64,000 bases of DNA from contig LCBT01000003.1 in assembly GCA_000997385.1 (NCBI GenBank), positions 192,892-256,891 on the forward strand, in the 5' to 3' direction. The stretch comes from Candidatus Daviesbacteria bacterium GW2011_GWA1_41_61. GTDB lineage: Bacteria > Patescibacteriota > Microgenomatia > Daviesbacterales > UBA10151. The notes beneath the pieces were generated by a model. That model saw only the letters and a program-made list of their open reading frames with translations, did not search any database and was not told where the DNA came from. Of this stretch, positions 1 to 64,000 are shown piece after piece (position 1 is the first letter of the stretch; every line of letters starts with the position of its first letter). The position numbers and the translations under genes are program-made.

Positions 1-694
1 TTCCCTGCTTTTAAGAAGACCGTCCGGACGTGAAGCTTATCCCGGAGACGTTTTTTATCTCCACTCCCGTCTGCTTGAAAGGTCGGCACGGATGTCAGAA
101 GAATATGGCGGAGGGTCTCTCACGGCTTTGCCAATCATTGAAACCCAAGCCGGTGATGTTTCGGCCTATATTCCTACCAACGTTATCTCTATCACTGATG
201 GCCAAATTTATCTTGAATCTGATCTTTTTTACTCGGGAGTGAGACCGGCTTTAAACGTTGGACTTTCTGTTTCCCGAGTAGGCGGAGCAGCCCAAGTTAA
301 GGCCATGAAGTCAGTAGCTGGAAAGTTAAAGCTTGATTTAGCTCAATTTAGAGAATTAGCGGCTTTTGCCCAATTTTCCTCGGACCTGGATGCTTCTACC
401 AAAGCTCAAATAGAAAGAGGAAGAAGAATTACGGAAATTTTGAAGCAGCCTCCATATAATCCAGTACCTGTTGAGCAGCAAATAGCTATTCTTTGGGCAG
501 CGACTCAGGGATATCTTGACTCATTGGCAGTTGAGCAGGTTAAAGAGTTTGAGGAAAAGTTTTTATCAGATCTTAGATTAAACGGGAAAAAACTGTTAGA
601 GGAAATAGTGAGTAAGCGGGAGTTAAATGACGGTTTAACTTCTCTATTAGAAAAGACAGTGAAGAAAGTGTTGGGAGGTTTTATTAAACCCTAA
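1..694 (+). CDS. atpA: F0F1 ATP synthase subunit alpha, C-terminal part (5' end lies outside the window)
   Basis: Translation [33 protein letters not shown]...[30 protein letters not shown] is the conserved C-terminal domain of F1 alpha. The frame is open to the window edge. atpG and atpD follow. Confidence 0.9.
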
Positions 695-699
695 CCCCT

Positions 700-1581
700 A
701 TGGCTAGTACCAGAGATTTGCGCAGACGCATCAAGTCTATTAAAAACACCAGCCAAATTACTAAGGCCATGCAGATGGTTTCGGCCATCAAGATGAGAAA
801 GGCTCAAAATCAAGCCCTCTCATCCAGGCCATATACCGAGACTTTTCTTTCTGTCCTTGTCTCCTTATCCGGTAAGGTGAAATCGGAGAACCATCAGCTT
901 TTAAACAGTAATAGTTTGGATAAGGTGGGGGTGATGATTTTATCAACCGATAAGGGCCTTTGCGGGGCCTTAAACACTAACCTTTTCCGTTTCATTCAAA
1001 GCAATGAGCTGTTTTTTGACAAGGATGTAGTTTTTTACACCATAGGTAAAAAAGGACGGGATTTTATTGTCAGGACAGGGAAAAACCTCTATGCTGATTT
1101 TGAAAGTTTGGAACATATTGAGTTCCAAAAAGCTGCCAGTTTGAGAAAGTTATTAATCTCTACTTTTTTAAATGAGGAGGTGGGAGAAGTCTACCTGCTT
1201 TACCCCCATTTTCTTTCTACATTAAGGCAGGAGCCAAGACTGGTTAAGGTTTTACCAATTGATAAGGATTACTTAAATGAGGTACTAAAAGGCCAAGAGA
1301 CTGAAGAGAAAAAATCAATTAGTGGGGAAATTCTCTTTGAACCTACTCCCGATCAAGTTCTTGATTTTGCTTTAACCCATTTTATTGATACCCAAATTTA
1401 CCAGGCCTTGTTGGAGATGAGAGCTTCGGAACATTCAGCCAGAATGATGGCTATGCAAAATGCCACAGATAATGCTAAAGAGCTGGTGGTAGATTTACAG
1501 TTAACCTATAATCAGATGCGCCAGGATGCTATCACCAAAGAGCTGTTGGAGATAACATCGGCGGCAGCTGCGCTGGAGTGA
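700..1581 (+). CDS. atpG: F0F1 ATP synthase subunit gamma
   Basis: N-terminus MASTRDLRRRIKSIKNTSQITKAMQMVSAIKMRKAQ and C-terminus TYNQMRQDAITKELLEI are hallmark gamma-subunit termini. Positioned between atpA and atpD. Confidence 0.9.
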   Translation: MASTRDLRRRIKSIKNTSQITKAMQMVSAIKMRKAQNQALSSRPYTETFLSVLVSLSGKVKSENHQLLNSNSLDKVGVMILSTDKGLCGALNTNLFRFIQSNELFFDKDVVFYTIGKKGRDFIVRTGKNLYADFESLEHIEFQKAASLRKLLISTFLNEEVGEVYLLYPHFLSTLRQEPRLVKVLPIDKDYLNEVLKGQETEEKKSISGEILFEPTPDQVLDFALTHFIDTQIYQALLEMRASEHSARMMAMQNATDNAKELVVDLQLTYNQMRQDAITKELLEITSAAAALE

Positions 1582-1592
1582 AGAAAAGGTGA

Positions 1593-3032
<1,440 letters not shown>

Positions 3033-3052
3033 TAAGTCCCATTGATAAATAT

Positions 3053-3475
3053 ATGGAAAGAGATCTGCATTCGGGTAATATAGAGGTAGCAGCCCATAGA
3101 GAAGGCAATCTTTGTTGTGGAAATGGTTGTCCTTTGGATGCTGTTTATGATGAGGTGAAAAAAGTGGAAGCAGCTCGTAAGGTTATCTCCTGGGATGACC
3201 TTAAAGAAATTTGTAGAAGGTATGGTTTAAAAGAGGCTAATGACTTTTATGGAATGGAATTAAAAGAATGGATGCTTGAGATGGTTGATAAATCACTTTT
3301 TACAGCTGATTGCCAGCAGGGAGCACTTAAAAGTACCCCTTATACCCGTTGCGGTAGTTTGATGGCAAGGAAGATGGATTATCAATTAACAACGATTATA
3401 GAACATCGGGTTAGAGAGAGTATTCGCCACAACTGGAGAAAGATAAATTCTCCGGGAAACTTTACTAACCAGTAG
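3053..3475 (+). CDS. Hypothetical Cys-rich protein occupying the position normally held by atpC
   Basis: 140-aa ORF directly after atpD. Multiple Cys (CCGNGC, ICRRY, ADCQQ, TRCGS). No recognisable family. Weak RBS. Confidence 0.35.
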   Translation: MERDLHSGNIEVAAHREGNLCCGNGCPLDAVYDEVKKVEAARKVISWDDLKEICRRYGLKEANDFYGMELKEWMLEMVDKSLFTADCQQGALKSTPYTRCGSLMARKMDYQLTTIIEHRVRESIRHNWRKINSPGNFTNQ

Positions 3476-3502
3476 TGTTGGATATCAAAAATCCTATAGG
3501 AT

Positions 3503-3531
3503 TTGACTTTACATTTCCTTTATGATATACT
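3503..3531 (+). promoter_or_regulatory. Sigma70-like promoter (TTGACT-17 nt-TATACT) upstream of the DEAD-box helicase
   Basis: Near-consensus -35 TTGACT at 3503-3508 and -10 TATACT at 3526-3531, with a 17-nt spacer. About 180 nt of leader precedes the CDS. Confidence 0.45.
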
Positions 3532-3690
3532 AGATTTTAGTTGAATTAGAATTTGAGCTATACGACAATTCTTCCCTTCAAATTACTGCAAGTTTTACGC
3601 GGAATGCTAAAAAGTTAGCGGGATTATATTTTTGATAGTAGCTCCTAAGATTTTTTAGCACTTCTTTTTCACTAATTTTTATATATGTTT

Positions 3691-3722
3691 CTTCTTCATC
3701 CTCTTAAGTTAGGATGAAGAAG
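3691..3722 (+). promoter_or_regulatory. Perfect 11-bp inverted repeat (cttcttcatcc/ggatgaagaag) forming a hairpin that contains the first ATG of the helicase ORF
   Basis: Seen directly in sequence: arms 3691-3701 and 3712-3722, loop of 10 nt. The ATG at 3714 lies inside the 3' arm. A second ATG at 3732 has an RBS-like gaagaagga upstream. Confidence 0.4.
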
Positions 3723-5021
3723 GATCTAGTTATGTATCAAAAATCAAGAAATTTTCGAAACAGTTCTTTTAACAGGCCATCTAACGGTGGGCATTTTCAT
3801 GGTCCTCAAAAATTTTCCAGTAATCGCCGGAATTTTCGTTTTAATAATCCCGGAAGACACAATGAATCTAAATTGTTAGGGAAAGATGAAAGGATGTTTA
3901 TATCTAAACCTCAAGAACTCTCCCCAATGGAAGATTTTGTTCCCCAACATAAGTTTGCCGATTTTCCTATTGCTGAAGTTTTAAAGCAAAATATTGCCTA
4001 CCGTGGTTATACCCAACCTACTCCCATACAAGACCAAGCTATCGAACCTATTTTACAGGGACGGGATTTAATCGGTTTAGCCGACACCGGTACCGGTAAA
4101 ACAGCCGCCTTTTTAATTCCTTTAATTAATAAAATTTACCAAGACCGCTCAAAAAAAGCTTTAATTATAGTTCCTACCCGTGAGTTAGCCCTGCAAATTG
4201 ACGATGAATTTTATGCTTTTACAAAAGATATGAATGTTTATTCTACCTTGATTATTGGCGGTAAAAATATCAACCGCCAGATTAAGGATTTGAGGCGCAA
4301 CCCACATGTAGTGATAGGAACACCGGGAAGATTAAAAGATTTAGTTCAAAAAAGAGTCCTGTTTTTAGAGGATTCTACAACTATTGTTTTAGATGAAGTT
4401 GATTTAATGGTTGATATTGGTTTTATTAATGATGTTAAGTATTTTATTTCACTACTGCCAAGGGAACGCCAATCACTGTTTTTTTCAGCCACTATTTCAC
4501 CCAAAATTCAGGAAATATTAAGAAATTTTGTGACCAATCCGGTGACAGTTTCTATAAAACGTCAAGAATCAGCACACAATATTGACCAGGATGTGGTAAG
4601 GGTAAGAAGTAATGACAAAAAAATAGATCTACTTCATGATCTTTTGACTCGGGATGGTTTTGATAAGGTGTTAGTTTTTGGCAAGACCAAGCATGGTGTG
4701 GAAAAATTAAATAAAGAATTAGAGTTTAGAGGTTTTAGAGTGGGAGCTATTCATGGCAATAAAAAACAGGGACAAAGACAAAGAACTTTAGAAAGTTTTA
4801 AAAGAAATGAAATCCAAATACTTTTAGCTACAGATGTAGCTTCCAGAGGTTTAGATATTAATAATGTTACCCATGTTATTAATTATGATTTACCGGATAC
4901 TTATGAGGATTATATTCATCGGATTGGCAGAACCGGTAGAGCTGATAAAAAAGGTACTGCTTTAACTTTCATAGAACAATCAAGCTATCAACAGTATTCT
5001 AATAACGGGCGTTTAAGTTAA
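3714..5021 (+). CDS. DEAD-box ATP-dependent RNA helicase with an N-terminal R/N/F-rich extension (alternative start at 3732)
   Basis: Q-motif and motif I (GLADTGTGKTAAF), PTRELA, DEVD (DEAD variant), SAT, and HRIGRTGRA motif VI. Confidence 0.9.
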   Translation: MKKDLVMYQKSRNFRNSSFNRPSNGGHFHGPQKFSSNRRNFRFNNPGRHNESKLLGKDERMFISKPQELSPMEDFVPQHKFADFPIAEVLKQNIAYRGYTQPTPIQDQAIEPILQGRDLIGLADTGTGKTAAFLIPLINKIYQDRSKKALIIVPTRELALQIDDEFYAFTKDMNVYSTLIIGGKNINRQIKDLRRNPHVVIGTPGRLKDLVQKRVLFLEDSTTIVLDEVDLMVDIGFINDVKYFISLLPRERQSLFFSATISPKIQEILRNFVTNPVTVSIKRQESAHNIDQDVVRVRSNDKKIDLLHDLLTRDGFDKVLVFGKTKHGVEKLNKELEFRGFRVGAIHGNKKQGQRQRTLESFKRNEIQILLATDVASRGLDINNVTHVINYDLPDTYEDYIHRIGRTGRADKKGTALTFIEQSSYQQYSNNGRLS

Positions 5022-6789
5022 TTTTTCTGATCCTGATATTTTTGGGCGTTACTTCCACCAACTCACTGTCATCAATATATTCCAAGGCATTTTCTAAACT
5101 GACAACTTTGGGAGTGTTAAAGTGTTCAGAGACTCCTTCACCGGCAGACCGGTGGTTAGTTAATTGTTTTTCTTTACAGACATTGACTCTAATATCATCA
5201 GCCCGGGAATTTTGACCGATTACTTGCCCCGAGTAAACAGGAATTGCCGGACCAATAAATAACTCCCCCCTATCCTGAGCAGAAATTAGACCATAAAGTT
5301 TAGTTACACCGTTTTCATGGGCTATTAGTGACCCTCTGTCTCTAAGATATATATTACCAGGATCTTTTCTATATTCTAAAAACGAAGTGTTAATTATACC
5401 TAAGCCATGAGTATCAGAGACAAACTCACTTCTATAACCTAAAAGCTCTTTGGTAGCAATAATAAACTCCATAATTACAATTCCTTCTTCAGTGTTCATA
5501 TCTTGCAGCTGGCCATGGCGAAGCCCCATTTTTTGCATGACTACTCCTGAGTATTCTTCAGGTACTTCTAGATAAACCGTTTCATAAGGTGTAAAGATGT
5601 CTTCTTCTGTTTTCTTTTCAATAACTTGTGGTCTGGAAACTTGGAATTCGAATCCCTCCCGTCTCATTCTTTCAATTAATATAGCCAAGTGCAGCTCTCC
5701 CCGACCAGAGACTATCCAGCTTCCATTCAAATCTTCCACTCTTAAAGCAACATCAGTTTCTAACTCTTTATACAGCCTTTCCTGAATCTGTCTGGAGGTT
5801 TTAAATTCACCCTCACGCCCGGCAAAGGGAGAGGTATTAACGCTAAAAGTCATCCTAACGGTGGGTTCTTCAATATCCAAAAGCGGTAATCTTTGAGGGT
5901 TAGAAACATCAGCGATTGTTTCACCGATAGTAATTTCAGGGATTCCTGAAATGGCCACGATATCTCCTGCTTGGGCTTCTTTGCTATCCACTCTTTGAAG
6001 TCCCTGAAAAGTCATCAGGGAGGTTAAACGGTATTTTTTTATCTCCCCAGCTCTATTTATATGCATAATATCTTGTCCTGTTTTTAATTGGCCGTTTATG
6101 ATCCTGCCTGCAGCAATTCTACCTTTAAAATTATCCCCACTGATGGAAGTTACTAACATCTGTAAAGGTTGGTTGCAGTTTCCCAAAGGTGCTGGAATAA
6201 TTTCCAAGATAGCATCAAAAATAGGAGTTATATCTGTCATCTTTTGAAGGTCCGGTTCCAGTCCTGCTTTACCAAGTTTGCTGGAACAATAGATGACAGG
6301 AAAATAGGCTGACTGCTCATCTGCCCCAAGTTCTAAAAACAGGTCAAAGGTTTTATTGATAACATGTTGGATTCTAACATCTGGTTTGTCAATCTTGTTA
6401 ATAACCACAATGATCTTATGTCCTAACTGTAAAGCTCTTTTTAAAACAAATTTGGTTTGAGGCATTGGGCCTTCTTTGGCATCAACCAACAGTAAACAAC
6501 CATCTGCCATTTTTAAGACCCTTTCTACTTCTCCGCCAAAATCGGCATGGCCTGGAGTATCAATAATGTTGATTTTGGTGCCGTTCCAGTCAACAGAAGC
6601 ATTTTTGGAAAATATGGTAATTCCCCTTTCTTTTTCCAAGTCATTACTATCCATAATAAGGGTACTTTCTTCACTAAATTCTTTACCCAGTTTAGTCTTG
6701 GATTGGCGAAGCAAGGCATCCACCAAAGTGGTTTTACCATGATCAACGTGAGCAATAATCGCTACATTCCTAATATTATTTTCTGACAT
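4999..6789 (-). CDS. typA: Translational GTPase TypA/BipA (start taken at MSENNIRN, 8 codons inside the longest ORF)
   Basis: NIRNVAIIAHVDHGKTTLVDALL G1 motif, DTPGHADF. EF-G-like domain architecture over ~596 aa. Confidence 0.9.
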   Translation of the reverse strand: MSENNIRNVAIIAHVDHGKTTLVDALLRQSKTKLGKEFSEESTLIMDSNDLEKERGITIFSKNASVDWNGTKINIIDTPGHADFGGEVERVLKMADGCLLLVDAKEGPMPQTKFVLKRALQLGHKIIVVINKIDKPDVRIQHVINKTFDLFLELGADEQSAYFPVIYCSSKLGKAGLEPDLQKMTDITPIFDAILEIIPAPLGNCNQPLQMLVTSISGDNFKGRIAAGRIINGQLKTGQDIMHINRAGEIKKYRLTSLMTFQGLQRVDSKEAQAGDIVAISGIPEITIGETIADVSNPQRLPLLDIEEPTVRMTFSVNTSPFAGREGEFKTSRQIQERLYKELETDVALRVEDLNGSWIVSGRGELHLAILIERMRREGFEFQVSRPQVIEKKTEEDIFTPYETVYLEVPEEYSGVVMQKMGLRHGQLQDMNTEEGIVIMEFIIATKELLGYRSEFVSDTHGLGIINTSFLEYRKDPGNIYLRDRGSLIAHENGVTKLYGLISAQDRGELFIGPAIPVYSGQVIGQNSRADDIRVNVCKEKQLTNHRSAGEGVSEHFNTPKVVSLENALEYIDDSELVEVTPKNIRIRKINLNARY

Positions 6790-6810
6790 ATATTGTATTT
6801 CTCTAAAGCA

Positions 6811-6831
6811 CAAAAAAACCGCTTTTGCGGT
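6811..6831 (-). terminator. Hairpin (ACCGC-AAAA-GCGGT) followed by a U7 tract on the minus strand, between the CA-like gene and the typA start
   Basis: Seen in sequence. Could be an intrinsic terminator or an attenuator, as it sits only ~22 nt upstream of the typA start. Confidence 0.35.
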
Positions 6832-6888
6832 CTTAAAATGATACCATTTTCAGCTTAAAATAACAAATCTATATCGGAGATTAAACAG

Positions 6889-7253
6889 TTAAGAGGTTTT
6901 TTCAAAGGTTCCATCAAGGTGGAGGTAATAAGTTTCTACTTCTAGATCTGGGAATTGTTCTTTGATTTTTGAGGCAGCATTTTGAAGATCTTCTTGATGT
7001 CTTTCATGAGTTCCTTCCTCCCCATAGGCTCCACAATCTTCATGGTTGATAAAGAGAACCCTTCGAATATGGTGCAAACGGTGGGAAATCTCTATTTGCT
7101 TTAAAATACTTCCTGGTCTTTAATTCCCCCAGCCCAAGCTACCCTATCATAAGTTCTGGGTTGAAAGTTTTCATCTACCCACTTATTAATAAAGGGTTGA
7201 AACCTAAAATCAATACAGGTAATTATAGTTGCATCAGGGCTATGGTCCGACAT
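6889..7253 (-). pseudogene. Beta-class carbonic-anhydrase-like gene split by a +1/-1 frameshift near 7101-7120
   Basis: N-terminal piece MSDHSPDATIITCIDFRFQPF...AWAGGIKDQEVF* carries the C-x-D-x-R motif. C-terminal piece (TTG ORF 6889-7077) carries HEDCGAYG (H-x-x-C-G). The two pieces lie in adjacent frames, with an a-run at the junction. Confidence 0.5.
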
Positions 7254-7288
7254 AACTTATTGATATTACAATAAAAAGTATCTTTTTC

Positions 7289-8935
7289 TCAAGATCTTCT
7301 AGAAACTATTGGTCTATTTTCATACATTGGCACAATTTTACCTTCAAAAACCCTCGGTCCGATAACTTTATCGTAGTAATCATCAGCTGCTTTTAAGACT
7401 TGTTTGATTTCAAAATCATGTGGGTTCCACCTCTCAATAGCATCATGTCTTAACGATTTTCCCAGATCTTCCTGTCCTTTTCTTGGGTATTCACCTTTTA
7501 GGTAACCAAATCGAAGATATGCCTTCTTGCCAGTATCTTGATCTACAGAGATCATACCACGAGAAAGCATAATATAAGCTCCAACCACAGCTTCCAGTCC
7601 AAAAGGATTAAATCCTATATTGAAGTTTTCTTTGTTAAAATTATATTCTGATAAAGCAGTAGCTGGCATAAATTGTAACCCTAAGGCTCCGGCTCTGATG
7701 TCTCCTTCCCCTGCTATAGAACCCGGAACTCGGTGTTCATTATATTGGAGCATAATGTATTCCCCTGGTCCGGTTTGGATTTTTGTGTCTTTGGAAATTA
7801 TTCCTATAATTTCTGTTAGGCTGGCTTCTTGTTTAACTCTCTCAGCTGCTTGTTTTTCAGTTTCTTTTTCAACATTAGTTTTTAGCTGCGGTTTAGCAGC
7901 TACATGACCGATATGAGCAAAACCCTTGCGTTGATATTTTTTGATTATTTTTCCAGAATTATCTTTATCAGGAGGAATTTTAGGATCAGTTTCCTGACAA
8001 ACTAGCTCTGCCATTCCCCCTGGATTCATTAATATATCGTCGACGCTTAAGTTATCTAATTTAGCTTCCAATTCAGGAGTTAAATCACCTTTTTCTTTCA
8101 AAAGGTATAAATCTGGTCTCATAAATCTTAAAAATTTATCACCTTTCTCTGCCTTTAATTTAAACAGTAACTCCCTTGTTTGAAAGTAGGCATCAGTACA
8201 GATAGCTAAGACTTCTGGATGAATTCCTTCACTAAAATCCTCTTTTATTCTGCTTTTAGCCCAAGTAATTTCTTCTTCTGTTATCTTCCTAAGTCCACTA
8301 TTACCTTCTTGTCTAAGCTTAAATCGTTCTTTCAGAAGCTGGATTCTTAACTTGTAATCTCCTATTACCATAAATCCTCGGTCTATTCTTTCTAACTTCT
8401 TTTTAGGATCACTGTCAGGTGCTAAGCATCTATCTATATATTCTTTTTCCTTTGTTTGTCTTTTAGAGAGTTTAAATTCTTTGTCTGGTTTAGGTTCCGG
8501 ATAATCAATAGGTTGAGCTAATATCTCATTAAGTAATTTGTAATCTTCAATTAGATATTCCGCTATTTTAGGTGCTTCAGGAGCTTGAGGAACCTCTGGG
8601 TTATGTATTAGACCCTGGTCCAGATTATTCTCTGTTTTTTGAGAACTGTTGCCAGCTAATATATTGAACATATCTTCCCCCTTCCAAATCCTTAAGCCTA
8701 ACGCTGCCAAACCAACCCCACCTAGTGTTACTACCGCTCTCCGGGAAATTTTTCTTGTAGCAAGATTTGCCATATTTTTAGGTTTTCTCTCTGAGTTTGG
8801 GATTCCCTCTTGTTCCAGTATTCTTAACTTATCTTGATGTAGTCTTTCCAATAAAGTTTTTTTGGTTAGAGGAGCGGTGTAGGGGTTATCATCTGCTTTA
8901 GGTAGCGCGTTTTCCCCTTCAGTTATATCATCCAT
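7289..8935 (-). CDS. Membrane-anchored lytic murein transglycosylase (MltB/SLT-like). A possible Tat-type signal (SRRAVVTLGG) gives an alternative start at 8773
   Basis: C-terminal domain has GALGLQFMPATA, the lysozyme-like SLT motif. Hydrophobic anchor VTLGGVGLAALGL. Confidence 0.7.
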   Translation of the reverse strand: MDDITEGENALPKADDNPYTAPLTKKTLLERLHQDKLRILEQEGIPNSERKPKNMANLATRKISRRAVVTLGGVGLAALGLRIWKGEDMFNILAGNSSQKTENNLDQGLIHNPEVPQAPEAPKIAEYLIEDYKLLNEILAQPIDYPEPKPDKEFKLSKRQTKEKEYIDRCLAPDSDPKKKLERIDRGFMVIGDYKLRIQLLKERFKLRQEGNSGLRKITEEEITWAKSRIKEDFSEGIHPEVLAICTDAYFQTRELLFKLKAEKGDKFLRFMRPDLYLLKEKGDLTPELEAKLDNLSVDDILMNPGGMAELVCQETDPKIPPDKDNSGKIIKKYQRKGFAHIGHVAAKPQLKTNVEKETEKQAAERVKQEASLTEIIGIISKDTKIQTGPGEYIMLQYNEHRVPGSIAGEGDIRAGALGLQFMPATALSEYNFNKENFNIGFNPFGLEAVVGAYIMLSRGMISVDQDTGKKAYLRFGYLKGEYPRKGQEDLGKSLRHDAIERWNPHDFEIKQVLKAADDYYDKVIGPRVFEGKIVPMYENRPIVSRRS

Positions 8936-8982
8936 ATTTAGCCTTGAAAGTTATCTATAAAAAGCATAGAATTATTTGTCCG

Positions 8983-9393
8983 ATGAGTCAACTACATTTA
9001 AAAATTGTTACCCCGGAAAAAGAGATTTATGATGGTGATGTGGATATGGTAACTGTAACAACTCCAGATGGAGAGATAGGCCTGCTTCCTCACCATGTAA
9101 ATTTAATGACTCAAATTATTCCTGGGGAGCTAAGGATTAAAATTGGCGATAAGGTTAGTTATATGGTTACGGGTTCAGGACTGTTGCAGATGGTTAATAA
9201 TACCTTGATTATTGCTACCGATCTGGCAGAAAAACCAGAAGAGATTGATGAAAAAGCTGTGGAGGAAGCTAAAAAGAGGGCTGAGGCAGCCTTGGAACAA
9301 ACATTAACTGATGAAGAATATGCTGTCTCCCTGGCAACTGTAGAAAAGGCTTTAGCTCAACTGAAGGTCAAAAGAAGACACCACATTCACTAG
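8983..9393 (+). CDS. atpC: F0F1 ATP synthase subunit epsilon (longest ORF starts with TTG at 8944)
   Basis: [43 protein letters not shown] is the canonical epsilon beta-sandwich N-terminus. C-terminal helical hairpin present. Confidence 0.85.
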
Positions 9394-9740
9394 TCTGAAA
9401 AGAGAGCCCGGAATCTTTCTCTTACCTCTGGCCGTTGTCTTAATTTTCTGAGAGCCTCAGCTTCAATTTGTCTGGCTCTTTCCCTGGTAACGCCTAAGGC
9501 CTTTCCTGTATCTTTTAGAGTATGTACATATCCCTGATCAGAAAGTCCAAACCTTAATTCTATAACCTGTCTTTCCCGGGGTTCTAAGATATTCAGTAGA
9601 TCTTCGGTTTCGCTACCGGAAGCATTATCTATGGCCATCGCTTCCACATTTTCCTGGGGATCAGATAAGAACATTTCTATTGTATCTGGCTCGGGAGCAT
9701 TCAGCTTTTCCTTGACCTTGTTCTCATACGTATTCTCCAA
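9390..9740 (-). pseudogene. Sigma-70 family fragment containing only region 3.2/region 4
   Basis: [12 protein letters not shown]...[28 protein letters not shown] is the region-4 HTH. No regions 1-3 upstream, where an in-frame stop follows immediately. TTG start. Confidence 0.6.
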
Positions 9741-9856
9741 CCCGCATCCAAGCTGGAGTCATTAGAACTCCTTTCGGAACTCTTTGGCATCAGGCATCAA
9801 AGAGCTAACTTTTACCGGAATATTGCTGCTACCTGTTCCATGAAAAAGGAGATTGA

Positions 9857-10135
9857 GAAAAAGCCTTCAGGATTGCCAAGAGCGATCTAAAGATACGGCC
9901 AATTTACCATTTCAGAAAACAAACAATTGAAGCACATATCCTCATCTGTTTCATGGCACTTGCCGTGTGTGAGTACATGGAATTAAAAACTGGAAAATCA
10001 AGCAAAGCAATTATTAAATTGCTGAAGCAGATTACTGACGCAAGGATTCTCAATACCCTGACTAATGATGAGATCATTATCCGGTCTGACCTAACAGCAG
10101 AAATCCGGCAATTGTTGAAAACTTTATCACTGTAG
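9857..10135 (+). mobile_element. C-terminal remnant of an IS4/IS1634-like DDE transposase (no N-terminal catalytic part present)
   Basis: Open frame EKAFRIAKSDLKIRPIYHFRKQTIEAHILICFMALAV... matches the conserved F-x-LKS-L-RP-YH / E-HI-ICF-AL C-terminal signature of this transposase group. No DDE core upstream. Confidence 0.55.
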
Positions 10136-10327
10136 CACTAATCTGGACAAGTCAGGAGAAGAATTTCTGAAGAAACAAGGTGTTCAAATTAGGGAAAAAC
10201 ATGATTTTGCATCTTTCTTCAGAGATAATCCTGACGCAGAAGCATTCTATTCTGGCCCCAATGTTTTTAGAGATTCAACTATAGTTGTCCAAAGTGCTTC
10301 TGATGGTGCTAAGAGTATGAAATAATG

Positions 10328-11200
10328 TCAGTTGAAATGTAGTATGTTACTTTGTAAAAAATTTCTTTTTCTCCACAGCAGGAAAAGTATGAGTAGTCCA
10401 ACAGTAAAAGAAATTTGATAATTTAACCATAAATTTGCCGGGTCAGCGCTTTTATTAAATATTGATCCTAGAAAGTGAAATATTAAAAACAATATGGTCA
10501 CAAAATAGATATCTTTGGAATTAGCTGTTTTTTGCCTAAGTATGAACCAAAGGAAGATAATGATTACTCCCAAATAATTTTGCTGGCTGGAAATAGTAGC
10601 TAAGAGTGCAACAAAAATAACGGCAAGCTTTTCCTTTATGGAAAAACCTGCTCCTTTGCCTGATTTAGGTTGTTTTTTCCAGAAGAGTTTGATTATTACC
10701 AGCAGAATAATGGTTAATATAATACCCAGGAGCAGGGAAGCAATGTTTGTAAAGGGAAGAAACATGGCCATTCCGGCATAAAGAGCTGCTAGACAAAAAA
10801 TTATCAGGATATAGCCTTTTTTGCCTAAAAACGGCTGTTTCTCACCTGGAATAAGGTAATTAACTAATAAATATGGAAAAGTAACTGTGACAGCGCTGTG
10901 GCCTAAAGTTAAAAGAAGTGTCAAAAGAGGAGGATTTTTTATATAAAAGGTCTCCTCAAGGATGCCATAGATTAGACCAATCAGAAAAAGACCGAAAAGA
11001 GATGGTTTTTTCCGGGCAATAATATCTGCCACAATTGTCAGCTGGAGTAAATAATAAGGGATGGAAAAAACGATTGTGCCAATATCTATTTTATTTACAG
11101 GAGTAGAAACAGTCACAATTTCAGCTGAAAACCAGCCAAGCAGTCCGTACAGCCAGACCCATTTGGGAAAAATGAGAAGTTTTGATTTAAGAAAAAGCAT
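10328..11200 (-). CDS. Polytopic integral membrane protein, hypothetical
   Basis: 290-aa ORF with ~8 hydrophobic helices. No recognisable motif. Confidence 0.6.
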   Translation of the reverse strand: MLFLKSKLLIFPKWVWLYGLLGWFSAEIVTVSTPVNKIDIGTIVFSIPYYLLQLTIVADIIARKKPSLFGLFLIGLIYGILEETFYIKNPPLLTLLLTLGHSAVTVTFPYLLVNYLIPGEKQPFLGKKGYILIIFCLAALYAGMAMFLPFTNIASLLLGIILTIILLVIIKLFWKKQPKSGKGAGFSIKEKLAVIFVALLATISSQQNYLGVIIIFLWFILRQKTANSKDIYFVTILFLIFHFLGSIFNKSADPANLWLNYQISFTVGLLILFLLWRKRNFLQSNILHFN

Positions 11201-11278
11201 TTATTTACTTATATCAGTAATATTTCCTGGAGTCAAATTTTTGAACGAGCAGGGCACATCGGTAACACTTCTAAATCT

Positions 11279-11398
11279 ATGACAAAAGAAGAATTTATTG
11301 ATAAATTTATCGCACGATTAAACTTTGTTGGCAGTGCAACTGAGCAAGAAATGGCCAAAATAGCTTCAGAAGCTTACGAAAAGAGCCAGAAGTCCTAA
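11279..11398 (+). CDS. Small ORF (39 aa), hypothetical
   Basis: ATG ORF MTKEEFIDKFIARLNFVGSATEQEMAKIASEAYEKSQKS in an intergenic gap. No RBS support. Confidence 0.2.
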   Translation: MTKEEFIDKFIARLNFVGSATEQEMAKIASEAYEKSQKS

Positions 11399-11604
11399 TT
11401 GGGTCATATGAATAAGATGAACATGATAAAATCAAAAAATAGGGGTCGTTCTAAAAGAAAAGTGTTACCGATGTATCTCAGCCTACTCAGAATCGCCTGA
11501 TAAAAATAGAAATGATGAGTTATTGTGTCAACTATAGGACTTGTATCCTCTGGACTAGATGACATTAGAACATTTTTTTACAAATCAAATAGATTGCTAA
11601 CTAT

Positions 11605-12786
11605 CTAAAATTCAACGAATATACCAGGCGCTGTTAAGTATCTGTTGCTACCTTCCCCGAGTACGTGTAAAGTTGAAAAAACAACAGAAACTAAAGCAGT
11701 ATCCGTATATCCTTGAAAATATAGATGATTTAAATATGATCTTGTGATAGCAGCATAGCGTGCCTCATCATTATAAGTAACCCTCAAAAAAACAGCAGGT
11801 CCGGCCTCAGGGTCCAGGTTAAATTGTCCCAACTCATCAGTATACCCTGTAAGAGAAGGAATATTTGGAATTGTTCTTTTTGTAAGGTTTTGTTCATTAA
11901 AAGATGTAAAAGATGTCCTTTGGGGAAATGACTCAACTTTAACTCCGTTAAGTGGTGTATCCTCATCGTCTGTTATCCTGAGAATAGTTTGTTTTGGAGT
12001 AAATTGAATTTCCCAATGAGGTTCTCCAAAACCTATTGGCAATTGATCAACTCTTTCAATGTAATTTCTTGAAGTATCTGAGAAATGATGATGTTGGTAA
12101 TTATTGTGCATTACATCTCTTGCAAATGGAATAATTCCTACAGGTGCAACAAGGTTTAAATTAGCATTTACATCTTCCTCATAGTAATCAGGTATACCAA
12201 ATACATGCCCAACTTCATGAAGTAATTGATCTCCATGTACTCTTTGGCCAAAATAACCATCTTGCTCAACTGAAATCGTGAAGGGAAGCTCTGTCTGGAC
12301 TGAAGCACTCACAGGGTTTGCAGAAGTGCCTGTTAAAATACTTCCATATCTAAAATCCTTTTGATAAAGCCAAACCCTGATCTTTCCGTCATTAAATTCA
12401 CATCTATCATAAACTTGTATTGCTCCCGGCATACTGCAACCTGTTTTTTCATCATAATCTCGAATAATCTGATCAGTTCTAAATCTTTTACTCGTTCCTG
12501 ATTCAGCAAAGCGCCTATTTAAATAGTTATCAACAGCATCTTTTACCCAATCTTCAGCTTGTTGTTGGGGTAAACTGCGGTGGATTATGACATCAACAAG
12601 ATACTCATTTGATACTTCTTGACTGCTATTTTTTACTTCAGCCAAAGCACAGACAGGAAGTGCAAGTGTTTGAATCAATAAAAGGGCAGAAAATACTGGC
12701 CTTAAGTATCTTCCGGCCAGTCTTAATATGTCTTTCGCTCTATGAGTTGGATTAGTAAGTTGAGCTTCAATTGAATTTTCTATCAT
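11605..12786 (-). CDS. Secreted zinc-metalloprotease-like protein (HExxH zincin)
   Basis: Signal peptide LRPVFSALLLIQTLALPVCALAEV. Motif LHEVGHVFGIPDYYEE (HExxHxxGxxD). Start placed at MIENS because the longer ORF would overlap tRNA-Tyr. Confidence 0.6.
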   Translation of the reverse strand: MIENSIEAQLTNPTHRAKDILRLAGRYLRPVFSALLLIQTLALPVCALAEVKNSSQEVSNEYLVDVIIHRSLPQQQAEDWVKDAVDNYLNRRFAESGTSKRFRTDQIIRDYDEKTGCSMPGAIQVYDRCEFNDGKIRVWLYQKDFRYGSILTGTSANPVSASVQTELPFTISVEQDGYFGQRVHGDQLLHEVGHVFGIPDYYEEDVNANLNLVAPVGIIPFARDVMHNNYQHHHFSDTSRNYIERVDQLPIGFGEPHWEIQFTPKQTILRITDDEDTPLNGVKVESFPQRTSFTSFNEQNLTKRTIPNIPSLTGYTDELGQFNLDPEAGPAVFLRVTYNDEARYAAITRSYLNHLYFQGYTDTALVSVVFSTLHVLGEGSNRYLTAPGIFVEF

Positions 12787-12839
12787 GGGGCATATTATAG
12801 ACGATTTTGGAGCGGATGTCAAACTATAGGATAACTGTG

Positions 12840-12922
12840 TCCGGAGGGAAGGATTCGAACCTTCGAAGGGAAATCCCGTCAGATTTACAGTCTGATGCAA
12901 TTGGCCACTCTGCCACCTCCGG
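12840..12922 (-). tRNA. tRNA-Tyr (anticodon GTA), type II with a long variable arm
   Basis: Cloverleaf read by eye: acceptor CCGGAGG/CCTCCGG, anticodon stem UCAGA/UCUGA with loop CUGUAAA, T-arm GAAGGTTCGAATCCTTC. Confidence 0.85.
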
Positions 12923-12979
12923 GCAGCATATATTTTATCAAGTTGAGGGCTTGAAGTCTACCTGATATACTACCTGTGT

Positions 12980-15499
12980 ATGACTTTAAGAAGGCTTCAT
13001 GGGCATCTACTCTCAGTGGAAAGCAGGTTCTTTTCTTCTTTATCTACCCTTATTTTAACCATGGCTTTGGGGGGAATTCTCCTCACTATTTTAATTATTA
13101 TCTTTTTTGTAGTTCAAGTGCCCTCCCCCTCCGAACTTGCTAACCGGGATTTAGCTGCTGCCACTAAAATTTATGACCGAAATGGGGAGCTTTTATATGA
13201 CATTTTTAAAGATCAAAACCGCACTCCGGTTAACTTTGAAGATATTCCCGTCTATGTCCGACAAGCTACCATCGCTATTGAGGATAAAGATTTTTATAAA
13301 CACCAGGGCTTTTCCATGGTGGGTATCACCCGGGCTTTTTCTGACTCCATTTTAAGCAGGAAGATTGAAGGAGGAGGTTCTACCCTAACCCAGCAGCTGG
13401 TAAAAAATACCTTGCTTTCTAATGAACAAACTTTTACCAGAAAGATTAAGGAGTTTATCTTAGCAGTTCAAGTTGAACGGGCTTACAGCAAAGACCAAAT
13501 TTTGGAGATGTACTTAAATGAGATCCCTTATGGAGGGACAGCCTATGGTATTGAGGCCGCAGCTAATTTATATTTTGGAAAGCATGCCAAGGATTTAGAT
13601 CTGGCTGAGAGCTCGCTTTTAGCCGGACTTCCCCAAAGACCTTCTGTTTATTCCCCTTATGGCACCAGCCCGGAGAGGTCTAAAACCCGTCAGATAGAAG
13701 TTTTAAGAAGAATGCTGGAAGACGGCTATATTACCAAACAGCAAGTCGAGGAAGCTAAAAATGAAGAGCTAATTTATAGGACTTCCAAAAATGAGGTTGG
13801 TTTTAAGGCTCCCCATTTTGTGCTGTATATTAAAAAGATGCTAATTGAGCAATATGGGGAAAAGGTAGTAGAAGAAGGTGGACTTAGGGTTACCACCTCT
13901 TTAGATTATAAATTGCAGGAAAAGGTTCAAGAGATTGTTAAAGCTGAGGTCAAAAAAATTGAAAAATATAATGCTACCAACGGAGCAGCAGTGGTCTTAG
14001 ACCCCCAAACCGGCCATATTTTGGCTATGGTCGGTTCAAAGGATTATTTTGCTCAGGATTATGACGGTAATTACAACGCTGTTTTGGCTCTGCGTCAACC
14101 AGGGTCAGCCACCAAACCGATCACCTATGCTGCCTCCATGCAAAAAGGTTATACGGCGTCTTCGGTACTAATGGATGTTAAAACTGAGTTTCCCGGGGGG
14201 GAGGGTTTACCTACTTATATACCTATTAACTATGATGGGCAGTGGCATGGTCCGACCCAGGTCCGTTATGCTTTAGGTAACTCTTATAATATTCCGGCTG
14301 TGAAGGTGTTGGCTTTGGTAGGGGTGAAAAATGTGATGGATTTGGGTTACCGGATGGGTCTTTCTACCTGGGAGCCAACTGAGGAAAATGTTAACAATGT
14401 AGGGCTGTCTTTAACTTTGGGAGGACGGGAGGTGAGGCTTTTAGATCTTACTTCTGCTTTTGGAGTTTTAGCTGGCGGCGGTGTTAAACATGATCCAACC
14501 CCTATTTTAAAAGTTACTGATACCTCTGGCAAAACACTTTATGAGTATCAAAATTCTGAAGGGATTAAAATCTTAGAGGAAGGAATTGCTTTTATTATCT
14601 CCAATATTTTATCTGATAACGGAGCCCGCTCAGCTGCTTTTGGTTCTAATTCCATCCTTAATGTCCCGGGTAAAACTGTGGCTGTTAAAACCGGAACTAC
14701 TGATGAAAAAAGGGATAACTGGACAGTTGGTTTTACTCCTTCGGTAGTTGTTGGCGTGTGGGTGGGTAATAACGATAATTCCAAAATGAACCCCACTATT
14801 GCTTCCGGAGTGACTGGAGCTTCCCCTATCTGGCAAAAGATTATGATTGAAGCCCTAAAGGAGAAAGGGGATGAAAAGCCCAAAACACCTGATGAGGTGT
14901 CTTATGCGGATATTGATGGTTTGATGGGAGGGCAACCCAAAGACGGCTCCCCTACCAGAAAGGAATTTTTTATTAAAGGGACTGAGCCTACATCTGCCTC
15001 TTTAGCTTATCAAAGACAGAAGGTTTGTAAAAGTAATCCCCACCGGTTAGCCAATGACGGTGAAGATTTAGAAGAAAGAGATGTTATCTTACTTCAGGAA
15101 AATGATCCCACTGGAGCAGACAAATGGCAGGTAGGGATTGATACCTGGGTGTTAACGGCAGCAGACGGCAGGTTTGTAGGGGCAGGCAGAGGTTGTTCCG
15201 GTATTCCCGGATTTTCCGGAGGAGGCGGTGGAGGGGCAATCTCTATTGTTAATGTTAGTAATGGGGCTAATGTTCCCCGGATTTTTGATGTCTTAGCTCA
15301 AACCAACTCACCTAATGGAGTTAAAAAGGTTACTTGGATAGTGGACGGAGCGGTTAAGTCCACCCAGACTTCAGAACCATTTGCTGTTCATATAGAGTTT
15401 CCGGAAGGAGACAGAGGTTCCCATACCATTACCACTACTTTAGAAGATAACAACGGTCAACAATTCTCTACCGCTATCGGTGTCACAGTAGCTTTATAG
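12980..15499 (+). CDS. Class A penicillin-binding protein (GT51 transglycosylase + transpeptidase) with a Gly-rich C-terminal extra domain. Alternative start at 13061
   Basis: GT51 motifs RQATIAIEDKDFYKHQGF and GGSTLTQQLVKN. Transpeptidase SATKP, plus SYN and KTGTT motifs. C-terminus has GGGGGGAISIV. Confidence 0.9.
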   Translation: MTLRRLHGHLLSVESRFFSSLSTLILTMALGGILLTILIIIFFVVQVPSPSELANRDLAAATKIYDRNGELLYDIFKDQNRTPVNFEDIPVYVRQATIAIEDKDFYKHQGFSMVGITRAFSDSILSRKIEGGGSTLTQQLVKNTLLSNEQTFTRKIKEFILAVQVERAYSKDQILEMYLNEIPYGGTAYGIEAAANLYFGKHAKDLDLAESSLLAGLPQRPSVYSPYGTSPERSKTRQIEVLRRMLEDGYITKQQVEEAKNEELIYRTSKNEVGFKAPHFVLYIKKMLIEQYGEKVVEEGGLRVTTSLDYKLQEKVQEIVKAEVKKIEKYNATNGAAVVLDPQTGHILAMVGSKDYFAQDYDGNYNAVLALRQPGSATKPITYAASMQKGYTASSVLMDVKTEFPGGEGLPTYIPINYDGQWHGPTQVRYALGNSYNIPAVKVLALVGVKNVMDLGYRMGLSTWEPTEENVNNVGLSLTLGGREVRLLDLTSAFGVLAGGGVKHDPTPILKVTDTSGKTLYEYQNSEGIKILEEGIAFIISNILSDNGARSAAFGSNSILNVPGKTVAVKTGTTDEKRDNWTVGFTPSVVVGVWVGNNDNSKMNPTIASGVTGASPIWQKIMIEALKEKGDEKPKTPDEVSYADIDGLMGGQPKDGSPTRKEFFIKGTEPTSASLAYQRQKVCKSNPHRLANDGEDLEERDVILLQENDPTGADKWQVGIDTWVLTAADGRFVGAGRGCSGIPGFSGGGGGGAISIVNVSNGANVPRIFDVLAQTNSPNGVKKVTWIVDGAVKSTQTSEPFAVHIEFPEGDRGSHTITTTLEDNNGQQFSTAIGVTVAL

Positions 15500-17185
15500 T
15501 TGTTCTAAAGCTATTTCCAGCATAGCTACTCTTTTTTCTACTCCAAACCTGTTAATAATTCTGGGGTGAATTTCTCCAAGTCTTCCTACATCTTGGCCAT
15601 TGACCATAAGTTTGATAAACCTGGTGGGATGGAAAACAACCTTTTCCCGCGCGTCTTGTTCTCCTTCTTCTACAGTTACTTTGAGACCTAAATCAGCACT
15701 TACCTTTTGCCAGATGCTAAAAAGTTTCCGTAAAGGATTAGTGGTCTCATCAACTAAGGTAATAGATAAAACATACTTTTCCGAAGGACCGCTTTCCATA
15801 GGAAGATAAACCTTTCCTACCTCAAAGACCCCCACTTCCTTAAAGGCTTTTAAGTTCTCAGCAACCTTTTCTACTAAGTTTGGAGCAATCCTGACTCTTA
15901 AATATTCTGTTTCTGCTGACATGGGGTTTGCTACCTTGAGGAGTCTTTCCTTGGGAACCTCAAAGTTTTTTAATACTTGGGTAGAAAAGAAAGAATAGGT
16001 TTGGATCTCATCAAGTCCTGTATCTACTAAGGTTTGCTTAAGTTTAGAGATAAACTCAAAAAGGCCCTGGTCTATTTTTTGGGGAAGTTCACCTGTTAAC
16101 TTTTTGGGAGGAATGTTTTCGTAGCCATACATTCTGGCTGCCTCTTCTATGACATCAGCCTCAATTTCCACATCCTGTCTCCAATAAGGAGGGGTAACTT
16201 TCCAGCTTTCCCCAACTTTTTCAACCTGGAAGTGAAGTTTTTCTAAAGAAGACTGCACAAAATCTGGCTTGATATCAACTCCAATCAAGGAGTTTAATTT
16301 TTGGTGAGAAACTTCAATTTCCTTTGCTTGTTCCTGGGAGTGATCAATGATGGTGATAGCAGTTAGCTTCCCACCTAAATTCTTATACATTTTAATGGCT
16401 GCTTCTACTGCCTGAAGAAGCCTTACTTTAGTTAAACCATGTTGGAATCTTTTACTGGCCTCAGAGGGCAGATTAAACCTGCCGGCAGTCCTTCTGATGG
16501 TAGTGGGATTAAAAATAGCTGCCTCCAGTAAAATGGTGGTTGTGTTATCGGAAATTTCGGAATCTTTTCCTCCCATTACCCCAGCCAGCCCCACAGACTT
16601 TTGGGGGTCAGCAATAACCATATCGGTAGGCTCAAGAATCCGTTTTTTGTTGTCCAAAGTAATTAACTCTTCCCCGGTGTCAGCCATCCTGACAATTAAA
16701 GTTTGGTCTTTTACCCTCTCAGCGTCAAAGGCATGGGTGGGTTGACCATATTCCAGCATTACTAAATTAGTCACATCAGCCACATTGTTAACAGATCTCA
16801 TGCCGGAGTCTGCTAATTTTTTAACCCAATTTGGAGAGGAGTGTCCGACCTTTAGTCCTTCGATTTTGGCAATACAATAGAGAGGACAATTCTCTTCAGT
16901 TTCTACTTTAACCGGAGTTTCCGGCAGCTTCTGTTTGACCCAGGAAAATTCTGAATCTTGAGGTTCCTTAAAAGTTACCTCAGAATCGGTAATAGCTGCT
17001 ACCTCATAAGCCACACCCCGCAGTGACAGCAGATCTGCCCGGTTATAGCCCTTCATGTCCAGCTCAAAAAAGTTTTCTGTAACCTCTTTAACCCCGATGG
17101 TTTTAAGGTCCACTGAGCTGATCGTTTTTTCTATGGAGGTGTTAAGTTTAACCAATTCCCGAAGCCAACCAATAGAAACTTTCAT
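15494..17185 (-). CDS. pheT: Phenylalanine--tRNA ligase beta subunit, short form (563 aa)
   Basis: N-terminus MKVSIGWLRELVKL and the B5/core domains. Directly downstream of pheS with a 4-nt overlap. Confidence 0.85.
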   Translation of the reverse strand: MKVSIGWLRELVKLNTSIEKTISSVDLKTIGVKEVTENFFELDMKGYNRADLLSLRGVAYEVAAITDSEVTFKEPQDSEFSWVKQKLPETPVKVETEENCPLYCIAKIEGLKVGHSSPNWVKKLADSGMRSVNNVADVTNLVMLEYGQPTHAFDAERVKDQTLIVRMADTGEELITLDNKKRILEPTDMVIADPQKSVGLAGVMGGKDSEISDNTTTILLEAAIFNPTTIRRTAGRFNLPSEASKRFQHGLTKVRLLQAVEAAIKMYKNLGGKLTAITIIDHSQEQAKEIEVSHQKLNSLIGVDIKPDFVQSSLEKLHFQVEKVGESWKVTPPYWRQDVEIEADVIEEAARMYGYENIPPKKLTGELPQKIDQGLFEFISKLKQTLVDTGLDEIQTYSFFSTQVLKNFEVPKERLLKVANPMSAETEYLRVRIAPNLVEKVAENLKAFKEVGVFEVGKVYLPMESGPSEKYVLSITLVDETTNPLRKLFSIWQKVSADLGLKVTVEEGEQDAREKVVFHPTRFIKLMVNGQDVGRLGEIHPRIINRFGVEKRVAMLEIALEQL

Positions 17186-18237
17186 TTACTTTCGCCCTCA
17201 TATTTTAAAAGTTCCTTCAAGTTACCGCTTAAAAAGGTACGGATATCATTAATGCCGTATTTAAGCATCAACATCCTAAATGGTCCGAAGCCCCAGGCGA
17301 TACCGGAATAAATTTTGGGATCAATACCACCGTTTTTTAAAACCGTGGGGTGAATCATCCCTGCCCCGGCAAGCTCCAGCCAGCCTACTCCCCCACAAAC
17401 TTTACAACCCTTACCTTTACAGAAGATGCAAAGTCCGTCTACTCCTGCTCCCGGTTCTACAAAAGGATAATAGCCTGGGGTCATTCTAACCTTCATCTCT
17501 TCTCCGAAAATACCCTTCAAGAGATGTTCAGAGAGATATTGAAGGTTGGCCATGCTTAAACCTTTATCTACATAAACAATTTCAAACTGTTCAAAGGTGT
17601 GTTCGTGTCTGGCATCCAAGTTTTCATATCTAAAACATCTGCCTAAAACCATCATTCTAAAAGGAGGCTGATGTTCCCTCATAATTCTCACCTGGGAATT
17701 AGAGGTATGAGTTCGAAGCAGAAGCTTGCCCGGTTCAATGCCAAACCTTTCACTGTCTAAATAAAGGGTATCCCAAAGATCCCTGGCTGGGTGATCCTCA
17801 GGAATATTTAAAAGGCTGAAATTAAAGTCATCACTGTCAATTTGAGGAGCATCATATCTTTGAAAGCCCAATTTTTGGAACAAGCCAACGGTTTCTTCTT
17901 CAAAAGTGGTGATAACATGAAGGTGGCCTTTTTCCCTGGGTAACTCTACAGGGGTAAGATCCAACTTTTCCTCAGACAGCTTTTGATATCCTTCTTCTTT
18001 GATCTCTTCCCTTCTTTTGGTAACAGCTTCTTCCAGCTCTGCTTTAACCTTGGCTAGCAAAGGAGCAACAACTTTTAACTCTTCCTTGGATAATTTAGGA
18101 AATTCCTTAGTAGCTAAAGTTATTTCCCCATTTTTGCCAAAAAGAGCCAAAAAAATTTCATCCAGAGATTTTAAATCTTTAGTTTGCTGGATTTTATGAA
18201 GATAATCTTGATAAATTATTTTTAGCCTGTTTTCCAT
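17182..18237 (-). CDS. pheS: Phenylalanine--tRNA ligase alpha subunit
   Basis: Class II motifs FRMMVLGRCFRYENLDARHEHTFEQFE and GAGMIHPTVL. Confidence 0.9.
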   Translation of the reverse strand: MENRLKIIYQDYLHKIQQTKDLKSLDEIFLALFGKNGEITLATKEFPKLSKEELKVVAPLLAKVKAELEEAVTKRREEIKEEGYQKLSEEKLDLTPVELPREKGHLHVITTFEEETVGLFQKLGFQRYDAPQIDSDDFNFSLLNIPEDHPARDLWDTLYLDSERFGIEPGKLLLRTHTSNSQVRIMREHQPPFRMMVLGRCFRYENLDARHEHTFEQFEIVYVDKGLSMANLQYLSEHLLKGIFGEEMKVRMTPGYYPFVEPGAGVDGLCIFCKGKGCKVCGGVGWLELAGAGMIHPTVLKNGGIDPKIYSGIAWGFGPFRMLMLKYGINDIRTFLSGNLKELLKYEGESK

Positions 18238-18278
18238 CTTGCCTAGATTTTAGCATATCTGAAGGGTTGGGAGTATAT

Positions 18279-18659
18279 TTAGTATCCTGCGTCATCAAAG
18301 ATGTAATTGATCAGTATCGAGGCATAAGGGTCAAAATATAGACTGTCTTCTACTCTTATTGTTCTCTCACTATCATATAATATTTCATTTCCCAGATTTT
18401 TGGCGATTCTCGCCAAAAATTCTTGAAAGGATCTGTTTTGCGGGCTATCAGGCAATTGTAAAATCTCTTCTTGTCGAGCAATGATATGTCTTAATGTGTC
18501 CCCCAGGTAAACCTTCCAGGGTTCAATATTGAGTAGGAGTTTGATGTTGGGTTCTTTTTTACCACCTTCCCTATTAGGGACACTCTTTATATCTTCATTA
18601 TCAACAGGACGGTAAGTAGTATTAAGATTATTTACTTCAAATTGCTGATATTCGCACAT
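18279..18659 (-). CDS. Hypothetical protein
   Basis: 126-aa ORF in a co-directional gene string. No motif recognised. Confidence 0.5.
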   Translation of the reverse strand: MCEYQQFEVNNLNTTYRPVDNEDIKSVPNREGGKKEPNIKLLLNIEPWKVYLGDTLRHIIARQEEILQLPDSPQNRSFQEFLARIAKNLGNEILYDSERTIRVEDSLYFDPYASILINYIFDDAGY

Positions 18660-18707
18660 GATGATATTATAGGGTATTGGAGAAGGAAAGTAAAATTTTA
18701 AGTTGAG

Positions 18708-19187
18708 CTAATTTTTGCCTGGGGTAAACTTCTTTATGAGCTTAGCAACATAAACGATCTCTCTGACTTCCCCATCCTCCCCTTCTATCTCATTTACCCC
18801 GGACATCCTTTGATATTCCTTCAGATAATCAGATAAGGCATCCTCCATTTCGTTTATCTCTACCTTCATGCTTTTTACTTTTTCTGCCAGTTCTGCTACC
18901 TGAGGTTGTTTCATAATCTGGGCACGGGTTGCAGCTTTGATCTTGGAAGCCTCCTTGGCCCTCTCAGTATGCTCCTTGTAAGTTTGATCATTGGCTAAGA
19001 TATCATCCAACATCCCTTTGTGTTTGGTAACTTCTTCTTTTAACCTGTCTACTCCTGAAATATGGGATTTAATTAGTTGTTCCAGATTAATTAAAACAGA
19101 AGCCTGACTTTGGTCTTTACCATCACCGGCAGTTTTATTGTCTTTGACTTCTTCTGTTGTTAAGTCATCTGTTTGTGGGTTATCCAT
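18708..19187 (-). CDS. Hypothetical coiled-coil protein
   Basis: 159 aa with a charged, heptad-like central region. Confidence 0.5.
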   Translation of the reverse strand: MDNPQTDDLTTEEVKDNKTAGDGKDQSQASVLINLEQLIKSHISGVDRLKEEVTKHKGMLDDILANDQTYKEHTERAKEASKIKAATRAQIMKQPQVAELAEKVKSMKVEINEMEDALSDYLKEYQRMSGVNEIEGEDGEVREIVYVAKLIKKFTPGKN

Positions 19188-19292
19188 GACTATTTACTAT
19201 ATAAAAAATTGTTTATAAAAAGCAAGAGGTTTTTTTCTTTTCTTGACATCTTCTTTGAGAAAAGGCAAACTAAATATTAAGGGGGTGAGAAA

Positions 19293-19490
19293 ATGGACAA
19301 GAAAGTTAACAATTATTTAAAAAATCATGCTGTTTATAATTCAACCATTCATTTGATTACTGGAGCAGGTTTGGGGGTACTGGCTACTTATCCTTTGTTT
19401 GATGGGCACACCTTAAGATGGGGTTTGGGACTTTTGGCTTTAGGCTTTCTGGGGTATCTTTATCCTTTATCTTTAAAGGGGAAAAAGTAG
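19293..19490 (+). CDS. Small membrane protein (65 aa)
   Basis: Strong SD aagggggtgagaaaATG. Two hydrophobic helices. Confidence 0.4.
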   Translation: MDKKVNNYLKNHAVYNSTIHLITGAGLGVLATYPLFDGHTLRWGLGLLALGFLGYLYPLSLKGKK

Positions 19491-19494
19491 GCTT

Positions 19495-19941
19495 TTACTT
19501 GATTATCTTCATTTGGTTAATGTCGTCTACTACCAACCAGGCTGACATAGCTCCAAATCCCTGCTTAGAAATCTTAAAAGGAAGAATAGTTTGAACGTCT
19601 TTTAAAAAGATTAATAAGCAGTAGTTTTTATTTTTAAATTTTTTGTAGTAAAAATTAAAGTCTTGTTGGATATCTAACCCGTCGTCTTTTCCAAACTTAA
19701 GAAGAATTTCTTTAACTTTTTGTGGGGTTAAGTGATCAAAACGCAGTATTTTGCCTGCCTTAGCTTTAACTGTAACCGGTTGACCGCTATCTTTAAAATA
19801 GATGATGTCTCCACTGTCAATCTTTTTCCAAGGTTGGTATTGGTTTTGATACCATCTGGATTCAATAGTCTTTTCTCCGCTGACTATTTTTGGCAGTAAA
19901 CCCCAGGAACTTCTCATGATTGCCAAGTGAGTTTTACTCAT
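19495..19941 (-). CDS. ASCH-domain protein
   Basis: LAIMRSSWGLLPKIVSGEKTIESRWYQ resembles the ASCH beta-barrel N-terminus. Confidence 0.6.
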   Translation of the reverse strand: MSKTHLAIMRSSWGLLPKIVSGEKTIESRWYQNQYQPWKKIDSGDIIYFKDSGQPVTVKAKAGKILRFDHLTPQKVKEILLKFGKDDGLDIQQDFNFYYKKFKNKNYCLLIFLKDVQTILPFKISKQGFGAMSAWLVVDDINQMKIIK

Positions 19942-20536
19942 GACCGACTTTCCTTAGTAATACCTTAGCTTTTTGATAAAAATCCTCAATACTTCCTTCT
20001 CTCCACCAACCTTTAACTGTGGTAGGAGGGATTAGATCCGGTCTGGTAGTAGGAATTCTCCCCGGGCTAAACCTCCAACCCAGAGGCCACTCCTCTTTAT
20101 TCGTACCGGTTTTTCCTTCACGAACCTGTAAAGGAATTGCTTCTTTAAAAGGTAAGCCTAGAACATACTCCAAAGCTTCATTTAAAGCCACATGATGGAA
20201 CTGGTTAGCTACTCCTGGCTTACCGTAAAGGGCCTGAAGGTCGAAAGCTTCCTTTCTCCCTATTAAATCCTTATCATAAGTATAGGCAAAGTTTTGGCTG
20301 ATCCATCTTGCCCAAGTAGGCTGTTTTTGAAAAAAATGAGTATAGCCTGGAACATAAATTCTCCAAAAAACCCGGGGATAATCCCAGATCTCACCTGAAG
20401 CTGTCATCCAAAGAAGCTGCCACCTATTTGCCCCAAAACGTTTATTCCAGTGTTCTTCCTGAGCGTCTTTGTGTTTTCCCAGATATCCGGGATAACCTGC
20501 TACATCCCATTTTTGCCCATCAATAATAATTTCCAT
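19934..20536 (-). CDS. Hypothetical protein (200 aa, Trp-rich)
   Basis: ORF overlapping the ASCH gene by 8 nt, which suggests an operon. No family recognised. Confidence 0.55.
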   Translation of the reverse strand: MEIIIDGQKWDVAGYPGYLGKHKDAQEEHWNKRFGANRWQLLWMTASGEIWDYPRVFWRIYVPGYTHFFQKQPTWARWISQNFAYTYDKDLIGRKEAFDLQALYGKPGVANQFHHVALNEALEYVLGLPFKEAIPLQVREGKTGTNKEEWPLGWRFSPGRIPTTRPDLIPPTTVKGWWREGSIEDFYQKAKVLLRKVGHE

Positions 20537-20663
20537 ATAATGGTTTTACCAAATTAAACTAGATATTGATATAACAGAATAGAGACAGAGGATTACTTTT
20601 AGCCTCTTGACTGGAGGTGATAAGCTGAGGTATTACTGTAATAAATAATGTCAACATATAGAT

Positions 20664-21125
20664 ATGGAATGTCCGTTTTGCTGTAAACCATCAACACAAA
20701 TTGTTAATACTCGCCCCACTTATGCCAATAGCGCTGTTTGGCGACGCAGGAGATGCTTAAACTGCGGTACCATCTTTACCACCCACGAGGTAGCTGATTT
20801 ATCGCATCTGGTAGTGATTAAAAAATCCGGCAAAAGCGAGATGTTTAGCCATATCAAGCTTTATTCGGGAATTTACCGGGCAGCGGTTGGTTTTAAAGGC
20901 GGCAGCAAAGAAAAATTAGTAGATAAGATCACCCGCGAGATTGAAAAAGAGATTGTCTCTTTAAAAACTAAAAAGATTACCTCAGAGCAGATCGGAGAGA
21001 TAGTTTTAAATAAGCTTCGGGTTGCTCAAAGCGGGACATTTTTACGTTTTCTGGCCTATTATAAGGATATTACCAATGAAGCTCAGTTGAAACGGGAGCT
21101 GACTAAATATTTACCGTTTACTTGA
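20664..21125 (+). CDS. nrdR: Transcriptional repressor NrdR
   Basis: MECPFCC...VNTRP...RRRRCLNCGTIFTT zinc ribbon followed by an ATP-cone. Confidence 0.85.
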   Translation: MECPFCCKPSTQIVNTRPTYANSAVWRRRRCLNCGTIFTTHEVADLSHLVVIKKSGKSEMFSHIKLYSGIYRAAVGFKGGSKEKLVDKITREIEKEIVSLKTKKITSEQIGEIVLNKLRVAQSGTFLRFLAYYKDITNEAQLKRELTKYLPFT

Positions 21126-21462
21126 CTTCAGAAACGATCTTTTTGAAAGTAGGAAGATCCTTGACTGCTATTTCAGCCAGGATTTTTCTATCTAAAGTAA
21201 TATTTTTAGTATTTAAATCAGAGATAAATTTAGAATAGGAAACTCCTTCTTGTTTTAAAGCTATCCCCATCTGGGTGATCCACAGCTTTCTCATATCTCT
21301 TCTTCTTTGTTTTCTGCCGGCAAAAGCATATTGCCCGGCATGAAGGGATGACTCTTTAGCCTGTCTGATTAACTTACTCCGATGACCCTGGTAACCTTTG
21401 GTCAGGTTTAAAAGTTTTTTATGTTTTTTATGCGAGGTAACTCCCCGTTTTACTCGTGCCAT
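21118..21462 (-). CDS. rplT: 50S ribosomal protein L20
   Basis: MARVKRGVTSHKKHKKLLNLTKGYQG... canonical L20. Confidence 0.95.
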   Translation of the reverse strand: MARVKRGVTSHKKHKKLLNLTKGYQGHRSKLIRQAKESSLHAGQYAFAGRKQRRRDMRKLWITQMGIALKQEGVSYSKFISDLNTKNITLDRKILAEIAVKDLPTFKKIVSEVK

Positions 21463-21468
21463 GATTTT

Positions 21469-21672
21469 TTACAGACCCAACATTCTTTTAATGCTTTTGG
21501 TAATACTTTTATTGATTATTATGGGAACAGCATGACGCCTTAAGGCGCTTTTACTTTTTTTGCGCCTTAAATGTCCTGATCTTAGCTGGTGGGATCTTAA
21601 GATCTTACCGCTGCCGCTGATCTTGACCTTCTTAGACAGTATTTTTTTAGTTTTCATCTTTGTTTTGCTCAT
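21469..21672 (-). CDS. rpmI: 50S ribosomal protein L35 (start at MSKTKMKTKK)
   Basis: Lys/Arg-rich 67-aa protein KISGSGKILRSHQLRSGHLRRKKS, located between infC and rplT. Confidence 0.85.
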   Translation of the reverse strand: MSKTKMKTKKILSKKVKISGSGKILRSHQLRSGHLRRKKSKSALRRHAVPIIINKSITKSIKRMLGL

Positions 21673-21679
21673 AAAACAC

Positions 21680-22192
21680 TCACTTTTTGTTAGGTCCAAC
21701 TATCGTTGTTAGATTCCTGCCTTCAAATTTAGTTTCTCTTTCCACCAAAATTTTTTCACCCAGCAAATCCAAAGCCTGATTGACCACATTATAACCTGCC
21801 TCAGGATGACCCATCTCCCTGCCCCTGAACTTAACAGTTAACTTTACCCTGTCTCCTCTGTCAATGAACTCTTCAGCTTTTTTCAATCTCACTTTCAAGT
21901 CATGCTGAGCAATTCTTGGTGACAGCCAGATCTCTTTCAGTTCTACATCCCTGGCATGCTTTCTGGCTGCTTGTTCCTTCTTCTCCTCCTGATACCTGAA
22001 TTTTTCAAAATCAGTAATTTTAGCTACAGGGGGTTGAATGTTAGGCGCTACTTCTACCAGATCCAGGTTCTGCTGCTTAGCCTTCTCCAGAGCTTGTTCG
22101 CGACTGATAATACCAATTTGAGTTCCGTCAGCATCAATAACCCGAAGCTCTAAAGCTTGAATTCTGTCGTTAATGCGAAAATATCTGCCTAT
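21680..22192 (-). CDS. infC: Translation initiation factor IF-3. N-terminal part lacks an ATG/GTG/TTG start and probably uses ATA/ATT
   Basis: The C-domain ORF (VKFRGREMGHPE) extends upstream without stops through INDRIQALELRVIDADGTQIGIISREQALEKAKQQNLDLVEVAP, the IF-3 N-domain. The first sense codon after the upstream stop is followed by ATA at 22190-22192. Confidence 0.8.
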   Translation of the reverse strand: MGRYFRINDRIQALELRVIDADGTQIGIISREQALEKAKQQNLDLVEVAPNIQPPVAKITDFEKFRYQEEKKEQAARKHARDVELKEIWLSPRIAQHDLKVRLKKAEEFIDRGDRVKLTVKFRGREMGHPEAGYNVVNQALDLLGEKILVERETKFEGRNLTTIVGPNKK

Positions 22193-22229
22193 ACTTTTCT
22201 ACCTCCGTAGCTAGCCAATCTTAACATAG

Positions 22230-23984
22230 TTATGATTTAGATTCAATCTCCCCTTTAATTTTATTGATAAACTCCTCTGCTTTAATAGCTCCCAGATCTT
22301 GACCTTCTCTGGTTCTAACTGCCACAGTGCCTGACTGCTCTTCCCTGCCGCCAATGATCAACATATAAGGGATTTTTTGCAGCTGGGCATCTCTGATTTT
22401 AGCCTGCATCGTTTCTGTTCTTTTATCAAGCTCTATCCTGATGTTTGAGTCCTTAAGTTGTTCGAGTATTTTTTGTCCATACCCTAAGTTTTTATCAGAA
22501 ATGGGTATAATTTGTACCTGAACAGGAGCCAGCCACACCGGAAAAGCTCCGCCATATTTTTCTATTAAGAAAGCCATAATTCGTTCAAAAGCCCCAATTG
22601 ACGAGCGGTGAATAACTATAACCTCTTTTTCTCTACCTTCCTGGTCAATATATTTAAGACCAAAACGCTTCGGCATTACGAAATCGTATTGAATAGTAAA
22701 GGCAGTCTCCTCTTTACCATTTGCCCATTTAGCTTGGACATCTATCTTTGGTCCGTAAAAGGCAGCTTCTCCTTTGGCTTCAAGAAATGGTTCTTTATTT
22801 TCTGTTAAAATTTCTCTTAAGACATGCTCTGCTTTGTCCCAGGCAGAATCGTCCTTATAATATTTTTTTTCATCTTCCCTATCCCCCAAAGATAGACGGT
22901 AACGGTAATCAACTCCTTTGGTTAAACCCAGAGCTTTATTAACATCATAAATAATATCCAAGACATCGTTAATTACCTGTTTAGTTTGTTCTGGAGTACA
23001 AAAAATATGAGCATCTGATAAAGTAAACATCCGCACTCTTGTTAGACCAGTTAGCTCACCGCTTTTTTCGTACCTGTATTGGGGAGAAAGTTCGGCAAAC
23101 TTTAAGGGCAGCTCTTTATAACTATGGGGGCGAGATTTATATAGCATAAAATGATGAGGACAAGTCATAGGACGAAGGATCAGTTCCTCTTCATCAATTT
23201 TCATAGGAGGATACATGGTGTCTTTATAGTAAGGATAGTGTCCGGAGACTCGGTATAAATCTACTTTAGCCAGAGGAGGGGTTACTACATGAAGGTATCC
23301 TCTTTTAAGTTCTTCGTCGACAATAAAGCGCTCTAATTCACGACGGATGGTTGTGCCCTTGGGAGTAAGAAGCGGAAGTCCTTTGCCAACAAGGTCGGAG
23401 AAAACAAATAGGTCCAAATCTCTACCTATTTTCCGATGGTCTCTTTTTTTGGCTTCTTCCAACATCTTGAGATATTCATCAAGCTCTTCTTGGGTGGGAA
23501 AAGCTGTTCCATAGATTCTAGTGAGCATCTTGTTTTTCTCATCCCCTCTCCAGTAAGCTCCGGCTACTGAAAGCAATTTAAAAGCTTTGATCTCCTCTTT
23601 AGGATTTTGAGCATGACCGCCGCGGCATAAATCCTCAAATTGACCAGCAGTGTAGATGCTGATTGGTTGGTTTTCCTTTTCTAAATCTTCAATCAGCTCA
23701 ATCTTGTAAGGATTATCTTTAAATAGGTTTTTAGCCTCTTGAGCAGAAACCTCTCTGCCTGCTACCTTATTCCAACCCTTTAAGATTTCCTCCATTTTTT
23801 TTTCAATCTTAGGTAGATCTTCTTCAGAGATAGGTTGAGGCAGGTCAAAATCATAATAAAAGCCATTTTCAATAACTGGACCAATAGTGGGTTTGGCTTG
23901 AGGATACAGATCTACTACAGTAGCTGCCAAAAGATGAGCTGCAGTATGCTTTAGATTTTCCAGATATTTTTGATCTTGCGCCAT
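22230..23984 (-). CDS. thrS: Threonine--tRNA ligase lacking the N-terminal TGS domain
   Basis: HLLAATVVDLYPQAKPTIGPVIENGFYYDFD (N2 domain), class II core and anticodon-binding domain. Precedes infC-rpmI-rplT. Confidence 0.9.
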   Translation of the reverse strand: MAQDQKYLENLKHTAAHLLAATVVDLYPQAKPTIGPVIENGFYYDFDLPQPISEEDLPKIEKKMEEILKGWNKVAGREVSAQEAKNLFKDNPYKIELIEDLEKENQPISIYTAGQFEDLCRGGHAQNPKEEIKAFKLLSVAGAYWRGDEKNKMLTRIYGTAFPTQEELDEYLKMLEEAKKRDHRKIGRDLDLFVFSDLVGKGLPLLTPKGTTIRRELERFIVDEELKRGYLHVVTPPLAKVDLYRVSGHYPYYKDTMYPPMKIDEEELILRPMTCPHHFMLYKSRPHSYKELPLKFAELSPQYRYEKSGELTGLTRVRMFTLSDAHIFCTPEQTKQVINDVLDIIYDVNKALGLTKGVDYRYRLSLGDREDEKKYYKDDSAWDKAEHVLREILTENKEPFLEAKGEAAFYGPKIDVQAKWANGKEETAFTIQYDFVMPKRFGLKYIDQEGREKEVIVIHRSSIGAFERIMAFLIEKYGGAFPVWLAPVQVQIIPISDKNLGYGQKILEQLKDSNIRIELDKRTETMQAKIRDAQLQKIPYMLIIGGREEQSGTVAVRTREGQDLGAIKAEEFINKIKGEIESKS

Positions 23985-24015
23985 GGGTTAAATTTAGGCA
24001 TTTGGGCAGTATTTG

Positions 24016-24243
24016 TCAAATAGCAAATGGGCCAAGGAATTGACTGAAAAAATTACCAATTGCAGAGAAGATTCCTAAGGCATTGAGAATGTATCCAATA
24101 ACGGTAACTACTACACCGGCTCCAACTACTGATCCAAAACCCCAAAATAGTCCTCCTAAGAAATTATTAACAATTATTTCTTTTTTACTAAGTGTCATAT
24201 TGGCTTTTAAGTGTTGCTTTATTTGAGGAGTAACTTGATCCAT
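24016..24243 (-). CDS. Small membrane protein (75 aa)
   Basis: Two TM helices with a Gly-rich GFGSVVGAGVVV segment. Confidence 0.45.
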   Translation of the reverse strand: MDQVTPQIKQHLKANMTLSKKEIIVNNFLGGLFWGFGSVVGAGVVVTVIGYILNALGIFSAIGNFFSQFLGPFAI

Positions 24244-24306
24244 CTGTTTATACCATACCCAGTCTTGAGGTGGGAGTCAATAGATGGTATCATTTACATA
24301 TAATTT

Positions 24307-24379
24307 GGGCACTTAGCTCAGTGGTAGAGCGCTTACTTGACGTGTAAGATGTCGGGGGTTCAAGTCCCTCAGTGCCCAC
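24307..24379 (+). tRNA. tRNA-Val (anticodon GAC)
   Basis: Acceptor GGGCACT/AGTGCCC, anticodon stem CTTAC/GTAAG, loop TTGACGT. Confidence 0.85.
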
Positions 24380-24383
24380 TACT

Positions 24384-25250
24384 TTACCCTACTCCTGCTC
24401 CACCGGTGTTAGAAAGTCTTCCCCCCTCAGCAGCCTTGTCTAACCTAATATCAGAACCCTTACCAGCAGCTCTTTTACCAGCAATATAAACTGGTTTTTG
24501 GTTTTTTTGAGCTTTAACATTATCCCAAGCTTTTTTGACAGCAATAAAGGATCTGGTATAAACATTTTTGACCTTTTCATATCCCGACTGGAGTCCTGCA
24601 GCTTTGGCCAGCTGTTCAGTACTGCCTATAATGCCCGATCTGGCCTCTTCCTTAGCTTCAATAATTTGAGACTCTCTGGCTTGGGCTGCCTGAAGTTCCT
24701 GGTTCCAAGATTGAGCTCTTAAATTAAATTGTTCCGGCTTTAATTTTTCTGAACCTTTCTTATTTTCACCAGGCTTTTCTTTGCCTTTACCTTGGCCTTT
24801 TTCCCTGCCGGTAACCATATTAAACAGATCAGCAAAAGCTCCACCGCTTTCTAAAACCATACCTTCGGTAAAGGCTAGAACATTTTCAGTAGCCTTGATG
24901 GTATATTCAGAGGTAGAATTCAGTATCTGGTTTAGGGATTCTTGACTGCTTTGAGGTATCCCTGCCTTGGTTTTCTCTACAGATTCTATCTGGATTTCAC
25001 TTTTGGGAAAGATCATCTCCCCGGTGGCAGAAAATTTGGATTCTACAAAAACAGGAGGGATTTCAGTTTGTGGTTCTTCTTTTTTATCTTCCTCCAGGAC
25101 CCTTTGTAGCCGGACAAAAAAATCATCAGGGTTTCTTTGGATGTAATCTTGGACACTCCCCCTTTCCCCTTCTTCCATCCCCCAAAGCTGGGAGTAGTTA
25201 AGCGGTGTCTTAGGTTTATTGTTTGATTGATTAAAGGTCAGGCTAGCCAT
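24384..25250 (-). CDS. Hypothetical protein (288 aa), Lys/Gly-rich C-terminal half
   Basis: ORF only. Confidence 0.5.
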   Translation of the reverse strand: MASLTFNQSNNKPKTPLNYSQLWGMEEGERGSVQDYIQRNPDDFFVRLQRVLEEDKKEEPQTEIPPVFVESKFSATGEMIFPKSEIQIESVEKTKAGIPQSSQESLNQILNSTSEYTIKATENVLAFTEGMVLESGGAFADLFNMVTGREKGQGKGKEKPGENKKGSEKLKPEQFNLRAQSWNQELQAAQARESQIIEAKEEARSGIIGSTEQLAKAAGLQSGYEKVKNVYTRSFIAVKKAWDNVKAQKNQKPVYIAGKRAAGKGSDIRLDKAAEGGRLSNTGGAGVG

Positions 25251-25328
25251 ATTTCAGCCTCTAGTATATCACTTTTAGGGTTGTTTTTCAGTTAGAATTG
25301 TGTAAGAAGAAAAGGCCTAGAGGATTTA

Positions 25329-25352
25329 GTGCCGAGGACAGGAGTTGAACCT
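25329..25352 (-). repeat. 24-nt copy (23/24 identical) of the 3' end of tRNA-Leu(TAG), a candidate att-site remnant
   Basis: gtgccgaggacaggagttgaacc here versus gtgccggggacaggagttgaacc at 28622-28645. Same orientation. Similarity ends exactly at the tRNA boundary. Confidence 0.5.
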
Positions 25353-25409
25353 TTTACTCTCGACAAGCTAAATTATACAACTTTCTTCTATGCTCTTGAA
25401 GAAACAGAA

Positions 25410-25616
25410 CTATTGGCTTTCCAGCTTAAACAACTTAATGATTATCTTAAGATGAAACAGCTTTGGATTATCTAAGATATCCTTTGCCCTTAAATATGCA
25501 GCATAATTTAGCGCAGAATTTTCCTTTAATGGCTGTAAATTTACTTTTTTGCGGTCTATATTAGTTCGATCAATAATATCTATTACAAAATCCCTGTTTA
25601 CTTCATTGGGGGACAT
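25410..25616 (-). CDS. Hypothetical small protein (68 aa)
   Basis: ORF only. Confidence 0.3.
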   Translation of the reverse strand: MSPNEVNRDFVIDIIDRTNIDRKKVNLQPLKENSALNYAAYLRAKDILDNPKLFHLKIIIKLFKLESQ

Positions 25617-25779
25617 TAAATACTAGAGGAGTAGCTATTGCTTTTAGGACTAAAACTGGGTTTGTTTTGTAAATTAAACCAATGGATACAATGTCCTGGC
25701 GCAGAACCGATATACAGTATTTACAAATTGAAGTTAAATCGAGAGTTCTAATTTGCTATAGTCAGCTAATAGAGATATA

Positions 25780-27192
25780 ATGTCAAAAATTATGGGTCTA
25801 TGTGATCTAGAGATGGATCGAAGGAAATTTTTATATACCTTAGGCGTATTAGGCCTAAGCACTGTAATTGGATCTTGCACATCACAGCCTGATAAACTTC
25901 CAGAAGGTACCGCTCCTACACTTCAGCCAAGATTAACCCCTACACCTGGTACAGCATTAATCTCTACACCTGAAACAATACCAATCGTTGAACGAGAGAA
26001 AGGTCCGGCTGGTAAACTTCTAGTATTCACCAATCCGGAGACACACTACGGGCATGAATACTTAGAACAGAATTTGGAAAAGGTTGAAGAAGCCGCAGTA
26101 GTACTGACTAATTCGGATGGTAGTGAACCAAGACGTATTACTAACTCAAACCTAATTTCTCTACCAGCCTGGTCTCCATCAGGTGACAAGTTTGCCCTTC
26201 AGCGGTATGTCAGAGGACCTCAATTCGACTCGAGTGATTTATGGATTCTTGATAAGTTAGGTAATCGTTTGCAACGAACAGGTTTAGTTCCAAGTCCGGC
26301 AAAGTTGTCTTGGTCACCAGATGGAAAGCTTATTATCTTTAGTTCCCGTTTCTATAATTCCCGTTTACAACGGGTTTTCGGTTGGCCACCAGAGCAAAGA
26401 ACATCTTGGGTGGATGGTATTTACTTATACGATCTCCAAAAAGATTTAACAACCCGGATTATTCCGAGCGACGCCGGATTCGACCATGACCCAGCCATCT
26501 CCCCAGACGGATCGAAGATTGTTTTTATCAACCATAAATACGGCGGGCAATTCAGTATTCTCTTGGCTCCGCTCCAACCGCTTACTCTAGACGAGAAATA
26601 TCCGCTTTCTTCTAAGGGCAAGACTCACGAACTAGCTAACGGGCTTGATTCCCTTCTTAATGCAAGCATTAGATTTCAGTGGACCCCTGATGGTAAAAAA
26701 ATTGTTTATATGTTGGAACAAGGTTCTCTAAAGGGTTCTAAAAACAAAGTTTATGTTGCCAATGTAACGAAATTGCCATCTCCTAAACCGCTAGAAATAA
26801 CAATAGATTGTCCTTCATATGTTAAAAACGACCCTTTCCCTGCCTCGGGTAAGCCTGGATCAACTCCAATTACAGAAAACTTTCATATTCTTGACAGTAT
26901 GGATCTATCAACAGATGGTAAAAAAATCGTGGTTAGTTGCCCTGGTTCATTGTTTTTTACTGATATTGACGGTAAAGAGAGAAAAACAATAAAATTGCCA
27001 AAGGCTTTATCAGGACCCCTGGACAATATCAGATGGTTGTCGGGAAATAACAGACTTGCCTTTGTTCATGAAGATCAATATTATTATATTAATGCGGACG
27101 GTTCAGGATTAATGCAAGTAGCATTTGATTTCATGAAACGCACCACCGAGAAACCGATTCCTTTGGGAGTTCTGATTTCTACTGGAAGATAA
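25780..27192 (+). CDS. TolB-like PD40 beta-propeller lipoprotein with a Tat-like signal (alternative start at 25813, MDRRKFLYTLG...VIGSC)
   Basis: Repeated WSPSGDK, SWSPDGKLIIFSS, AISPDGSKIVFIN, QWTPDGKKIVYM, STDGKKIVVS PD40 blades. Lipobox-like IGSC. Confidence 0.7.
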   Translation: MSKIMGLCDLEMDRRKFLYTLGVLGLSTVIGSCTSQPDKLPEGTAPTLQPRLTPTPGTALISTPETIPIVEREKGPAGKLLVFTNPETHYGHEYLEQNLEKVEEAAVVLTNSDGSEPRRITNSNLISLPAWSPSGDKFALQRYVRGPQFDSSDLWILDKLGNRLQRTGLVPSPAKLSWSPDGKLIIFSSRFYNSRLQRVFGWPPEQRTSWVDGIYLYDLQKDLTTRIIPSDAGFDHDPAISPDGSKIVFINHKYGGQFSILLAPLQPLTLDEKYPLSSKGKTHELANGLDSLLNASIRFQWTPDGKKIVYMLEQGSLKGSKNKVYVANVTKLPSPKPLEITIDCPSYVKNDPFPASGKPGSTPITENFHILDSMDLSTDGKKIVVSCPGSLFFTDIDGKERKTIKLPKALSGPLDNIRWLSGNNRLAFVHEDQYYYINADGSGLMQVAFDFMKRTTEKPIPLGVLISTGR

Positions 27193-27324
27193 CATAGATC
27201 ATTAAGGCAAGTAGCTCTACATAATTATAATTTTTTCAGCGACAAAGAGGATCCACTAGCGAACGATATTCGGATTTATGCAAATATTACTATAACCAAC
27301 AGTACAAACCCTTGTGGGATAAAA

Positions 27325-28065
27325 CTATTTGTCTCGTGCTGGCCAAAGAAAGTAATACTCTTCTACCTTTTTACCAACTAAGTTTGCTTCACCAACCTTT
27401 ACCATATTTGCATTGAATTGACTGGTACAACGGAAGATTGGGCTACCATCAGTTCCATAGTGAACTTCTTCAATTTTAATACCTGAAAATTTTTTATTTC
27501 CATCCACTAAACCCTCGATAACATTCGCTTCAGCAAAAATCTTTTCTGCTCCTGGCTTTAAAGTCCTAGCTTCTTGAGGAAAATCCCCGTAACCACCAAT
27601 AAGAAAGACGTTCATAAAACCCAATGTTCTATATTCTTGAGCTAAAGGCCAAAGAAGATGCGGGTTCTGATATTCCCTATAAAAAGTTAGGACTTCACCA
27701 TAGGCAGATCCAAAAACTTCAGGCGGAGTGTTATAAAAAGGTTTCTTGTTGGGGTCTTTTAAATAAATAGACCTCCCCGCCTCAAGATTACTTTTACCAA
27801 CATAGTTTTTACTCTCCAATTGCTTGTAGATTTGACCAAAAGCTTGCTCTCTAAAACCACGCTCACTCCAAAGTGGTTTTATTTTTAAAGGATCACCTCC
27901 TTCGGGTTTTTTATCTACAGTTGGAATTATTGGAGAACTTAGCTTTGTTGCTTTTACACTTCCCTCGGATTTATCTGCAGCACTACATGTGGGAGCAACT
28001 AAAATAGCAATTCCTCCAATAGCCAACTGGAGTAAATTCCTTCTAGTTATAAGTCTTTCAGACAT
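27325..28065 (-). CDS. Tat-signal secreted hypothetical protein
   Basis: N-terminus MSERLITRRNLLQLAIGGIAILVAP is a twin-arginine signal. Confidence 0.55.
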   Translation of the reverse strand: MSERLITRRNLLQLAIGGIAILVAPTCSAADKSEGSVKATKLSSPIIPTVDKKPEGGDPLKIKPLWSERGFREQAFGQIYKQLESKNYVGKSNLEAGRSIYLKDPNKKPFYNTPPEVFGSAYGEVLTFYREYQNPHLLWPLAQEYRTLGFMNVFLIGGYGDFPQEARTLKPGAEKIFAEANVIEGLVDGNKKFSGIKIEEVHYGTDGSPIFRCTSQFNANMVKVGEANLVGKKVEEYYFLWPARDK

Positions 28066-28396
28066 AATAAGTTAGCAGTGTCCCTATATTAGCATAATAG
28101 TAAGCAAGACGCGTTAATAGAGATTTACCAACCAGAGGTTGATATGCCTATTGGTAAATAGAGTTTGGGTCGGAGACGGCAGTCGCTACCGCATATCGGC
28201 TACGGGATCAAAAGTCGCTCGCTTTTACCGTCGCCTACAGCGACCGTAAAACAATTCTTATAAATAAGGATTGTTCGTTCGCCAAAAGACTGTCTCGCAG
28301 AACTCGACAGACTTTTGTTTTGACCCCTCCGCTTAACAACCCATTCTTAGTCAAACCCCTTAATCAATTACCAGATGAATAAAGGGGGTGAAATAT

Positions 28397-28540
28397 ATGC
28401 AACTGCTTACAAAAGAAATAACAACAAAATTACCATTTTTGTATACACAAGAAGACGAAGCAGATCTTACTAGATCAAAAATTACAGTTTCAGCTTCATT
28501 TCCTGTTTTTGCGATACAAAAAGGGTATAAAAACCACTAA
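28397..28540 (+). CDS. Small ORF (47 aa) with a strong Shine-Dalgarno
   Basis: aaagggggtgaaatatATG. MQLLTKEITTKLPFLYTQEDEADLTRSKITVSASFPVFAIQKGYKNH. No homology recognisable. Confidence 0.3.
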   Translation: MQLLTKEITTKLPFLYTQEDEADLTRSKITVSASFPVFAIQKGYKNH

Positions 28541-28619
28541 TGATGAAATGAGTTCGCTCGAACCTGAAAGTAGCTTGATAGAACAAGCTAATCTAAAAAA
28601 TAATCTAAAAAGTTCTCTA

Positions 28620-28704
28620 TGGTGCCGGGGACAGGAGTTGAACCTGCAAGCCTTGCGGCAATAGGTCCTAAACCTATCGCGTCTGCCAGTTTCGCCACCC
28701 CGGC
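28620..28704 (-). tRNA. tRNA-Leu (anticodon TAG), CCA encoded
   Basis: Acceptor GCCGGGG/CCCCGGC, anticodon stem ATAGG/CCTAT with loop TTTAGGA, long variable arm. Confidence 0.85.
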
Positions 28705-28733
28705 GTAAGTGTATTTTATCAGATATCAGAGGA

Positions 28734-29452
28734 TTAACCAAACCTGGAAATGGCTGTCTGGTAAGCTTTAATTTCCAGATCATCATCTAGAGGGCTTAGT
28801 TTAATCTTCTTACCATATTTGATATCTAAAACTTTTTGGATAAACCAGTCAGTAAATTGAGGATTCTTTGGCAGTAATGAACCATGCATGTAGCAGCCAA
28901 CAGCATTTTTGTAGATACAGCCTTCTGTATGGTCTTCCCCATTATTACCAAAACCCTTAATAACCTTACCAAGAGGTTGCCCACCCTCTTTTAAGTAAGT
29001 TTTACCCGAATGGTTCTCAAAACCCACGATTAGTTGATCAGTTAACTTGACTATAATGTTGCCTATCATCCGATCATAACTGGCTACAGTATAAACAGGA
29101 AAAAGGTTAACCCCTGGTAACTTTGGTCCATCATGGGGTTTGTAATATTCTCCTAAAAGCTGATAACCTCCACAAATAGATAACAGCGGTACTCCCCTCT
29201 CTATTTCCTCTTTGATTATTTTCCCCTTTCCGCTTTCCTCTAAATCTTTAGCTACTAACGCTTGGGCTTGATCTTGTCCTCCACCAAAAAAGAATAGATC
29301 AACCTCTCCAGCTTTAAGTTTATCCTTTAAGGAGATATTTTTAACTTCAACTCCAATCCCCCTCCACTGAGCCCTTTTTTGTAAGGCAATAATATTGCCC
29401 CTATCTCCATAGATATTCATACAGTCTCCATAGAGATAGCCAATAGTCAGTT
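28734..29452 (-). CDS. gatD: Lipid II isoglutaminyl synthase glutaminase subunit GatD (CobB/CobQ-like GATase)
   Basis: MKLTIGYLYGDCMNIYGDRGNIIAL..., the catalytic SICGGYQLLGEYY Cys, and the HGS motif. The longer ORF start would overlap the tRNA. Confidence 0.75.
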
Positions 29453-29475
29453 TCATAGGGAAATTGTAGCACTTT

Positions 29476-29946
29476 TCACTTCCAAGCATGGATATACGTG
29501 GCAACAATAGCCGGTAAAGTAGAAAGTGGGTGCATTGAGAGGTGGAAGAGTAAGCTGTTCCCTCCTTCGCCCCGGGGGTCTTCTTTAACCAACCATTCAA
29601 CCTCCTTTTTAGACAATAATCCGGGTATTCCTTCATATAACTTGCTCCAAAAAGTTATACCGTCTTCTAATGGTCGGGTAGCGCAATTACGATTTTGACC
29701 AACTTTATCAAGCCACATATTATCTTTCCACCATTCTTCTGGCATTTTTACCTGAGCAATATGTTCAACATAAAGCCTGGTACAAGTTTCCTGTTCCTCT
29801 TTTTCCATAAGAAAAGATGCTTTGATAAATTTTTCATATAAAGATTGGGTTTGAGGATCTTCAAAGATGGGTGGTTGGCTAACATTATTTATTAGTTTTT
29901 GAAGATATTCTTGTTCAATTTTTCCTAATTCTGATTCCAATTTCAT
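29476..29946 (-). CDS. Hypothetical protein (156 aa) between murT and gatD
   Basis: ORF only. Trp-rich. Confidence 0.45.
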   Translation of the reverse strand: MKLESELGKIEQEYLQKLINNVSQPPIFEDPQTQSLYEKFIKASFLMEKEEQETCTRLYVEHIAQVKMPEEWWKDNMWLDKVGQNRNCATRPLEDGITFWSKLYEGIPGLLSKKEVEWLVKEDPRGEGGNSLLFHLSMHPLSTLPAIVATYIHAWK

Positions 29947-30203
29947 AAATCATCTGGAGTTTTATCTGGTTCTAGTTGGCATTCTTCAGGGGTCAGAAAG
30001 TAAAGCTTAATAGCGTGCCATCCCCGCACTGTTCCATACCGAGTTGACCAGGCAGGGACTTCGGTCACTTGACGGGAAGCATAGATCATTTTAAACGGAA
30101 CTCCTCTCCTTTCCAAGGCTCTTCTTAATGCCCGAGACTCAGGAGAATTATCCAGGGTTAAAGTTATTTTCGGTTCTCTCCTAGACTCACCTTCTGCAGT
30201 CAT
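29943..30203 (-). CDS. Hypothetical protein (86 aa)
   Basis: ORF overlapping the downstream ORF by 4 nt. Confidence 0.4.
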   Translation of the reverse strand: MTAEGESRREPKITLTLDNSPESRALRRALERRGVPFKMIYASRQVTEVPAWSTRYGTVRGWHAIKLYFLTPEECQLEPDKTPDDL

Positions 30204-30427
30204 GGATCTTAGATTAATTTAAATAGCAGTCTTTTGCAAGCAGCATATGGCAGCTCTGGTAAAACTACACAAAAGAGTGGTTTTAGCTTTTAACCGTTTT
30301 GACAGATTACAGAGAGAATTTAATCAAAACTTCTAGTGGATCTGGCTCCCGAAGAAGAATCCTGCTTGTGTCAGTAGTGGCTATATCATAGAAAGCTCTA
30401 AAAAATTGGTTATACTCTGCTCAAGGT

Positions 30428-31762
30428 TTAATCTTCTTTCCAGTAGTGTTTCTTTAGACCTTGTTGAACTAAGATCTTTTGTATCCCCAGCATGGCTGTA
30501 TAAGTAGGTAAGATAAACAACCGTCCTTTTAAGCCTTCTGTAGCCTGTTGTAGAGCCTTTTTAAGGTTGTTTTCCACCAGGATGGCTTCAGGCTTAAACC
30601 CGGCGTATTTAAGCCTCAAAGCTAGATCAGAAGCCCTGGTACCTGAGGCAAAAATTAGGAAGTCCCTCGACCCTGCTCGGGGTGAATTTTGAAGTAATTC
30701 AAAATCCGCATCCCAGATCCAGGAAACATCTGTCCCATCAGCTAAGTTATCATTTAAAGCTATCAGTAACCTATCCTCTGGTTTGAGCTCTCCTTTTAAA
30801 GTTTCAAAAACCTGAGTAGCTCCGGTAGGATTTTTGATTAATAAAATATATCCTCCCTCGTTTTTGTGCCTCCACCCCGGTGGTGGCAGGGTAAACTTCT
30901 CTACCCTGCCAAAAGCCGGGGAGAAGCTTTTTAAAGCTTGGATAATAACTTTTTTCTCTATTCCCAGTTTGGAAGCTGCCACATAGGCTGCCAGGAAATC
31001 ATAGATATGATAGATCCCCGGTAAAGGAAGCAGAAAATCCCACAAACCATCACTTTCTTTGAGCTCAAATTTAACTCCGTCCAGGCCGAGTAATGTGACA
31101 TTTAAAGCTTCTAAATCAAGCTTTTCCTGTCCTACTTTTTTAAAATGCTCTTCCCCTCTGATTTTGTAATTTTCCACCCCAAAGGTAAAAACTGGTCCTT
31201 TAAAACATTTTTTTAAAGATAAGAGTTTGTGATCATCCCCGTTTAAAAAAAGGGTGGTATTGGGTGGCATATTTTTTAGGGTTTGGCACCATTTTTTAAC
31301 AATACTGTCAACCTCACCGTATCTATCCAGCTGATCCCTAAAGATATTAAGGCAGATGATAATTTGAGGTTTTAATTTAGGCACTATCTGATTAAAAGCA
31401 GCTTCATCAAGTTCCCAGATAGCCAAATCAAAGTTTTTTAGTCCGCCGGTTGGCAGATGGGAGCAGGAAATTAGAGCTGAAGCAATACCTCTTTCCAAAT
31501 TTGATCCTGTAGAATTTCTGATCACTTTTAATCCAGAGCTGGTGGCAAAATGAGCTAACATTCTGGCAGTAGTAGTTTTGCCGTTGGTGCCAGTAATAAC
31601 AATGGTTTGAGGAATTTGGGAAGCAAGGTCAGAAACCAAATCAGGATAAATTTTTAAAGCATACAGTCCTGGAGCTGCTGAACCTCCGCCGATCTTTAAT
31701 ATAGTGGTTATCTTGAAAATCAGTTTCCCCACAGTTAAAGCCAGGATTTTCCTTGCCTGCAT
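30428..31762 (-). CDS. murT: Mur-ligase-family lipid II isoglutaminyl synthase MurT
   Basis: ITGTNGKTTTARMLAHF P-loop, Mur ligase central domain, and C-terminal DUF1727-like region. Partner gatD is downstream. Confidence 0.8.
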   Translation of the reverse strand: MQARKILALTVGKLIFKITTILKIGGGSAAPGLYALKIYPDLVSDLASQIPQTIVITGTNGKTTTARMLAHFATSSGLKVIRNSTGSNLERGIASALISCSHLPTGGLKNFDLAIWELDEAAFNQIVPKLKPQIIICLNIFRDQLDRYGEVDSIVKKWCQTLKNMPPNTTLFLNGDDHKLLSLKKCFKGPVFTFGVENYKIRGEEHFKKVGQEKLDLEALNVTLLGLDGVKFELKESDGLWDFLLPLPGIYHIYDFLAAYVAASKLGIEKKVIIQALKSFSPAFGRVEKFTLPPPGWRHKNEGGYILLIKNPTGATQVFETLKGELKPEDRLLIALNDNLADGTDVSWIWDADFELLQNSPRAGSRDFLIFASGTRASDLALRLKYAGFKPEAILVENNLKKALQQATEGLKGRLFILPTYTAMLGIQKILVQQGLKKHYWKED

Positions 31763-31806
31763 GAAGAAATTTTAAACTTTAGACTTTAAGAAAACAAGGC
31801 AAAGAG

Positions 31807-32460
31807 CTAATTTAAGGCTAAAGCAGCAGAGTTGCCAGCTGTTTTAAAGATTAAAGTCGGGGCTTTATCCTTATCTGAGGATTTGGTGTATTGCTTTTCA
31901 AATTTTTCCATATCAGCTAAGAAATGGGAAACTTTAGCTCCCCAAGTGGGTGAGGCAGCATAAACCCTATTAATAGCATAAGGATTAGTTAACCCTTTAT
32001 TTAGGTAATTGGTTCTTAATCCTTCAGACACTGTATAAATACCTTCTTTCCAGGATTTAAAGTAAATAGCCTGAGTTCCATAAACTCCCCATCCCCAGCC
32101 ATTATAGGAGCTATAAGGGGTTCCTGATCCCCCGGGAACATGTTTACCAAAAGTGGATTCAACTCCTGAGATAGCAGCTACAAGTTTCCAGTCCAGGTTG
32201 TATTTATCAGCTGCATCCACAAAATTCTGAGCTTGATATTGTAAGGGAGAGTTATATTTTGTCAAATAAGCTTGGAGGATTTGGGCTCTTTTATCAATAG
32301 TACTCGAGACAATTTCTTCCTTTTGGGAGCCGGTATTTGGGCCAATAGTATCCGTAGCCCCCAGAGGCCCGTTTACTAAAAAGATAGATAATAGTAGCAA
32401 GGTAACAATTTTTTTGTTAAACATACATTTCTCCAGGGAAGAAAGGATTTTCTTCCCCAA
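31807..32460 (-). CDS. Secreted peptidoglycan hydrolase-like protein (glucosaminidase/GH73-like, lysozyme fold)
   Basis: Signal peptide, then LVAAISGVESTFGKH and YAINRVYAASPTWGAKV resembling glucosaminidase motifs. Confidence 0.5.
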   Translation of the reverse strand: MGKKILSSLEKCMFNKKIVTLLLLSIFLVNGPLGATDTIGPNTGSQKEEIVSSTIDKRAQILQAYLTKYNSPLQYQAQNFVDAADKYNLDWKLVAAISGVESTFGKHVPGGSGTPYSSYNGWGWGVYGTQAIYFKSWKEGIYTVSEGLRTNYLNKGLTNPYAINRVYAASPTWGAKVSHFLADMEKFEKQYTKSSDKDKAPTLIFKTAGNSAALALN

Positions 32461-32591
32461 AGAAAAAAATCCTGGAGTCTGAGGGGTAATACTCCAGGAT
32501 TTGTTGTCAATTATACCCTATAGGCATAAAAAAGTCAAATTAAGAGGGCAGGAAATCCGGAGAGAATTCTGGTAAAATATCTAGGTATTAT

Positions 32592-32678
32592 GGGCGGGTG
32601 GCGAAACTGGCAGACGCGCTACGTTCAGGTCGTAGTTCCAGCAATGGAATGCAGGTTCAACTCCTGTCCCGCCCACCA
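32592..32678 (+). tRNA. tRNA-Leu (anticodon CAG), CCA encoded
   Basis: Acceptor GGGCGGG/CCCGCCC, anticodon loop TTCAGGT, long variable arm. Confidence 0.85.
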
Positions 32679-32679
32679 A

Positions 32680-32766
32680 GCCGGGGTGGCGAAACTGGTA
32701 CACGCGATAGATTGAGGTTCTATTGCCGCAAGGCTTGCAGGTTCAACTCCTGTCCCCGGCACCATG
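32680..32766 (+). tRNA. tRNA-Leu (anticodon GAG), CCA encoded
   Basis: Acceptor GCCGGGG/CCCCGGC, anticodon loop TTGAGGT. The 3' half is identical to tRNA-Leu(TAG). Confidence 0.85.
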
Positions 32767-32774
32767 GTATAATG

Positions 32775-32850
32775 GACTCGTAGCTCAGTTGGTTAGAGCG
32801 TCTCATTTACACTGAGAAGGTCGAGGGTTCAAGTCCTTCCGAGTCCACCA
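32775..32850 (+). tRNA. tRNA-Val (anticodon TAC), CCA encoded
   Basis: Acceptor GGACTCG/CGAGTCC, anticodon stem TCTCA/TGAGA, loop TTTACAC. Confidence 0.85.
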
Positions 32851-32853
32851 TCT

Positions 32854-32926
32854 GCCTCAGTTGCCAACGTGGTCAAGGCGGCGGTCTGAAGAACCGTTTA
32901 TGTGGGTCCGATTCCTACCTGAGGCA
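32854..32926 (+). tRNA. tRNA-like gene, predicted anticodon GAA (Phe), with a non-canonical D-arm and T-loop
   Basis: Acceptor GCCTCAG/CTGAGGC (7 bp), anticodon stem GCGGT/ACCGT with loop CTGAAGA. Only a 3-bp D-stem. T-loop TCCGATT lacks the TTC. Confidence 0.45.
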
Positions 32927-32936
32927 CAAAGTAGGT

Positions 32937-33638
32937 TTACAAAATTCTTAAAGTAGGTACAATAATAGCCCCATAAGTACCTTTTATTGTTTCTGAATAA
33001 ACTGTGGTTTGTTGTTCTAAAAGTAATCTAATTGAACCATTTACTTTGTAGAAGCGTGAGCTTGGTGGTAAATCCTGAAGTGAGTGTGCTCTCCAGTATA
33101 AGCGGGAAAAACCTCGATTAAAATTACCTTCTCCTAAATCATTAAGTAGGCTAGAAACAGTGTCCAAAATATCCGCATCGTGGCGATATCCGCTAGGGTG
33201 AAAAACAAAAACCACACCACTAATATCTGCTGGCTGATCATCTTTTATGTCGCCAGTGACTAGTATCCGTTCTCGAGCTTCCTCATCTGTAAGCCCAACT
33301 TTTCTAGCCAGGGGTTTAACAAGTTTACCTCGGCAAGCATTGATTTGTTCGCCGTCAAAGATCCCTTCAAAATATTTAGCTATTCCAGTTAAGGTTAAAA
33401 CCTCTTGGGCATAAGCGGTACTGCCTTGAGTTGTAATAAAGTTACGGCAGTTATGATTGCATAGTTTCTCCAGGAATCCGGTAACTCCTTTCCTTAAACA
33501 TTTAAGCGATAATTCTTCATCATAAGAGGCATTTGGCCCGCGTCTGTTTGTAGCAATTGGATAGAAATTACCCAAGGTGTGCTCTAGATCCCAGCCAAAT
33601 ATTTTACCTTCAACCATAGAGCGTATTTTACAACTCAA
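32937..33638 (-). CDS. Hypothetical protein (233 aa)
   Basis: ORF only. Weak HAD-like resemblance, not supported. Confidence 0.45.
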   Translation of the reverse strand: MSCKIRSMVEGKIFGWDLEHTLGNFYPIATNRRGPNASYDEELSLKCLRKGVTGFLEKLCNHNCRNFITTQGSTAYAQEVLTLTGIAKYFEGIFDGEQINACRGKLVKPLARKVGLTDEEARERILVTGDIKDDQPADISGVVFVFHPSGYRHDADILDTVSSLLNDLGEGNFNRGFSRLYWRAHSLQDLPPSSRFYKVNGSIRLLLEQQTTVYSETIKGTYGAIIVPTLRIL

Positions 33639-33695
33639 ACAGTTCTAAGTACAGTATTAAGTTAGTGAAAGTTGGGTAGACAAACAAGAACAGTA

Positions 33696-34478
33696 TCAAT
33701 GAATAAAAAGTTTATAAAGCGCAGTTTGTACGCGGTCTGGATCACCATCTCTTATAATATTATAGGCAGAATCGGTCGGTTTCCAGTCTCCGTTAAAGGC
33801 AACAATACCGTTTCTTCCGTTGTAGTCGATGAACTTAATCTCCCCGTTTGGGCCTATTCTTAAGTTTTCCAGATCGGGCTTAAAAACTATCTGACCATTA
33901 TTTTCCATACTACCAATAACAAAGTCCCCATGAGCTTGTCCTGTTCGGGCGATAACTTTTCTATAACGATAAATAAATTGATCAATACTTACTTTTGTTA
34001 CTTTTGCGCCTTCTAGCGTCGTACCTCTCTTTAGATATTCGGTAACAGCCATCCCATAGAAAGGTTGTTCGGTTCCTAAAACTTCTCCCGCTTCATTTTC
34101 TATAATTTTTGTTGGTAGAACTACTGTTTCCCGAAGATCAGGATCTTGACTGAATTCTTCATAGAATCGTACTTGATTTCTGGCCTGCTGCGTACCTACC
34201 TGGTTAGTGGTCTGTACTATGGCAAAAACTTTTTTATTTTCGCTATCTGAGAACACTTCTTTAGAAGTGCCTCCCCCAATTCTTTTAATAATAGTACTTT
34301 CTGCTAATTGACCTAGATAGGTTCTTCCCTCATCTGTTAACCTTCCGTGTGAGTCTAAAAAATTCACAGGAGATAGAACCCTTTCCAGCCTGTGTGTCTT
34401 TAATGGCGTTTCTACTTTGCTGGTACTTATATCAGTCTTATGAACAAGGGGTAATTCTGTAGCTACTGCATCACTCAT
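33696..34478 (-). CDS. Atypical protein-kinase-like / phosphotransferase-fold protein
   Basis: Gly-rich loop IGGGTSKEVF, Lys in KVFAIVQ, and HGDFVIGSMENNG (HGD catalytic loop). IDYNG corresponds to DFG. Confidence 0.45.
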   Translation of the reverse strand: MSDAVATELPLVHKTDISTSKVETPLKTHRLERVLSPVNFLDSHGRLTDEGRTYLGQLAESTIIKRIGGGTSKEVFSDSENKKVFAIVQTTNQVGTQQARNQVRFYEEFSQDPDLRETVVLPTKIIENEAGEVLGTEQPFYGMAVTEYLKRGTTLEGAKVTKVSIDQFIYRYRKVIARTGQAHGDFVIGSMENNGQIVFKPDLENLRIGPNGEIKFIDYNGRNGIVAFNGDWKPTDSAYNIIRDGDPDRVQTALYKLFIH

Positions 34479-34539
34479 GCTATTTTAATATATCACATAA
34501 CTTGCAGGCATAGGTATATAAAAGTATAATTTGTCTGTT

Positions 34540-34611
34540 GCGGCGGTAGTTCAGTGGTAGAATGTCTCGTTGCCAACGAGAAGGTCGCCGGTTCAAATCC
34601 GGTCCGCCGCT
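34540..34611 (+). tRNA. tRNA-Gly (anticodon GCC)
   Basis: Acceptor GCGGCGG/CCGCCGC, anticodon stem TCTCG/CGAGA, loop TTGCCAA. Confidence 0.85.
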
Positions 34612-34612
34612 C

Positions 34613-34840
34613 CTAAGTTAGTCTTTGCAGGTTTTGTTTAGCCTCTTCCAGATGTTGATAAATGTCAGGTGTAATAACAAATCCACTGATGGATGCTAAA
34701 TCTGATGGTGAGGCTTCTCTGCTTCCGGGTTTTTCTATAATTTTATTTACTCTAATAATTCCAGATTCAACCTCTTTTTCTCCAGCGAAACCGTACTTTT
34801 TAAATCCATCTTCAGTAGTATTTTTTTTACTCATGGTCAT
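34613..34840 (-). pseudogene. C-terminal fragment of a GalU-type sugar-1-phosphate nucleotidyltransferase
   Basis: ...IIEKPGSREASPSDLASISGFVITPDIYQHLEE matches the C-terminal EKP...PSNLA..GRYVLTPDIF block of UTP-glucose-1-P uridylyltransferases. The N-terminal 200 aa are absent. Confidence 0.5.
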
Positions 34841-34907
34841 TATTTAGCATAAAAACACTGCTTTTTACAAGCAGTGTTTTCAAATAATTACCGTTCTACT
34901 AAAATAA

Positions 34908-35108
34908 CTATTTACTTTTCGCAGAACCAAACATTACATAAGCCATATAAACGGCTGCAGCTCCCACTAACAAATAGACCATCTTTTCTAAAGATGATCC
35001 TGTACCCAATATTGCACTAACCAAGTTAAGATTCAGAAGGCCTATTAGACCCCAATTTAAAGCACCAATTAAAACTAAAACTCCAGCAATCGGTTTTAAG
35101 TCTTTCAT
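34908..35108 (-). CDS. DUF378-family small membrane protein (start at MKDLKPIAG)
   Basis: VLIGALNWGLIGLLNLNLVSAILG signature. RBS ggggtgag precedes the ATG. Confidence 0.6.
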   Translation of the reverse strand: MKDLKPIAGVLVLIGALNWGLIGLLNLNLVSAILGTGSSLEKMVYLLVGAAAVYMAYVMFGSAKSK

Positions 35109-35215
35109 TTTCTCACCCCCTCTATCTATTCTAGTATGCTCAGATTTCAAAACCCTTGTCAACAGATTGATCATCAATCCCCAATTAGGTATAATTCTCG
35201 TTGTCTTGATGTAAA

Positions 35216-35290
35216 TTGCCGGGTCGTCTAATGGTAGGACATCTGTCTTTGGAACAGAGAATTCTAGGTTCGAATCCTAGCCCGGCAGCC
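35216..35290 (+). tRNA. tRNA-Gln (anticodon TTG), U1:A72, CCA encoded
   Basis: Acceptor TGCCGGG/CCCGGCA, anticodon stem TCTGT/ACAGA, loop CTTTGGA. Confidence 0.85.
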
Positions 35291-35530
35291 AGTAAGAATT
35301 GGAAAGAGGTCGGGAGGTAGCGCTTTCCGCGCCTTTACCCTGAGGAACGTAGGGCGCCTCCGCGGAAAGCGCGTCAAATCCGCCTTTTTTGAAACTTGCG
35401 GACAGCCGCCGATCCAATAAAAAGAAGTTCGAGCCGACAGTTTTTGCCGTGATAGATAAATCATGGCAACTATTTTTTGCGCGCGCGATTTTGCGATTGC
35501 TTCGCAATCGCTTATTTTTTTACTCCGGGA
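35291..35530. repeat. GC-rich palindrome-dense non-coding block immediately 3' of tRNA-Gln
   Basis: Perfect 12-bp inverted repeat agcgctttccgcg...cgcggaaagcgc. Palindrome gcgattgcttcgcaatcgc. 16-nt ttcgagccgacagttt repeated again at 37597. Local GC far above the window average. The ORFs here are spurious. Confidence 0.45.
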
Positions 35531-35531
35531 G

Positions 35532-37364
35532 TTAGGCCCCTCCAAATATTTTTGCTGATACTTCACTGGATAATGGGTCATTATAAACTCTTTGAGGCAA
35601 ATCCCAGTAGTTTTCTGTCCCATAGGCTCGGGAGGCGGCACGGAATGAGTAATACAATTCTCCTGTCCTATTATATCTAAAGGCTTTTTTGTCCTTGCCT
35701 TCCAATTGACTGTTTACATACTCAAAAGCCTTTCTAATACCTCTTCCATCATCTGTTTGATAATTCCATAAGTCTACACCGTGCTTTTTAGCAATAGCAG
35801 CCATTTCACTCAAAGCAAAAAGATTAAATACCTGATAATCTAGGGACATATCTCCCCGTTTGGTTTCCTCAGTCATTTCTCCATCCGGCATTATTTGTGT
35901 TTTCATTCTTTCTTTTGTTGATTGAATGGCTTCTTTGACAACCTCTTCCCTTCCTAAAAAGTCGGCAACATACGCAACCTGAGCATCATAAAAAGTTCCG
36001 TGATTATTTAGCATCGCTCTCTCTCCTCCTCGTTCCTTTTCATTTCCAGCGTCCTTTTTCCCAATACCTTTTTCACTTGTTAGCAACCAATTCAAGTATT
36101 GGTCAAACCACTTTCTAACTCCATCAAGAGTTTCTTCATCAATCAAACCAGCATCTCTTAAGTTACTAATACCTTCAACGACCTGCATTAATCCCGCACC
36201 ATCAATAATTCCATAAAAATTACCGCTTTCCTCACCTTGTTTTATTTGAGCATATTCTAAGGAAGGGGTCATCCGTGTTTCATCGTTTACAAACCAGGTT
36301 CTTATCGCAGATACAGCATAATTTCCAAATCTTTCTTTTTGCGTGCCGTCCTCAGTGGCGTTTGCCGCTAAGGAACAAATATAAATTGCGTTTTTAATTG
36401 TTTGGAGCTTTTTAGGGTCTTGATAACTTTCTACCTCGGGATTGATAACTGTGTCCACCTGCTTTGGTTTACCGCTTTCATCTAAGTGCCAATATGGAGA
36501 TAGTGATACAAAGTCCCTTTTGTCTCCTGATGGAGAATTGTTTTTATCTGTAATTAAAGGTATTGGGGTAAGAATTATTTTCTCAGCAATTTTTAACACT
36601 TCGTTTCCGTTTTCTTGCTTTTCTATTTCTGTAGTCTGCACATCAATCATTGCCCCCTTTGCTATTTCAAAAAAATTAGTGTCTATACTCCTACCACTAT
36701 CAATATATTCTTTTACCGTTGGCCTTAATTTTTCACCTAAGGTTTTCCTTTGTTTAACCGACCTTTCATCAGCCTTTTTGGCGGCAGGAGCTATACTTCC
36801 TATTGGTTCAACATCTGGTGCGTAGATACCTTGAATAGCGTATGCGATACCCTCGTCCAATAAGGTTGAGGCTCTTCCTTGTTCATTAGGAAAGCCAGTA
36901 ACAGCCTCAAAATCGGACGAAAACTTAGAACCTGGCCTACTGTCTAATAATCCGTGGACGCCTTCGTGTAATGCTGTTGAGGCGGTAAGGGCAATTGCTA
37001 ACCCACCGACTACCTTATCTTTGTCCTCCTCTTTTACATCTTTGAGTAAAGGTTCAATAAATCCTCTTGTTTCAGAAATAGCCTGTTCTCTGCCTGGTAG
37101 CTGAAGTTCAATAACTGTTCCTTTTATTGTTCCTTCGCCAATTTTCCCGTCAACCAGCTGAACACTAAGGTCTTGATGATGGCATCCGCCATATTCACCT
37201 AGAAACTTGTGAGCCTGACTTAGAGCTATATCCACATTATCTGCTTTTAGTCTTTCAGATAATGCGAACTGTTGAGACGCATCTTTGTTTTGTCTGGCAT
37301 CATCTACCCTCATATTAAACCTCATTTCTTGCTTTGGAGCTGTTTCCGCACCTTCGCCATCCAT
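35532..37364 (-). CDS. Two-domain protein: N-terminal HExxH metallopeptidase-like region fused to a C-terminal alginate-lyase/heparinase-type (alpha/alpha toroid) polysaccharide-lyase-like domain
   Basis: TASTALHEGVHGLLD (HExxH) at ~aa 120. C-terminal half has RAMLNNHGTFYDAQVAYVADFLG resembling the NNH(S)YW motif of PL5 alginate lyases. No N-terminal signal peptide detected. Confidence 0.55.
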   Translation of the reverse strand: MDGEGAETAPKQEMRFNMRVDDARQNKDASQQFALSERLKADNVDIALSQAHKFLGEYGGCHHQDLSVQLVDGKIGEGTIKGTVIELQLPGREQAISETRGFIEPLLKDVKEEDKDKVVGGLAIALTASTALHEGVHGLLDSRPGSKFSSDFEAVTGFPNEQGRASTLLDEGIAYAIQGIYAPDVEPIGSIAPAAKKADERSVKQRKTLGEKLRPTVKEYIDSGRSIDTNFFEIAKGAMIDVQTTEIEKQENGNEVLKIAEKIILTPIPLITDKNNSPSGDKRDFVSLSPYWHLDESGKPKQVDTVINPEVESYQDPKKLQTIKNAIYICSLAANATEDGTQKERFGNYAVSAIRTWFVNDETRMTPSLEYAQIKQGEESGNFYGIIDGAGLMQVVEGISNLRDAGLIDEETLDGVRKWFDQYLNWLLTSEKGIGKKDAGNEKERGGERAMLNNHGTFYDAQVAYVADFLGREEVVKEAIQSTKERMKTQIMPDGEMTEETKRGDMSLDYQVFNLFALSEMAAIAKKHGVDLWNYQTDDGRGIRKAFEYVNSQLEGKDKKAFRYNRTGELYYSFRAASRAYGTENYWDLPQRVYNDPLSSEVSAKIFGGA

Positions 37365-37700
37365 ACATTAATATTACTACAAAGAGATATTAATCTTCAT
37401 TAATGACTTGTTTTAACCGTAGATTTTATGTATATTGATATCGGACTCAATAATTTAAGAAGTCGCTTTTTTGAATGGCGCAATCGGACAACAGAAAGCG
37501 ATTTCTTGTTGAGTCCACCGGTTGCGCCATTTGAGTTTAATAAAAAGTTCTTTAAAATTTTTGCGTTTTTTTCTTTCGTTTGAAAAACGAATTCGAGCCG
37601 ACAGTTTCGGAGGCGCGGCGGGTGGGGGCGCCGCGCTGGAGCAAGCGAGGCCGAAGGCCGAGCTAACCAAATGAAGTTCAACATTTTTTGTAAACGGCCA
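37365..37700. repeat. Second GC-rich hairpin-dense non-coding block, upstream of the fusion gene, with direct repeats of block 35291-35530
   Basis: Contains ttcgagccgacagttt (37597-37612) and aataaaaag shared with block A. GC hairpins include ggccttcggcc (a UUCG tetraloop on the minus strand) and gcggcg...cgccgc. Confidence 0.45.
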
Positions 37701-37739
37701 GCCAGTATATGTGCCCTAGGGACTCAAAATTCTGGAAAA

Positions 37740-37993
37740 CCTTAATTAACGCTTAAGAACTTGAAGTGATTGGTGATTATTTTTCGCTTCCAATTTACAA
37801 CTTCCCCCAACAGGAAACGTAATTTTAGGATCCGAATGTCCAAAGTCAACATTCGCAATCACCGGAATATTACTTGCCTAATTGATAACCTCAATTTCTT
37901 GGCCGCTTCACCGTTAGTAATTTTTCTGTCTAAGACATCAGCAATAATTTTAAGCTTTTGGATCTCTTCTTTCTTAAGTGGGGTATCAGACAT
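37740..37993 (-). pseudogene. Juxtaposed gene remnants: a 44-aa HTH fragment followed by an LD-carboxypeptidase C-terminal fragment
   Basis: MSDTPLKKEEIQKLKIIADVLDRKITNGEAAKKLRLSIRQVIFR* (37862-37993) resembles transposase-type N-terminal HTH domains. The downstream frame PVIANVDFGHSDPKITFPVGGSCKLEA resembles the LdcA C-terminal DFGH motif. Neither is full length. Confidence 0.35.
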
Positions 37994-38176
37994 ATCAGCA
38001 TAGACCTGTGCATAATAGCTGATCCTGACAGCTTTGCTAAGATGACATTTTAATTTTGGCGGGGTATGACATTTCTAAATTGGTATAAGAAAGTAGTTTG
38101 AGTACTTGACAGATATAAGATAATTTTTTATTGTAAAGTTAAGCATAATTAAACTAGAGTAATATGAAAAAGTAAT

Positions 38177-39241
38177 ATGAAAATTTTGATACTGCTTATT
38201 GTAATCGTCGTTTTGGGAATAGTTGGATGGTTTGCATATGGATCTGTCTCAACTAAACCGACTACACAGATTACCGCAAAACCAAAAGTAATCGGCACAA
38301 TATATTTCCGCCCGCAACATACTGATGCTCTTGAAGGTTTCAAAGAGGGAATGAGAAAATTGGGATATACTAATAAAGATATTACATATGACGATGTAGT
38401 TATCTTAGCAGGACCAAAGATGGAAGAAGATGTAAATAAAGCTGTACAAAAATTAATAGCAGATAAAGTAGATATTCTTTTCGTTAGCTTCGAAAGTAGT
38501 GCTAAAGTTGCGCTTGACGTTACTAAAAAATCCGGTAGTGATTTACCAATCGTATTTACCACTAGATTCCATGATCCGCTTAACTACGGATTAATCGAAT
38601 CTTATAAATCTTCGGGCAATAACGCTACAGGGGTAGCTACAAATTTAACACAGTCAATCCAAAAAACTTTGTTATTCTTCAAAGAAATAAATCCTAAAGC
38701 TAAAAGAATAGCTGCCTTCACTGATGGATTTATGATTCCTGGAATTAGTGATGCAATTCTCAAAGAACTTAAAGATCAAGCACCAAGATTTGGGCTTTCT
38801 ATTGTAGAGTACAAAACCCAGAAACCACCAAGTCTAGCAAAAGAAAACTGGGTCGAAGTGGCTGATAAAATTAAACTTGGCGATATTGACGGTCTTATTC
38901 ATCTTCCAGGTCATTTTTATGATTCAGATGACCACGGCGAAGGCAAATCGCAGGAAGCTGACGAAACACTACTTGCAAACCGTTTACACATACCCTTCGT
39001 AGTGCCATCAGAGGATTTGTCTTCCGGTGGAAGCTTTGCTTTCTCTGATGACTTTCATGCATCTGCAGGTCAGGCGGCAGTCATGGTACAAAAGATCTTA
39101 AATGGAATTAAACCAAAGGATATTCCTATCGAATACGGTTCAAAAAGTCTCCTCATTCTCAATTTGAACAGAGCTAGAGAGGCAGGGATTCAATTTCCAG
39201 AATCTATGCTATCTATAGCAAATATAAAAATTGATAAATAA
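38177..39241 (+). CDS. ABC-type periplasmic substrate-binding-like protein (PF04392-like), membrane anchored, adjacent to a sensor kinase
   Basis: N-terminal TM helix. PBP type I fold with stretches typical of the ABC_sub_bind family (IGTIYFRP, DILFVSFESSAKVA, RIAAFTDG). No permease or ATPase genes nearby. Confidence 0.65.
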   Translation: MKILILLIVIVVLGIVGWFAYGSVSTKPTTQITAKPKVIGTIYFRPQHTDALEGFKEGMRKLGYTNKDITYDDVVILAGPKMEEDVNKAVQKLIADKVDILFVSFESSAKVALDVTKKSGSDLPIVFTTRFHDPLNYGLIESYKSSGNNATGVATNLTQSIQKTLLFFKEINPKAKRIAAFTDGFMIPGISDAILKELKDQAPRFGLSIVEYKTQKPPSLAKENWVEVADKIKLGDIDGLIHLPGHFYDSDDHGEGKSQEADETLLANRLHIPFVVPSEDLSSGGSFAFSDDFHASAGQAAVMVQKILNGIKPKDIPIEYGSKSLLILNLNRAREAGIQFPESMLSIANIKIDK

Positions 39242-39419
39242 ATTAATTTATCATAGAGATTCTTAAATTCATCAAAGGAACATTAGGCTTTTTAGTAACG
39301 CTCTCCTATTTAGAGTTGTAATCAGGAATAATATAAAAAAGTTTACTAGAAAGAATCCCTAACAGATCCGTAATTTTTTACTTGTAAAGAAATTATCGAT
39401 AAACTAAGATTAATATATT

Positions 39420-41627
39420 ATGCCCAGATTAAGGTTGCGCTTCAAATTCATCCTTTTACTCCTTAGTCTTGCAGTTATACCTCTATTGTTAGTTTCAATT
39501 CTTAACATATACAACCTTCAAAAAGCGGAAAAGAATAACAGTTTAAACTTAGAAAATAAAGTTGCCCAGCTTGTTACCGAACAAGTCAAATCATTTATCT
39601 CTATGCAACTTTCTGTACTGAAAGGAATCGATACTACTTTTTCGCACTTGCTTACTAAACAATTAAAAGATGAGTTCATGGATATATTTTTGTTTAAAAA
39701 TCCCAACTTTGTCGATATTGCAATACTTGATAAAACCGGTAATGAAATTATCCACAAAAACGCTATTAAGATCTTTGACGAAAAAGATTTAACAAATCGG
39801 AAAAATTCACCCGAGTTTGCCCAGATTGAAAAATCCCGTTATTTTATCGGATCTCTTTATTTTGAAAACGGAATACCTTATATGCAAATCGGACGACAAC
39901 TCCTTGATCACGATGGGCAGTTTAGCGGAGCAATTATTGGAGTAATCGACGTTCGTATATTTCAAGACGTAGTCAAAGAAATTGCTTCTTCTAATAATAG
40001 TCAAGTATATATCGTTGACCAAAATGGCGTTGTAGTTGCTCATTCCGATATCTCGGTAGTTTTAGCTCAAAAGAATTATTCAAAAATTCCTGCTATTGAT
40101 AAGATTATTAATCATAATGAAGAAATAAATAGTTTGGATTTATATACCAATGACCAAAACCAGCAGGTTATTGGTTTAGCTTTTCCGATTAAATTAAATA
40201 TAGATTTGGTGTCTAATGAGATTTTAGATACCCGTCTAATAGCAGTCAGCGAACAATTAGGCTCAGTTGCTTTATATCCAGTGGAACAAATAACCAGATT
40301 TAGTTCCGTAGCCTTAATTTTAGTCATATTAAGTTCAATATTTATGACTTTGATCTACAGCAATATTATTATTTCACCGATTGAAAAAGTTCATATGGCT
40401 GCCAAAAAACTAGGGCTAGGTGATTTTGAAGCCCGAGTTAGTATTAATACCAAAGATGAAATTGAAGATCTGGCTAACAGTTTCAACCAAATGGCTGGAA
40501 GTCTAAAAAAATCTATTTTTAACCTGGAACAAGACCGCCAATTAATCGCCGCTGAACGGAATAAACTGCAAGTAGTTTTATCAGGTATCAGCGATGCTGT
40601 TATTGCAGTGGATTTACAATGGCAAATTATTTTGGTAAATAAAGCAGCACTTACTTTAACCGGTTTGGCTGCAAAACAATTATTAGGCAATAAACTCACA
40701 ACAGTAGTTAAAGTCGAAGATAGCGAGAACCAAATTATTCCGATTACCAGCTATTGTCCAATTAGAACCGATAATTTTGAAGGGGTAACCTTTAACCAAG
40801 ATAAATTGAAGGTTATAACTGCCAAAAGAGAGTTCGTTGCTAATTTAATTGCTTCGCAAATTAAAGAAGGTCCCAAGGTAAATATGGGAGGAATTTTAAC
40901 TTTCCATGATGTTAGCGAACAGTCGCAATTAGAAGAGATGAAACTTGATTTCGTTTCTATGGCAGCCCATGAACTCCGGACACCGCTAACCTCCATCAAA
41001 GGTTATTTGCACATCTTCCTCCGAGACTATGCAAAATCTATGGATCCAGAGCAAACTTCTATTTTATCCAGAATTGGTATCTCTACCCAAAAACTGGTTT
41101 CTTTGGTCGAAAACTTATTGAATGTTTCAAGAATAGAAAAAGGGGATCTTACTTTAAGTCTGCTCCCGCTTGATTGGGTTAAAAATATTTATGAGGTAGT
41201 TGCAGAAATAATTAATCAGGCAAACGATAAAAAAATCACACTTGAGTTTATTAAACCTCAACAATCCTCTATAAATGTAATAGCAGACAAATTCCGTATT
41301 AATGAAGTATTAACAAATCTTTTAGCAAACGCCATCACTTATACCTCGCCCGGGGGCAAAATTACTGTATGGCTGGAAAGAAAAGGCAATGAAGTCATCA
41401 CCCATATCCAAGATACAGGAGAAGGTATTCCCAAAGATGCACTTCCTCACCTATTTACTAAGTTTTTCAGGGTTTCAGGAACCTTGGAACAAGGTTCAAA
41501 AGGAACAGGATTGGGTTTGTATATTGCAAAATCTGTTGTGCAGTTACATAAAGGCAAAATTTGGGTAAACTCGGAACTTGGAAAAGGCTCTACTTTTAGT
41601 TTCAGCCTTCATTGTACAAATTCTTAA
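39420..41627 (+). CDS. Sensor histidine kinase (TM - Cache-like periplasmic domain - TM - HAMP - PAS - HisKA - HATPase_c)
   Basis: HAMP around LGLGDFEARVSINTKDEIEDLANSFNQMA. H-box MAAHELRTPLTSIKGY. G-boxes QDTGEGIP and GTGLGLYIAKS. Confidence 0.85.
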   Translation: MPRLRLRFKFILLLLSLAVIPLLLVSILNIYNLQKAEKNNSLNLENKVAQLVTEQVKSFISMQLSVLKGIDTTFSHLLTKQLKDEFMDIFLFKNPNFVDIAILDKTGNEIIHKNAIKIFDEKDLTNRKNSPEFAQIEKSRYFIGSLYFENGIPYMQIGRQLLDHDGQFSGAIIGVIDVRIFQDVVKEIASSNNSQVYIVDQNGVVVAHSDISVVLAQKNYSKIPAIDKIINHNEEINSLDLYTNDQNQQVIGLAFPIKLNIDLVSNEILDTRLIAVSEQLGSVALYPVEQITRFSSVALILVILSSIFMTLIYSNIIISPIEKVHMAAKKLGLGDFEARVSINTKDEIEDLANSFNQMAGSLKKSIFNLEQDRQLIAAERNKLQVVLSGISDAVIAVDLQWQIILVNKAALTLTGLAAKQLLGNKLTTVVKVEDSENQIIPITSYCPIRTDNFEGVTFNQDKLKVITAKREFVANLIASQIKEGPKVNMGGILTFHDVSEQSQLEEMKLDFVSMAAHELRTPLTSIKGYLHIFLRDYAKSMDPEQTSILSRIGISTQKLVSLVENLLNVSRIEKGDLTLSLLPLDWVKNIYEVVAEIINQANDKKITLEFIKPQQSSINVIADKFRINEVLTNLLANAITYTSPGGKITVWLERKGNEVITHIQDTGEGIPKDALPHLFTKFFRVSGTLEQGSKGTGLGLYIAKSVVQLHKGKIWVNSELGKGSTFSFSLHCTNS

Positions 41628-41631
41628 ACTA

Positions 41632-42036
41632 ATGAAAAAAATTCTTTTAATTGAGGATGAATTTTATATACTCGACCTATACAGGATAATCCTGGAAAAA
41701 GCGGGTTTTGAGGTCCTTTTGGCAGAAGACGGAGAAAAAGGTTACAACTTAGCACAAAACTTACCTAATTTGATTCTTTTGGATATAATGCTTCCAAAAA
41801 TGAATGGAATAATACTTTTAAAAAAGCTTAAAGAAGAAGATCTAACAAAAAATATTCCTGTAGTGCTTCTCAGTAACTTAGGACAGGAAGAGGTTATCAA
41901 GACCGCTTTTGACAGCGGGGCATCAGGGTACTTCTTAAAAGTAAGACTTAGCCCAGACGAGCTTGTTAAAAAAGTTAACATCTTTATAGAAAATCCAAAT
42001 TTTAAAATGGACCATAAGACTCTGGTATTTGACTGA
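41632..42036 (+). CDS. Single-domain response regulator (CheY-like receiver), start MKKILLIEDE
   Basis: LLIEDE...LLDIMLPKMNG...SGASGYFLK receiver signature. No output domain. Confidence 0.8.
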   Translation: MKKILLIEDEFYILDLYRIILEKAGFEVLLAEDGEKGYNLAQNLPNLILLDIMLPKMNGIILLKKLKEEDLTKNIPVVLLSNLGQEEVIKTAFDSGASGYFLKVRLSPDELVKKVNIFIENPNFKMDHKTLVFD

Positions 42037-42062
42037 TTAAATATCTATAATAGTTTATAGAC

Positions 42063-42455
42063 ATGGAAAAGAAAATTTTACTAATAGAAGATGACTTATT
42101 CATTCGGGAGATGTATGAGTCTGAACTCAAAAGAGCAGGCTACAAGATTACGGCATGTTCTTTGGGTGAAGATGGAATCAAAGCATTACAAAAGGATCGT
42201 TTTGATTTGGTTCTTTTAGACATTATGCTCCCTGGTGTAAATGGTTTAGATATTTTAAAACAAATTAAACAAAATCCTCAAACTAAAGATATAAAAGTTG
42301 TACTTTTAACAAATTTAGGACAAGAAACAGTTATGAAAACAGGGTTTGACCTTGGGGCAGCCGGATATCTAATTAAATCTTCTTACAGCCCTGATCAGGT
42401 CATTTCGGAAATTGCTAACTTTTTAAAAGATCCCACCTCTTATTTAGAAAGTTAA
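42063..42455 (+). CDS. Single-domain response regulator (CheY-like receiver)
   Basis: MEKKILLIEDD...DLVLLDIMLPGVNGLD...GAAGYLIK. Confidence 0.85.
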   Translation: MEKKILLIEDDLFIREMYESELKRAGYKITACSLGEDGIKALQKDRFDLVLLDIMLPGVNGLDILKQIKQNPQTKDIKVVLLTNLGQETVMKTGFDLGAAGYLIKSSYSPDQVISEIANFLKDPTSYLES

Positions 42456-42487
42456 CTCCAAGTATACATATCTAGGAAAAATCTATC

Positions 42488-43246
42488 TTAATCCTTCTCC
42501 TTATCATCATCTGAATCACTACTGCTTGAGCCACTCCCACTATTACTACCAGAGTTCAAGCCAGAGCTACTACTGCCTGAATTGCTATTTGAAAAACTAT
42601 CATCATTATCTTCATCTTTCTCATCATCTTTTTCCTCTTCCTCTTCTTCATTCTCATCATCAGAGTTATTAAGCTGCCCGTCATCTTCCAAATCATCGAG
42701 GTCGTCACTGACTAACTCTGCTGATTCAGTTACTTCTTTTTCAAAGAGTTTGATTTTTGCTTTTATTTGACCATCTTCAATTTTTATTTCAACTTTGCGG
42801 ATTAATCCTTGATGAGTAGCAAGAAGAGTTTGTAACTCAGTAAGAAGTGCCTGAAGGTCAGTAGATTGCAGTTTAATTTTATTTTCCTTGAATTTTACTT
42901 CAACATTTCTTACAGCAACAGTTGCGTTACTAAGTGCTTGTTGCACTTCGGGCACAGCAGGATCGACTGGGTTATTGGTACTTGCAAGTGTTTGGAGTTC
43001 GTCAAGTCGTTCGCCAGCAATCTCTAAACGAATTTTTGCTTTTGCTTCATCTCCAGGTGTAAAAGTAACTCGCATTTCTTCAACTGTCTTATCAAGCCCA
43101 AATAGCGTATCACCCGGATTACTATTATTAGAAGCGGCGACAGCCCCAACGCCTGTAATTCCTACAGCAGCCATAATGAGAAGAAGAATAGCAGGTACAA
43201 AACCTCGTTGGTTGGACAGTAAATTTTTCATATCAATAAATCTCAA
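42488..43246 (-). CDS. Membrane-anchored hypothetical protein with an extreme acidic/Ser-rich C-terminal tail
   Basis: N-terminal TM helix. C-terminus DENEEEEEEKDDEKDEDNDDSFSNSNSGSSSSGLNSGSNSGSGSSSSDSDDDKEKD. Confidence 0.55.
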   Translation of the reverse strand: MRFIDMKNLLSNQRGFVPAILLLIMAAVGITGVGAVAASNNSNPGDTLFGLDKTVEEMRVTFTPGDEAKAKIRLEIAGERLDELQTLASTNNPVDPAVPEVQQALSNATVAVRNVEVKFKENKIKLQSTDLQALLTELQTLLATHQGLIRKVEIKIEDGQIKAKIKLFEKEVTESAELVSDDLDDLEDDGQLNNSDDENEEEEEEKDDEKDEDNDDSFSNSNSGSSSSGLNSGSNSGSGSSSSDSDDDKEKD

Positions 43247-43301
43247 TATACCATACCAGAATTTGTTATTATATTCAACATTTCTGCTATACTATTAAAT
43301 T

Positions 43302-43814
43302 ATGGACAATAACATCACCCAGCAAAACTCATTAACTGCTGATTATCATAGTGATGGTAAAATATATAAATTCAGGTATTATGAGCTGGCCAATTATGAC
43401 CACCTAGACCGTGCCAGAATAAGACAAGTTTATGGTGTATGTTTTTATCAAGACAAAATGGTAATTGTATTAAATGGCAAGAAACAAACTTGGGGATTAG
43501 CGGGCGGTACGCTTAGAATAGGTGAGAGTATTGAAGAAACTCTAAAAAGAGAGGTTGAGGAAGAATCTAATATGCAGGTTTTAAAATGGCGACCCATTGG
43601 GGTACAAGAGGTGACGGACCCTAACGGTAATCTCTACTACCAACTTAGAGTAGTTTGTAAAGTTAAACCTGTTGGGGAGTTCCTATCAGATCCAGCAGGC
43701 ACTATTACTGAAATAAAACTCATTAACCCTATAGATTACATCACCTACTTTAATTGGGGAGAAATTGGAGAAAAGATAATCCAAAGAGCAGTTCAACTTA
43801 GACCCAAATTGTAA
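43302..43814 (+). CDS. NUDIX hydrolase
   Basis: Nudix box GGTLRIGESIEETLKREVEEESNM (GX5EX7REUXEEXGU). Confidence 0.75.
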   Translation: MDNNITQQNSLTADYHSDGKIYKFRYYELANYDHLDRARIRQVYGVCFYQDKMVIVLNGKKQTWGLAGGTLRIGESIEETLKREVEEESNMQVLKWRPIGVQEVTDPNGNLYYQLRVVCKVKPVGEFLSDPAGTITEIKLINPIDYITYFNWGEIGEKIIQRAVQLRPKL

Positions 43815-44084
43815 TTAAACGTTCTGAAGTTATCCGTAATTCCTACCACCAAAAATCTCTCCCAGAGCCCAGATTACTCCAGGTGGTACAGTGTCTAAGG
43901 CAATATCAAAAAAAGGTTTTCCATTGAAAAAGTCACTTGTAGCTTGCTCTCTAACCACACAGCTAAAAGGAGTGCTGTCAGCATCAATTCTAAATTGTAT
44001 AGAGGATATTTGTATTGTCAAGAATTAAAACCAAAGCCAATTTTCCGGGTTAACTGACAGGGGGAAAAGTGATAAAATTAGCCT

Positions 44085-44633
44085 ATGCCCCTACTGCTCG
44101 GCAATCTATCCTGGATGTCTTTAAATATATTTTTAGCCCTGATGGGGCTTTTCTTTAGCTTTTTTTTAAACACTAAAAATTCCTTATTTAAAGCTATTCT
44201 TTTTATTTTATGGTTCCTTTTTATCCCCAATACCATCTATCTCTTAACTGACATCCAGTATTTCCCGGAACAATTTTTTAGGTTGGAGTTTATCAGTCAA
44301 ATAATGCTGATTATTCAGTATGCCCTTCTTCTCTCGGTGGGAATTATTACTTATTATCTGGGTTTTTATAATTTTGAAAAGTTTATTAAAAAATCCGGCC
44401 TCAAATTTTTGGCCTTCTTTACTTTAATTATTTTTAATTATTTAATAGCCTTTGGAGTAGTTTTGGGGAAACTGGAAAGGATCCATTCCTGGTTTGTTTT
44501 TACCAGCCCTCAAAAAGTCATAGCCAGCAGCCTAAGTTTATTAAATTTTGAAACACTCTTTCTAGTTTTATTTTTTGGCTCAGCCTTTAATGTCCTTTAT
44601 TTTCTGCTGAAGAGAAGATTTAATGTTAGGTAA
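44085..44633 (+). CDS. Integral membrane protein, hypothetical (DUF1361-like)
   Basis: 182 aa, 5-6 TM helices, Phe/Leu-rich. Confidence 0.55.
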   Translation: MPLLLGNLSWMSLNIFLALMGLFFSFFLNTKNSLFKAILFILWFLFIPNTIYLLTDIQYFPEQFFRLEFISQIMLIIQYALLLSVGIITYYLGFYNFEKFIKKSGLKFLAFFTLIIFNYLIAFGVVLGKLERIHSWFVFTSPQKVIASSLSLLNFETLFLVLFFGSAFNVLYFLLKRRFNVR

Positions 44634-44634
44634 G

Positions 44635-44910
44635 TTATCTTAATGAATCAATGATTTCTTCCAGGGGTTTGAAATCATCACTTTGGATTTGGGGGTTTAT
44701 TAACTCTAACTCCTTTTTTAAATCTGTAGAGCTGTCAAAATTAAACTGTAAAGGGGTGGGAGTAGGAGTTGGGGTAACTTTAGCCTGAGTTGGGGTATTA
44801 CTTTTGGGGTTGACTGATTTTTGGGGACTATCTTTTAAAATAGTGACAGAACTTAGATAACCAATCGTTGCCAGTCCTATTAAGATAAAAAGGAGTAATT
44901 TAATTTTCAT
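44635..44910 (-). CDS. Small secreted protein (91 aa), PT-rich linker
   Basis: Signal peptide MKIKLLLFILIGLATIGYLSS, then TPTPTPTP. Confidence 0.4.
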   Translation of the reverse strand: MKIKLLLFILIGLATIGYLSSVTILKDSPQKSVNPKSNTPTQAKVTPTPTPTPLQFNFDSSTDLKKELELINPQIQSDDFKPLEEIIDSLR

Positions 44911-45433
44911 AGTAATCTACAGCCTTTTTAACTTCCAGTTTAGCCCTTAAAATTTTTCCTTTAACAGTTTTTAAATTGCCATTCAAATTATTTAAACTTA
45001 ATTTTAAAGCCCTGTCTAAACTGCCCTGTCCTATTTGAGGAGTATAATCCTGTATTTTTTGATAAGCTATAGCTTCAGCAGCATAGTTGAGATAATAAGC
45101 AGCAGAGTCCAAGGTGGTGTTACCCTGCCCGTAAGCTACAATAGTATCTGTTCTCCCCTGCCTTTCTTTTTCTTCCTCTAAGATAGCAGATAATCTATTG
45201 ATATCTTTATCAAACCTTAAAGACACCTGCTGGTTGATTTCATTTAACAACTGATCAGCTTTGATAACCTGCTCCCTTTTAAAAGGATCAGGGATTTTAG
45301 ATAAGTTACTTTCAAAAGCAGCTCTCTTGGCCTGGTAAAGATCATTAGGTGTTACCCTGGCTAAAATTTGGGTTGGAACTAAAAAAGTTAAAAAGATTAA
45401 TAAAAAAAATAACTTAAGGTTTTTTCTTATCAT
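44900..45433 (-). CDS. Secreted hypothetical protein (177 aa)
   Basis: Signal peptide. Overlaps the downstream ORF by 11 nt. Confidence 0.5.
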   Translation of the reverse strand: MIRKNLKLFFLLIFLTFLVPTQILARVTPNDLYQAKRAAFESNLSKIPDPFKREQVIKADQLLNEINQQVSLRFDKDINRLSAILEEEKERQGRTDTIVAYGQGNTTLDSAAYYLNYAAEAIAYQKIQDYTPQIGQGSLDRALKLSLNNLNGNLKTVKGKILRAKLEVKKAVDYYEN

Positions 45434-45503
45434 AAAGTTTCCGCTTTTAACTCAGTAGAACAAATCATTAAACTGTTGTCAAGAATGTAGTATTATATAG
45501 TAG

Positions 45504-46142
45504 ATGATTAGAGGTTTTAGCCAGTTAGTGTTGATACTTTTAGGTGTTTTGTCTTTGGGTTTAATATTTGGGGGCTATTTAATATTTACCTCTCCAAAGT
45601 TAGCCCCCTTTGTAAGCCAGGCCTTTCCTCAACCTGGATTTCCTACTTTACCCCCTTCTCAAGTTTCTGTTGTCTCTCAAGCTGTGACTCCTACTCCTAC
45701 TTCTCAAGTAACAGTGGGAACTCCTTTCACACCAGGAGTTTTTAAAGGAGATCTAAGGTCCTTACCTACTTCTGTCCCACCGAGTATCACTCCTTATACA
45801 GGACAAGCTAATCAAATACAGATACAATTGACTAAAAGCGCCTATAGCCTGGGTGAGAAAATTGAGGTAACGGTAACCAATAACACAGGTAAACAGATCC
45901 CCTATCTTAATGGTCCTGGATGCGGGTTGACTTTTGAGCGTAAAACCAGCACTGGTTATCAGAGTCAGCAGATCAGTTCATCGGAGGGTTCAGCTGCTCC
46001 CTGTGTTACCATTAACCTGGCCGTAGGGGAGAAGAAAATGTTTACTGTCAAAATTGATGCCAATCCCCCAGCTGGCAGTTATAGAGCCAGTTTCCAATAT
46101 ATCTCTGGGACTATTTATTCCTCTGAGTTTACTATCAGTTAG
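45504..46142 (+). CDS. Membrane-anchored hypothetical protein with a Pro/Thr linker and a C-terminal beta-sandwich-like domain
   Basis: ORF plus hydrophobic N-terminus. Confidence 0.5.
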   Translation: MIRGFSQLVLILLGVLSLGLIFGGYLIFTSPKLAPFVSQAFPQPGFPTLPPSQVSVVSQAVTPTPTSQVTVGTPFTPGVFKGDLRSLPTSVPPSITPYTGQANQIQIQLTKSAYSLGEKIEVTVTNNTGKQIPYLNGPGCGLTFERKTSTGYQSQQISSSEGSAAPCVTINLAVGEKKMFTVKIDANPPAGSYRASFQYISGTIYSSEFTIS

Positions 46143-46210
46143 TTTTTACTGGGGTTGTTTGTAAGATAAATGATTGCAGGGGTTAAGGGATTTTGTTAAA
46201 CTAAGTTAAG

Positions 46211-46954
46211 ATGAGAGATTCATTAATCCGCTGGGCTTCAATTTTTGGTCTGTTTTTTGTCTTTCTTTTTCTCTATACCAGGTTAGCCGGGCCGGTTCCT
46301 TTTAATATCACCAGCGTTACCACTACTAAATCTGACACCTTTAATGTTACAGGAGAAGGAACTGCTGTCATTAAACCTGATATTGCGGTAGTTAGTGTGG
46401 GTATCCGGTCTAACGGCTCTACAGTTAAAGAGGCCCAGGATCAAATTAATAGTGTTATAAATAGGGTTTCGGAAGCTATTAAAAAATTGGGAGTTGATCC
46501 CAAAGATATTAAAACTACCAATTATAATATCAGTCCTGAGTATGATTTTAGAGGTGGTACTCAAAGGATTAGCGGTTATAGTGCCAGTACTAATTTACAG
46601 ATTAAGGTTAGGGATATTGATAAGGTTAACTCGGTTATTGATGAGGCCACTGTTAGTGGGGCAAATCAGGTGGGAGGGGTTACTTTTGATGTTGATGATA
46701 AAACCAAGGCAGAAGGTGAGGCTAGGGAACAAGCTGTAGCCGAGGCTAAAAGATCGGCGGAGCAAGCAGCTAAAATTGCCGGGTTTTCTTTAGGCAGATT
46801 AGTTAACTATACTGAAAATTTTGAGGGAGGCCCTATTCCCGTACCGCTTCGGATGGATGTTGCGATAGGGGCTCCGGCAGAGAAAGCTACCCAAATTGAA
46901 CCGGGCTCCTCAGAGATTAAAGTGATAGTTACCTTAAGCTACGAAATCAGGTAG
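46211..46954 (+). CDS. SIMPL/DUF541-domain protein
   Basis: Architecture and motifs (FNVTGEGTAVIKPDIAVVSVGI...GANQVGGVTFDVDD...SEIKVIVTLSYEI) match the SIMPL family. Confidence 0.7.
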   Translation: MRDSLIRWASIFGLFFVFLFLYTRLAGPVPFNITSVTTTKSDTFNVTGEGTAVIKPDIAVVSVGIRSNGSTVKEAQDQINSVINRVSEAIKKLGVDPKDIKTTNYNISPEYDFRGGTQRISGYSASTNLQIKVRDIDKVNSVIDEATVSGANQVGGVTFDVDDKTKAEGEAREQAVAEAKRSAEQAAKIAGFSLGRLVNYTENFEGGPIPVPLRMDVAIGAPAEKATQIEPGSSEIKVIVTLSYEIR

Positions 46955-47495
46955 GTTGGGCAAAAACTAGTAGTCTTTTTAAAGCTGTGCCTAGGGGGGT
47001 GCAGGTTTGAAGGATTAGCTGATCACCTTGATCTTCTTTTAAATATTGAACTTCATCTGGCCAAACCTCTTTTTTATCCACCACCTGATATTTATACTCC
47101 CGGCCCTCTTTATAGAGAAAGATATTATCACCAAGTTGGAGTTCTCCCAGCCTTAAAAAGGCGGTGTTGTATCTGGTCATCCTCCAGGGGACATCAGAAG
47201 AGTGGGCAAACAAAAAGATAGTTCTTCCTTCTCCCGGTAAAGCACTCCCACGAGCTTGAGCTACTCCCTGCTCCAAGGCCTTTCGATAGACAGCTTGACT
47301 GAAAGGATCAACATCTAAAATTATTGGGGCTTGAGCATTGATTTTGGGGATGTTGATGTAAAAGGAATTACTTACAGCCAAACTAACTGCTGGTGAGGAA
47401 GAATGAGGCAGATAGAGCCTTAAAAAGGGATAATAAGTGAAACCTAGAAGCAGTAGTGACAAGATAATCAATAAATTTCCTAAATTTTTCCTCAT
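46947..47495 (-). CDS. Sortase-family transpeptidase
   Basis: N-terminal TM anchor. FAHS His and LILQTCTP (TLxTC catalytic Cys motif). Arg in ALKRLLVF. Confidence 0.75.
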   Translation of the reverse strand: MRKNLGNLLIILSLLLLGFTYYPFLRLYLPHSSSPAVSLAVSNSFYINIPKINAQAPIILDVDPFSQAVYRKALEQGVAQARGSALPGEGRTIFLFAHSSDVPWRMTRYNTAFLRLGELQLGDNIFLYKEGREYKYQVVDKKEVWPDEVQYLKEDQGDQLILQTCTPLGTALKRLLVFAQPT

Positions 47496-47543
47496 AGAAA
47501 TATTTTAATCATCAAAAATCCCCTATTAAGGGGGTTTTAGTTA

Positions 47544-48698
47544 CTAAGGTTTAATTTTTCGAATCGATGGATCGCGTCCTGGATGAAAACGCAAGTACAG
47601 TCCTAGTAAGAACATTAAAGCACTGATGATGGTCAAGCCTAAGATGGTATAATCTCCGCTGATAGGTAAGACCTCCCCTTCCTCAGCGGCAGCTGCCAGG
47701 ACTTCACCGGCCGGTTGTTGTGGAGCGCTGACTGCAGCTTGTTGAGCAGCTGGTTGAGATGGCGGTTGAGCAGGAGGTTGGGCAGGCTGCTCTTTTTCCT
47801 CCTTTTCCTCATGAGGAGTAATAATGGCCTCTTCTTCCGGACCAATTCTGACTAACTTAATGTTCATCGGACCATTTTCTATGATTGCCTCAAAATCAAT
47901 ATCCCCTGTCTTAATTGATACATCTCCCGAGTTTCCTTCAGCCTCATTATTTCCGGTGTCAGCATCGATATCGACTTCGTCTTCAACATCGGCTCTGTTA
48001 TCTAAAACTACACTAATGTCATTATCTTCATTAACTTTGATGGAGTTGTCAGAGTCTGAGCCATTATCAGCAACCTTTATTGAGATTTCCTTACAGCAAG
48101 ACTCGATATCAACTGAATCAATATTGATATTTTTACTTCTAATCTCTACCCGGCCTTCAATATCCCCGCTGTCAATGGAAACATCTCCGCTGTTTCTATT
48201 GGCGCTGTTACCGCCGGTATTGGCATTAACATCTATGTCATTATTAATTTCTGCCCGTTGATCTATCGAAACATTGGTTTGATTAGAACTGTTTATTTCA
48301 ATATTGTTGTCCGAATCTGAACCGTTGCCGGAAATAGTAGCTTCAGTGGGATTACTGCTGCAACAGGCAATATCAACTGTGGAAACGTTAGCTTGGTTAC
48401 TAACTTCAGTAGTAGTGTTGATATCTCCCGTTTGTATTGAGGCGTCACCCGAGTTGTCAGAGGCACTGTTATTACCACTGTCAGCTGCTTGCTGGACGTT
48501 ACTTCTGATATCAGCATTATTGGATTGTTCAACTGTGGTGTTGGTATCCGAACTTATGGAGATCTGATTGTCAGAGTCTGAGCCGTTACCGGTGATTATT
48601 AGCTCTTCTGCCTGAACATAGGGAGAAAATCCTACCATGATGATTAAAGTTAAAGTAATAGTTAATATCAGTCGGCTGTAACATTTTCCGGTTATCAT
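47544..48698 (-). CDS. Secreted tandem-repeat surface protein (3 x ~88-aa repeats) with a C-terminal LPISG, hydrophobic, basic sorting-signal-like tail
   Basis: Signal peptide. Repeats ITGNGSDSDNxI...ADTGNN...GDVSIxTGDI, each with a CC pair. PAQPPAQPP linker. Tail VLPISGDYTILGLTIISALMFLLGLYLRFHPGRDPSIRKIKP. Confidence 0.65.
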   Translation of the reverse strand: MITGKCYSRLILTITLTLIIMVGFSPYVQAEELIITGNGSDSDNQISISSDTNTTVEQSNNADIRSNVQQAADSGNNSASDNSGDASIQTGDINTTTEVSNQANVSTVDIACCSSNPTEATISGNGSDSDNNIEINSSNQTNVSIDQRAEINNDIDVNANTGGNSANRNSGDVSIDSGDIEGRVEIRSKNINIDSVDIESCCKEISIKVADNGSDSDNSIKVNEDNDISVVLDNRADVEDEVDIDADTGNNEAEGNSGDVSIKTGDIDFEAIIENGPMNIKLVRIGPEEEAIITPHEEKEEKEQPAQPPAQPPSQPAAQQAAVSAPQQPAGEVLAAAAEEGEVLPISGDYTILGLTIISALMFLLGLYLRFHPGRDPSIRKIKP

Positions 48699-48776
48699 TT
48701 CTTCTTTTACCTATATATTTTATGAAGCTCAGGTATTAAAAAGATTAAGGTAATGTAAGAAAAGTGTCACAATTGT

Positions 48777-51041
48777 TTATCTTACTCTGCCATAATCTCT
48801 AAGCTTTTTAGTTGCCAGTGTCAGTATTAACAGAAGTGGAGCCAAAGGTAGAAGCCAAGCTAAATTAAAGGTAATTGTTTTGGCTTCGTTTTGTGTCCCT
48901 TTAGTCAGTGTTACCGCTTGTCCACCGGAAGTTTCTTCAAAGCTTTCCCCGGCTACTTCGGCAGCATCTTCTGAATCATTATTTGAATATATCAATCCTC
49001 CGGTGTGAAGGATTTTTTTAATTGGTTCAGCTACGGCTGAGGCAACTGAGGTATTGGTATTATTAGCTGGAGCTGATTGATTATTTTGGCTGTTGGAATT
49101 ACTGAGAGCAGTTTGGTTAGATTGCTGATTTCCTTGCTCAACTGGATTATTGCCAGCCTGAGTTGTGTTTTCAGTTTGGACCTCTTTTTGATATCCGGGT
49201 CCGACGAAATCCCCAATCCATTTGCCGAAGACATTGATAGTGACGACTGTCAGCCTGCCACCCCCCACAATATTGTTATTGACGAAGTTAACTAAATTGG
49301 CCACGATATTGGCATCACCGGTGGTAATAGATGAATTTCCGCCGGTATTTTTAGAAGCGCTGTTACCGCCGGTATTGGCAAAAAGATTAATGTTATTTAA
49401 AATTTTGGCTACATTATTTTGGACGGTGGTATTACTTGCAGTTTGATCTATGGAGGCTGTATTTTGGGAATCTGAACCGTTCCCTTGATTGGTAGCGGTA
49501 ATATCACCGCTACTGTTTATAGTAAACTGGGTTCCTTTTGACCCGGCATAATTGGTGCCATAAGAGGAGCCAATGATTTTACCGACCCATTCCCCCGCCT
49601 CATTGACCAAAACTAACCACCAGTCTCCACCGGTTATATTGGAGTTGGCGATATTTAAAGTTTGGCTGTCAACATTGGCATCACCGGTTTGGATTTGAGA
49701 GCTGCCTCCGGTATTTTTATTGGTCTCGTTGTCTCCGGTGGCGGCTTGGAGGTTTAAGTTGTTTTCAATTTGAGCAATATTAGTTTGGAAAGTTTGATTA
49801 GTTGAGTCCTGATCTAAAGTTGCCGTGTTTTGGGAGCCAGATCCGTTATCTGTATTAGAAACTGTGGTAGTGGAGGTAGTTCCTAATACAGGTAAGATAA
49901 TATCTCCTATTAAATCTCCGAAGATATTGACAATACCCAAGACCACTTGGCCGGCGATATTGTTATTAATAAAGTTTAAAACATTGGCGGCAGCATTAGC
50001 ATCGCCGGTAGTAATGGTTGAATCTCCGCCGGTATTTTTATCGGCATCATTATCGCCGCTGTTAGAGGATAAAGTCAGGTTATTTTCTAAAGTAGCATCG
50101 TTATTTTGAAAAGTTTGACTGTCGCTAGTTTGTTCCACCTGAGCGGAGTTAGTTGAATCTGTGCCGTTATCAGTATTGGCGACCAAGGTGTCTGAAAAAG
50201 CAGAACACCCTAAAACACAGCCGGCAGCTAAATTTAATATCAGATCACCATTTTGATCATCTACTACGTTAAATTCAGAGACAGCCACCCCGGCTAAATT
50301 GGTATTTAGGGCGGTAATAAGGTTAACTGTAGTATTGGCATCACCGGTGTCGATACTTGAGCTGCCGACATTTTCCGAAGTGGAATTTTTACCGGTGTTG
50401 GTATCAAGGTCTAAGCTATTTTGTGCATCAGCGAGGTTATTTGAAACGGTGGTAATACCGGAATCACTATTTAAGGAAGCAGAGTTATCAGATCTTGAGC
50501 CGTTATCAGTATTTTCTACAGTTACACTGCTGTCACCCGGTAAGGTTGCCGCAGAATAGTTTTCATTAGCAGATGTAGTTACTGTAGCTGTGTTTAAGGC
50601 ATTTCCGGTGGTAATTTGAGGGTCCCCTACCTCCCCGTCTTTGGACTCCCCTCCGGTAGTTTGAGAGACTTCATTGTCTATCGGTGGTGTTGTATTTGAT
50701 GAGTTGGAAGTATCTTCAGTTAAGCTTTCAGTTGGGGTATCAGAGGGGGTGGAAGGCGGGACAAGTGTTTCTTCTGGCAGTGATTCTGTAGAAGTGGGGG
50801 ATATTTCTTTTAAAGTAGAGTTTTCAGTTGGAGCAGGCGATGGTTCAAGCAGGGATTCTAAAGTAGGCGCTTCTGGCGGTGTTGGTTCAGCCGGAGGAGG
50901 TGGTGGTGCGGACTGCTCTGCCCTGGGTGTTGGTTCAGCCGGAGATGTAGGCGCTTCCAAGGCTGTGACTGTAGCTACTTGACTAAAAAGTAAAGTAATA
51001 ACTGTTATTACTGATAAAGTTTTTTTAAGTTTTTTGATCAT
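48777..51041 (-). CDS. Large secreted tandem-repeat protein (754 aa) of the same repeat family, Pro/Thr-rich N-terminal stalk, C-terminal TM anchor
   Basis: Signal peptide. PT-rich region. At least 5 repeats NTDNGSxSxN...NTGGxS.I.TGDAN...N.NN.IxG. C-terminus LAWLLPLAPLLLILTLATKKLRDYGRVR. Confidence 0.65.
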   Translation of the reverse strand: MIKKLKKTLSVITVITLLFSQVATVTALEAPTSPAEPTPRAEQSAPPPPPAEPTPPEAPTLESLLEPSPAPTENSTLKEISPTSTESLPEETLVPPSTPSDTPTESLTEDTSNSSNTTPPIDNEVSQTTGGESKDGEVGDPQITTGNALNTATVTTSANENYSAATLPGDSSVTVENTDNGSRSDNSASLNSDSGITTVSNNLADAQNSLDLDTNTGKNSTSENVGSSSIDTGDANTTVNLITALNTNLAGVAVSEFNVVDDQNGDLILNLAAGCVLGCSAFSDTLVANTDNGTDSTNSAQVEQTSDSQTFQNNDATLENNLTLSSNSGDNDADKNTGGDSTITTGDANAAANVLNFINNNIAGQVVLGIVNIFGDLIGDIILPVLGTTSTTTVSNTDNGSGSQNTATLDQDSTNQTFQTNIAQIENNLNLQAATGDNETNKNTGGSSQIQTGDANVDSQTLNIANSNITGGDWWLVLVNEAGEWVGKIIGSSYGTNYAGSKGTQFTINSSGDITATNQGNGSDSQNTASIDQTASNTTVQNNVAKILNNINLFANTGGNSASKNTGGNSSITTGDANIVANLVNFVNNNIVGGGRLTVVTINVFGKWIGDFVGPGYQKEVQTENTTQAGNNPVEQGNQQSNQTALSNSNSQNNQSAPANNTNTSVASAVAEPIKKILHTGGLIYSNNDSEDAAEVAGESFEETSGGQAVTLTKGTQNEAKTITFNLAWLLPLAPLLLILTLATKKLRDYGRVR

Positions 51042-51122
51042 TTTTTATTCCTTTCTGTTTTGATTTGGTTTCAGGGTGCCTTACTGAAGTGCAGGTAAGG
51101 CTACCCTTTATACCAAATTTAC

Positions 51123-52403
51123 TTAAGCAGAAAGATGCAGTCCTTCAAGGAGTTGGCTAAGTAAGTCCTCGAGTTCGTCAAGGTCAAAATCAAAGTCAAA
51201 ATCTACATCCTCGCCAAAGAGATTAACGTTAGCACTGTTGCTAGCTTCAACCTTAGTCTCGGCATCACCGGTACTGGTTTCAACATCACCATCGGTGTTA
51301 TCGTTGGCTTTGTTATCACCAGTAAAAGCGTCTGCCCAAACCTCATTTTCCACCTCACAACCTCTGTGGTCTCCATGTTGGTTCCCATCTAAGAACAAGT
51401 CATGGTTTTCAGGTTTGTTGTCCTTTCCGCAGTTGCTTTGAAAGACCTCTAATTCGTTTTCTAACTCAGCTTCAATCTCATTGTCAGAACCCGAACCGTT
51501 ACCAGAAATTTCAGCTTCTACGTCGAATAAACAACAATCCACATCAGCGGCGTTAAAGTTAACGGCGTTGTCAACTTCAACCCGGGTTTGGGCGTCGCCG
51601 GTGTCAATGGAAACATCACCATCGGTATTATCGTTGGCGTCATTGTTACCGGTGTTTGAATCTGCCCAGATACCGTTTTTGATATCTGCTTTATTTTCCT
51701 GAACCACCAAGACCGATCGGTCAAGATCAAGGTCAATAGTGTTATCGGAGTCTGAACCGTTTCCCGAGATCTCCAGATCTACCCCGTTTTCATCACCGTT
51801 GCCGCCGATATTGGCAATATTGGCGTTAGCGCGGTTTTGAACATCCACGGTGGTCGAAGCATCTCCAGTATCAATGGAAACATCACCATCGGTATTATCG
51901 TTGGCGTCATTGTTACCGGTGTTTGAATCTGCGCTAACCCAGTTTCTGATATCAGCGTTGTTTGATTGAAAAACTTTAGTTTCGTTTTCGGACTCAAGCT
52001 CCACATTGTTATCGGAGTCTGAACCGTTACCTGAGATCTCCACATTAGTGTCACCATTACAGGTTCCACAATTTTCCAAGTCAGCTACGTTTAAGTTAGC
52101 TTGATTTTGGACTTCTACTCTAGTGGTGGCATCTCCGGTATCTACTTGCACATCCCCGCCGGTGTTATCATTGGCATCGTTATTGCCGGTATCTGCACTT
52201 GCGTTAATTCGGTTAGTGATTTCAGCATTATTTTCCTGAACAACAGTTGTGTTGTTATTTGTAGTAACATCAACAGTACTATCAGAATCCGAGCCGTTAC
52301 CGGTAATCTCTAGGGTTGTAGTAGCCAAAGCTGGTGTGGCCAGAGCGTAAAGGAGAAGTGATGCGGTAGCAATCGCTGTAGCTATCTTTTGTCTTATCAT
52401 TTT
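51123..52403 (-). CDS. Secreted tandem-repeat protein (start MIRQK with a strong RBS), same GNGSDSDN/ADTGNN/TGDA repeat family, acidic C-terminus
   Basis: Signal peptide ATASLLLYALATPALA. Four or more repeats ISGNGSDSDNxVE...ADSNTGNNDANDNTDGDVSIDTGDA. Cys pairs. C-terminus DFDFDFDLDELEDLL without a TM. Confidence 0.65.
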   Translation of the reverse strand, partial: KMIRQKIATAIATASLLLYALATPALATTTLEITGNGSDSDSTVDVTTNNNTTVVQENNAEITNRINASADTGNNDANDNTGGDVQVDTGDATTRVEVQNQANLNVADLENCGTCNGDTNVEISGNGSDSDNNVELESENETKVFQSNNADIRNWVSADSNTGNNDANDNTDGDVSIDTGDASTTVDVQNRANANIANIGGNGDENGVDLEISGNGSDSDNTIDLDLDRSVLVVQENKADIKNGIWADSNTGNNDANDNTDGDVSIDTGDAQTRVEVDNAVNFNAADVDCCLFDVEAEISGNGSGSDNEIEAELENELEVFQSNCGKDNKPENHDLFLDGNQHGDHRGCEVENEVWADAFTGDNKANDNTDGDVETSTGDAETKVEASNSANVNLFGEDVDFDFDFDLDELEDLLSQLLEGLHLSA

Positions 52404-52692
52404 CTCACCCCCTTTCTTTCCTGAAAAAATCCGCTTATGGCGGAGCACTTCATTGACCATATCTTAAAAATTTCCTTTTAAAAAAGAATTAAGATCTGGT
52501 AAGAGTTTAGTAATAAGGTAACCTATAGAGGCTAATGGAAAGTTTAACTGTTTAAAGGAATAGACTAAGAACTAAGGAATAATAAGTAATATTATGGGGA
52601 ATGTGGTTTACGTTATAGCAAAACAATGAGGCCTATATATGTAACGCTTGATTTAATAGTTGTTTGGATTAGCGGTGGGGATTTAGACTCTA

Positions 52693-53289
52693 TCAGAACT
52701 GAAGATCAAAAGTTGTTTTTTCTCCGTTGATCTCCCCCACTTGGACCTGAAAATTTTTTTGCCCCTCATTTACCGGAAAACCAAGTCTGGTATATTTAGT
52801 AGAGATAGGCTGAGCTTCTACCGGATCGTTATGAATATCCGGGGCCAGCCACTCCTGTCCCCCATTGGCTGAGATTCGCAGGAAATCCCGGGTGTTGACC
52901 TGAATTTTTTGTTGGCCTTCGTTTATCAACCTCAAGTTAAATATCAAAAAGATCCGTCCTGCTACAGCCGTGGCTTTCTGTCCTTTAACCACTATTTCCT
53001 TCCTCACTTCAGCTCCTTCAATATTATATTTTAGAGTTCCTACTTGTTTACCCTGGCTGTCATTTATCGGAAAGCTGAATTCTTTATTTAAAGATGTTTT
53101 GGCGGTTGGTTCAGCTATTTGCAGGGATTTATTAGGGATGGGAGCAGTTAAAGAAAAATTATCCTGAGAATTTTTTAATAGGCCGGGTCGAGTACCCAGA
53201 AAGATCAAACTTCCTGCTGCTAAAATGCCTAACCCGATAAAAAGGTATTTTTTAGATAACCTGATAGAGGGAATTCTAGCTGTTAACAT
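52693..53289 (-). CDS. Membrane-anchored hypothetical protein (DUF4352-like beta-sandwich)
   Basis: N-terminal TM helix, then a ~150-aa beta-rich domain. Confidence 0.5.
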   Translation of the reverse strand: MLTARIPSIRLSKKYLFIGLGILAAGSLIFLGTRPGLLKNSQDNFSLTAPIPNKSLQIAEPTAKTSLNKEFSFPINDSQGKQVGTLKYNIEGAEVRKEIVVKGQKATAVAGRIFLIFNLRLINEGQQKIQVNTRDFLRISANGGQEWLAPDIHNDPVEAQPISTKYTRLGFPVNEGQKNFQVQVGEINGEKTTFDLQF

Positions 53290-53707
53290 TTAATTTAATT
53301 TTTACCTCCTGCTCACGGTTATTTTTAATAATTTCTACCTCTACTTTTTGTTGACCGCGGGAGCCAACCAGTTTATTTAAAACATCACCATTAGTTTTGG
53401 TTTGGACAAAAGAGGTAGTATTCATCCCCAAAGCTTTAATTTTTTCTTTATACCAATCAGTAATAACTTGGGGATCATCAAAGCTTATAAAAGCTTGTTG
53501 GTTTTGGTCATTAATAATATTTCGGGAATTAGGATACTTCAGACCAGAGATATTACTATCTGAACCCCCTTGATTGTTAGGAGTAACTGTCGGTGAGACA
53601 GGGCTTGGGCTAAGTTCTTTTCTGAAACCGGCAGTTTGGTTTAAATAGGCTGCGGAGATCACGATCAAGGTAAATAAAATTAAGACAATTAAGATTTGCG
53701 GGCTCAT
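53276..53707 (-). CDS. Membrane-anchored hypothetical protein (143 aa)
   Basis: N-terminal TM helix. Overlaps the downstream ORF by 14 nt. Confidence 0.45.
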   Translation of the reverse strand: MSPQILIVLILFTLIVISAAYLNQTAGFRKELSPSPVSPTVTPNNQGGSDSNISGLKYPNSRNIINDQNQQAFISFDDPQVITDWYKEKIKALGMNTTSFVQTKTNGDVLNKLVGSRGQQKVEVEIIKNNREQEVKIKLNVNS

Positions 53708-53781
53708 GACAAGATAATCATATTTTTTAACAGTAAGAAATCAACCATAGCTTGGTAATAGTTGGGAAAGAAGGCTGTTTC

Positions 53782-55083
53782 CTAACTGCAGCTTTGAGTC
53801 GGGTTGTATTTAGAGCCGTAAGTACCTACAGAGTTGCCGCCATCATTTGTAGACATATTATTATCACAAACTTTACCCTGAGGTGTTCTTTGGAATTTTA
53901 TACCCCCTGATTTATTATTCTTGATAATATTTTGGTAAATATTATTGTTAATACCTTGAGTCTCTTTATCTCCACCTAGTCTAATTCCTGCGCCGCTATT
54001 TCCGTAAATTTCATTATTTTTAAAAGTATTTCCCTCTCCCCGGGAATCCATCCCCCCGGAATTACTGTCTTTTTGACCGGTACACTTATTGTTCTCCATC
54101 ATGTTTGCTGAGGCAGCTTCTTTAATGTCAACACACTCATTTCCTTGAGTGTCAATAGTATTGTCATGGATAAAGTTGCCGTTTGATTGATCCGGATCAG
54201 AAGTAGGGTTTTTTCCGTCACCCAGCTGTTCCGGAGCAGTGCCAATATAGATCCCTTCCCCATTTTTACCACCGCCATTGAATTTAAAATCATAAACTCC
54301 ACAATTTGTGATAGTATTGCCGGCAATTTCATTATTTTGAGCAAAATATCTTAGTCTGATACACTCTCCCCCAGCATTTTTAAGAGTCATTCCCAAAACC
54401 TTCAGCCCTGTAACTCCGGATTTAGTTTCTTTGCCTTGTACATAAAGTAACTTGTCACGGTATCCGGAAGATGAAGATGAGGATCCAAAAAGACCATCAA
54501 TAGTAAAACCCCTAAGTGTTATAGAATCATGGTTTATTTCAAAAATCCGGCCTTTCCCCCCGCCTTTGATAACTGCTTCTTTAGGCCCGGAAATAATAAT
54601 TGGTTTATCAGAAGTTCCATTTCTTTTGGTGATTATATCCTGAGAATATGTCCCCGGGGCTAGGGCAATTGTCTCTCCTCCCTGGGCTAAGTCGACTGCC
54701 TTCTGAATTGTCTTAAAGGGTTTATCTGCGGATAGTCCATTATTTTCATCGCTTCCGGAAGGATTAATATAATAACTTTTTAAAGCGGTTGGTGCAGAAA
54801 CGGGCTGAGCAGCCGCTGAAAGCGTTGTGGTGGGTGTTGCTTGGACTATATTACTGCTGTTGATAATGACTGTGCTGGCGTTTACCACAACGGTCCCGGT
54901 AGTGGTAATATTTTGAGTAGCAGCCTCTTGGGCATCAGCTCCAGTTCTAAAGATAATTTGCTGTAGTAAGAGAGTAGAGATTACAGTAGATATTAGTATA
55001 AGACTATACTTAGCAGAACTAGCTGAAATCTTTTTAAGTCTACCAAGGAAAAAATATTTCATCCGGTGGGCAAGTTTTAACAT
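53782..55083 (-). CDS. Secreted right-handed parallel beta-helix (pectate-lyase-fold) protein
   Basis: N-terminal anchor or signal. SYYINPSGSDENNGLSADKPFKTIQKAVDLAQGGETIALAPGTY is the typical beta-helix enzyme N-cap. Many N/G-rich turns follow. Confidence 0.65.
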   Translation of the reverse strand: MLKLAHRMKYFFLGRLKKISASSAKYSLILISTVISTLLLQQIIFRTGADAQEAATQNITTTGTVVVNASTVIINSSNIVQATPTTTLSAAAQPVSAPTALKSYYINPSGSDENNGLSADKPFKTIQKAVDLAQGGETIALAPGTYSQDIITKRNGTSDKPIIISGPKEAVIKGGGKGRIFEINHDSITLRGFTIDGLFGSSSSSSGYRDKLLYVQGKETKSGVTGLKVLGMTLKNAGGECIRLRYFAQNNEIAGNTITNCGVYDFKFNGGGKNGEGIYIGTAPEQLGDGKNPTSDPDQSNGNFIHDNTIDTQGNECVDIKEAASANMMENNKCTGQKDSNSGGMDSRGEGNTFKNNEIYGNSGAGIRLGGDKETQGINNNIYQNIIKNNKSGGIKFQRTPQGKVCDNNMSTNDGGNSVGTYGSKYNPTQSCS

Positions 55084-55178
55084 TGGTTAGTGGAATTTGA
55101 CGCTTAATTTAATAAGCGGCTGAGATTGTAAGTTCAATTTAATAATTTGTCAAGTTTTTTGTAAGGACAAGATAGGGG

Positions 55179-58130
55179 TTAGTTGGGGTGGATGTCTTTA
55201 CCGTTTTGGGCAATAGTATTGGGACCTAAGTAGTTAATATTACCAGCTGAAGTTTTGGAATAGATTCCATAGGTGCTATTGTTGATAATTTGATTCATGG
55301 TAAATCTATTTTCTGAAGCGTTCTCTACCAAATATAGACCTATTTGGTTGTTGGTAATTAAATTACCGGTGACAAGATTTTCTTTAGTTTTGATATAGAC
55401 AGCTTGGTGATTGTTGCTAATTTTATTATTTAAAACAGTATTGTTATTAGAACCATCATAAATGTAAAAGCCATATTGTTTATTGTCTTCAATCTGATTC
55501 CCCTCAAATAAATTATCCATTGATGCCTTATTTATCCTAACCCCTCTTTGGTTTTTAGAAATAGTGTTGTTGCGGATAGTGTTATTGCTGGATTGATAGA
55601 CAACTATACCGTCAAGATTTCCACTAACGGTATTGTTTTCCACTAAATTATTATTAGAATTTTCATGAAGCATGATTCCATGGAGTTTATTATTATAGGA
55701 GAGGTTATTTCTAATGATGTTATTAAAACATCTTTTGGAAAAAATTAACCCATGGTTTCCGTTGTTATAAAATTTATTATTCTCCACGATAAAGTTATTG
55801 GAGTCATCGTGAGGGTCTAAACCATATTGAATGTTATCGAAAAATTCATTCCCCCTCCAAAGCATCGAAGTGGTTCCAAAAGTATAAGCTCCGAAATAAT
55901 TGTGGTGAAATTTACTGCTTAAAACTTCACCGGAGAGTAAATGTGTCCCCAATTTACCGTTACTCATCCGCCAGGCAACACCATAAACAGAGTCTTCAGT
56001 CGGTGCCGTTCTCCTATAGCCCAGATAAGCCAATTCCGAATCATAGATATCCATCCGGGAAAAATCCTTAACCAGGATATAGCTTCTGCCGTTTTTATAA
56101 TCCTTATCGAAATCATTATTATCCTCATCCCATGAGGTAATTTTGACACCCTTAATTAAAACCAGACCGTTATTAGATTTTAAATTTACAAAACCATTCT
56201 TATTACTGGCCAGTTTAAGCCAAGTCACTTCATCTTTATTTAAAGTTAACATTACTCCGTTTCTAACCCACAGGTTAGACCGCAAGATCCAATTTTGGGG
56301 GGATGTTTCTTCTAACTTTGTTTTTCCTACACTGGATTGGATATTCTTTAAAGTGACTTGTTTTCCTCTCCCCTGGACGATGATGGTGTTAGATGGTTGA
56401 TCAAAACTTATTTGCAAAATATCGGGGTTCTTTTTGGTATAGGAATAATTTGGCTGGAAATCAATAGAAAAATTCGACCTGGGGATATTTAAAATATAAC
56501 CGGGACTGATCTGATTCCAATTAGGCAAAATATTAATATTAGCCTTAAGAAGACTATCTGCGGTAATTCCATTAGCTTTGGCTATACGGGCCAAGGAATC
56601 CCCGGGCTTAACCGCATACCGGGTTACCAGCATCCGGTTAATGTTATCTAAAGATGAAGCTCCCGCTACCAATAATGTTTCATCAGTCTCAATATTAGTC
56701 AGGGTTACTAAGTTATTTGGTTGATTTGGTTGGATTGAAGATAAGACAGGTTGAAACTGTTGCCGGTACCAAAAAATTCCCCAAGCTAGGACTGCAAAAA
56801 CTAAAACAGTTGCTCCCCAGGCGGGAATTTTAGTTAAAAATTTAAATTGAGGAAGCCGGGAAGTATCCCATCTGGTTATCCAGCCCTGGGTATTTAAAGT
56901 AAACAGGGCATAAATTTTCATCCCGGCTGAGACAAAGCTAAGGAGAATGAAAGCAGGCAAGACAGTAATATCCTGAGGCCTTCTTTTAAGATGAGGATAT
57001 AATTTAATAGTTCTGCTTATAAACCACCAGACAAAAATAGCCAGTGCTAATGTCCAATGCTGTAGGGTTAAAGCAATCATAAAAAAGAGTGGGCTAAGCA
57101 GTATAGTAAATCCTTGAATAACCTTATCAACTTGAAAATAAGCCAAAGAGGGGTGGTGAAAAACCCAGCCATGATAGATTGCCCGAAGGTCTGCTCTTAA
57201 GGCATTCCTGGTCCAGCGGAGCCGTTGTTTTAAATAAGATTTTAAATCTTCAACACCCGGGGTAAAGACATGGGAAGTCATCTGATAGGCAACTTTCCAT
57301 CCAGAGGCCAGTACTAAATAAGTAAGTCTTTTATCATCTCCGCTGACTACTTTTTGCCCCCAAAAAGTTTCATTTACCAAATCTGGGATCATTGGAGTTA
57401 TCACATCCTTCCTATAAAAGGCAGTTCTCCCGGATAAACAGATTAGTGCATCACCGGCTGCTCCCAAAAATGGGAACTCATCAAAATAGCGGAGATCAAG
57501 TTGAATATCAAAGATTTTTTGGGCCAGTGTTTTAGGCTGCAAGACATTTTGTCTGGTAGCAACCCCGGCAATTTGGGGATTCTCAAAGGGAATCAAGCCA
57601 TTTTTTAAAGTATCCTCCGACCAGATAGTATCACTATCAACTAAAGCTACTACCTCTCCTATGGATGCTTTTATTCCATCAGCTAAGGCTTCCCTTTTCC
57701 CATATTTTTGAGTGATAATTAATCTAGCTTTGGAAAAAACTTTTTGAAAATCCTCAAAGATTTTAAGACATTTTATATCTGTATAATCAATAACTGCAAT
57801 AATTTCTTGGGGAGAATTTTTAGCCCAGGAAACTAGGGCATCAATAAAAACTTTGGGATTTTCATTATAGACCGGAGTAATTACAGAGACTGACGTTTTA
57901 AAATAACCTTTTTTAGGGTGATAAAATTGGGCCACTGTTTTTTTAAACAGCCATGTTCCCCATCTCCAAAGACCAATAATTCCCAGGGGTAAATAAAAAG
58001 TAACCCACTGCCAATAAGTGGTAAATACCCTGGTCAAAGATTCCGCTATCGGGCTGACAACTGGACTTATTGAGGGCAGTTCAAAGACAAATTTAATGTT
58101 GGATGGATCGGTCGGCCAGATAACGTCCAT
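55179..58130 (-). CDS. Fusion protein: processive family-2 glycosyltransferase (polysaccharide synthase, multi-TM) + LysM + C-terminal parallel beta-helix with AlgG/AlgE-type YG-x-DPHD motif (C5-epimerase/lyase-like)
   Basis: GT2: ISVITPVYNE, ALVDSDTIW (DxD), LKQRLRWTRN (QxxRW), 6-8 TM helices. LysM: YAVKPGDSLARIAKANGITADSLLKANINILP. Beta-helix: NIQYGLDPHDDSNN, then ~12 PbH1 repeats (NNxISNN...). Confidence 0.8.
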   Translation of the reverse strand: MDVIWPTDPSNIKFVFELPSISPVVSPIAESLTRVFTTYWQWVTFYLPLGIIGLWRWGTWLFKKTVAQFYHPKKGYFKTSVSVITPVYNENPKVFIDALVSWAKNSPQEIIAVIDYTDIKCLKIFEDFQKVFSKARLIITQKYGKREALADGIKASIGEVVALVDSDTIWSEDTLKNGLIPFENPQIAGVATRQNVLQPKTLAQKIFDIQLDLRYFDEFPFLGAAGDALICLSGRTAFYRKDVITPMIPDLVNETFWGQKVVSGDDKRLTYLVLASGWKVAYQMTSHVFTPGVEDLKSYLKQRLRWTRNALRADLRAIYHGWVFHHPSLAYFQVDKVIQGFTILLSPLFFMIALTLQHWTLALAIFVWWFISRTIKLYPHLKRRPQDITVLPAFILLSFVSAGMKIYALFTLNTQGWITRWDTSRLPQFKFLTKIPAWGATVLVFAVLAWGIFWYRQQFQPVLSSIQPNQPNNLVTLTNIETDETLLVAGASSLDNINRMLVTRYAVKPGDSLARIAKANGITADSLLKANINILPNWNQISPGYILNIPRSNFSIDFQPNYSYTKKNPDILQISFDQPSNTIIVQGRGKQVTLKNIQSSVGKTKLEETSPQNWILRSNLWVRNGVMLTLNKDEVTWLKLASNKNGFVNLKSNNGLVLIKGVKITSWDEDNNDFDKDYKNGRSYILVKDFSRMDIYDSELAYLGYRRTAPTEDSVYGVAWRMSNGKLGTHLLSGEVLSSKFHHNYFGAYTFGTTSMLWRGNEFFDNIQYGLDPHDDSNNFIVENNKFYNNGNHGLIFSKRCFNNIIRNNLSYNNKLHGIMLHENSNNNLVENNTVSGNLDGIVVYQSSNNTIRNNTISKNQRGVRINKASMDNLFEGNQIEDNKQYGFYIYDGSNNNTVLNNKISNNHQAVYIKTKENLVTGNLITNNQIGLYLVENASENRFTMNQIINNSTYGIYSKTSAGNINYLGPNTIAQNGKDIHPN

Positions 58131-59061
58131 AGGTTTTATCCCTTTTTGGCTGTGGCGTGTTTTTTTGTTTCTCCGGGTGTTTTTGGGCTATCTGTTCATT
58201 AACTTTAATGGTTTGCTTTAGCAAATCAGCTGAGAGACCGTTGTCTTCAACCCAACTTAAAAATGCCCGGGTATCTTTGGGAAGACAATTACCGCTAAAA
58301 GGGCCTTGGTCTTTTAATCCATAAAATGGGTTCCAATTTCCTTCCGCACTTTCTGCTACCAGGGGAAAGATTAGCTCTGGATCTAACCCGGCGTTTTGAG
58401 TAATCTGTCTCATTTCATTAAAGAAAGTAATTTTGACAGCATTAAAAAGGTTGTGGATATATTTTTGAATTTCTGCTTCTTGAAGTGAAACTCTATACTT
58501 GGGGCAATCAAAATCCTCGTAAATCTCCTCCAGTAAATTACCCGATCTGTGGTCATATTCTCCGATCACGATTACCCAAGATTTGAGGAAATCTTCATCA
58601 GCAAATCTCTCCCGTAGGTATTCTGGGTTCATACAGATTCCAAAATTTTTCCCCACACTTTTACCGGAGTATTTTTCGATAAGTTTAACAACCAGATTTT
58701 CAGTGGTTCCGGGTAAAACTGTGCTTTTGACTACCACCAAGTGGTATTTATTTAAAGCATATAACCTTTTGCCTAAATATTTAGAGGCTTCCTCCATCAT
58801 GTTTAAGTTAATCCGTTCATTTTCAGTGGGGGTGGGGACAGATAAAAAGGAGACATCGAAATCAAAAGTACCGTTTTTGAGCTCATCAGGGTGGTAAGCT
58901 TTAAAACCCTCCTCTCTTAATTTTTGGACCTTCAAGGGATTAATATCTAAAAAAGTCACGTTAAACCCTAAAGAAGAAAAACCTTTGCCGGTGGCTTGCC
59001 CCACAAATCCAGAACCAATGATGCAAATTTTTGGTTTTAATTTCTTCACCATTCTGTTCAT
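58093..59061 (-). CDS. Nucleotide-sugar 6-dehydrogenase (UDP-glucose/GDP-mannose dehydrogenase family), apparently lacking the C-terminal nucleotide-sugar-binding domain
   Basis: ICIIGSGFVGQATG Rossmann motif. NPEYLRE. Catalytic Cys in SGNCLPKD. Ends after the central domain (322 aa). 3' end overlaps the GT2 fusion gene by 38 nt. Confidence 0.75.
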   Translation of the reverse strand: MNRMVKKLKPKICIIGSGFVGQATGKGFSSLGFNVTFLDINPLKVQKLREEGFKAYHPDELKNGTFDFDVSFLSVPTPTENERINLNMMEEASKYLGKRLYALNKYHLVVVKSTVLPGTTENLVVKLIEKYSGKSVGKNFGICMNPEYLRERFADEDFLKSWVIVIGEYDHRSGNLLEEIYEDFDCPKYRVSLQEAEIQKYIHNLFNAVKITFFNEMRQITQNAGLDPELIFPLVAESAEGNWNPFYGLKDQGPFSGNCLPKDTRAFLSWVEDNGLSADLLKQTIKVNEQIAQKHPEKQKNTPQPKRDKTYGRYLADRSIQH

Positions 59062-59190
59062 AGAAGTTTCTTAAGTCTTGCTCTCCTTAAGAAGCAATTT
59101 GGACTTTTATTGAAACTGTGAGCATCTTAATTTACCAGGGTAAGAAGTAAAATTATTCACGGTAATAGCTTTGTAAGAGTTTAATCTCCG

Positions 59191-60510
59191 CTATTTCTTA
59201 ATGATCGTAGTTAGACGAATTTGATAATCGCCATCTTCTAATAGATATGTAAGAAAGGTTTGCTGGGTAGTTTGATTATTTACTACGCTGGGGTACATGG
59301 CATTATCAGCTATTTTATTTTGAAAGATCTTCTCATTTAAGCGGTTTAATACCCTGATCAAAATTTGACCCTCAGAGGGATTTTCATTGGGAAAATCAGC
59401 CCTTTTGTTGCTTTCCATCCAAGTGATATAAACATTGTCTGACAAGTCACTCCCTACACTGGGAAAGAATTGATATGAACCAGAAGGAGAAACGAGCTTT
59501 GGCTTAGACCATTTATCCCCTTGGGAAAGGGAAATAAAAATTTGGCTTTTTCCTTTGTCTTGGTCAGGTGAACGCCAGACAGCAATGATCTGATTTTGAT
59601 TGGTAACTGCTGCACTGACATGCCGGGAGTCAAAGTTATTTTGGGAAATGTTCTCCCATTGACTCCACTTTATTCCGTCATCAGAAAAGGAATGCCAAAT
59701 TTGCTGATAAGGCTGATTAAAAGCAGAGTACATGAAAACATGCAGCCTTCCCTTATGATCTTCCAGGATGGTAGGCCGCGATTGTGAGTCATTGGAAGAT
59801 GGCTGGATGTTGATCCATTTTGACCAAGTATTACCCCCATCTTCTGAGCTGGAGAGTTTAATTTGCTGATTTTGATGTTCCATATCTTTTCCTTCCCAAA
59901 CAACATATATCTTGCCGTTTTTAGTGACTGCTATATCCGGATGTTCCTGCCATAAAGACTGATCTTTGAATCCTTCGACATAAGAAATATTAATTGCTTT
60001 ACTCCAAATTTGGCCACCATTTTGGGAACGGCTGTATTTAATTTGCCGGTCCCCTTCCCTTTCTTTGGAGTCAGCCCCATACCAGACAAGGTGAATATTA
60101 TTATCCGTATCAACAACTAAAGAAGGAACCCGTTGATTAGTCTTATTAGTTATTGATGAAATTGGTTGATCAGTATGAGTAACCTGCCATGTTCCAGTCC
60201 TTTCTTTGATCACCTTTGCCACATAGACCTGATAAATTTGATTAAACTTTTTCCGGTATCCGATATACAGATTTCCTTGTAAATCTTGAGCCATCTTTTT
60301 TTGTCCGCTATAGCCTAAAGCCCTTTCATCTTCAGTAGTATCTATGACGATAGTGGAAGAAACAACTACAGGTGGGTGCAACTTTTTTTCTTTTTGTCCC
60401 GCCGGCCATCCTTCATATAGAAAATAACTACTTATTATTAAGGCCAGCACAATTAATCCGTATTTGAATTTTGATGATTTCCATAAATTACTTAGGACGG
60501 GTGGAACCAT
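59191..60510 (-). CDS. Membrane-anchored BNR/Asp-box repeat (sialidase-like beta-propeller) protein
   Basis: Four S-x-D-x-G-x-T-W Asp-boxes (SRSQNGGQIWS, SSSEDGGNTWS, SFSDDGIKWS, SLSQGDKWS). N-terminal TM helix. Confidence 0.7.
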   Translation of the reverse strand: MVPPVLSNLWKSSKFKYGLIVLALIISSYFLYEGWPAGQKEKKLHPPVVVSSTIVIDTTEDERALGYSGQKKMAQDLQGNLYIGYRKKFNQIYQVYVAKVIKERTGTWQVTHTDQPISSITNKTNQRVPSLVVDTDNNIHLVWYGADSKEREGDRQIKYSRSQNGGQIWSKAINISYVEGFKDQSLWQEHPDIAVTKNGKIYVVWEGKDMEHQNQQIKLSSSEDGGNTWSKWINIQPSSNDSQSRPTILEDHKGRLHVFMYSAFNQPYQQIWHSFSDDGIKWSQWENISQNNFDSRHVSAAVTNQNQIIAVWRSPDQDKGKSQIFISLSQGDKWSKPKLVSPSGSYQFFPSVGSDLSDNVYITWMESNKRADFPNENPSEGQILIRVLNRLNEKIFQNKIADNAMYPSVVNNQTTQQTFLTYLLEDGDYQIRLTTIIKK

Positions 60511-60682
60511 ATTGTGGTCTAATGATCTAATACAACTGTGTAAATTACTTAATTTTTAGGTAAATTTTAAGTAAGCCCTAAAAAACGATGGCTGTTAACA
60601 AAACCCTTACATTATTTTATTTGAGATCTTAACAGTTGGTCTTAAGATTGTTCCAGTTTCATAAATTATAAGGGGGTGAAAG

Positions 60683-60934
60683 ATGAATATAATTGCTTGG
60701 ATATTATTCGGATTAATAGTTGGAGTAATCGCTAATATGGTTGATCCAGCCCCTCAAAGAGGAGGGATAGCGGGAGCGATAGTTCTAGGAGTTGTTGGGG
60801 CATTGCTGGGAGGATTTTTAGGCAGTCTGCTTTTGGGTATTGGAGTGACAGGCTTTGACCTTTCATCAATGATTCTAGCCATATTAGGCGCCTTACTGGT
60901 GCTTTTTATCGGCCGTGCCTGGAGGAGAATCTAA
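60683..60934 (+). CDS. GlsB/YeaQ/YmgE-family small membrane protein
   Basis: MNIIAWILFGLIVGVIANMV...GIAGAIVLGVVGALLGGFLG signature. RBS gggggtgaaag. Confidence 0.75.
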   Translation: MNIIAWILFGLIVGVIANMVDPAPQRGGIAGAIVLGVVGALLGGFLGSLLLGIGVTGFDLSSMILAILGALLVLFIGRAWRRI

Positions 60935-60961
60935 CCGCCCCTTTTGCCGGGGCGGTTGATG
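60935..60961 (+). terminator. GC hairpin CCGCCCC-ttttgcc-GGGGCGG after the glsB-like stop (weak U-tract)
   Basis: Seen in sequence immediately 3' of the stop codon. Confidence 0.35.
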
Positions 60962-61068
60962 TAATTACTTCCGTAATTAGGTGTAATTTCTACCGAAATT
61001 ATTACCTGTTCTTTATAGGATTATTACCCCCAAAAATTACCATTATTAATATTAAGCAACTCAAATAT

Positions 61069-61740
61069 ATGCTGTCAGATAACTCTTTAAAAAAATTGGA
61101 GACTTTCTTCAGTAGTTACAAACCGTTGCGTTTTAAAAGAAGGGAAATTGTTTTATATGCTGATGAACAAGTAACTAATATTTTCTATATCCGTAGCGGT
61201 TACGTCCGGGTTTACCGCATCTCTGAATTAGGTGAGGAGTTAACAATTACTATTTTAAAACCTTTAGACCTCTTCCCTATCTCTTGGGGGATAGACCATA
61301 CCCCTAACCCCTATTATTTGGAAGCAATTACTTCTTTAGAGGTTTACCGGGTATCTCAGGCACAATTTTTAAGATATATCAGGTCACAACCGGATACTTT
61401 TTATGAGTTGGCTAGTAAAATGTTGGCCAGGTTTGACAGGTTGTTAACCAGGATGGAGTATTTAGTTACCGGTAGAGCTTACACTAAAGTTGCTTCAATA
61501 ATTCTAGTTTGCGCTGCCAGCTTTGGGCAAAAACAAGGGGCCAATGTTGTTCTTAGTATCCCTTTAACACACCGCGATATTGCAGCTTTAGTAGGCATTA
61601 CCCGGGAGACAACCTGTTTGGAGATGAAAAAATTAGAGAAAAAGGGATTAATCAGTCACTTGGGAAGGCAGTTAATTGTTAAGGATCTTAAAAAATTAGA
61701 AGAGGAATCAGCCTTTTTAGGTGAGGGAACAGCCTTTTAA
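61069..61740 (+). CDS. Crp/Fnr-family transcriptional regulator
   Basis: cNMP-binding beta-roll (RREIVLYADEQVTNIFYIRSGYVRVY) and C-terminal HTH LTHRDIAALVGITRETTCLEMKKLEKKGLI. Confidence 0.8.
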   Translation: MLSDNSLKKLETFFSSYKPLRFKRREIVLYADEQVTNIFYIRSGYVRVYRISELGEELTITILKPLDLFPISWGIDHTPNPYYLEAITSLEVYRVSQAQFLRYIRSQPDTFYELASKMLARFDRLLTRMEYLVTGRAYTKVASIILVCAASFGQKQGANVVLSIPLTHRDIAALVGITRETTCLEMKKLEKKGLISHLGRQLIVKDLKKLEEESAFLGEGTAF

Positions 61741-62318
61741 AGTTGTCCTCTTAGGGGAGGCATATTATTTTCTAAAACTTCTATTCGTAAAGCTCCGTGG
61801 GACAAAAGAATTTCATACCAATTTTCCTCTTCATATTCAGGAATAATCATTACTACTCCCCCTGAGTTTACCAATTGAGTGAAGAAGTGGCAGTTTTCGG
61901 ATGAGATACCAATACATCTTAAGAAGTCAGAAAGCATGGCTTGGTCTTTTTTGACATGAGAATCACAAACCGCTTGGATATCAGAACAGCTTAACTCCTC
62001 AATACCATTATAAGGCAAATCTTGATTGGTACCAGAGGGAGCCGCCAGATAGGTTAATTTTAAAATTACGGCGATGGGACCGCTAATTATAAAACTTCCT
62101 AAAGCCGGAAGCAGCGGAGACATGGAAAGGATCTTTTCCAGTTCCAACCCAACCGCTTCCGGTTGTATAAAAGTCACAATCTCTCCCCGGTCACTTTTGC
62201 CAACCTCTTCTTTCTCCAGTTTTATAATAACTGAAACATCTTCTAGATTATACCCTTTGACCTCCAATTCATGGATCATTCTTTCTACCCCACGTTGATC
62301 AAATCCGGCTATTAACAT
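61737..62318 (-). CDS. Hypothetical protein (193 aa)
   Basis: ORF convergent with crp, 4-nt overlap. Confidence 0.5.
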   Translation of the reverse strand: MLIAGFDQRGVERMIHELEVKGYNLEDVSVIIKLEKEEVGKSDRGEIVTFIQPEAVGLELEKILSMSPLLPALGSFIISGPIAVILKLTYLAAPSGTNQDLPYNGIEELSCSDIQAVCDSHVKKDQAMLSDFLRCIGISSENCHFFTQLVNSGGVVMIIPEYEEENWYEILLSHGALRIEVLENNMPPLRGQL

Positions 62319-62440
62319 AAGGTATATAAAGGATATACTTAAAGCTATTTTTATGCTGTAACTAAAGTTACATAATTTGCTAGGTTGACTAAAAAAGCAA
62401 TCTTCTTTATGATCAAAAGACTAGAAGGGAGGTGAAGTTT

Positions 62441-62695
62441 ATGGATACAAATCAAGATCCACAAGGTCAAACTCCGGTAGCAGACCCAACCCAGACTGCA
62501 GACCCTGGAGCAGTAGCAGATTCTACTACTCCTGTTGTGCCCGCAAATGATTCTGCTGTTAATACTCCAACTTCTGGAGATGAATCAGGAGAGGCTCTAC
62601 CTACAGCAGCTGTGGGAGGTGATACAGCTGGAGATACAGCTCCAAATGAGGAACAAGCTCCTGCTCAGATGCCGTCTGACGCGCCAGAAGCCTAA
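62441..62695 (+). CDS. Small acidic low-complexity protein (P/T/A/D-rich)
   Basis: RBS gaagggaggtgaag upstream. MDTNQDPQGQTPVADPTQTADPGAV... Confidence 0.35.
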   Translation: MDTNQDPQGQTPVADPTQTADPGAVADSTTPVVPANDSAVNTPTSGDESGEALPTAAVGGDTAGDTAPNEEQAPAQMPSDAPEA

Positions 62696-62836
62696 ATTTA
62701 AGGTTTCCTCTATAGAGCACAGAAGCTGCTCAGTTAACTATTTAAAAACTGGGCAGCTTTTTTGTGACAAAGCACCACTTTACTTTCAAGATTAAAGTCG
62801 ATAATATAAAGTTAGAAAGGTGGTGAATGTTTAAAG

Positions 62837-63106
62837 TTGAAAAAATTATACGTTGGTAACCTTCCGTGGTCAGTTGATGATAACAAGTTAGCAGAGTTAT
62901 TCAGCAAATACTCTTCTGTAACTTCAGCGACTGTTTTAAAAGATCGGGAGACTAACCGCAGTCGTGGTTTTGGTTTTGTGGAGCTTTCTGATGACGAAGA
63001 GGCCAAAAAAGCTATTGAAGAGATAAGCGGTTTAGATATTGATGGTCGGAAATTAATTGTTAACGAAGCCAGACCCCGAGAAGATAAAAAACCAGGTCAG
63101 TTTTAA
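62837..63106 (+). CDS. RRM-type RNA-binding protein (TTG start)
   Basis: RNP-2 KLYVGNL and RNP-1 RGFGFVEL. RBS aggtggtga 12 nt upstream. Confidence 0.8.
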   Translation: MKKLYVGNLPWSVDDNKLAELFSKYSSVTSATVLKDRETNRSRGFGFVELSDDEEAKKAIEEISGLDIDGRKLIVNEARPREDKKPGQF

Positions 63107-63115
63107 CAGATTAGG

Positions 63116-64000
63116 TTAGAGAAGTTCAATATAAGTTTTTAAATCAATTAAGCCATTTATTCTGAGGCGTGGCATATTATAGATCGTGCCTTCAGATTGA
63201 AAGTGGTTGGGCCAGGTGCCTAAAGCGCCGACAAAACCTGCTTTTTGAACCTGGGAGACTATTAAGTTATTTAAACTTCCGCCCGGATAAGCAAAAAAGT
63301 TGATGGGAATCCCCAGACGGTTTTGAAGTTCTCTTTTACTCTGGGAAATTTCCTGCCAGGACTCATCACCGGAGATCGAGGTTAGGCTATAGTGATTTAC
63401 TGTATGGGCTCCGAAAGTAATGAGTCCCTGCCGGGACATCAGTTGTATTTGAGGCCACGTCAAATAGGCCCTTTTTTCCATTAAACCAGTGGGAATAAAG
63501 ACTGTGGCTTTAAAGTTAAACTCCTGTAAGATAGGATAAGCATTGGTATAAAAATCTTCATAGCCGTCATCAAAGGTGAGGATGATTGGTTTAGAAGGCA
63601 AAGTGGTCTGTTTTTTTAAAGCAGCATAAAGGGTATCCAAGGAGATGGTTTGATAACTCTGATCAGACAAGTATTTCATCTGTTGTTTAAAATTATCAGG
63701 GTTAGTAGCCAGGATATACCTGGCCTTATCAGCAGGATCAGGGTTATAGCCGATATAATGGTACATTAATATTGGCACTTTTAGCTGGTAGCCGGAATGG
63801 ATAGTGTAGGATTTTGTAGGTTTAGGGGTAATTTTTTGGGGTAAAGCACTTGGTTGAAGTGTAGTGGTGGTTAATTTAAAAGGATTATCAGCATCCTTTT
63901 TTAAGTTGCTGGCAGAAGGCAGCAAGATAAACTGAGCTAATAAAAAACCAGCCAGGATTAAAGAAGCTATTCCCCAGAGAGGAAATCTCCATTTTTTAAG
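63116..64000 (-). CDS. Polysaccharide deacetylase (NodB-homology domain), membrane anchored. 5' end beyond the window
   Basis: ILTFDDGYEDFYTNAYPILQEFNFKATVFIPTG, then HTVNH. The reading frame stays open to position 64000 through a TM-like WRFPLWGIASLILAGFLLAQFILL. Confidence 0.75.
   Translation of the reverse strand, partial: LKKWRFPLWGIASLILAGFLLAQFILLPSASNLKKDADNPFKLTTTTLQPSALPQKITPKPTKSYTIHSGYQLKVPILMYHYIGYNPDPADKARYILATNPDNFKQQMKYLSDQSYQTISLDTLYAALKKQTTLPSKPIILTFDDGYEDFYTNAYPILQEFNFKATVFIPTGLMEKRAYLTWPQIQLMSRQGLITFGAHTVNHYSLTSISGDESWQEISQSKRELQNRLGIPINFFAYPGGSLNNLIVSQVQKAGFVGALGTWPNHFQSEGTIYNMPRLRINGLIDLKTYIELL

What the first reader, a model, noticed from the sequence alone, without database searches (positions are those of the whole stretch)
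53782..60510. Compact alginate-like (polyuronate) exopolysaccharide locus in a reduced genome
Four consecutive minus-strand genes: (1) a nucleotide-sugar 6-dehydrogenase (AlgD/Ugd family), which makes the uronic-acid sugar nucleotide; (2) a processive GT2 polysaccharide synthase fused to LysM and a beta-helix carrying the AlgG/AlgE YG-x-DPHD motif; (3) a second secreted beta-helix protein; (4) a BNR/Asp-box beta-propeller. Together with the alginate-lyase-like fusion protein at 35.5-37.4 kb and the polysaccharide deacetylase at the window end, this resembles a minimal synthesis, epimerisation or trimming, and modification pathway for an acidic exopolysaccharide. Canonical systems spread these functions over about 12 proteins (Alg8/44/K/E/G/X/L/I/J/F/A/D). 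No Alg44 (PilZ), AlgK or AlgE porin homolog is visible. That would fit a single-membrane cell, but it could equally mean the pathway is incomplete or lies elsewhere in the genome. Such a system in a Patescibacteria-like genome would be, to my knowledge, undescribed. Order and overlap of genes were seen in sequence. The pathway interpretation is inference.
Basis: partly seen in the sequence, partly recalled or inferred. Interest (0 to 1): 0.8.

Follow-up and report, generated by a model that had tools for sequence, protein, structure and literature searches.

The report
Compact alginate-like polysaccharide synthesis locus
Four neighbouring genes in this small-genome bacterium very likely make, modify and trim an alginate-like acidic sugar polymer using one fused membrane enzyme instead of the roughly twelve proteins Pseudomonas needs, and the same module recurs in hundreds of uncultivated bacteria without having been described.

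Summary
Four co-directional minus-strand genes lie at 53782-60510:
- a beta-propeller
- a 322-aa sugar-nucleotide 6-dehydrogenase
- a 983-aa fusion of a membrane GT2 synthase, LysM and an AlgG-like beta-helix
- a secreted beta-helix

The grouping is not chance. The fusion occurs in at least 308 species-level genomes of Patescibacteria and Chloroflexota. The short dehydrogenase sits beside it in 44 of 47 well-flanked loci. At least one of three lyase-like genes lies within 3 kb in 37 of 47.

- The synthase is closest to hyaluronan synthase and NodC. Alg8 is a weaker homologue.
- The dehydrogenase always lacks the C-terminal domain. Its size and motifs match the short GDP-mannose dehydrogenases proven in brown algae.
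- The second beta-helix resembles PL31 alginate lyase.
- The propeller folds like uronate lyases.
- The deacetylase is not part of the module.

In relatives, the adjacent PL7 gene strongly resembles a polyguluronate lyase, which points to an epimerised mannuronan.

Best reading: GDP-mannuronate is polymerised and exported by a single polypeptide, whose tethered outer domain epimerises the chain. Substrate and product are inferred, not shown. I rate it a new variant of a known kind.

The parts
59191..60510 (-). Membrane-anchored beta-propeller (439 aa), a candidate uronate-directed lyase or hydrolase. First gene of the group.
   Evidence: Pfam BNR_2 4e-09 and BNR_4 5e-06. N-terminal hydrophobic anchor at residues 19-37. 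Only 240 homologues were found; those that carry a source name are from Patescibacteria or Chloroflexota. AF2 model has pLDDT 89. The best Foldseek E-values are to PL42 Rha-GlcA lyase 7esk (TMq 0.61) and PL25/PL24 ulvan lyases (about 0.5-0.56); GH145 proteins have the highest TM-scores (0.64-0.66); sialidases follow. It lies next to the synthase in 14 of 47 well-flanked loci.
58093..59061 (-). Short two-domain sugar-nucleotide 6-dehydrogenase (322 aa), probably a GDP-mannose 6-dehydrogenase. Catalytic Cys259 is at 58287..58285.
   Evidence: PF03721 + PF00984 are present and PF03720 is absent. TIGR03026 matches model positions 2-305 of 413. Solved structures: AlgD 1mfz 1.7e-44, Pyrobaculum UGDH 3vtf 5.4e-44. 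It is 34% identical to P. aeruginosa AlgD, with a 19-residue deletion in the Rossmann domain. Motifs are GSGFVG at 16-21, SGNCLPKD with Cys259, and Pro at Cys-5. More than 120 short homologues were found. It is adjacent to the synthase in 44 of 47 loci.
56751..58130 (-). Synthase half of the 983-aa fusion (residues 1-460). It holds the N-terminal TM helix, the cytoplasmic GT2 catalytic domain, the interface helices and the membrane channel helices.
   Evidence: PF13641 2.8e-25. NodC TIGR04242 1e-29. Solved hyaluronan synthases score 2.6e-14 by sequence and 1e-22 by profile. Foldseek TM-score normalised to the target: CvHAS 0.63, BcsA 0.34. Alg8 BLASTP gives 4e-11 with 25% identity over 301 aa. 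Nearly invariant motifs are DSD 165-167, GDDKRLT 264-270, QRLRW 302-306 and GWITRW 416-421.
56478..56624 (-). LysM domain (residues 503-551) of the fusion. Presumed peptidoglycan tether outside the membrane.
   Evidence: PF01476 7.5e-08. The profile matches solved LysM proteins. The AF2 model shows a compact domain between two low-confidence linkers. PBP1a and MurT/GatD genes in the window show that peptidoglycan is made.
55179..56414 (-). AlgG-like right-handed beta-helix (residues 573-983) of the fusion, a candidate polymer-level uronate C5-epimerase. The YGLDPHD motif is at 55826..55806.
   Evidence: NCBIfam AlgG NF038177 1.3e-38. Solved AlgG 4ozz scores 4e-32 by sequence and 6e-47 by profile. 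Foldseek TM-score normalised to AlgG is 0.69. It is 28% identical to P. aeruginosa AlgG over 310 aa. DPHD is at 772 and NNLSY at 808, against DPHD 324 and NNRSY 361 in AlgG. D772, H774, D775, K799 and R800 are invariant in 25 sequences.
53782..55083 (-). Membrane-anchored or secreted beta-helix protein (433 aa), a candidate PL31-like alginate lyase.
   Evidence: PF13229 1e-08, Pel9A-like 2.4e-06, DUF1565 7.5e-06. N-terminal anchor at residues 27-45. A profile of 20 orthologues matches the solved alginate lyase 6kfn at 1.6e-08 over about 220 residues, and chondroitinase B weakly. It lies next to the synthase in 17 of 47 loci. A promoter-like site matching 11 of 12 positions sits at 55153..55125 just upstream.
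35532..37364 (-). Unlinked alginate-lyase-family protein (610 aa) with an unknown N-terminal domain. It may handle uronate oligomers. It is not part of the conserved module.
   Evidence: PF05426 4.5e-62 at residues 276-556. Solved relatives are 3nfv 1.2e-32 and 8bdq-type 'alginate lyase family protein' 3e-27. No signal peptide or TM segment was found. A relative lies within 10 kb of the synthase in only 1 of 82 loci.

Best explanation
The locus is a self-contained, synthase-dependent pathway for a secreted polyuronate, most probably mannuronan that is partly epimerised to an alginate-like polymer. It is built for a cell with a single membrane.

Proposed steps:
1. The cytoplasmic short dehydrogenase oxidises GDP-mannose to GDP-mannuronate.
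2. The N-terminal half of the 983-aa protein is a hyaluronan-synthase/Alg8-type GT2 with its own membrane channel. It polymerises the sugar and pushes the chain through the membrane.
3. After the last TM helix the same polypeptide continues outside the cell. A LysM domain docks it on peptidoglycan. An AlgG-like beta-helix with the DPHD and NN.SY motifs abstracts the C5 proton of residues in the emerging chain and converts some mannuronate to guluronate.
4. The flanking membrane-anchored beta-helix (PL31-like) and beta-propeller (folded like PL24/25/42/GH145) cut, release or recycle the polymer. In relatives a PL7 polyguluronate-lyase-like gene takes a comparable position beside the synthase, sometimes together with the propeller or the beta-helix.

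Shown here: gene order, domain identities, conserved catalytic motifs, and conserved linkage across hundreds of genomes.

Inferred: the nucleotide sugar, the polymer, the outside location of the C-terminal half, epimerase rather than lyase chemistry, and the roles of the two flanking genes.
For: Linkage:
- The fusion was found in 308 species-level loci.
- The short dehydrogenase lies within 3 kb in 44 of 47 well-flanked loci, with a median gap of 26 bp.
- At least one of the three lyase-like genes is present in 37 of 47.

Epimerase domain:
- E 4e-32 by sequence and 6e-47 by profile to solved AlgG, with Foldseek TM-score 0.69.
- DPHD and NN.SY are conserved at AlgG spacing, and a basic residue is conserved at the AlgG Arg345 position.

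Synthase:
- Foldseek TM-score to CvHAS is 0.63, and the alignment covers the membrane helices.
- The DSD, GDDKRLT, QRLRW and WxTRW motifs are nearly invariant.
- It is a clear homologue of the GDP-mannuronate-using Alg8, at E 4e-11 pairwise and 60 bits by profile.

Dehydrogenase:
- The catalytic Cys, Lys and Asn are kept.
- The short form is a large clade, about 100 of the 150 best 50%-identity cluster representatives, and it forms one split in a neighbour-joining tree.
- Its length (322 aa), GxGxVG motif, Cys position (259), Pro at Cys-5 and Rossmann-domain deletion match what PMC4782291 reports for the enzymatically characterised Saccharina GDP-mannose dehydrogenases. Those are 320 and 315 aa, with the active-site motif at 259-267 and 256-264, Val17 and Pro257, and an 'incomplete Rossmann fold'.
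- PMC11468063 reports that the best prokaryotic match of brown-algal GMD (40% identity) is a Woesebacteria protein. Woesebacteria carry this locus (L019).

Product:
- The PL7 neighbour in relatives scores 6.6e-60 to the polyguluronate lyase 1uai.
- The 433-aa beta-helix profile hits the alginate lyase 6kfn at 1.6e-08.
- The propeller's best-scoring fold matches (lowest E-value, highest TM-score) are enzymes that act at uronic acids.
- A PF05426 lyase is also present in the window.

Topology:
- The loop at 372-387 is rich in Lys and Arg.
- The WxTRW loop, cytosolic in hyaluronan synthases, precedes a single last TM helix at about 427-458. This puts LysM and the beta-helix outside.
Against: - There is no biochemical evidence of any kind.
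- The GT2 domain scores higher to UDP-sugar enzymes (CvHAS 83 bits, NodC 103 bits) than to Alg8 (60 bits).
- The short dehydrogenase clade is as far from AlgD as from the archaeal UDP-glucose dehydrogenase 3vtf, with mean distances of 0.727 and 0.730. GDP-mannose specificity therefore rests on the published brown-algal link. I could not align a brown-algal sequence myself.
- The missing C-terminal domain normally binds the nucleotide, and how the short form binds substrate is unknown.
- No GDP-mannose pathway gene (ManB, ManC) was found among the annotated ORFs of the 64 kb window.
- The window's own locus has no PL7 gene, so the polyguluronate-lyase argument comes from relatives.
- PL7-, PF05426- and PL31-type folds, and the propeller fold, also include enzymes for glucuronate-containing polymers (own knowledge of the CAZy families).
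- Epimerases and lyases of this fold share their first chemical step and cannot be told apart by sequence.
Confidence: 0.6

Rival explanations
1. The polymer is glucuronate-based. The dehydrogenase makes UDP-glucuronate, as HasB and Cps3D do. The hyaluronan-synthase-like GT2 then makes either a glucuronan or a GlcA-containing heteropolymer of hyaluronan or cellubiuronic type. The tethered beta-helix converts GlcA to iduronate or cleaves the chain.
For: - The GT2 domain's best characterised relatives are hyaluronan synthases and NodC.
- The best dehydrogenase models in NCBIfam are UDP-glucose dehydrogenases, AglM 3e-45 and TuaD 3e-34.
- The archaeal UGDH 3vtf ties with AlgD.
- The propeller's best-scoring fold matches act at glucuronate: PL42, PL25 and GH145.
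- The window lyase matches the 8bdq-type family. From memory, that family was founded on a glucuronan lyase.
- LysM binds GlcNAc-containing glycans.
Against: - The short dehydrogenase shares length, motifs and the Rossmann deletion with proven brown-algal GDP-mannose dehydrogenases (PMC4782291, PMC11468063).
- The beta-helix is 28-30% identical to mannuronan epimerases over about 300 residues, with both AlgG motifs. To my knowledge, no glucuronate epimerase of this fold is known.
- The PL7 neighbour matches a polyguluronate lyase at 7e-60.
- The 433-aa beta-helix matches a PL31 alginate lyase.
- LysM is equally explained as a peptidoglycan anchor.
Confidence: 0.22
2. The C-terminal AlgG-like domain is not an epimerase. 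It is a lyase, or a chain-length or release factor, that cuts the nascent polyuronate. The product would then be an unepimerised homopolymer such as mannuronan.
For: - Epimerases and lyases of this fold begin with the same C5 proton abstraction.
- From memory, bifunctional AlgE7 exists.
- The conserved residues (D772, H774, D775, K799, R800) fit either outcome.
- A synthase with no partner proteins needs some way to release its chain.
Against: - The closest relatives by a wide margin are the dedicated epimerases AlgG. The profile gives 6e-47 to AlgG, 2e-12 to the AlgE4 epimerase and only 0.04 to the beta-helix alginate lyase BcAlyPL6.
- The loci already carry one to two separate lyase-like genes.
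- A polyguluronate-lyase-like PL7 next to the synthase in relatives makes sense only if guluronate is produced.
Confidence: 0.2
3. The GT2 is a chitin or chito-oligosaccharide synthase of NodC type. LysM binds its own GlcNAc product, and the dehydrogenase and beta-helix serve another purpose.
For: NodC is the best NCBIfam model, at 1e-29. LysM domains bind chitin and peptidoglycan (one search lists chitin-elicitor-binding LysM proteins among weak matches).
Against: - The NodC score of 103 bits is far below the model's cut-off of 550.
- Eukaryotic chitin synthase structures match less well than hyaluronan synthase.
- This reading does not explain the near-obligate linkage to a 6-dehydrogenase, an AlgG-like domain and uronate-lyase-like genes.
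Confidence: 0.05
4. The pathway is defective or incomplete. The dehydrogenase is a truncated remnant, and no uronic-acid sugar nucleotide is made from this locus.
For: The PF03720 domain is missing. The ORF end overlaps the synthase start. No GDP-mannose genes were found among the annotated ORFs of the window.
Against: - The short form is the rule, not an accident. In all 72 loci with the gene, the ORF ends at most about 50 residues after the central domain.
- More than 120 clusters share 54-83% identity with it.
- About 100 of the 150 best representatives are short.
- Catalytic motifs are conserved.
- Brown-algal enzymes of the same size are active (PMC4782291).
Confidence: 0.04

Closest known systems
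Pseudomonas / Azotobacter alginate system (AlgD, Alg8, Alg44, AlgK, AlgE, AlgG, AlgX, AlgL, AlgI/J/F, AlgA)
   Same: - A 6-dehydrogenase homologous to AlgD (34% identity).
- A processive GT2 homologous to Alg8 (25% identity over 301 aa).
- An AlgG-type beta-helix with DPHD and NN.SY (28% identity).
- Lyase genes associated with the synthesis genes.
   Different: - Three to four genes instead of twelve.
- The epimerase is fused to the synthase through a LysM domain.
- There is no PilZ/Alg44 co-polymerase, no AlgK/AlgE outer-membrane export, no AlgX/I/J/F acetylation and no AlgA in the locus.
- The dehydrogenase lacks the C-terminal domain.
- The GT2 is nearer to hyaluronan synthase than to Alg8.
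- The lyases are PL31-like, propeller-type or PL7 rather than a periplasmic PL5 AlgL.
Class I hyaluronan synthase operons (hasA-hasB) and the pneumococcal type 3 capsule pair (cps3D-cps3S)
   Same: - A single membrane GT2 both polymerises and exports an acidic polymer across one membrane.
- It is paired with an adjacent sugar-nucleotide 6-dehydrogenase (operon make-up is from my own knowledge).
- The GT2 here is the closest solved-structure relative of CvHAS and XlHAS1, including the GDD and QxxRW motifs and a WxTR-type loop.
   Different: - Those synthases end in the cytoplasm and carry no extracellular catalytic domain.
- Their dehydrogenases are full-length UDP-glucose enzymes.
- They have no polymer-level epimerase and no associated lyases.
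Brown-algal alginate pathway, and the actinobacterial genes proposed as its source
   Same: - A short GDP-mannose dehydrogenase of about 315-320 aa without the C-terminal domain, with the same motif positions (PMC4782291).
- The best prokaryotic relative of the algal enzyme is a Woesebacteria protein (PMC11468063).
- Epimerases of the AlgG/DPHD type.
- Skermania piniformis carries short dehydrogenase, GT2 and beta-helix as three adjacent genes.
   Different: - In brown algae the mannuronan synthase is unidentified and is reported not to resemble Alg8 (PMC11468063).
- The Skermania GT2 is a different subfamily, with SED and QRRRW motifs, and is not matched by the profile of the fusion.
- The Skermania beta-helix has DPHS and is a separate protein.
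- Neither system has the LysM fusion.

Membership tests
Pseudomonas-type alginate biosynthesis operon | AlgD-type three-domain GDP-mannose 6-dehydrogenase | tested here: not met
   It is homologous (34% identity, E 6e-54), but the C-terminal domain PF03720 is absent. The protein belongs to a separate short clade.
Pseudomonas-type alginate biosynthesis operon | Alg8 mannuronan synthase orthologue | tested here: inconclusive
   It is a clear homologue of P. aeruginosa Alg8 taken from L083 (BLASTP 4e-11; profile 60 bits, E 1e-15). It scores higher to hyaluronan synthase (83 bits). No phylogeny was made.
Pseudomonas-type alginate biosynthesis operon | Alg44 (PilZ, c-di-GMP receptor), AlgK/AlgE export and AlgX/I/J/F acetylation components | tested here: not met
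   No such Pfam domains occur in the four genes or in the other annotated ORFs of the window. None is listed among the called neighbours in L001-L004.
Pseudomonas-type alginate biosynthesis operon | AlgG-type C5-epimerase with DPHD and NNRSY motifs in a right-handed beta-helix | tested here: met
   It is present as the C-terminal domain of the synthase. Solved AlgG scores 4e-32, with TM-score 0.69. DPHD 772 and NNLSY 808 correspond to AlgG 324 and 361. The motifs are conserved in 25 homologues. Activity was not tested.
Class I hyaluronan synthase / NodC / chitin synthase clade of GT2 | GT-A domain with DxD, G(D/E)D(R/K)xLT, Q(R/Q)xRW and a WGTR-type loop, joined to its own membrane channel | tested here: met
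   The motifs are DSD 165-167, GDDKRLT 264-270, QRLRW 302-306 and GWITRW 416-421, all nearly invariant. The AF2 model aligns with CvHAS over about 480 columns at TM-score 0.63.
Class I hyaluronan synthase / NodC / chitin synthase clade of GT2 | Use of UDP-GlcNAc (with or without UDP-GlcA) as donor | not testable with these tools
   I did not attempt a donor-specificity reading from sequence, because I know of no residues that would decide it. Alg8, which uses GDP-mannuronate, is a homologue.
Brown-alga-type short GDP-mannose 6-dehydrogenase | About 315-320 aa with no C-terminal domain; GxGxVG; active-site Cys near 259-262 in G.xCLPKD; Pro five residues before the Cys; shortened Rossmann domain | tested here: met
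   The window protein is 322 aa with GSGFVG at 16-21, Cys259, Pro254 and a 19-residue deletion relative to AlgD. The published values are in PMC4782291. In the short clade, Val at the fourth motif position occurs in 58 of 87 and Pro at Cys-5 in 71 of 101.
Brown-alga-type short GDP-mannose 6-dehydrogenase | Groups with the characterised algal enzymes in a phylogeny, and is specific for GDP-mannose | not tested
   No algal sequence could be retrieved with the tools. The only link is the statement in PMC11468063 of 40% identity to a Woesebacteria protein.
PL31 alginate lyase (for the 433-aa beta-helix) | Sequence relationship to the solved PL31 enzyme over the catalytic beta-helix | tested here: inconclusive
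   The profile of 20 orthologues matches 6kfn at 1.6e-08 over profile positions 102-340. Catalytic residues were not compared, and the PL31 assignment of 6kfn is from memory.
PL24 / PL25 / PL42 / GH145 beta-propeller enzymes (for the 439-aa propeller) | Shared propeller fold and catalytic His/Arg/Tyr set at the uronate site | tested here: inconclusive
   The fold match has TMq 0.56-0.66 and E about 1e-12. Sialidases score nearly as well. Active-site residues were not compared.

The most novel reading that the evidence does not exclude
Patescibacteria and some Chloroflexota make genuine alginate with a one-polypeptide synthase, exporter and epimerase, fed by a two-domain GDP-mannose dehydrogenase. 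That would be a third lineage of alginate producers besides Pseudomonas/Azotobacter and brown algae. This bacterial module, rather than an actinobacterial one, would be the nearest living relative of the gene set that brown algae acquired. If so, its GT2 type is a concrete lead for the still-unidentified algal mannuronan synthase. The short dehydrogenase would also show how this enzyme family can work without its nucleotide-binding domain, perhaps by docking on the synthase.
Probability: 0.3. Interest if true: 0.85.

Novelty: new variant of a known kind. Interest (0 to 1): 0.72.

Why it matters
As far as I know, alginate synthesis is established only for Pseudomonas and Azotobacter, with a twelve-protein trans-envelope machine, and for brown algae, whose polymerase has never been identified.

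A three- to four-gene version would give several things:
- It would be the simplest known route to an alginate-like polymer. The polymerase, the exporter and the epimerase are one protein.
- It would be an attractive target for heterologous production and for enzymology of synthase-epimerase coupling.
- It would assign a function to a gene pair that is conserved in hundreds of uncultivated, host-dependent small-genome bacteria. There, a surface gel could matter for attachment, biofilm life or protection.
- It bears directly on the origin of the brown-algal pathway. The published best bacterial match of the algal dehydrogenase belongs to the group that carries this locus.

Searches of the held open-access literature found no description of the fused gene or of the locus.

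Tried and rejected
1. I tried to find a brown-algal GDP-mannose dehydrogenase sequence for a direct alignment.
   - The exhaustive representative search lists only unnamed metagenome proteins.
   - Two cluster look-ups returned no algal names.
   - The supplements of PMC11468063 and PMC4782291 hold no sequences.
   - The Ectocarpus enzyme paper (Tenhaken 2011) is not held.
   - The link therefore rests on published descriptors.
2. I asked whether similarity to AlgD alone shows GDP-mannose specificity. It does not. AlgD and the archaeal UDP-glucose dehydrogenase 3vtf are equally distant from the short clade.
3. I looked for an Alg8 model in NCBIfam. None matched, even at E 10. I therefore fetched a real P. 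aeruginosa alg operon from metagenome contigs, using the AlgD segment printed.
4. I considered the CE4 deacetylase and the two small membrane proteins at 52693-53707 as pathway members. I rejected them, because relatives occur in only 1-2 of 82 loci.
5. I considered the truncated-pseudogene explanation for the dehydrogenase and rejected it.
6. A fold search of the synthase model against afdb50, to look for eukaryotic relatives, could not run because the library was unavailable.
7. Tandem-repeat and promoter/terminator scans added little. There are no DNA tandem repeats in the neighbouring repeat-protein genes. Promoter-like and terminator-like sites were only about 1.3- and 1.6-fold above the shuffled mean.
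8. Many MAGs carry titles such as 'uncultured Gammaproteobacteria' or 'Saccharibacteria'. These look like placeholders, so I did not use them as taxonomy.

Full report
**1. What is in the sequence**

Four ORFs lie head to tail on the minus strand:
- 60510..59191 (439 aa)
- 59061..58093 (322 aa)
- 58130..55179 (983 aa)
- 55083..53782 (433 aa)

Pfam and NCBIfam give the following:
- A BNR_2/BNR_4 propeller.
- A nucleotide-sugar dehydrogenase with the N-terminal and central domains only.
- A protein with GT2 (PF13641, 2.8e-25), LysM (7.5e-08) and Beta_helix/NosD (4e-30), whose beta-helix matches the AlgG model at 1.3e-38.
- A second beta-helix (Beta_helix, Pel9A-like, DUF1565).

The propeller and the second beta-helix each have one N-terminal hydrophobic anchor. 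The dehydrogenase has none.

The rest of the window is ordinary chromosome: ATP synthase, BipA, PBP1a, PheRS, ThrRS, NrdR and MurT/GatD. The closest relatives of the locus proteins that carry a source name come from Daviesbacteria, Levybacteria, Roizmanbacteria and Amesbacteria at 50-58% identity. The 'Patescibacteria-like' description is therefore reasonable.

**2. The grouping is conserved**

A pattern scan of one genome per species found 308 loci that encode a full-length relative of the fusion. They come from Microgenomates, WWE3 and Parcubacteria lineages and also from Chloroflexota: Ardenticatenaceae, Caldilineaceae and a 2.9-Mb contig.

I called ORFs in the 78 fetched loci, plus four found by exact look-up, and searched them with the window proteins.
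- Among 47 loci with at least 3 kb on both sides, the short dehydrogenase is within 3 kb in 44. The median gap is 26 bp, and it is on the same strand in 43.
- The 433-aa beta-helix is present in 17, the propeller in 14, and a PL7 lyase (PF08787) in 11.
- At least one of these three is present in 37.
- The deacetylase at the window end and the PF05426 lyase at 35.5 kb each recur in only 1 of 82 loci, so they are not part of the module.

**3. The fusion protein: synthase half**

By sequence, the N-terminal half matches solved hyaluronan synthases best. It scores 2.6e-14 alone and 1e-22 with a 25-sequence profile. BcsA reaches only 4e-4, and eukaryotic chitin synthases do not appear. NodC is the best NCBIfam model, at 1e-29 and far below its cut-off.

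An AlphaFold model (pLDDT 85) aligns with Chlorella-virus hyaluronan synthase. The TM-scores normalised to the target are 0.63 for CvHAS, 0.34 for BcsA and about 0.35 for Chs1.

No Alg8 structure or model was available. I therefore retrieved a P. aeruginosa alg operon from metagenome contigs, using the AlgD segment printed. Alg8 is a clear but weaker homologue. It shares 25% identity over 301 residues (E 4e-11), running from the DxD region through the GDD and RW motifs into the membrane helices. It scores 60 bits with the profile, against 83 bits for CvHAS.

**4. The fusion protein: epimerase half and topology**

The C-terminal half matches solved AlgG at 4e-32 by sequence and 6e-47 by profile, with TM-score 0.69. 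It is 28% identical to P. aeruginosa AlgG over 310 residues.

AlgG has DPHD at 324 and NNRSY at 361. The fusion has DPHD at 772 and NNLSY at 808. D772, H774, D775, K799 and R800 are invariant in 25 homologues. K799 aligns with the AlgG arginine 26 residues after the catalytic histidine. From memory of the AlgG structure paper, that arginine neutralises the carboxylate.

Topology is inferred. A Lys/Arg-rich loop (372-387) and the GWITRW loop (416-421) precede a single last helix (about 427-458). In hyaluronan synthases the WGTR-type loop is cytosolic. LysM and the beta-helix should therefore lie outside the membrane.

**5. The dehydrogenase**

It keeps the Rossmann motif (GSGFVG 16-21), the Lys/Asn pair and the catalytic cysteine (SGNCLPKD, Cys259). 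It ends about 60 residues after the cysteine.

This is not a truncation accident:
- In all 72 loci that have the gene, the ORF ends within about 50 residues of the central domain.
- More than 120 database clusters at 54-83% identity are 288-346 aa long and lack PF03720.
- In an exhaustive search, about 100 of the 150 best representatives are short.
- In a neighbour-joining tree, 89 of 93 short sequences fall on one side of a single split, together with only three longer ones.

AlgD (1.7e-44) and the Pyrobaculum UDP-glucose dehydrogenase (5.4e-44) tie as best solved relatives. They are equally distant from the short clade. Similarity alone therefore does not settle the substrate.

The published literature does help:
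- The enzymatically characterised GDP-mannose dehydrogenases of Saccharina are 320 and 315 aa. They have GxGxVG at 14-19 and 11-16 and the active-site motif at 259-267 and 256-264. Val17 and Pro257 differ from bacterial enzymes, and the Rossmann fold is 'incomplete' (PMC4782291).
- The window protein and its clade share each of these traits, including Pro five residues before the cysteine and a 19-residue Rossmann deletion relative to AlgD.
- PMC11468063 reports that the best prokaryotic match of brown-algal GMD (40% identity) is a Woesebacteria protein. Woesebacteria carry this locus (L019).
- From memory, Tenhaken et al. 2011 showed that the Ectocarpus enzyme lacks the C-terminal domain and uses only GDP-mannose. 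I could not read that paper.

**6. The accessory genes**

- A profile of 20 orthologues of the 433-aa beta-helix matches the solved alginate lyase 6kfn at 1.6e-08. It matches chondroitinase B weakly.
- The propeller family is small, with 240 homologues; those that carry a source name are from Patescibacteria or Chloroflexota. Its model (pLDDT 89) has its best E-values to the PL42 rhamnose-glucuronate lyase and the PL25 and PL24 ulvan lyases, and its highest TM-scores to GH145 proteins. Sialidases follow.
- The PL7 gene next to the synthase in many relatives matches the polyguluronate lyase 1uai at 6.6e-60 and AlgAT5 at 2.5e-57. A guluronate-specific lyase type beside a synthase-epimerase gene is the strongest indirect sign that the product contains guluronate. 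The window itself has no PL7 gene.
- The unlinked 610-aa protein at 35532-37364 has a strong alginate-lyase-family domain and no signal peptide.

**7. An unfused version in a cultured organism**

In Skermania piniformis, a short dehydrogenase (296 aa), a GT2 (427 aa) and a beta-helix protein (460 aa) are three adjacent genes downstream of a GH134 gene. Its beta-helix matches the fusion's AlgG-like domain at 9e-33 and carries YGLDPHS. Its GT2 has SED and QRRRW motifs and is not matched by the fusion profile, so it is a different GT2 subfamily.

This fits the published view that brown algae obtained GMD, a synthase and epimerases from an actinobacterium (PMC8307928). It also shows that the dehydrogenase-synthase-epimerase triad is older than the fusion.

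**8. Interpretation**

The simplest account of all parts is a synthase-dependent pathway for a polyuronate in a single-membrane cell:
- a cytoplasmic short GDP-mannose dehydrogenase
- a hyaluronan-synthase/Alg8-type enzyme that polymerises and exports the chain
- a tethered outer AlgG-like domain that epimerises it
- membrane-anchored lyase-like enzymes that trim or recycle it

I put about 0.8 on 'polyuronate synthesis and modification'. I put about 0.6 on the full statement, including mannuronate and epimerisation.

The main rival is a glucuronate-based polymer. It is supported by the synthase's nearest relatives and by the glucuronate-directed relatives of the propeller. The dehydrogenase traits, the AlgG relationship and the polyguluronate-lyase neighbour argue against it.

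Whether the beta-helix epimerises or cleaves cannot be decided from sequence.

**9. Novelty**

Individual pieces are annotated in databases only generically: 'right-handed parallel beta-helix repeat-containing protein', 'glycosyltransferase', and once 'hyaluronan synthase'. Full-text searches of the held open-access library found no description of the fused gene or of an alginate-type locus in these bacteria. The only link is the single BLAST remark on the dehydrogenase in PMC11468063.

All the chemistry has precedents, so this is a new variant of a known kind, not a new category. It is interesting for three reasons: its simplicity, its spread in uncultivated lineages, and its bearing on the origin of the brown-algal pathway and its missing synthase.

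Noticed in passing
window 46947-52460 (minus strand): Three paralogous, repeat-rich proteins with no Pfam match lie directly downstream of the locus: 47544-48698, 48777-51041 and 51123-52460. They match each other at 1e-14 to 1e-52. A weak sortase-like ORF follows at 46947-47495 (7.5e-10 to a sortase from L003). Sortase genes also sit near the synthase in 14 of 82 related loci. There are no DNA tandem repeats. This may be a cell-surface gene neighbourhood.
   Followed up: partly
window 35532-37364 (minus strand): The alginate-lyase-family protein has an N-terminal region of about 250 residues with no family match. That region contains an HEGVH (HExxH-like) motif. The protein has no signal peptide or TM segment, so it looks cytoplasmic.
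   Followed up: partly
window 58093-58130: The dehydrogenase stop and the annotated synthase start overlap by 38 nt. Homologues align only from about residue 20-45 of the synthase, so the true start may be further downstream.
   Followed up: no
window 55125-55153 (minus strand): A promoter-like site matching 11 of 12 positions (TTGACA, 17 nt, TACAAT) lies in the 95-nt gap before the 433-aa beta-helix gene. That gene may therefore have its own promoter. This is a consensus match only.
   Followed up: no
window 52693-53707 (minus strand): Two small proteins with N-terminal anchors (143 and 198 aa) follow the beta-helix gene and overlap each other by 14 nt. They have no family match, and relatives occur in only 1-2 of 82 related loci.
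   Followed up: partly
window 61069-61740 (plus strand): A Crp/FNR-type regulator (cNMP_binding + HTH_Crp_2) lies about 560 nt upstream of the propeller gene and is transcribed divergently. Whether it controls the locus is unknown.
   Followed up: no
L002 3511-6432 and 8001-10937: One 574-kb contig carries two paralogous synthase-epimerase fusions 1.5 kb apart. The first has no recorded LysM hit and follows an fn3 protein. The second has LysM and is flanked by the short dehydrogenase and a PL7 lyase. An fn3 gene directly upstream of the synthase recurs in 30 of 82 loci.
   Followed up: partly
L164 8942-13561 (Skermania piniformis): A GH134 gene lies about 420 bp upstream of the unfused triad of short dehydrogenase, GT2 and beta-helix. 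From memory, GH134 enzymes are beta-1,4-mannanases, which would be curious next to a presumed mannuronan pathway.
   Followed up: no
L046 and L080 (Chloroflexota); L029: These well-flanked loci encode the full-length fusion but have no short dehydrogenase within 10 kb. The Ardenticatenaceae MAG has a second copy with the dehydrogenase (L042). The dehydrogenase may therefore be shared between copies.
   Followed up: no
L005, L009-L011 and many others: Many MAG records that encode proteins 50-56% identical to named Microgenomates proteins are titled 'uncultured Gammaproteobacteria', 'Bdellovibrionales' or 'Saccharibacteria'. These titles look like placeholders and should not be read as taxonomy.
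   Followed up: no

What the first reader, a model, noticed from the sequence alone, without database searches (positions are those of the whole stretch)
55179..58130. Single polypeptide combining synthase, LysM and AlgG-like beta-helix domains
Seen directly: the GT2 motifs (DxD in ALVDSDTIW, QRLRW) and 6-8 TM helices are followed by a LysM module. A ~330-aa C-terminal domain follows with NIQYGLDPHDDS and about a dozen NN-x-I-x-NN parallel-beta-helix turns. In alginate systems the synthase (Alg8) and the periplasmic C5-epimerase (AlgG, catalytic DPHD) are separate proteins. A covalent synthase-epimerase (or synthase-lyase) fusion would couple polymerisation and modification at the membrane. 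LysM suggests tethering to peptidoglycan.
Basis: partly seen in the sequence, partly recalled or inferred. Interest (0 to 1): 0.75.

Follow-up and report, generated by a model that had tools for sequence, protein, structure and literature searches.

The report
Fused polyuronate synthase and C5-epimerase
One 983-residue membrane protein of an uncultivated (CPR) bacterium joins a hyaluronan-synthase-like sugar polymerase to an outward-facing alginate-epimerase-like domain, and with its constant neighbour, a short sugar dehydrogenase of the brown-alga type, it looks like a previously undescribed minimal pathway for an alginate-like polymer.

Summary
ORF 55179..58130 (-) encodes 983 aa: one N-terminal TM helix, a GT2 synthase domain (DSD, GDD, QRLRW, WITRW gating loop), three more TM helices, a linker, LysM, and a ~420-aa parallel beta-helix whose best sequence and fold match is the alginate C5-epimerase AlgG. 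AlgG's catalytic Tyr, His (in DPHD) and Arg align and are invariant in 45 homologues.

It is not an artefact. An independent metagenome contig carries the identical ORF, and about 194 full-length homologue clusters share the architecture (Microgenomates, Parcubacteria, Chloroflexota).

The synthase half is hyaluronan-synthase/NodC-like; no Alg8 match was found. It lacks the last TM helix of HAS, which puts LysM and the beta-helix outside the cell.

A short (~300 aa) NDP-sugar dehydrogenase lacking the nucleotide-binding domain lies within 300 bp in 47 of 54 well-flanked loci. It has the same layout as the biochemically proven short GDP-mannose dehydrogenases of brown algae. PL7 or PF05426 alginate-lyase-family genes, a second beta-helix protein and a BNR propeller often accompany it.

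Best reading: a single-polypeptide polyuronate (probably mannuronan) synthase with a tethered C5-epimerase. Polymer identity and epimerase-versus-lyase chemistry are inferred. I found no literature describing it.

The parts
55179..58130 (-). Whole ORF, 983 aa: synthase - LysM - AlgG-like beta-helix fusion
   Evidence: identical ORF on an independent contig
57945..58013 (-). N-terminal TM helix (res 40-62), N-terminus outside, followed by a K/R-rich cytosolic loop
   Evidence: AF2 helix 25-67; family loop statistics: 0.6 K+R before it, 4.6 after it
57174..57899 (-). Cytosolic GT2 (GT-A) catalytic domain plus interface helix IFH2 (res 78-319). Contains DSD 57630..57638, GDD 57333..57341 and QRLRW 57213..57227
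   Evidence: Pfam and NCBIfam; CvHAS alignment; motif residues invariant in 45 homologues; coordinates verified
56757..57152 (-). Membrane region (res 327-458): TMH3, TMH4, interface helix IFH3, cytosolic gating loop WITRW (56868..56882), TMH5. No equivalent of HAS TMH6
   Evidence: AF2 secondary structure; colinear alignment with CvHAS 364-465; HAS topology from PMC11750622; no further hydrophobic segment in 45 of 45 homologues
56625..56756 (-). Low-confidence, probably flexible extracellular linker (res 459-502)
   Evidence: pLDDT below 50 at 461-471 and 480-493
56478..56624 (-). LysM module (res 503-551)
   Evidence: PF01476 E=7.5e-8, 32.6 bits against a cutoff of 20.9; degenerate in the Chloroflexota homologue
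55182..56438 (-). AlgG-like right-handed parallel beta-helix (res 565-983). Catalytic motif YGLDPHDD at 55803..55826; K799-R800 at 55731..55736
   Evidence: NF038177 AlgG E=1.3e-38; PDB 4ozz/4nk6 E~1e-32 with DPHD aligned; Foldseek top hit 4nk6, TM 0.72 normalised to AlgG; pLDDT mostly above 95
58093..59061 (-). Short NDP-sugar 6-dehydrogenase (322 aa). Has the NAD-binding and central domains with catalytic Cys (SGNCLPKDT) but no C-terminal nucleotide-binding domain. Overlaps the synthase start by 38 nt. Probable GDP-mannose dehydrogenase
   Evidence: Within 300 bp of the fusion in 47 of 54 well-flanked loci; all 70 complete neighbouring ORFs are 273-354 aa. Short brown-algal GMDs: PMC4782291
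59191..60510 (-). Membrane-anchored BNR/sialidase-like beta-propeller protein (439 aa), a recurrent partner of unknown role
   Evidence: PF13088; orthologues at 36-47% identity next to the fusion in L007, L010, L002 and L001; present in 21 of 89 loci
53782..55083 (-). Secreted or anchored second beta-helix protein (DUF1565/Pel9A-like, 433 aa), a candidate depolymerase
   Evidence: Pfam; 60% identical orthologue downstream in L009; fused onto the synthase-epimerase in P0004 (65% identity); present in 29 of 89 loci, 28 of them downstream
35532..37364 (-). Alginate-lyase-family (PF05426) protein, 610 aa, 18 kb away. Possibly related polyuronate metabolism; linkage to the locus not shown
   Evidence: PF05426 E=4.5e-62; PDB 3nfv alginate lyase E=1.2e-32; not found next to the fusion in other loci

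Best explanation
The gene encodes a bifunctional, single-polypeptide exopolysaccharide machine.

Proposed steps:
1. The cytosolic GT2 domain, built like a class I hyaluronan synthase, polymerises an activated uronic acid and threads the chain through its own membrane channel.
2. The protein has one TM helix fewer than HAS after the cytosolic gating loop, so the chain leaves the membrane on the outside.
3. A flexible ~45-residue linker and a LysM module, probably holding the protein to peptidoglycan, tether an AlgG-type beta-helix next to the channel exit.
4. That domain acts on the nascent polymer by abstracting the C5 proton of uronate residues (His774 as base, Tyr769 with water as acid, Lys799/Arg800 neutralising the carboxylate). 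For this protein the most likely outcome is epimerisation.
5. The translationally coupled upstream gene, a short dehydrogenase of the brown-alga GDP-mannose-dehydrogenase type, supplies the uronic-acid donor.

The product would most likely be a mannuronan that is partly converted to guluronate, i.e. an alginate-like polymer. The neighbouring beta-helix protein (PL7 lyases in other genomes) would trim or release the polymer.

Shown: domain identities, motif conservation, conserved synteny, fusion integrity. Inferred: topology (strongly supported), substrate, epimerase rather than lyase, and the LysM ligand.

My sub-probabilities: synthase with an extracellular catalytic AlgG-like domain, 0.9; uronate polymer, 0.8; mannuronate rather than a glucuronate-containing polymer, about 0.55; epimerase-only for this protein, about 0.6.
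For: Domains and folds. The AF2 model has mean pLDDT 87.6. The top Foldseek hits are AlgG, then Chlorella-virus HAS.

Catalytic residues invariant in 45 homologues: D165, D167, G264, D266, Q302, R305, W306, W417, T419, R420 in the synthase; Y769, D772, H774, D775, K799, R800 in the beta-helix. They map onto AlgG Tyr314/His319/Arg345 and onto the HAS DxD, GDD, QxxRW and WGTR motifs.

Topology: the HAS order IFH2, TMH3, TMH4, IFH3, gating loop, TMH5 is reproduced and TMH6 is missing. Positive-inside statistics agree, and no later hydrophobic segment occurs in 45 of 45 homologues.

Uronate substrate: the dehydrogenase is present in 50 and adjacent in 47 of 54 well-flanked loci; across all 89 loci it was detected in 73, on the same strand in 71. 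PL7 lyases with RSELR/QIH/YFKAG motifs occur in related loci. A PF05426 lyase is encoded in the window.

Mannuronate: the dehydrogenase's best PDB hit is AlgD GMD (E=1.7e-44, 38% identity). Its short architecture and motif spacing match the biochemically active Saccharina GMDs of 315-320 aa (PMC4782291). Brown-algal GMDs are reported to be closest to a Woesebacteria (CPR) protein (PMC11468063).

Epimerase rather than lyase: the residue before the catalytic Tyr is Gln here, not the Arg that confers lyase activity in AlgE7. Separate candidate lyases are encoded alongside.

Peptidoglycan target: a class A PBP and MurT/GatD genes are in the window.
Against: No biochemical data exist for any member of the family.

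All characterised close relatives of the GT2 half (HAS, NodC, PgaC, chitin synthases) use UDP-sugars, whereas mannuronan needs GDP-mannuronate.

The dehydrogenase matches an archaeal UDP-glucose dehydrogenase (3vtf) about as well as it matches AlgD.

The PL7 and PF05426-type lyase families also contain glucuronan lyases (my own knowledge of CAZy), so they do not separate mannuronan from glucuronan.

I could not compare directly with brown-algal GMD or Alg8 sequences.

The AlgG NCBIfam score (133 bits) is far below the equivalog cutoff (700).

In 96 of 120 CPR homologues the lyase-associated position is Arg or Lys, so lyase or dual activity may be common in the family.

Confidence: 0.58

Rival explanations
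1. The polymer contains glucuronic acid rather than mannuronic acid. It would be either a beta-1,4-glucuronan or a hyaluronan-like GlcNAc-GlcA copolymer made from UDP-sugars. The tethered beta-helix would convert GlcA to L-iduronic acid, or cleave the chain.
For: The GT2 half is closest in sequence and fold to hyaluronan synthases, which use UDP-GlcA, and to NodC. JGI names several family members 'hyaluronan synthase'. The dehydrogenase scores about equally against an archaeal UDP-glucose dehydrogenase and hits the NCBIfam AglM and TuaD UGDH models. The HAS residues that sandwich the GlcA carboxylate (Lys177, Arg341) correspond to the invariant K145 and R305. LysM could then bind a GlcNAc-containing product.
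Against: The short dehydrogenase architecture is that of proven GDP-mannose dehydrogenases, and AlgD is the top PDB hit. Every characterised DPHD beta-helix epimerase acts on mannuronan. The associated lyases are PL7/PF05426 types, not the PL8 hyaluronate-lyase type. The gating loop has Ile where HAS needs Gly; CvHAS G455A is inactive. K145 and R305 equivalents are common to many QxxRW GT2 enzymes, so they are not diagnostic.
Confidence: 0.22
2. The beta-helix is mainly a lyase, or a dual lyase/epimerase like AlgE7. It would cut the nascent chain to set its length or release it from the synthase, rather than mainly changing its composition.
For: Epimerases and lyases of this fold share the same first catalytic step and residues. 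In 96 of 120 CPR homologues the residue before the catalytic Tyr is Arg or Lys, the position that confers lyase activity in AlgE7.
Against: The window's protein has Gln at that position and the Chloroflexota branch has Glu or Gln. The domain is much closer to AlgG, an epimerase without lyase activity (E~1e-32), than to AlgE-type enzymes (E~4e-8). Separate candidate lyases (PL7 or the DUF1565/Pel9A-like beta-helix) are encoded next to the fusion in 38 of 54 loci. The AlgE7 rule comes from a distant subfamily.
Confidence: 0.13
3. The beta-helix is catalytically inert. It would serve as a carbohydrate-binding guide or scaffold that conducts the polymer through the wall, comparable to the structural role AlgG also has in Pseudomonas (my own recollection).
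For: AlgG protein, independently of its activity, protects nascent alginate in Pseudomonas (my own knowledge, not tested here). The NCBIfam score is far below the equivalog cutoff.
Against: Tyr, Asp, His, Asp and Lys/Arg at the AlgG catalytic positions are invariant in 45 homologues spanning 50-58% identity, and are kept in the 43%-identical Chloroflexota branch. That is not expected for a purely structural domain.
Confidence: 0.05
4. The fusion is an assembly or frameshift artefact that joins two genes.
For: None found.
Against: The identical ORF is present on an independent contig. About 194 full-length homologue clusters and 80 further metagenome loci have the same colinear architecture. 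The junction is a conserved TM helix plus linker.
Confidence: 0.01

Closest known systems
AlgG, periplasmic poly(beta-D-mannuronate) C5-epimerase of Pseudomonas (PDB 4NK6/4OZZ; NCBIfam NF038177)
   Same: Right-handed parallel beta-helix. About 300 residues align at E~1e-32. The DPHD motif is in register, with the Tyr, His and Arg equivalents conserved. It is extracytoplasmic and acts on a polymer as it is exported.
   Different: AlgG is a free periplasmic protein within a roughly 12-gene envelope-spanning apparatus (Alg8/44/K/E/X/L and others, from my own knowledge). Here the domain is covalently attached to the synthase through a TM helix, a linker and LysM, in organisms that probably have no outer membrane (my own knowledge). 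The score is far below the AlgG equivalog cutoff.
Class I hyaluronan synthases (Chlorella virus CvHAS, Xenopus HAS1; PDB 7SP7, 8SMM)
   Same: Best sequence and fold match for residues ~40-460. The DxD, GDD(K/R), QxxRW and W-x-TR gating-loop motifs are shared, as is the order of interface and TM helices. It is presumably a self-contained polymerase and translocase.
   Different: It has one N-terminal TM helix instead of two and lacks TMH6, so the C-terminus is outside. The gating loop reads W-I-T-R-W rather than WGTR(G). About 20% identity. Substrates unknown. It carries a 520-residue extracellular extension.
Alg8/Alg44 mannuronan synthase of Pseudomonas and Azotobacter
   Same: Proposed to carry out the same reaction (GT2 polymerisation of a uronic acid that is then C5-epimerised) next to a sugar 6-dehydrogenase gene, as algD sits next to alg8.
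   Different: No Alg8-type hit was obtained in NCBIfam or the PDB. No PilZ/Alg44, AlgK, AlgE or AlgX partners lie nearby. If it makes mannuronan, it is a different GT2 lineage.
Short GDP-mannose 6-dehydrogenases of brown algae (Ectocarpus GMD; Saccharina SjGMD1/2, 320/315 aa)
   Same: The neighbouring dehydrogenase is 322 aa, with GxGxVG at residue 16 and (S/G)GxCLPKD at 256, and no C-terminal nucleotide-binding domain. This is the same layout as the biochemically active algal enzymes. A CPR (Woesebacteria) protein is the reported best bacterial match of the algal GMDs.
   Different: A direct alignment with algal sequences could not be made here. The activity of the bacterial enzyme is unknown.
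AlgE1-7 secreted mannuronan C5-epimerases and lyases of Azotobacter
   Same: Same fold and the same catalytic Y-x-x-D-P-H-D/E arrangement. Variability at the residue preceding the Tyr echoes the epimerase/lyase switch of AlgE7.
   Different: Much weaker similarity (E~4e-8). The AlgE enzymes are Ca-dependent, secreted, modular (A and R modules) and not membrane-tethered.

Membership tests
AlgG-type mannuronan C5-epimerase | Right-handed parallel beta-helix fold | tested here: met
   AF2 model with pLDDT mostly above 95 in res 570-983; Foldseek top hit 4nk6, E=1.1e-18, TM 0.72 normalised to AlgG
AlgG-type mannuronan C5-epimerase | DPHD motif with the catalytic His, the preceding Tyr and the carboxylate-neutralising Arg at the AlgG positions | tested here: met
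   The phmmer alignment puts YGLDPHD on AlgG's YGIDPHD. R800 lies 26 residues after the His, as Arg345 does in AlgG (roles from PMC4444821). These residues are invariant in 45 homologues
AlgG-type mannuronan C5-epimerase | Score above the NCBIfam NF038177 equivalog cutoff (700 bits) | tested here: not met
   132.9 bits, covering profile positions 120-407 of 519. It is a homologue, not an AlgG orthologue
AlgG-type mannuronan C5-epimerase | Converts M to G in polymannuronate | not testable with these tools
   Needs an enzyme assay or NMR
Class I hyaluronan synthase | GT2 GT-A domain with DxD, GDD(R) and QxxRW motifs | tested here: met
   DSD 165-167, GDDKR 264-268, QRLRW 302-306. Aligned to CvHAS and invariant in the family
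Class I hyaluronan synthase | WGT(S/R)G gating loop between IFH3 and TMH5 | tested here: inconclusive
   W417, T419 and R420 are invariant and in register, but the Gly is replaced by Ile/Val/Leu in nearly all members. CvHAS G455A is inactive
Class I hyaluronan synthase | [quoted passage not shown] | tested here: not met
   One N-terminal helix. TMH3, TMH4 and TMH5 are present and TMH6 is absent in 45 of 45 homologues
Class I hyaluronan synthase | Alternating transfer of GlcNAc and GlcA | not testable with these tools
   The residues contacting the GlcA carboxylate (K177 and R341 in CvHAS) are conserved, but they are not specific to HAS
Alg8 mannuronan synthase | Sequence membership in the Alg8 lineage, and dependence on the PilZ protein Alg44 | tested here: inconclusive
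   No Alg8-named family appears among NCBIfam hits down to E=1, and no Alg8 structure among the PDB hits. No Alg8 reference sequence was available for a direct comparison. No PilZ-domain gene was seen in 9 inspected neighbourhoods
Short (brown-alga-type) GDP-mannose 6-dehydrogenase (neighbour gene) | About 315-320 aa, with the NAD-binding and central domains only and GxGxVG plus GGxCLPKD motifs | tested here: met
   322 aa, carrying PF03721 and PF00984 only. Motifs at residues 16 and 256, against 14 and 259 in SjGMD1. At least 120 homologue clusters all lack PF03720. The 70 complete neighbouring ORFs are 273-354 aa
Short (brown-alga-type) GDP-mannose 6-dehydrogenase (neighbour gene) | Closer to algal and bacterial GMDs than to UGDHs; GDP-mannose specificity | tested here: inconclusive
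   AlgD is the top PDB hit, but by a negligible margin over one archaeal UGDH. No algal sequences were available. Activity cannot be tested here
LysM | Pfam PF01476 above the gathering score | tested here: met
   32.6 bits against 20.9. About half of the CPR homologues keep a Pfam-detectable LysM; the Chloroflexota branch does not

The most novel reading that the evidence does not exclude
This CPR/Chloroflexota module would be a second, Alg8-independent route to alginate: a short GMD, a HAS-like GT2 and a DPHD epimerase. It would be the bacterial relative, possibly the donor lineage, of the brown-algal alginate pathway. Brown-algal GMDs are short and are reported to be closest to a Woesebacteria protein, and the brown-algal mannuronan synthase is still unidentified and not Alg8-like. 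If so, the GT2 half of this fusion would point directly to the long-sought mannuronan synthase family of brown algae.
Probability: 0.15. Interest if true: 0.9.

Novelty: new variant of a known kind. Interest (0 to 1): 0.7.

Why it matters
In Pseudomonas, alginate polymerisation and epimerisation are coupled only through a fragile multiprotein complex that has resisted reconstitution (my own knowledge). A natural single-chain synthase-epimerase would be a tractable model for how polymer synthesis, translocation and modification are coupled. It would also be a compact part for engineering tailored polyuronates.

It further suggests that uncultivated CPR bacteria and Chloroflexota make an acidic, alginate-like surface polymer with only two or three genes, which bears on how these tiny episymbionts attach to hosts and build biofilms.

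Because the partner dehydrogenase is of the short brown-alga type, the GT2 half gives a concrete, testable candidate family for the unidentified brown-algal mannuronan synthase.

Tried and rejected
- The genome-contig scan with the single protein returned only 4 loci because the patterns were too query-specific.
- The AFDB50 fold library was unavailable.
I used DSSP helices, HAS homology and charge bias instead.
- I tried to decide UDP-GlcA/GlcNAc versus GDP-ManA from HAS substrate-contact residues. The conserved equivalents (Y88, E90, K145, R305, W306) are shared by many GT2 synthases, so this was not diagnostic.
- I tried to obtain brown-algal GMD sequences or the Tenhaken 2011 paper. The paper is not held and the supplementary alignment is an image, so no direct alignment could be made.
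- The promoter/terminator scan was not above shuffled expectation, so operon boundaries are undetermined.
- I tested whether the Arg/Gln position before the catalytic Tyr tracks with LysM presence or with paralogue pairs. No clear pattern emerged, and my LysM regular expression was too strict.
- The window's small downstream ORFs (53276..53707, 52693..53289) have no Pfam hits and no relatives in the 89 other loci. I rejected them as conserved parts of the system.
- The PF05426 lyase was not found near the fusion in other loci, so its link to the locus remains circumstantial.
- Eight of the ten literature searches looked for a prior description or for source papers on the parts. None described this fusion or alginate synthesis in CPR bacteria.


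Full report
OBSERVATION

The window contains an uninterrupted 983-codon ORF at 55179..58130 on the minus strand. Pfam finds three kinds of module:
- a GT2 domain (Glyco_tranf_2_3, res 81-309, E=2.8e-25);
- a LysM module (505-550, above the gathering score);
- Beta_helix/NosD repeats (E=4e-30).

NCBIfam's best hit for the C-terminal half is the AlgG mannuronan C5-epimerase model (res 589-876, E=1.3e-38). At 133 bits it is far below the 700-bit equivalog cutoff. The N-terminal half is closest to NodC (E=7e-29) and more weakly to PgaC.

Three details need correcting:
- the beta-helix domain is about 420 aa, not ~330;
- there are four membrane spans plus about three interface helices, not 6-8 spans;
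- the synthase is HAS/NodC-like, and no Alg8 match was found.

NOT AN ARTEFACT

A separate 19-kb JGI metagenome contig is 99.993% identical over 14.2 kb and encodes the identical 983-aa protein in the same gene order.

Two homologue searches returned about 194 full-length clusters (850-1308 aa) with the same colinear architecture. Those that carry names come from:
- Daviesbacteria, Levybacteria, Roizmanbacteria, Amesbacteria and Chisholmbacteria (Microgenomates group);
- Andersenbacteria and another Parcubacteria-group genome;
- Caldilineaceae, Ardenticatenaceae and other Chloroflexota.

The 43%-identical Caldilineaceae protein aligns end to end. A metagenome scan found 279 more matching stretches. 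Database names are generic ('right-handed parallel beta-helix repeat-containing protein', 'glycosyltransferase', JGI 'hyaluronan synthase').

THE TWO CATALYTIC HALVES

Against the PDB, residues ~590-890 match AlgG (4OZZ/4NK6) at E~1e-32. YGLDPHD lies on AlgG's YGIDPHD. AlgE4 and AlgE6 match far more weakly.

AlgG's proposed catalytic Tyr314, His319 and Arg345 (PMC4444821) correspond to Y769, H774 and K799/R800. R800 lies exactly 26 residues after the His, as Arg345 does in AlgG. All of these are invariant in a 45-sequence alignment, and the YG-x-D-x-HD motif is present in nearly all homologues.

The GT2 half matches Chlorella-virus and Xenopus hyaluronan synthases best (E~7e-15). D165/D167 (DxD), G264/D266 (GDD), Q302/R305/W306 (QxxRW) and W417/T419/R420 are invariant.

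An AlphaFold2 model built from the alignment has mean pLDDT 87.6. Its best Foldseek hits are AlgG (TM 0.72 normalised to AlgG) and then CvHAS (0.66), ahead of cellulose and chitin synthases.

TOPOLOGY

Published HAS structures have this order: TMH1-2, the GT domain, IFH1-2 (QxxRW), TMH3-4, IFH3, a cytosolic WGTR gating loop that inserts into the active site, then TMH5-6 (PMC11750622).

The model's helices map onto that order and are colinear with CvHAS residues 364-465:
- 296-319 corresponds to IFH2;
- 327-355 and 359-376 correspond to TMH3 and TMH4;
- 385-410 corresponds to IFH3;
- the low-confidence loop 411-429 (GWITRW) corresponds to the gating loop;
- 430-458 corresponds to TMH5.

There is no TMH6, and none of the 45 homologues has another hydrophobic segment. 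Mean K+R counts across the family fit this picture: 4.6, 2.5 and 4.3 in the three predicted cytosolic loops, against 0.2 and 0.6 in the predicted outside segments.

The invariant Trp and Arg of the gating loop must reach the cytosolic active site. The single following helix therefore places the linker (res 459-502, low pLDDT), LysM and the beta-helix outside the cell. This is a strong inference, not a measurement.

The window also encodes a class A PBP and MurT/GatD. The organism therefore makes peptidoglycan for LysM to bind. LysM is not universal. It is Pfam-detectable in roughly half of the CPR members and degenerate in Chloroflexota, and one variant carries SH3_3 instead.

GENOMIC CONTEXT

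The upstream gene (58093..59061) overlaps the synthase start by 38 nt. It encodes a 322-aa member of the UDP-glucose/GDP-mannose dehydrogenase family. It has the NAD-binding and central domains and the catalytic Cys motif, but no C-terminal nucleotide-binding domain. This is a real lineage:
- at least 120 homologue clusters are 288-346 aa and all lack PF03720;
- the 70 complete neighbouring ORFs in related loci are 273-354 aa.

Counts from the 54 related loci with at least 1.5 kb on both flanks:

| Partner gene | Loci (of 54) |
|---|---|
| Short dehydrogenase present | 50 |
| Short dehydrogenase within 300 bp | 47 |
| PL7 lyase or the extra DUF1565/Pel9A-like beta-helix protein | 38 |
| BNR-propeller or fn3 protein | 32 |

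Across all 89 loci the dehydrogenase was detected in 73, on the same strand as the fusion in 71 of those.

The PL7 'Alginate_lyase2' genes carry canonical RSELR/QIH/YFKAG motifs. The extra beta-helix protein is the gene at 53782..55083 in the window. In homologue P0004 (1308 aa) that protein is fused onto the end of the synthase-epimerase, at 65% identity to the window's separate gene. This is gene-fusion evidence of a functional link.

The BNR proteins next to the fusion are orthologous across phyla at 36-47% identity. The window also encodes a PF05426 alginate-lyase-family protein 18 kb away (E=4.5e-62; PDB 3NFV E=1e-32). That gene is not syntenic elsewhere.

WHICH POLYMER

An AlgG-type mechanism needs a C6 carboxylate, and a sugar 6-dehydrogenase is the constant partner. 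A uronate polymer is therefore well supported.

Evidence for mannuronate:
- The dehydrogenase's top PDB hit is P. aeruginosa GDP-mannose dehydrogenase AlgD (E=1.7e-44, 38% identity over 220 aa).
- Its truncated architecture and motif spacing match the biochemically active Saccharina GMDs (320 and 315 aa, GxGxVG at ~14, GGxCLPKDV at ~259; PMC4782291).
- Brown-algal GMDs are reported to be most similar (40%) to a Woesebacteria (Microgenomates-group CPR) protein (PMC11468063).
- All characterised DPHD beta-helix enzymes act on mannuronan or alginate.

Evidence against:
- The GT2 half's characterised relatives use UDP-sugars.
- One archaeal UDP-glucose dehydrogenase scores as well as AlgD.
- PL7-type and PF05426-type lyase families also include glucuronan lyases (my own knowledge).

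I put mannuronan at about 0.55 and a GlcA-containing polymer at about 0.25-0.3.

EPIMERASE OR LYASE

The two reactions share the proton-abstraction step. In AlgE7 the Arg immediately before the catalytic Tyr is the main lyase determinant, and R148G gives a pure epimerase (PMC8824271).

At that position:
- the window's protein has Gln;
- AlgG has Val;
- the Chloroflexota branch has Glu or Gln;
- 96 of 120 CPR homologues have Arg or Lys.

Together with the separate candidate lyases encoded alongside, this modestly favours epimerase for this protein. It leaves open lyase or dual activity elsewhere in the family. The rule comes from a distant subfamily, so it is weak.

COMPARISON WITH KNOWN SYSTEMS

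The parts are known kinds: a processive GT2 synthase, a DPHD C5-epimerase, LysM and a short GMD. What differs:
- the synthase and the modifying enzyme are covalently fused by loss of the last HAS helix;
- a HAS-like GT2, with no detectable Alg8 relationship, is used;
- the whole system is reduced to two to four genes, in lineages that probably lack an outer membrane (my own knowledge);
- no Alg44, AlgK, AlgE or AlgX equivalents were seen nearby.

The beta-helix domain family is itself large (572 clusters at E<=1e-30). It also occurs as stand-alone secreted proteins and in giant repeat proteins.

The literature searches found no description of the fusion or of alginate/mannuronan synthesis in CPR bacteria. 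The library lacks most subscription journals, so prior work cannot be excluded.

VERDICT

I rate it a new variant of a known kind, with interest 0.7.

The most novel reading still open is that this is an Alg8-independent alginate pathway related to the brown-algal one. Its GT2 half would then identify the missing algal mannuronan synthase family. I put that at about 0.15 probability, with high interest if true.

Noticed in passing
window 58093..59061 (-); homologues P0196-P0315: A large family of ~300-aa UDP-glucose/GDP-mannose-dehydrogenase homologues lacks the C-terminal nucleotide-binding domain altogether. It has the same truncated layout as the brown-algal GDP-mannose dehydrogenases. How such enzymes hold the nucleotide sugar is unexplained.
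   Followed up: yes
window 35532..37364 (-): A 610-aa protein has a strong PF05426 alginate-lyase-family domain (res ~256-594). It sits behind a ~250-aa N-terminal region containing an HEGVH (HExxH-like) motif, with no obvious signal peptide. It is not syntenic with the fusion in other loci.
   Followed up: partly
window 47544..48698, 48777..51041, 51123..52460 (-): Three paralogous Asn/Asp/Gly/Ser-rich repeat proteins with no Pfam hits. The units read like 'GNGSDSDN...TG(G/N)N.A..N.GD..I.TGDA'. At least two have hydrophobic C-terminal anchors, and one gene has internal ~185-nt DNA repeats at ~80% identity. They are probably surface proteins just downstream of the locus.
   Followed up: no
residue 768 of the fusion (window 55827..55829); homologues P0001-P0178: The residue before the catalytic Tyr is Arg or Lys in 96 of 120 CPR homologues, Gln in this protein, and Glu or Gln in the Chloroflexota branch. 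In AlgE7 an Arg at this position switches on lyase activity.
   Followed up: yes
P0004 (1308 aa) compared with window 53782..55083: One homologue has the downstream DUF1565/Pel9A-like beta-helix protein fused to the end of the synthase-epimerase (65% identity to the window's separate gene), giving a three-enzyme polypeptide. A gene-calling or frameshift artefact on that contig was not excluded.
   Followed up: partly
L005 3511..6432 and 8001..10937; 5 of 89 loci: Some genomes carry two paralogous copies of the synthase-beta-helix fusion within a few kb of each other. One copy follows an fn3 protein and the other follows the dehydrogenase.
   Followed up: partly
window 59191..60510 (-); L001, L002, L007, L010: A membrane-anchored BNR/sialidase-like beta-propeller protein is a conserved neighbour of the fusion from CPR to Chloroflexota (36-47% identity). 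Its role is unknown.
   Followed up: partly
window 12980..15499 (+), 28734..29636 (-), 30428..31762 (-): Genes for a class A penicillin-binding protein and a MurT/GatD-like pair are present. This indicates a peptidoglycan wall, probably with amidated stem peptides (my own knowledge), in this CPR organism.
   Followed up: no
window 55125..55153 (-): A near-consensus sigma-70-type promoter (TTGACA, 17 nt, TACAAT; 11 of 12 matches) lies between the fusion's stop codon and the downstream beta-helix gene. The scan as a whole was not above chance.
   Followed up: no
window 32592..32927 (+): A tight cluster of five tRNA genes (Leu-CAG, Leu-GAG, Val-TAC, Phe-GAA and a preceding Leu). The window holds nine tRNA genes in all.
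   Followed up: no
P0163 (Chloroflexota, 1131 aa): One variant of the fusion carries an SH3_3 (PF08239) domain rather than LysM. This suggests the wall-binding module is interchangeable.
   Followed up: no
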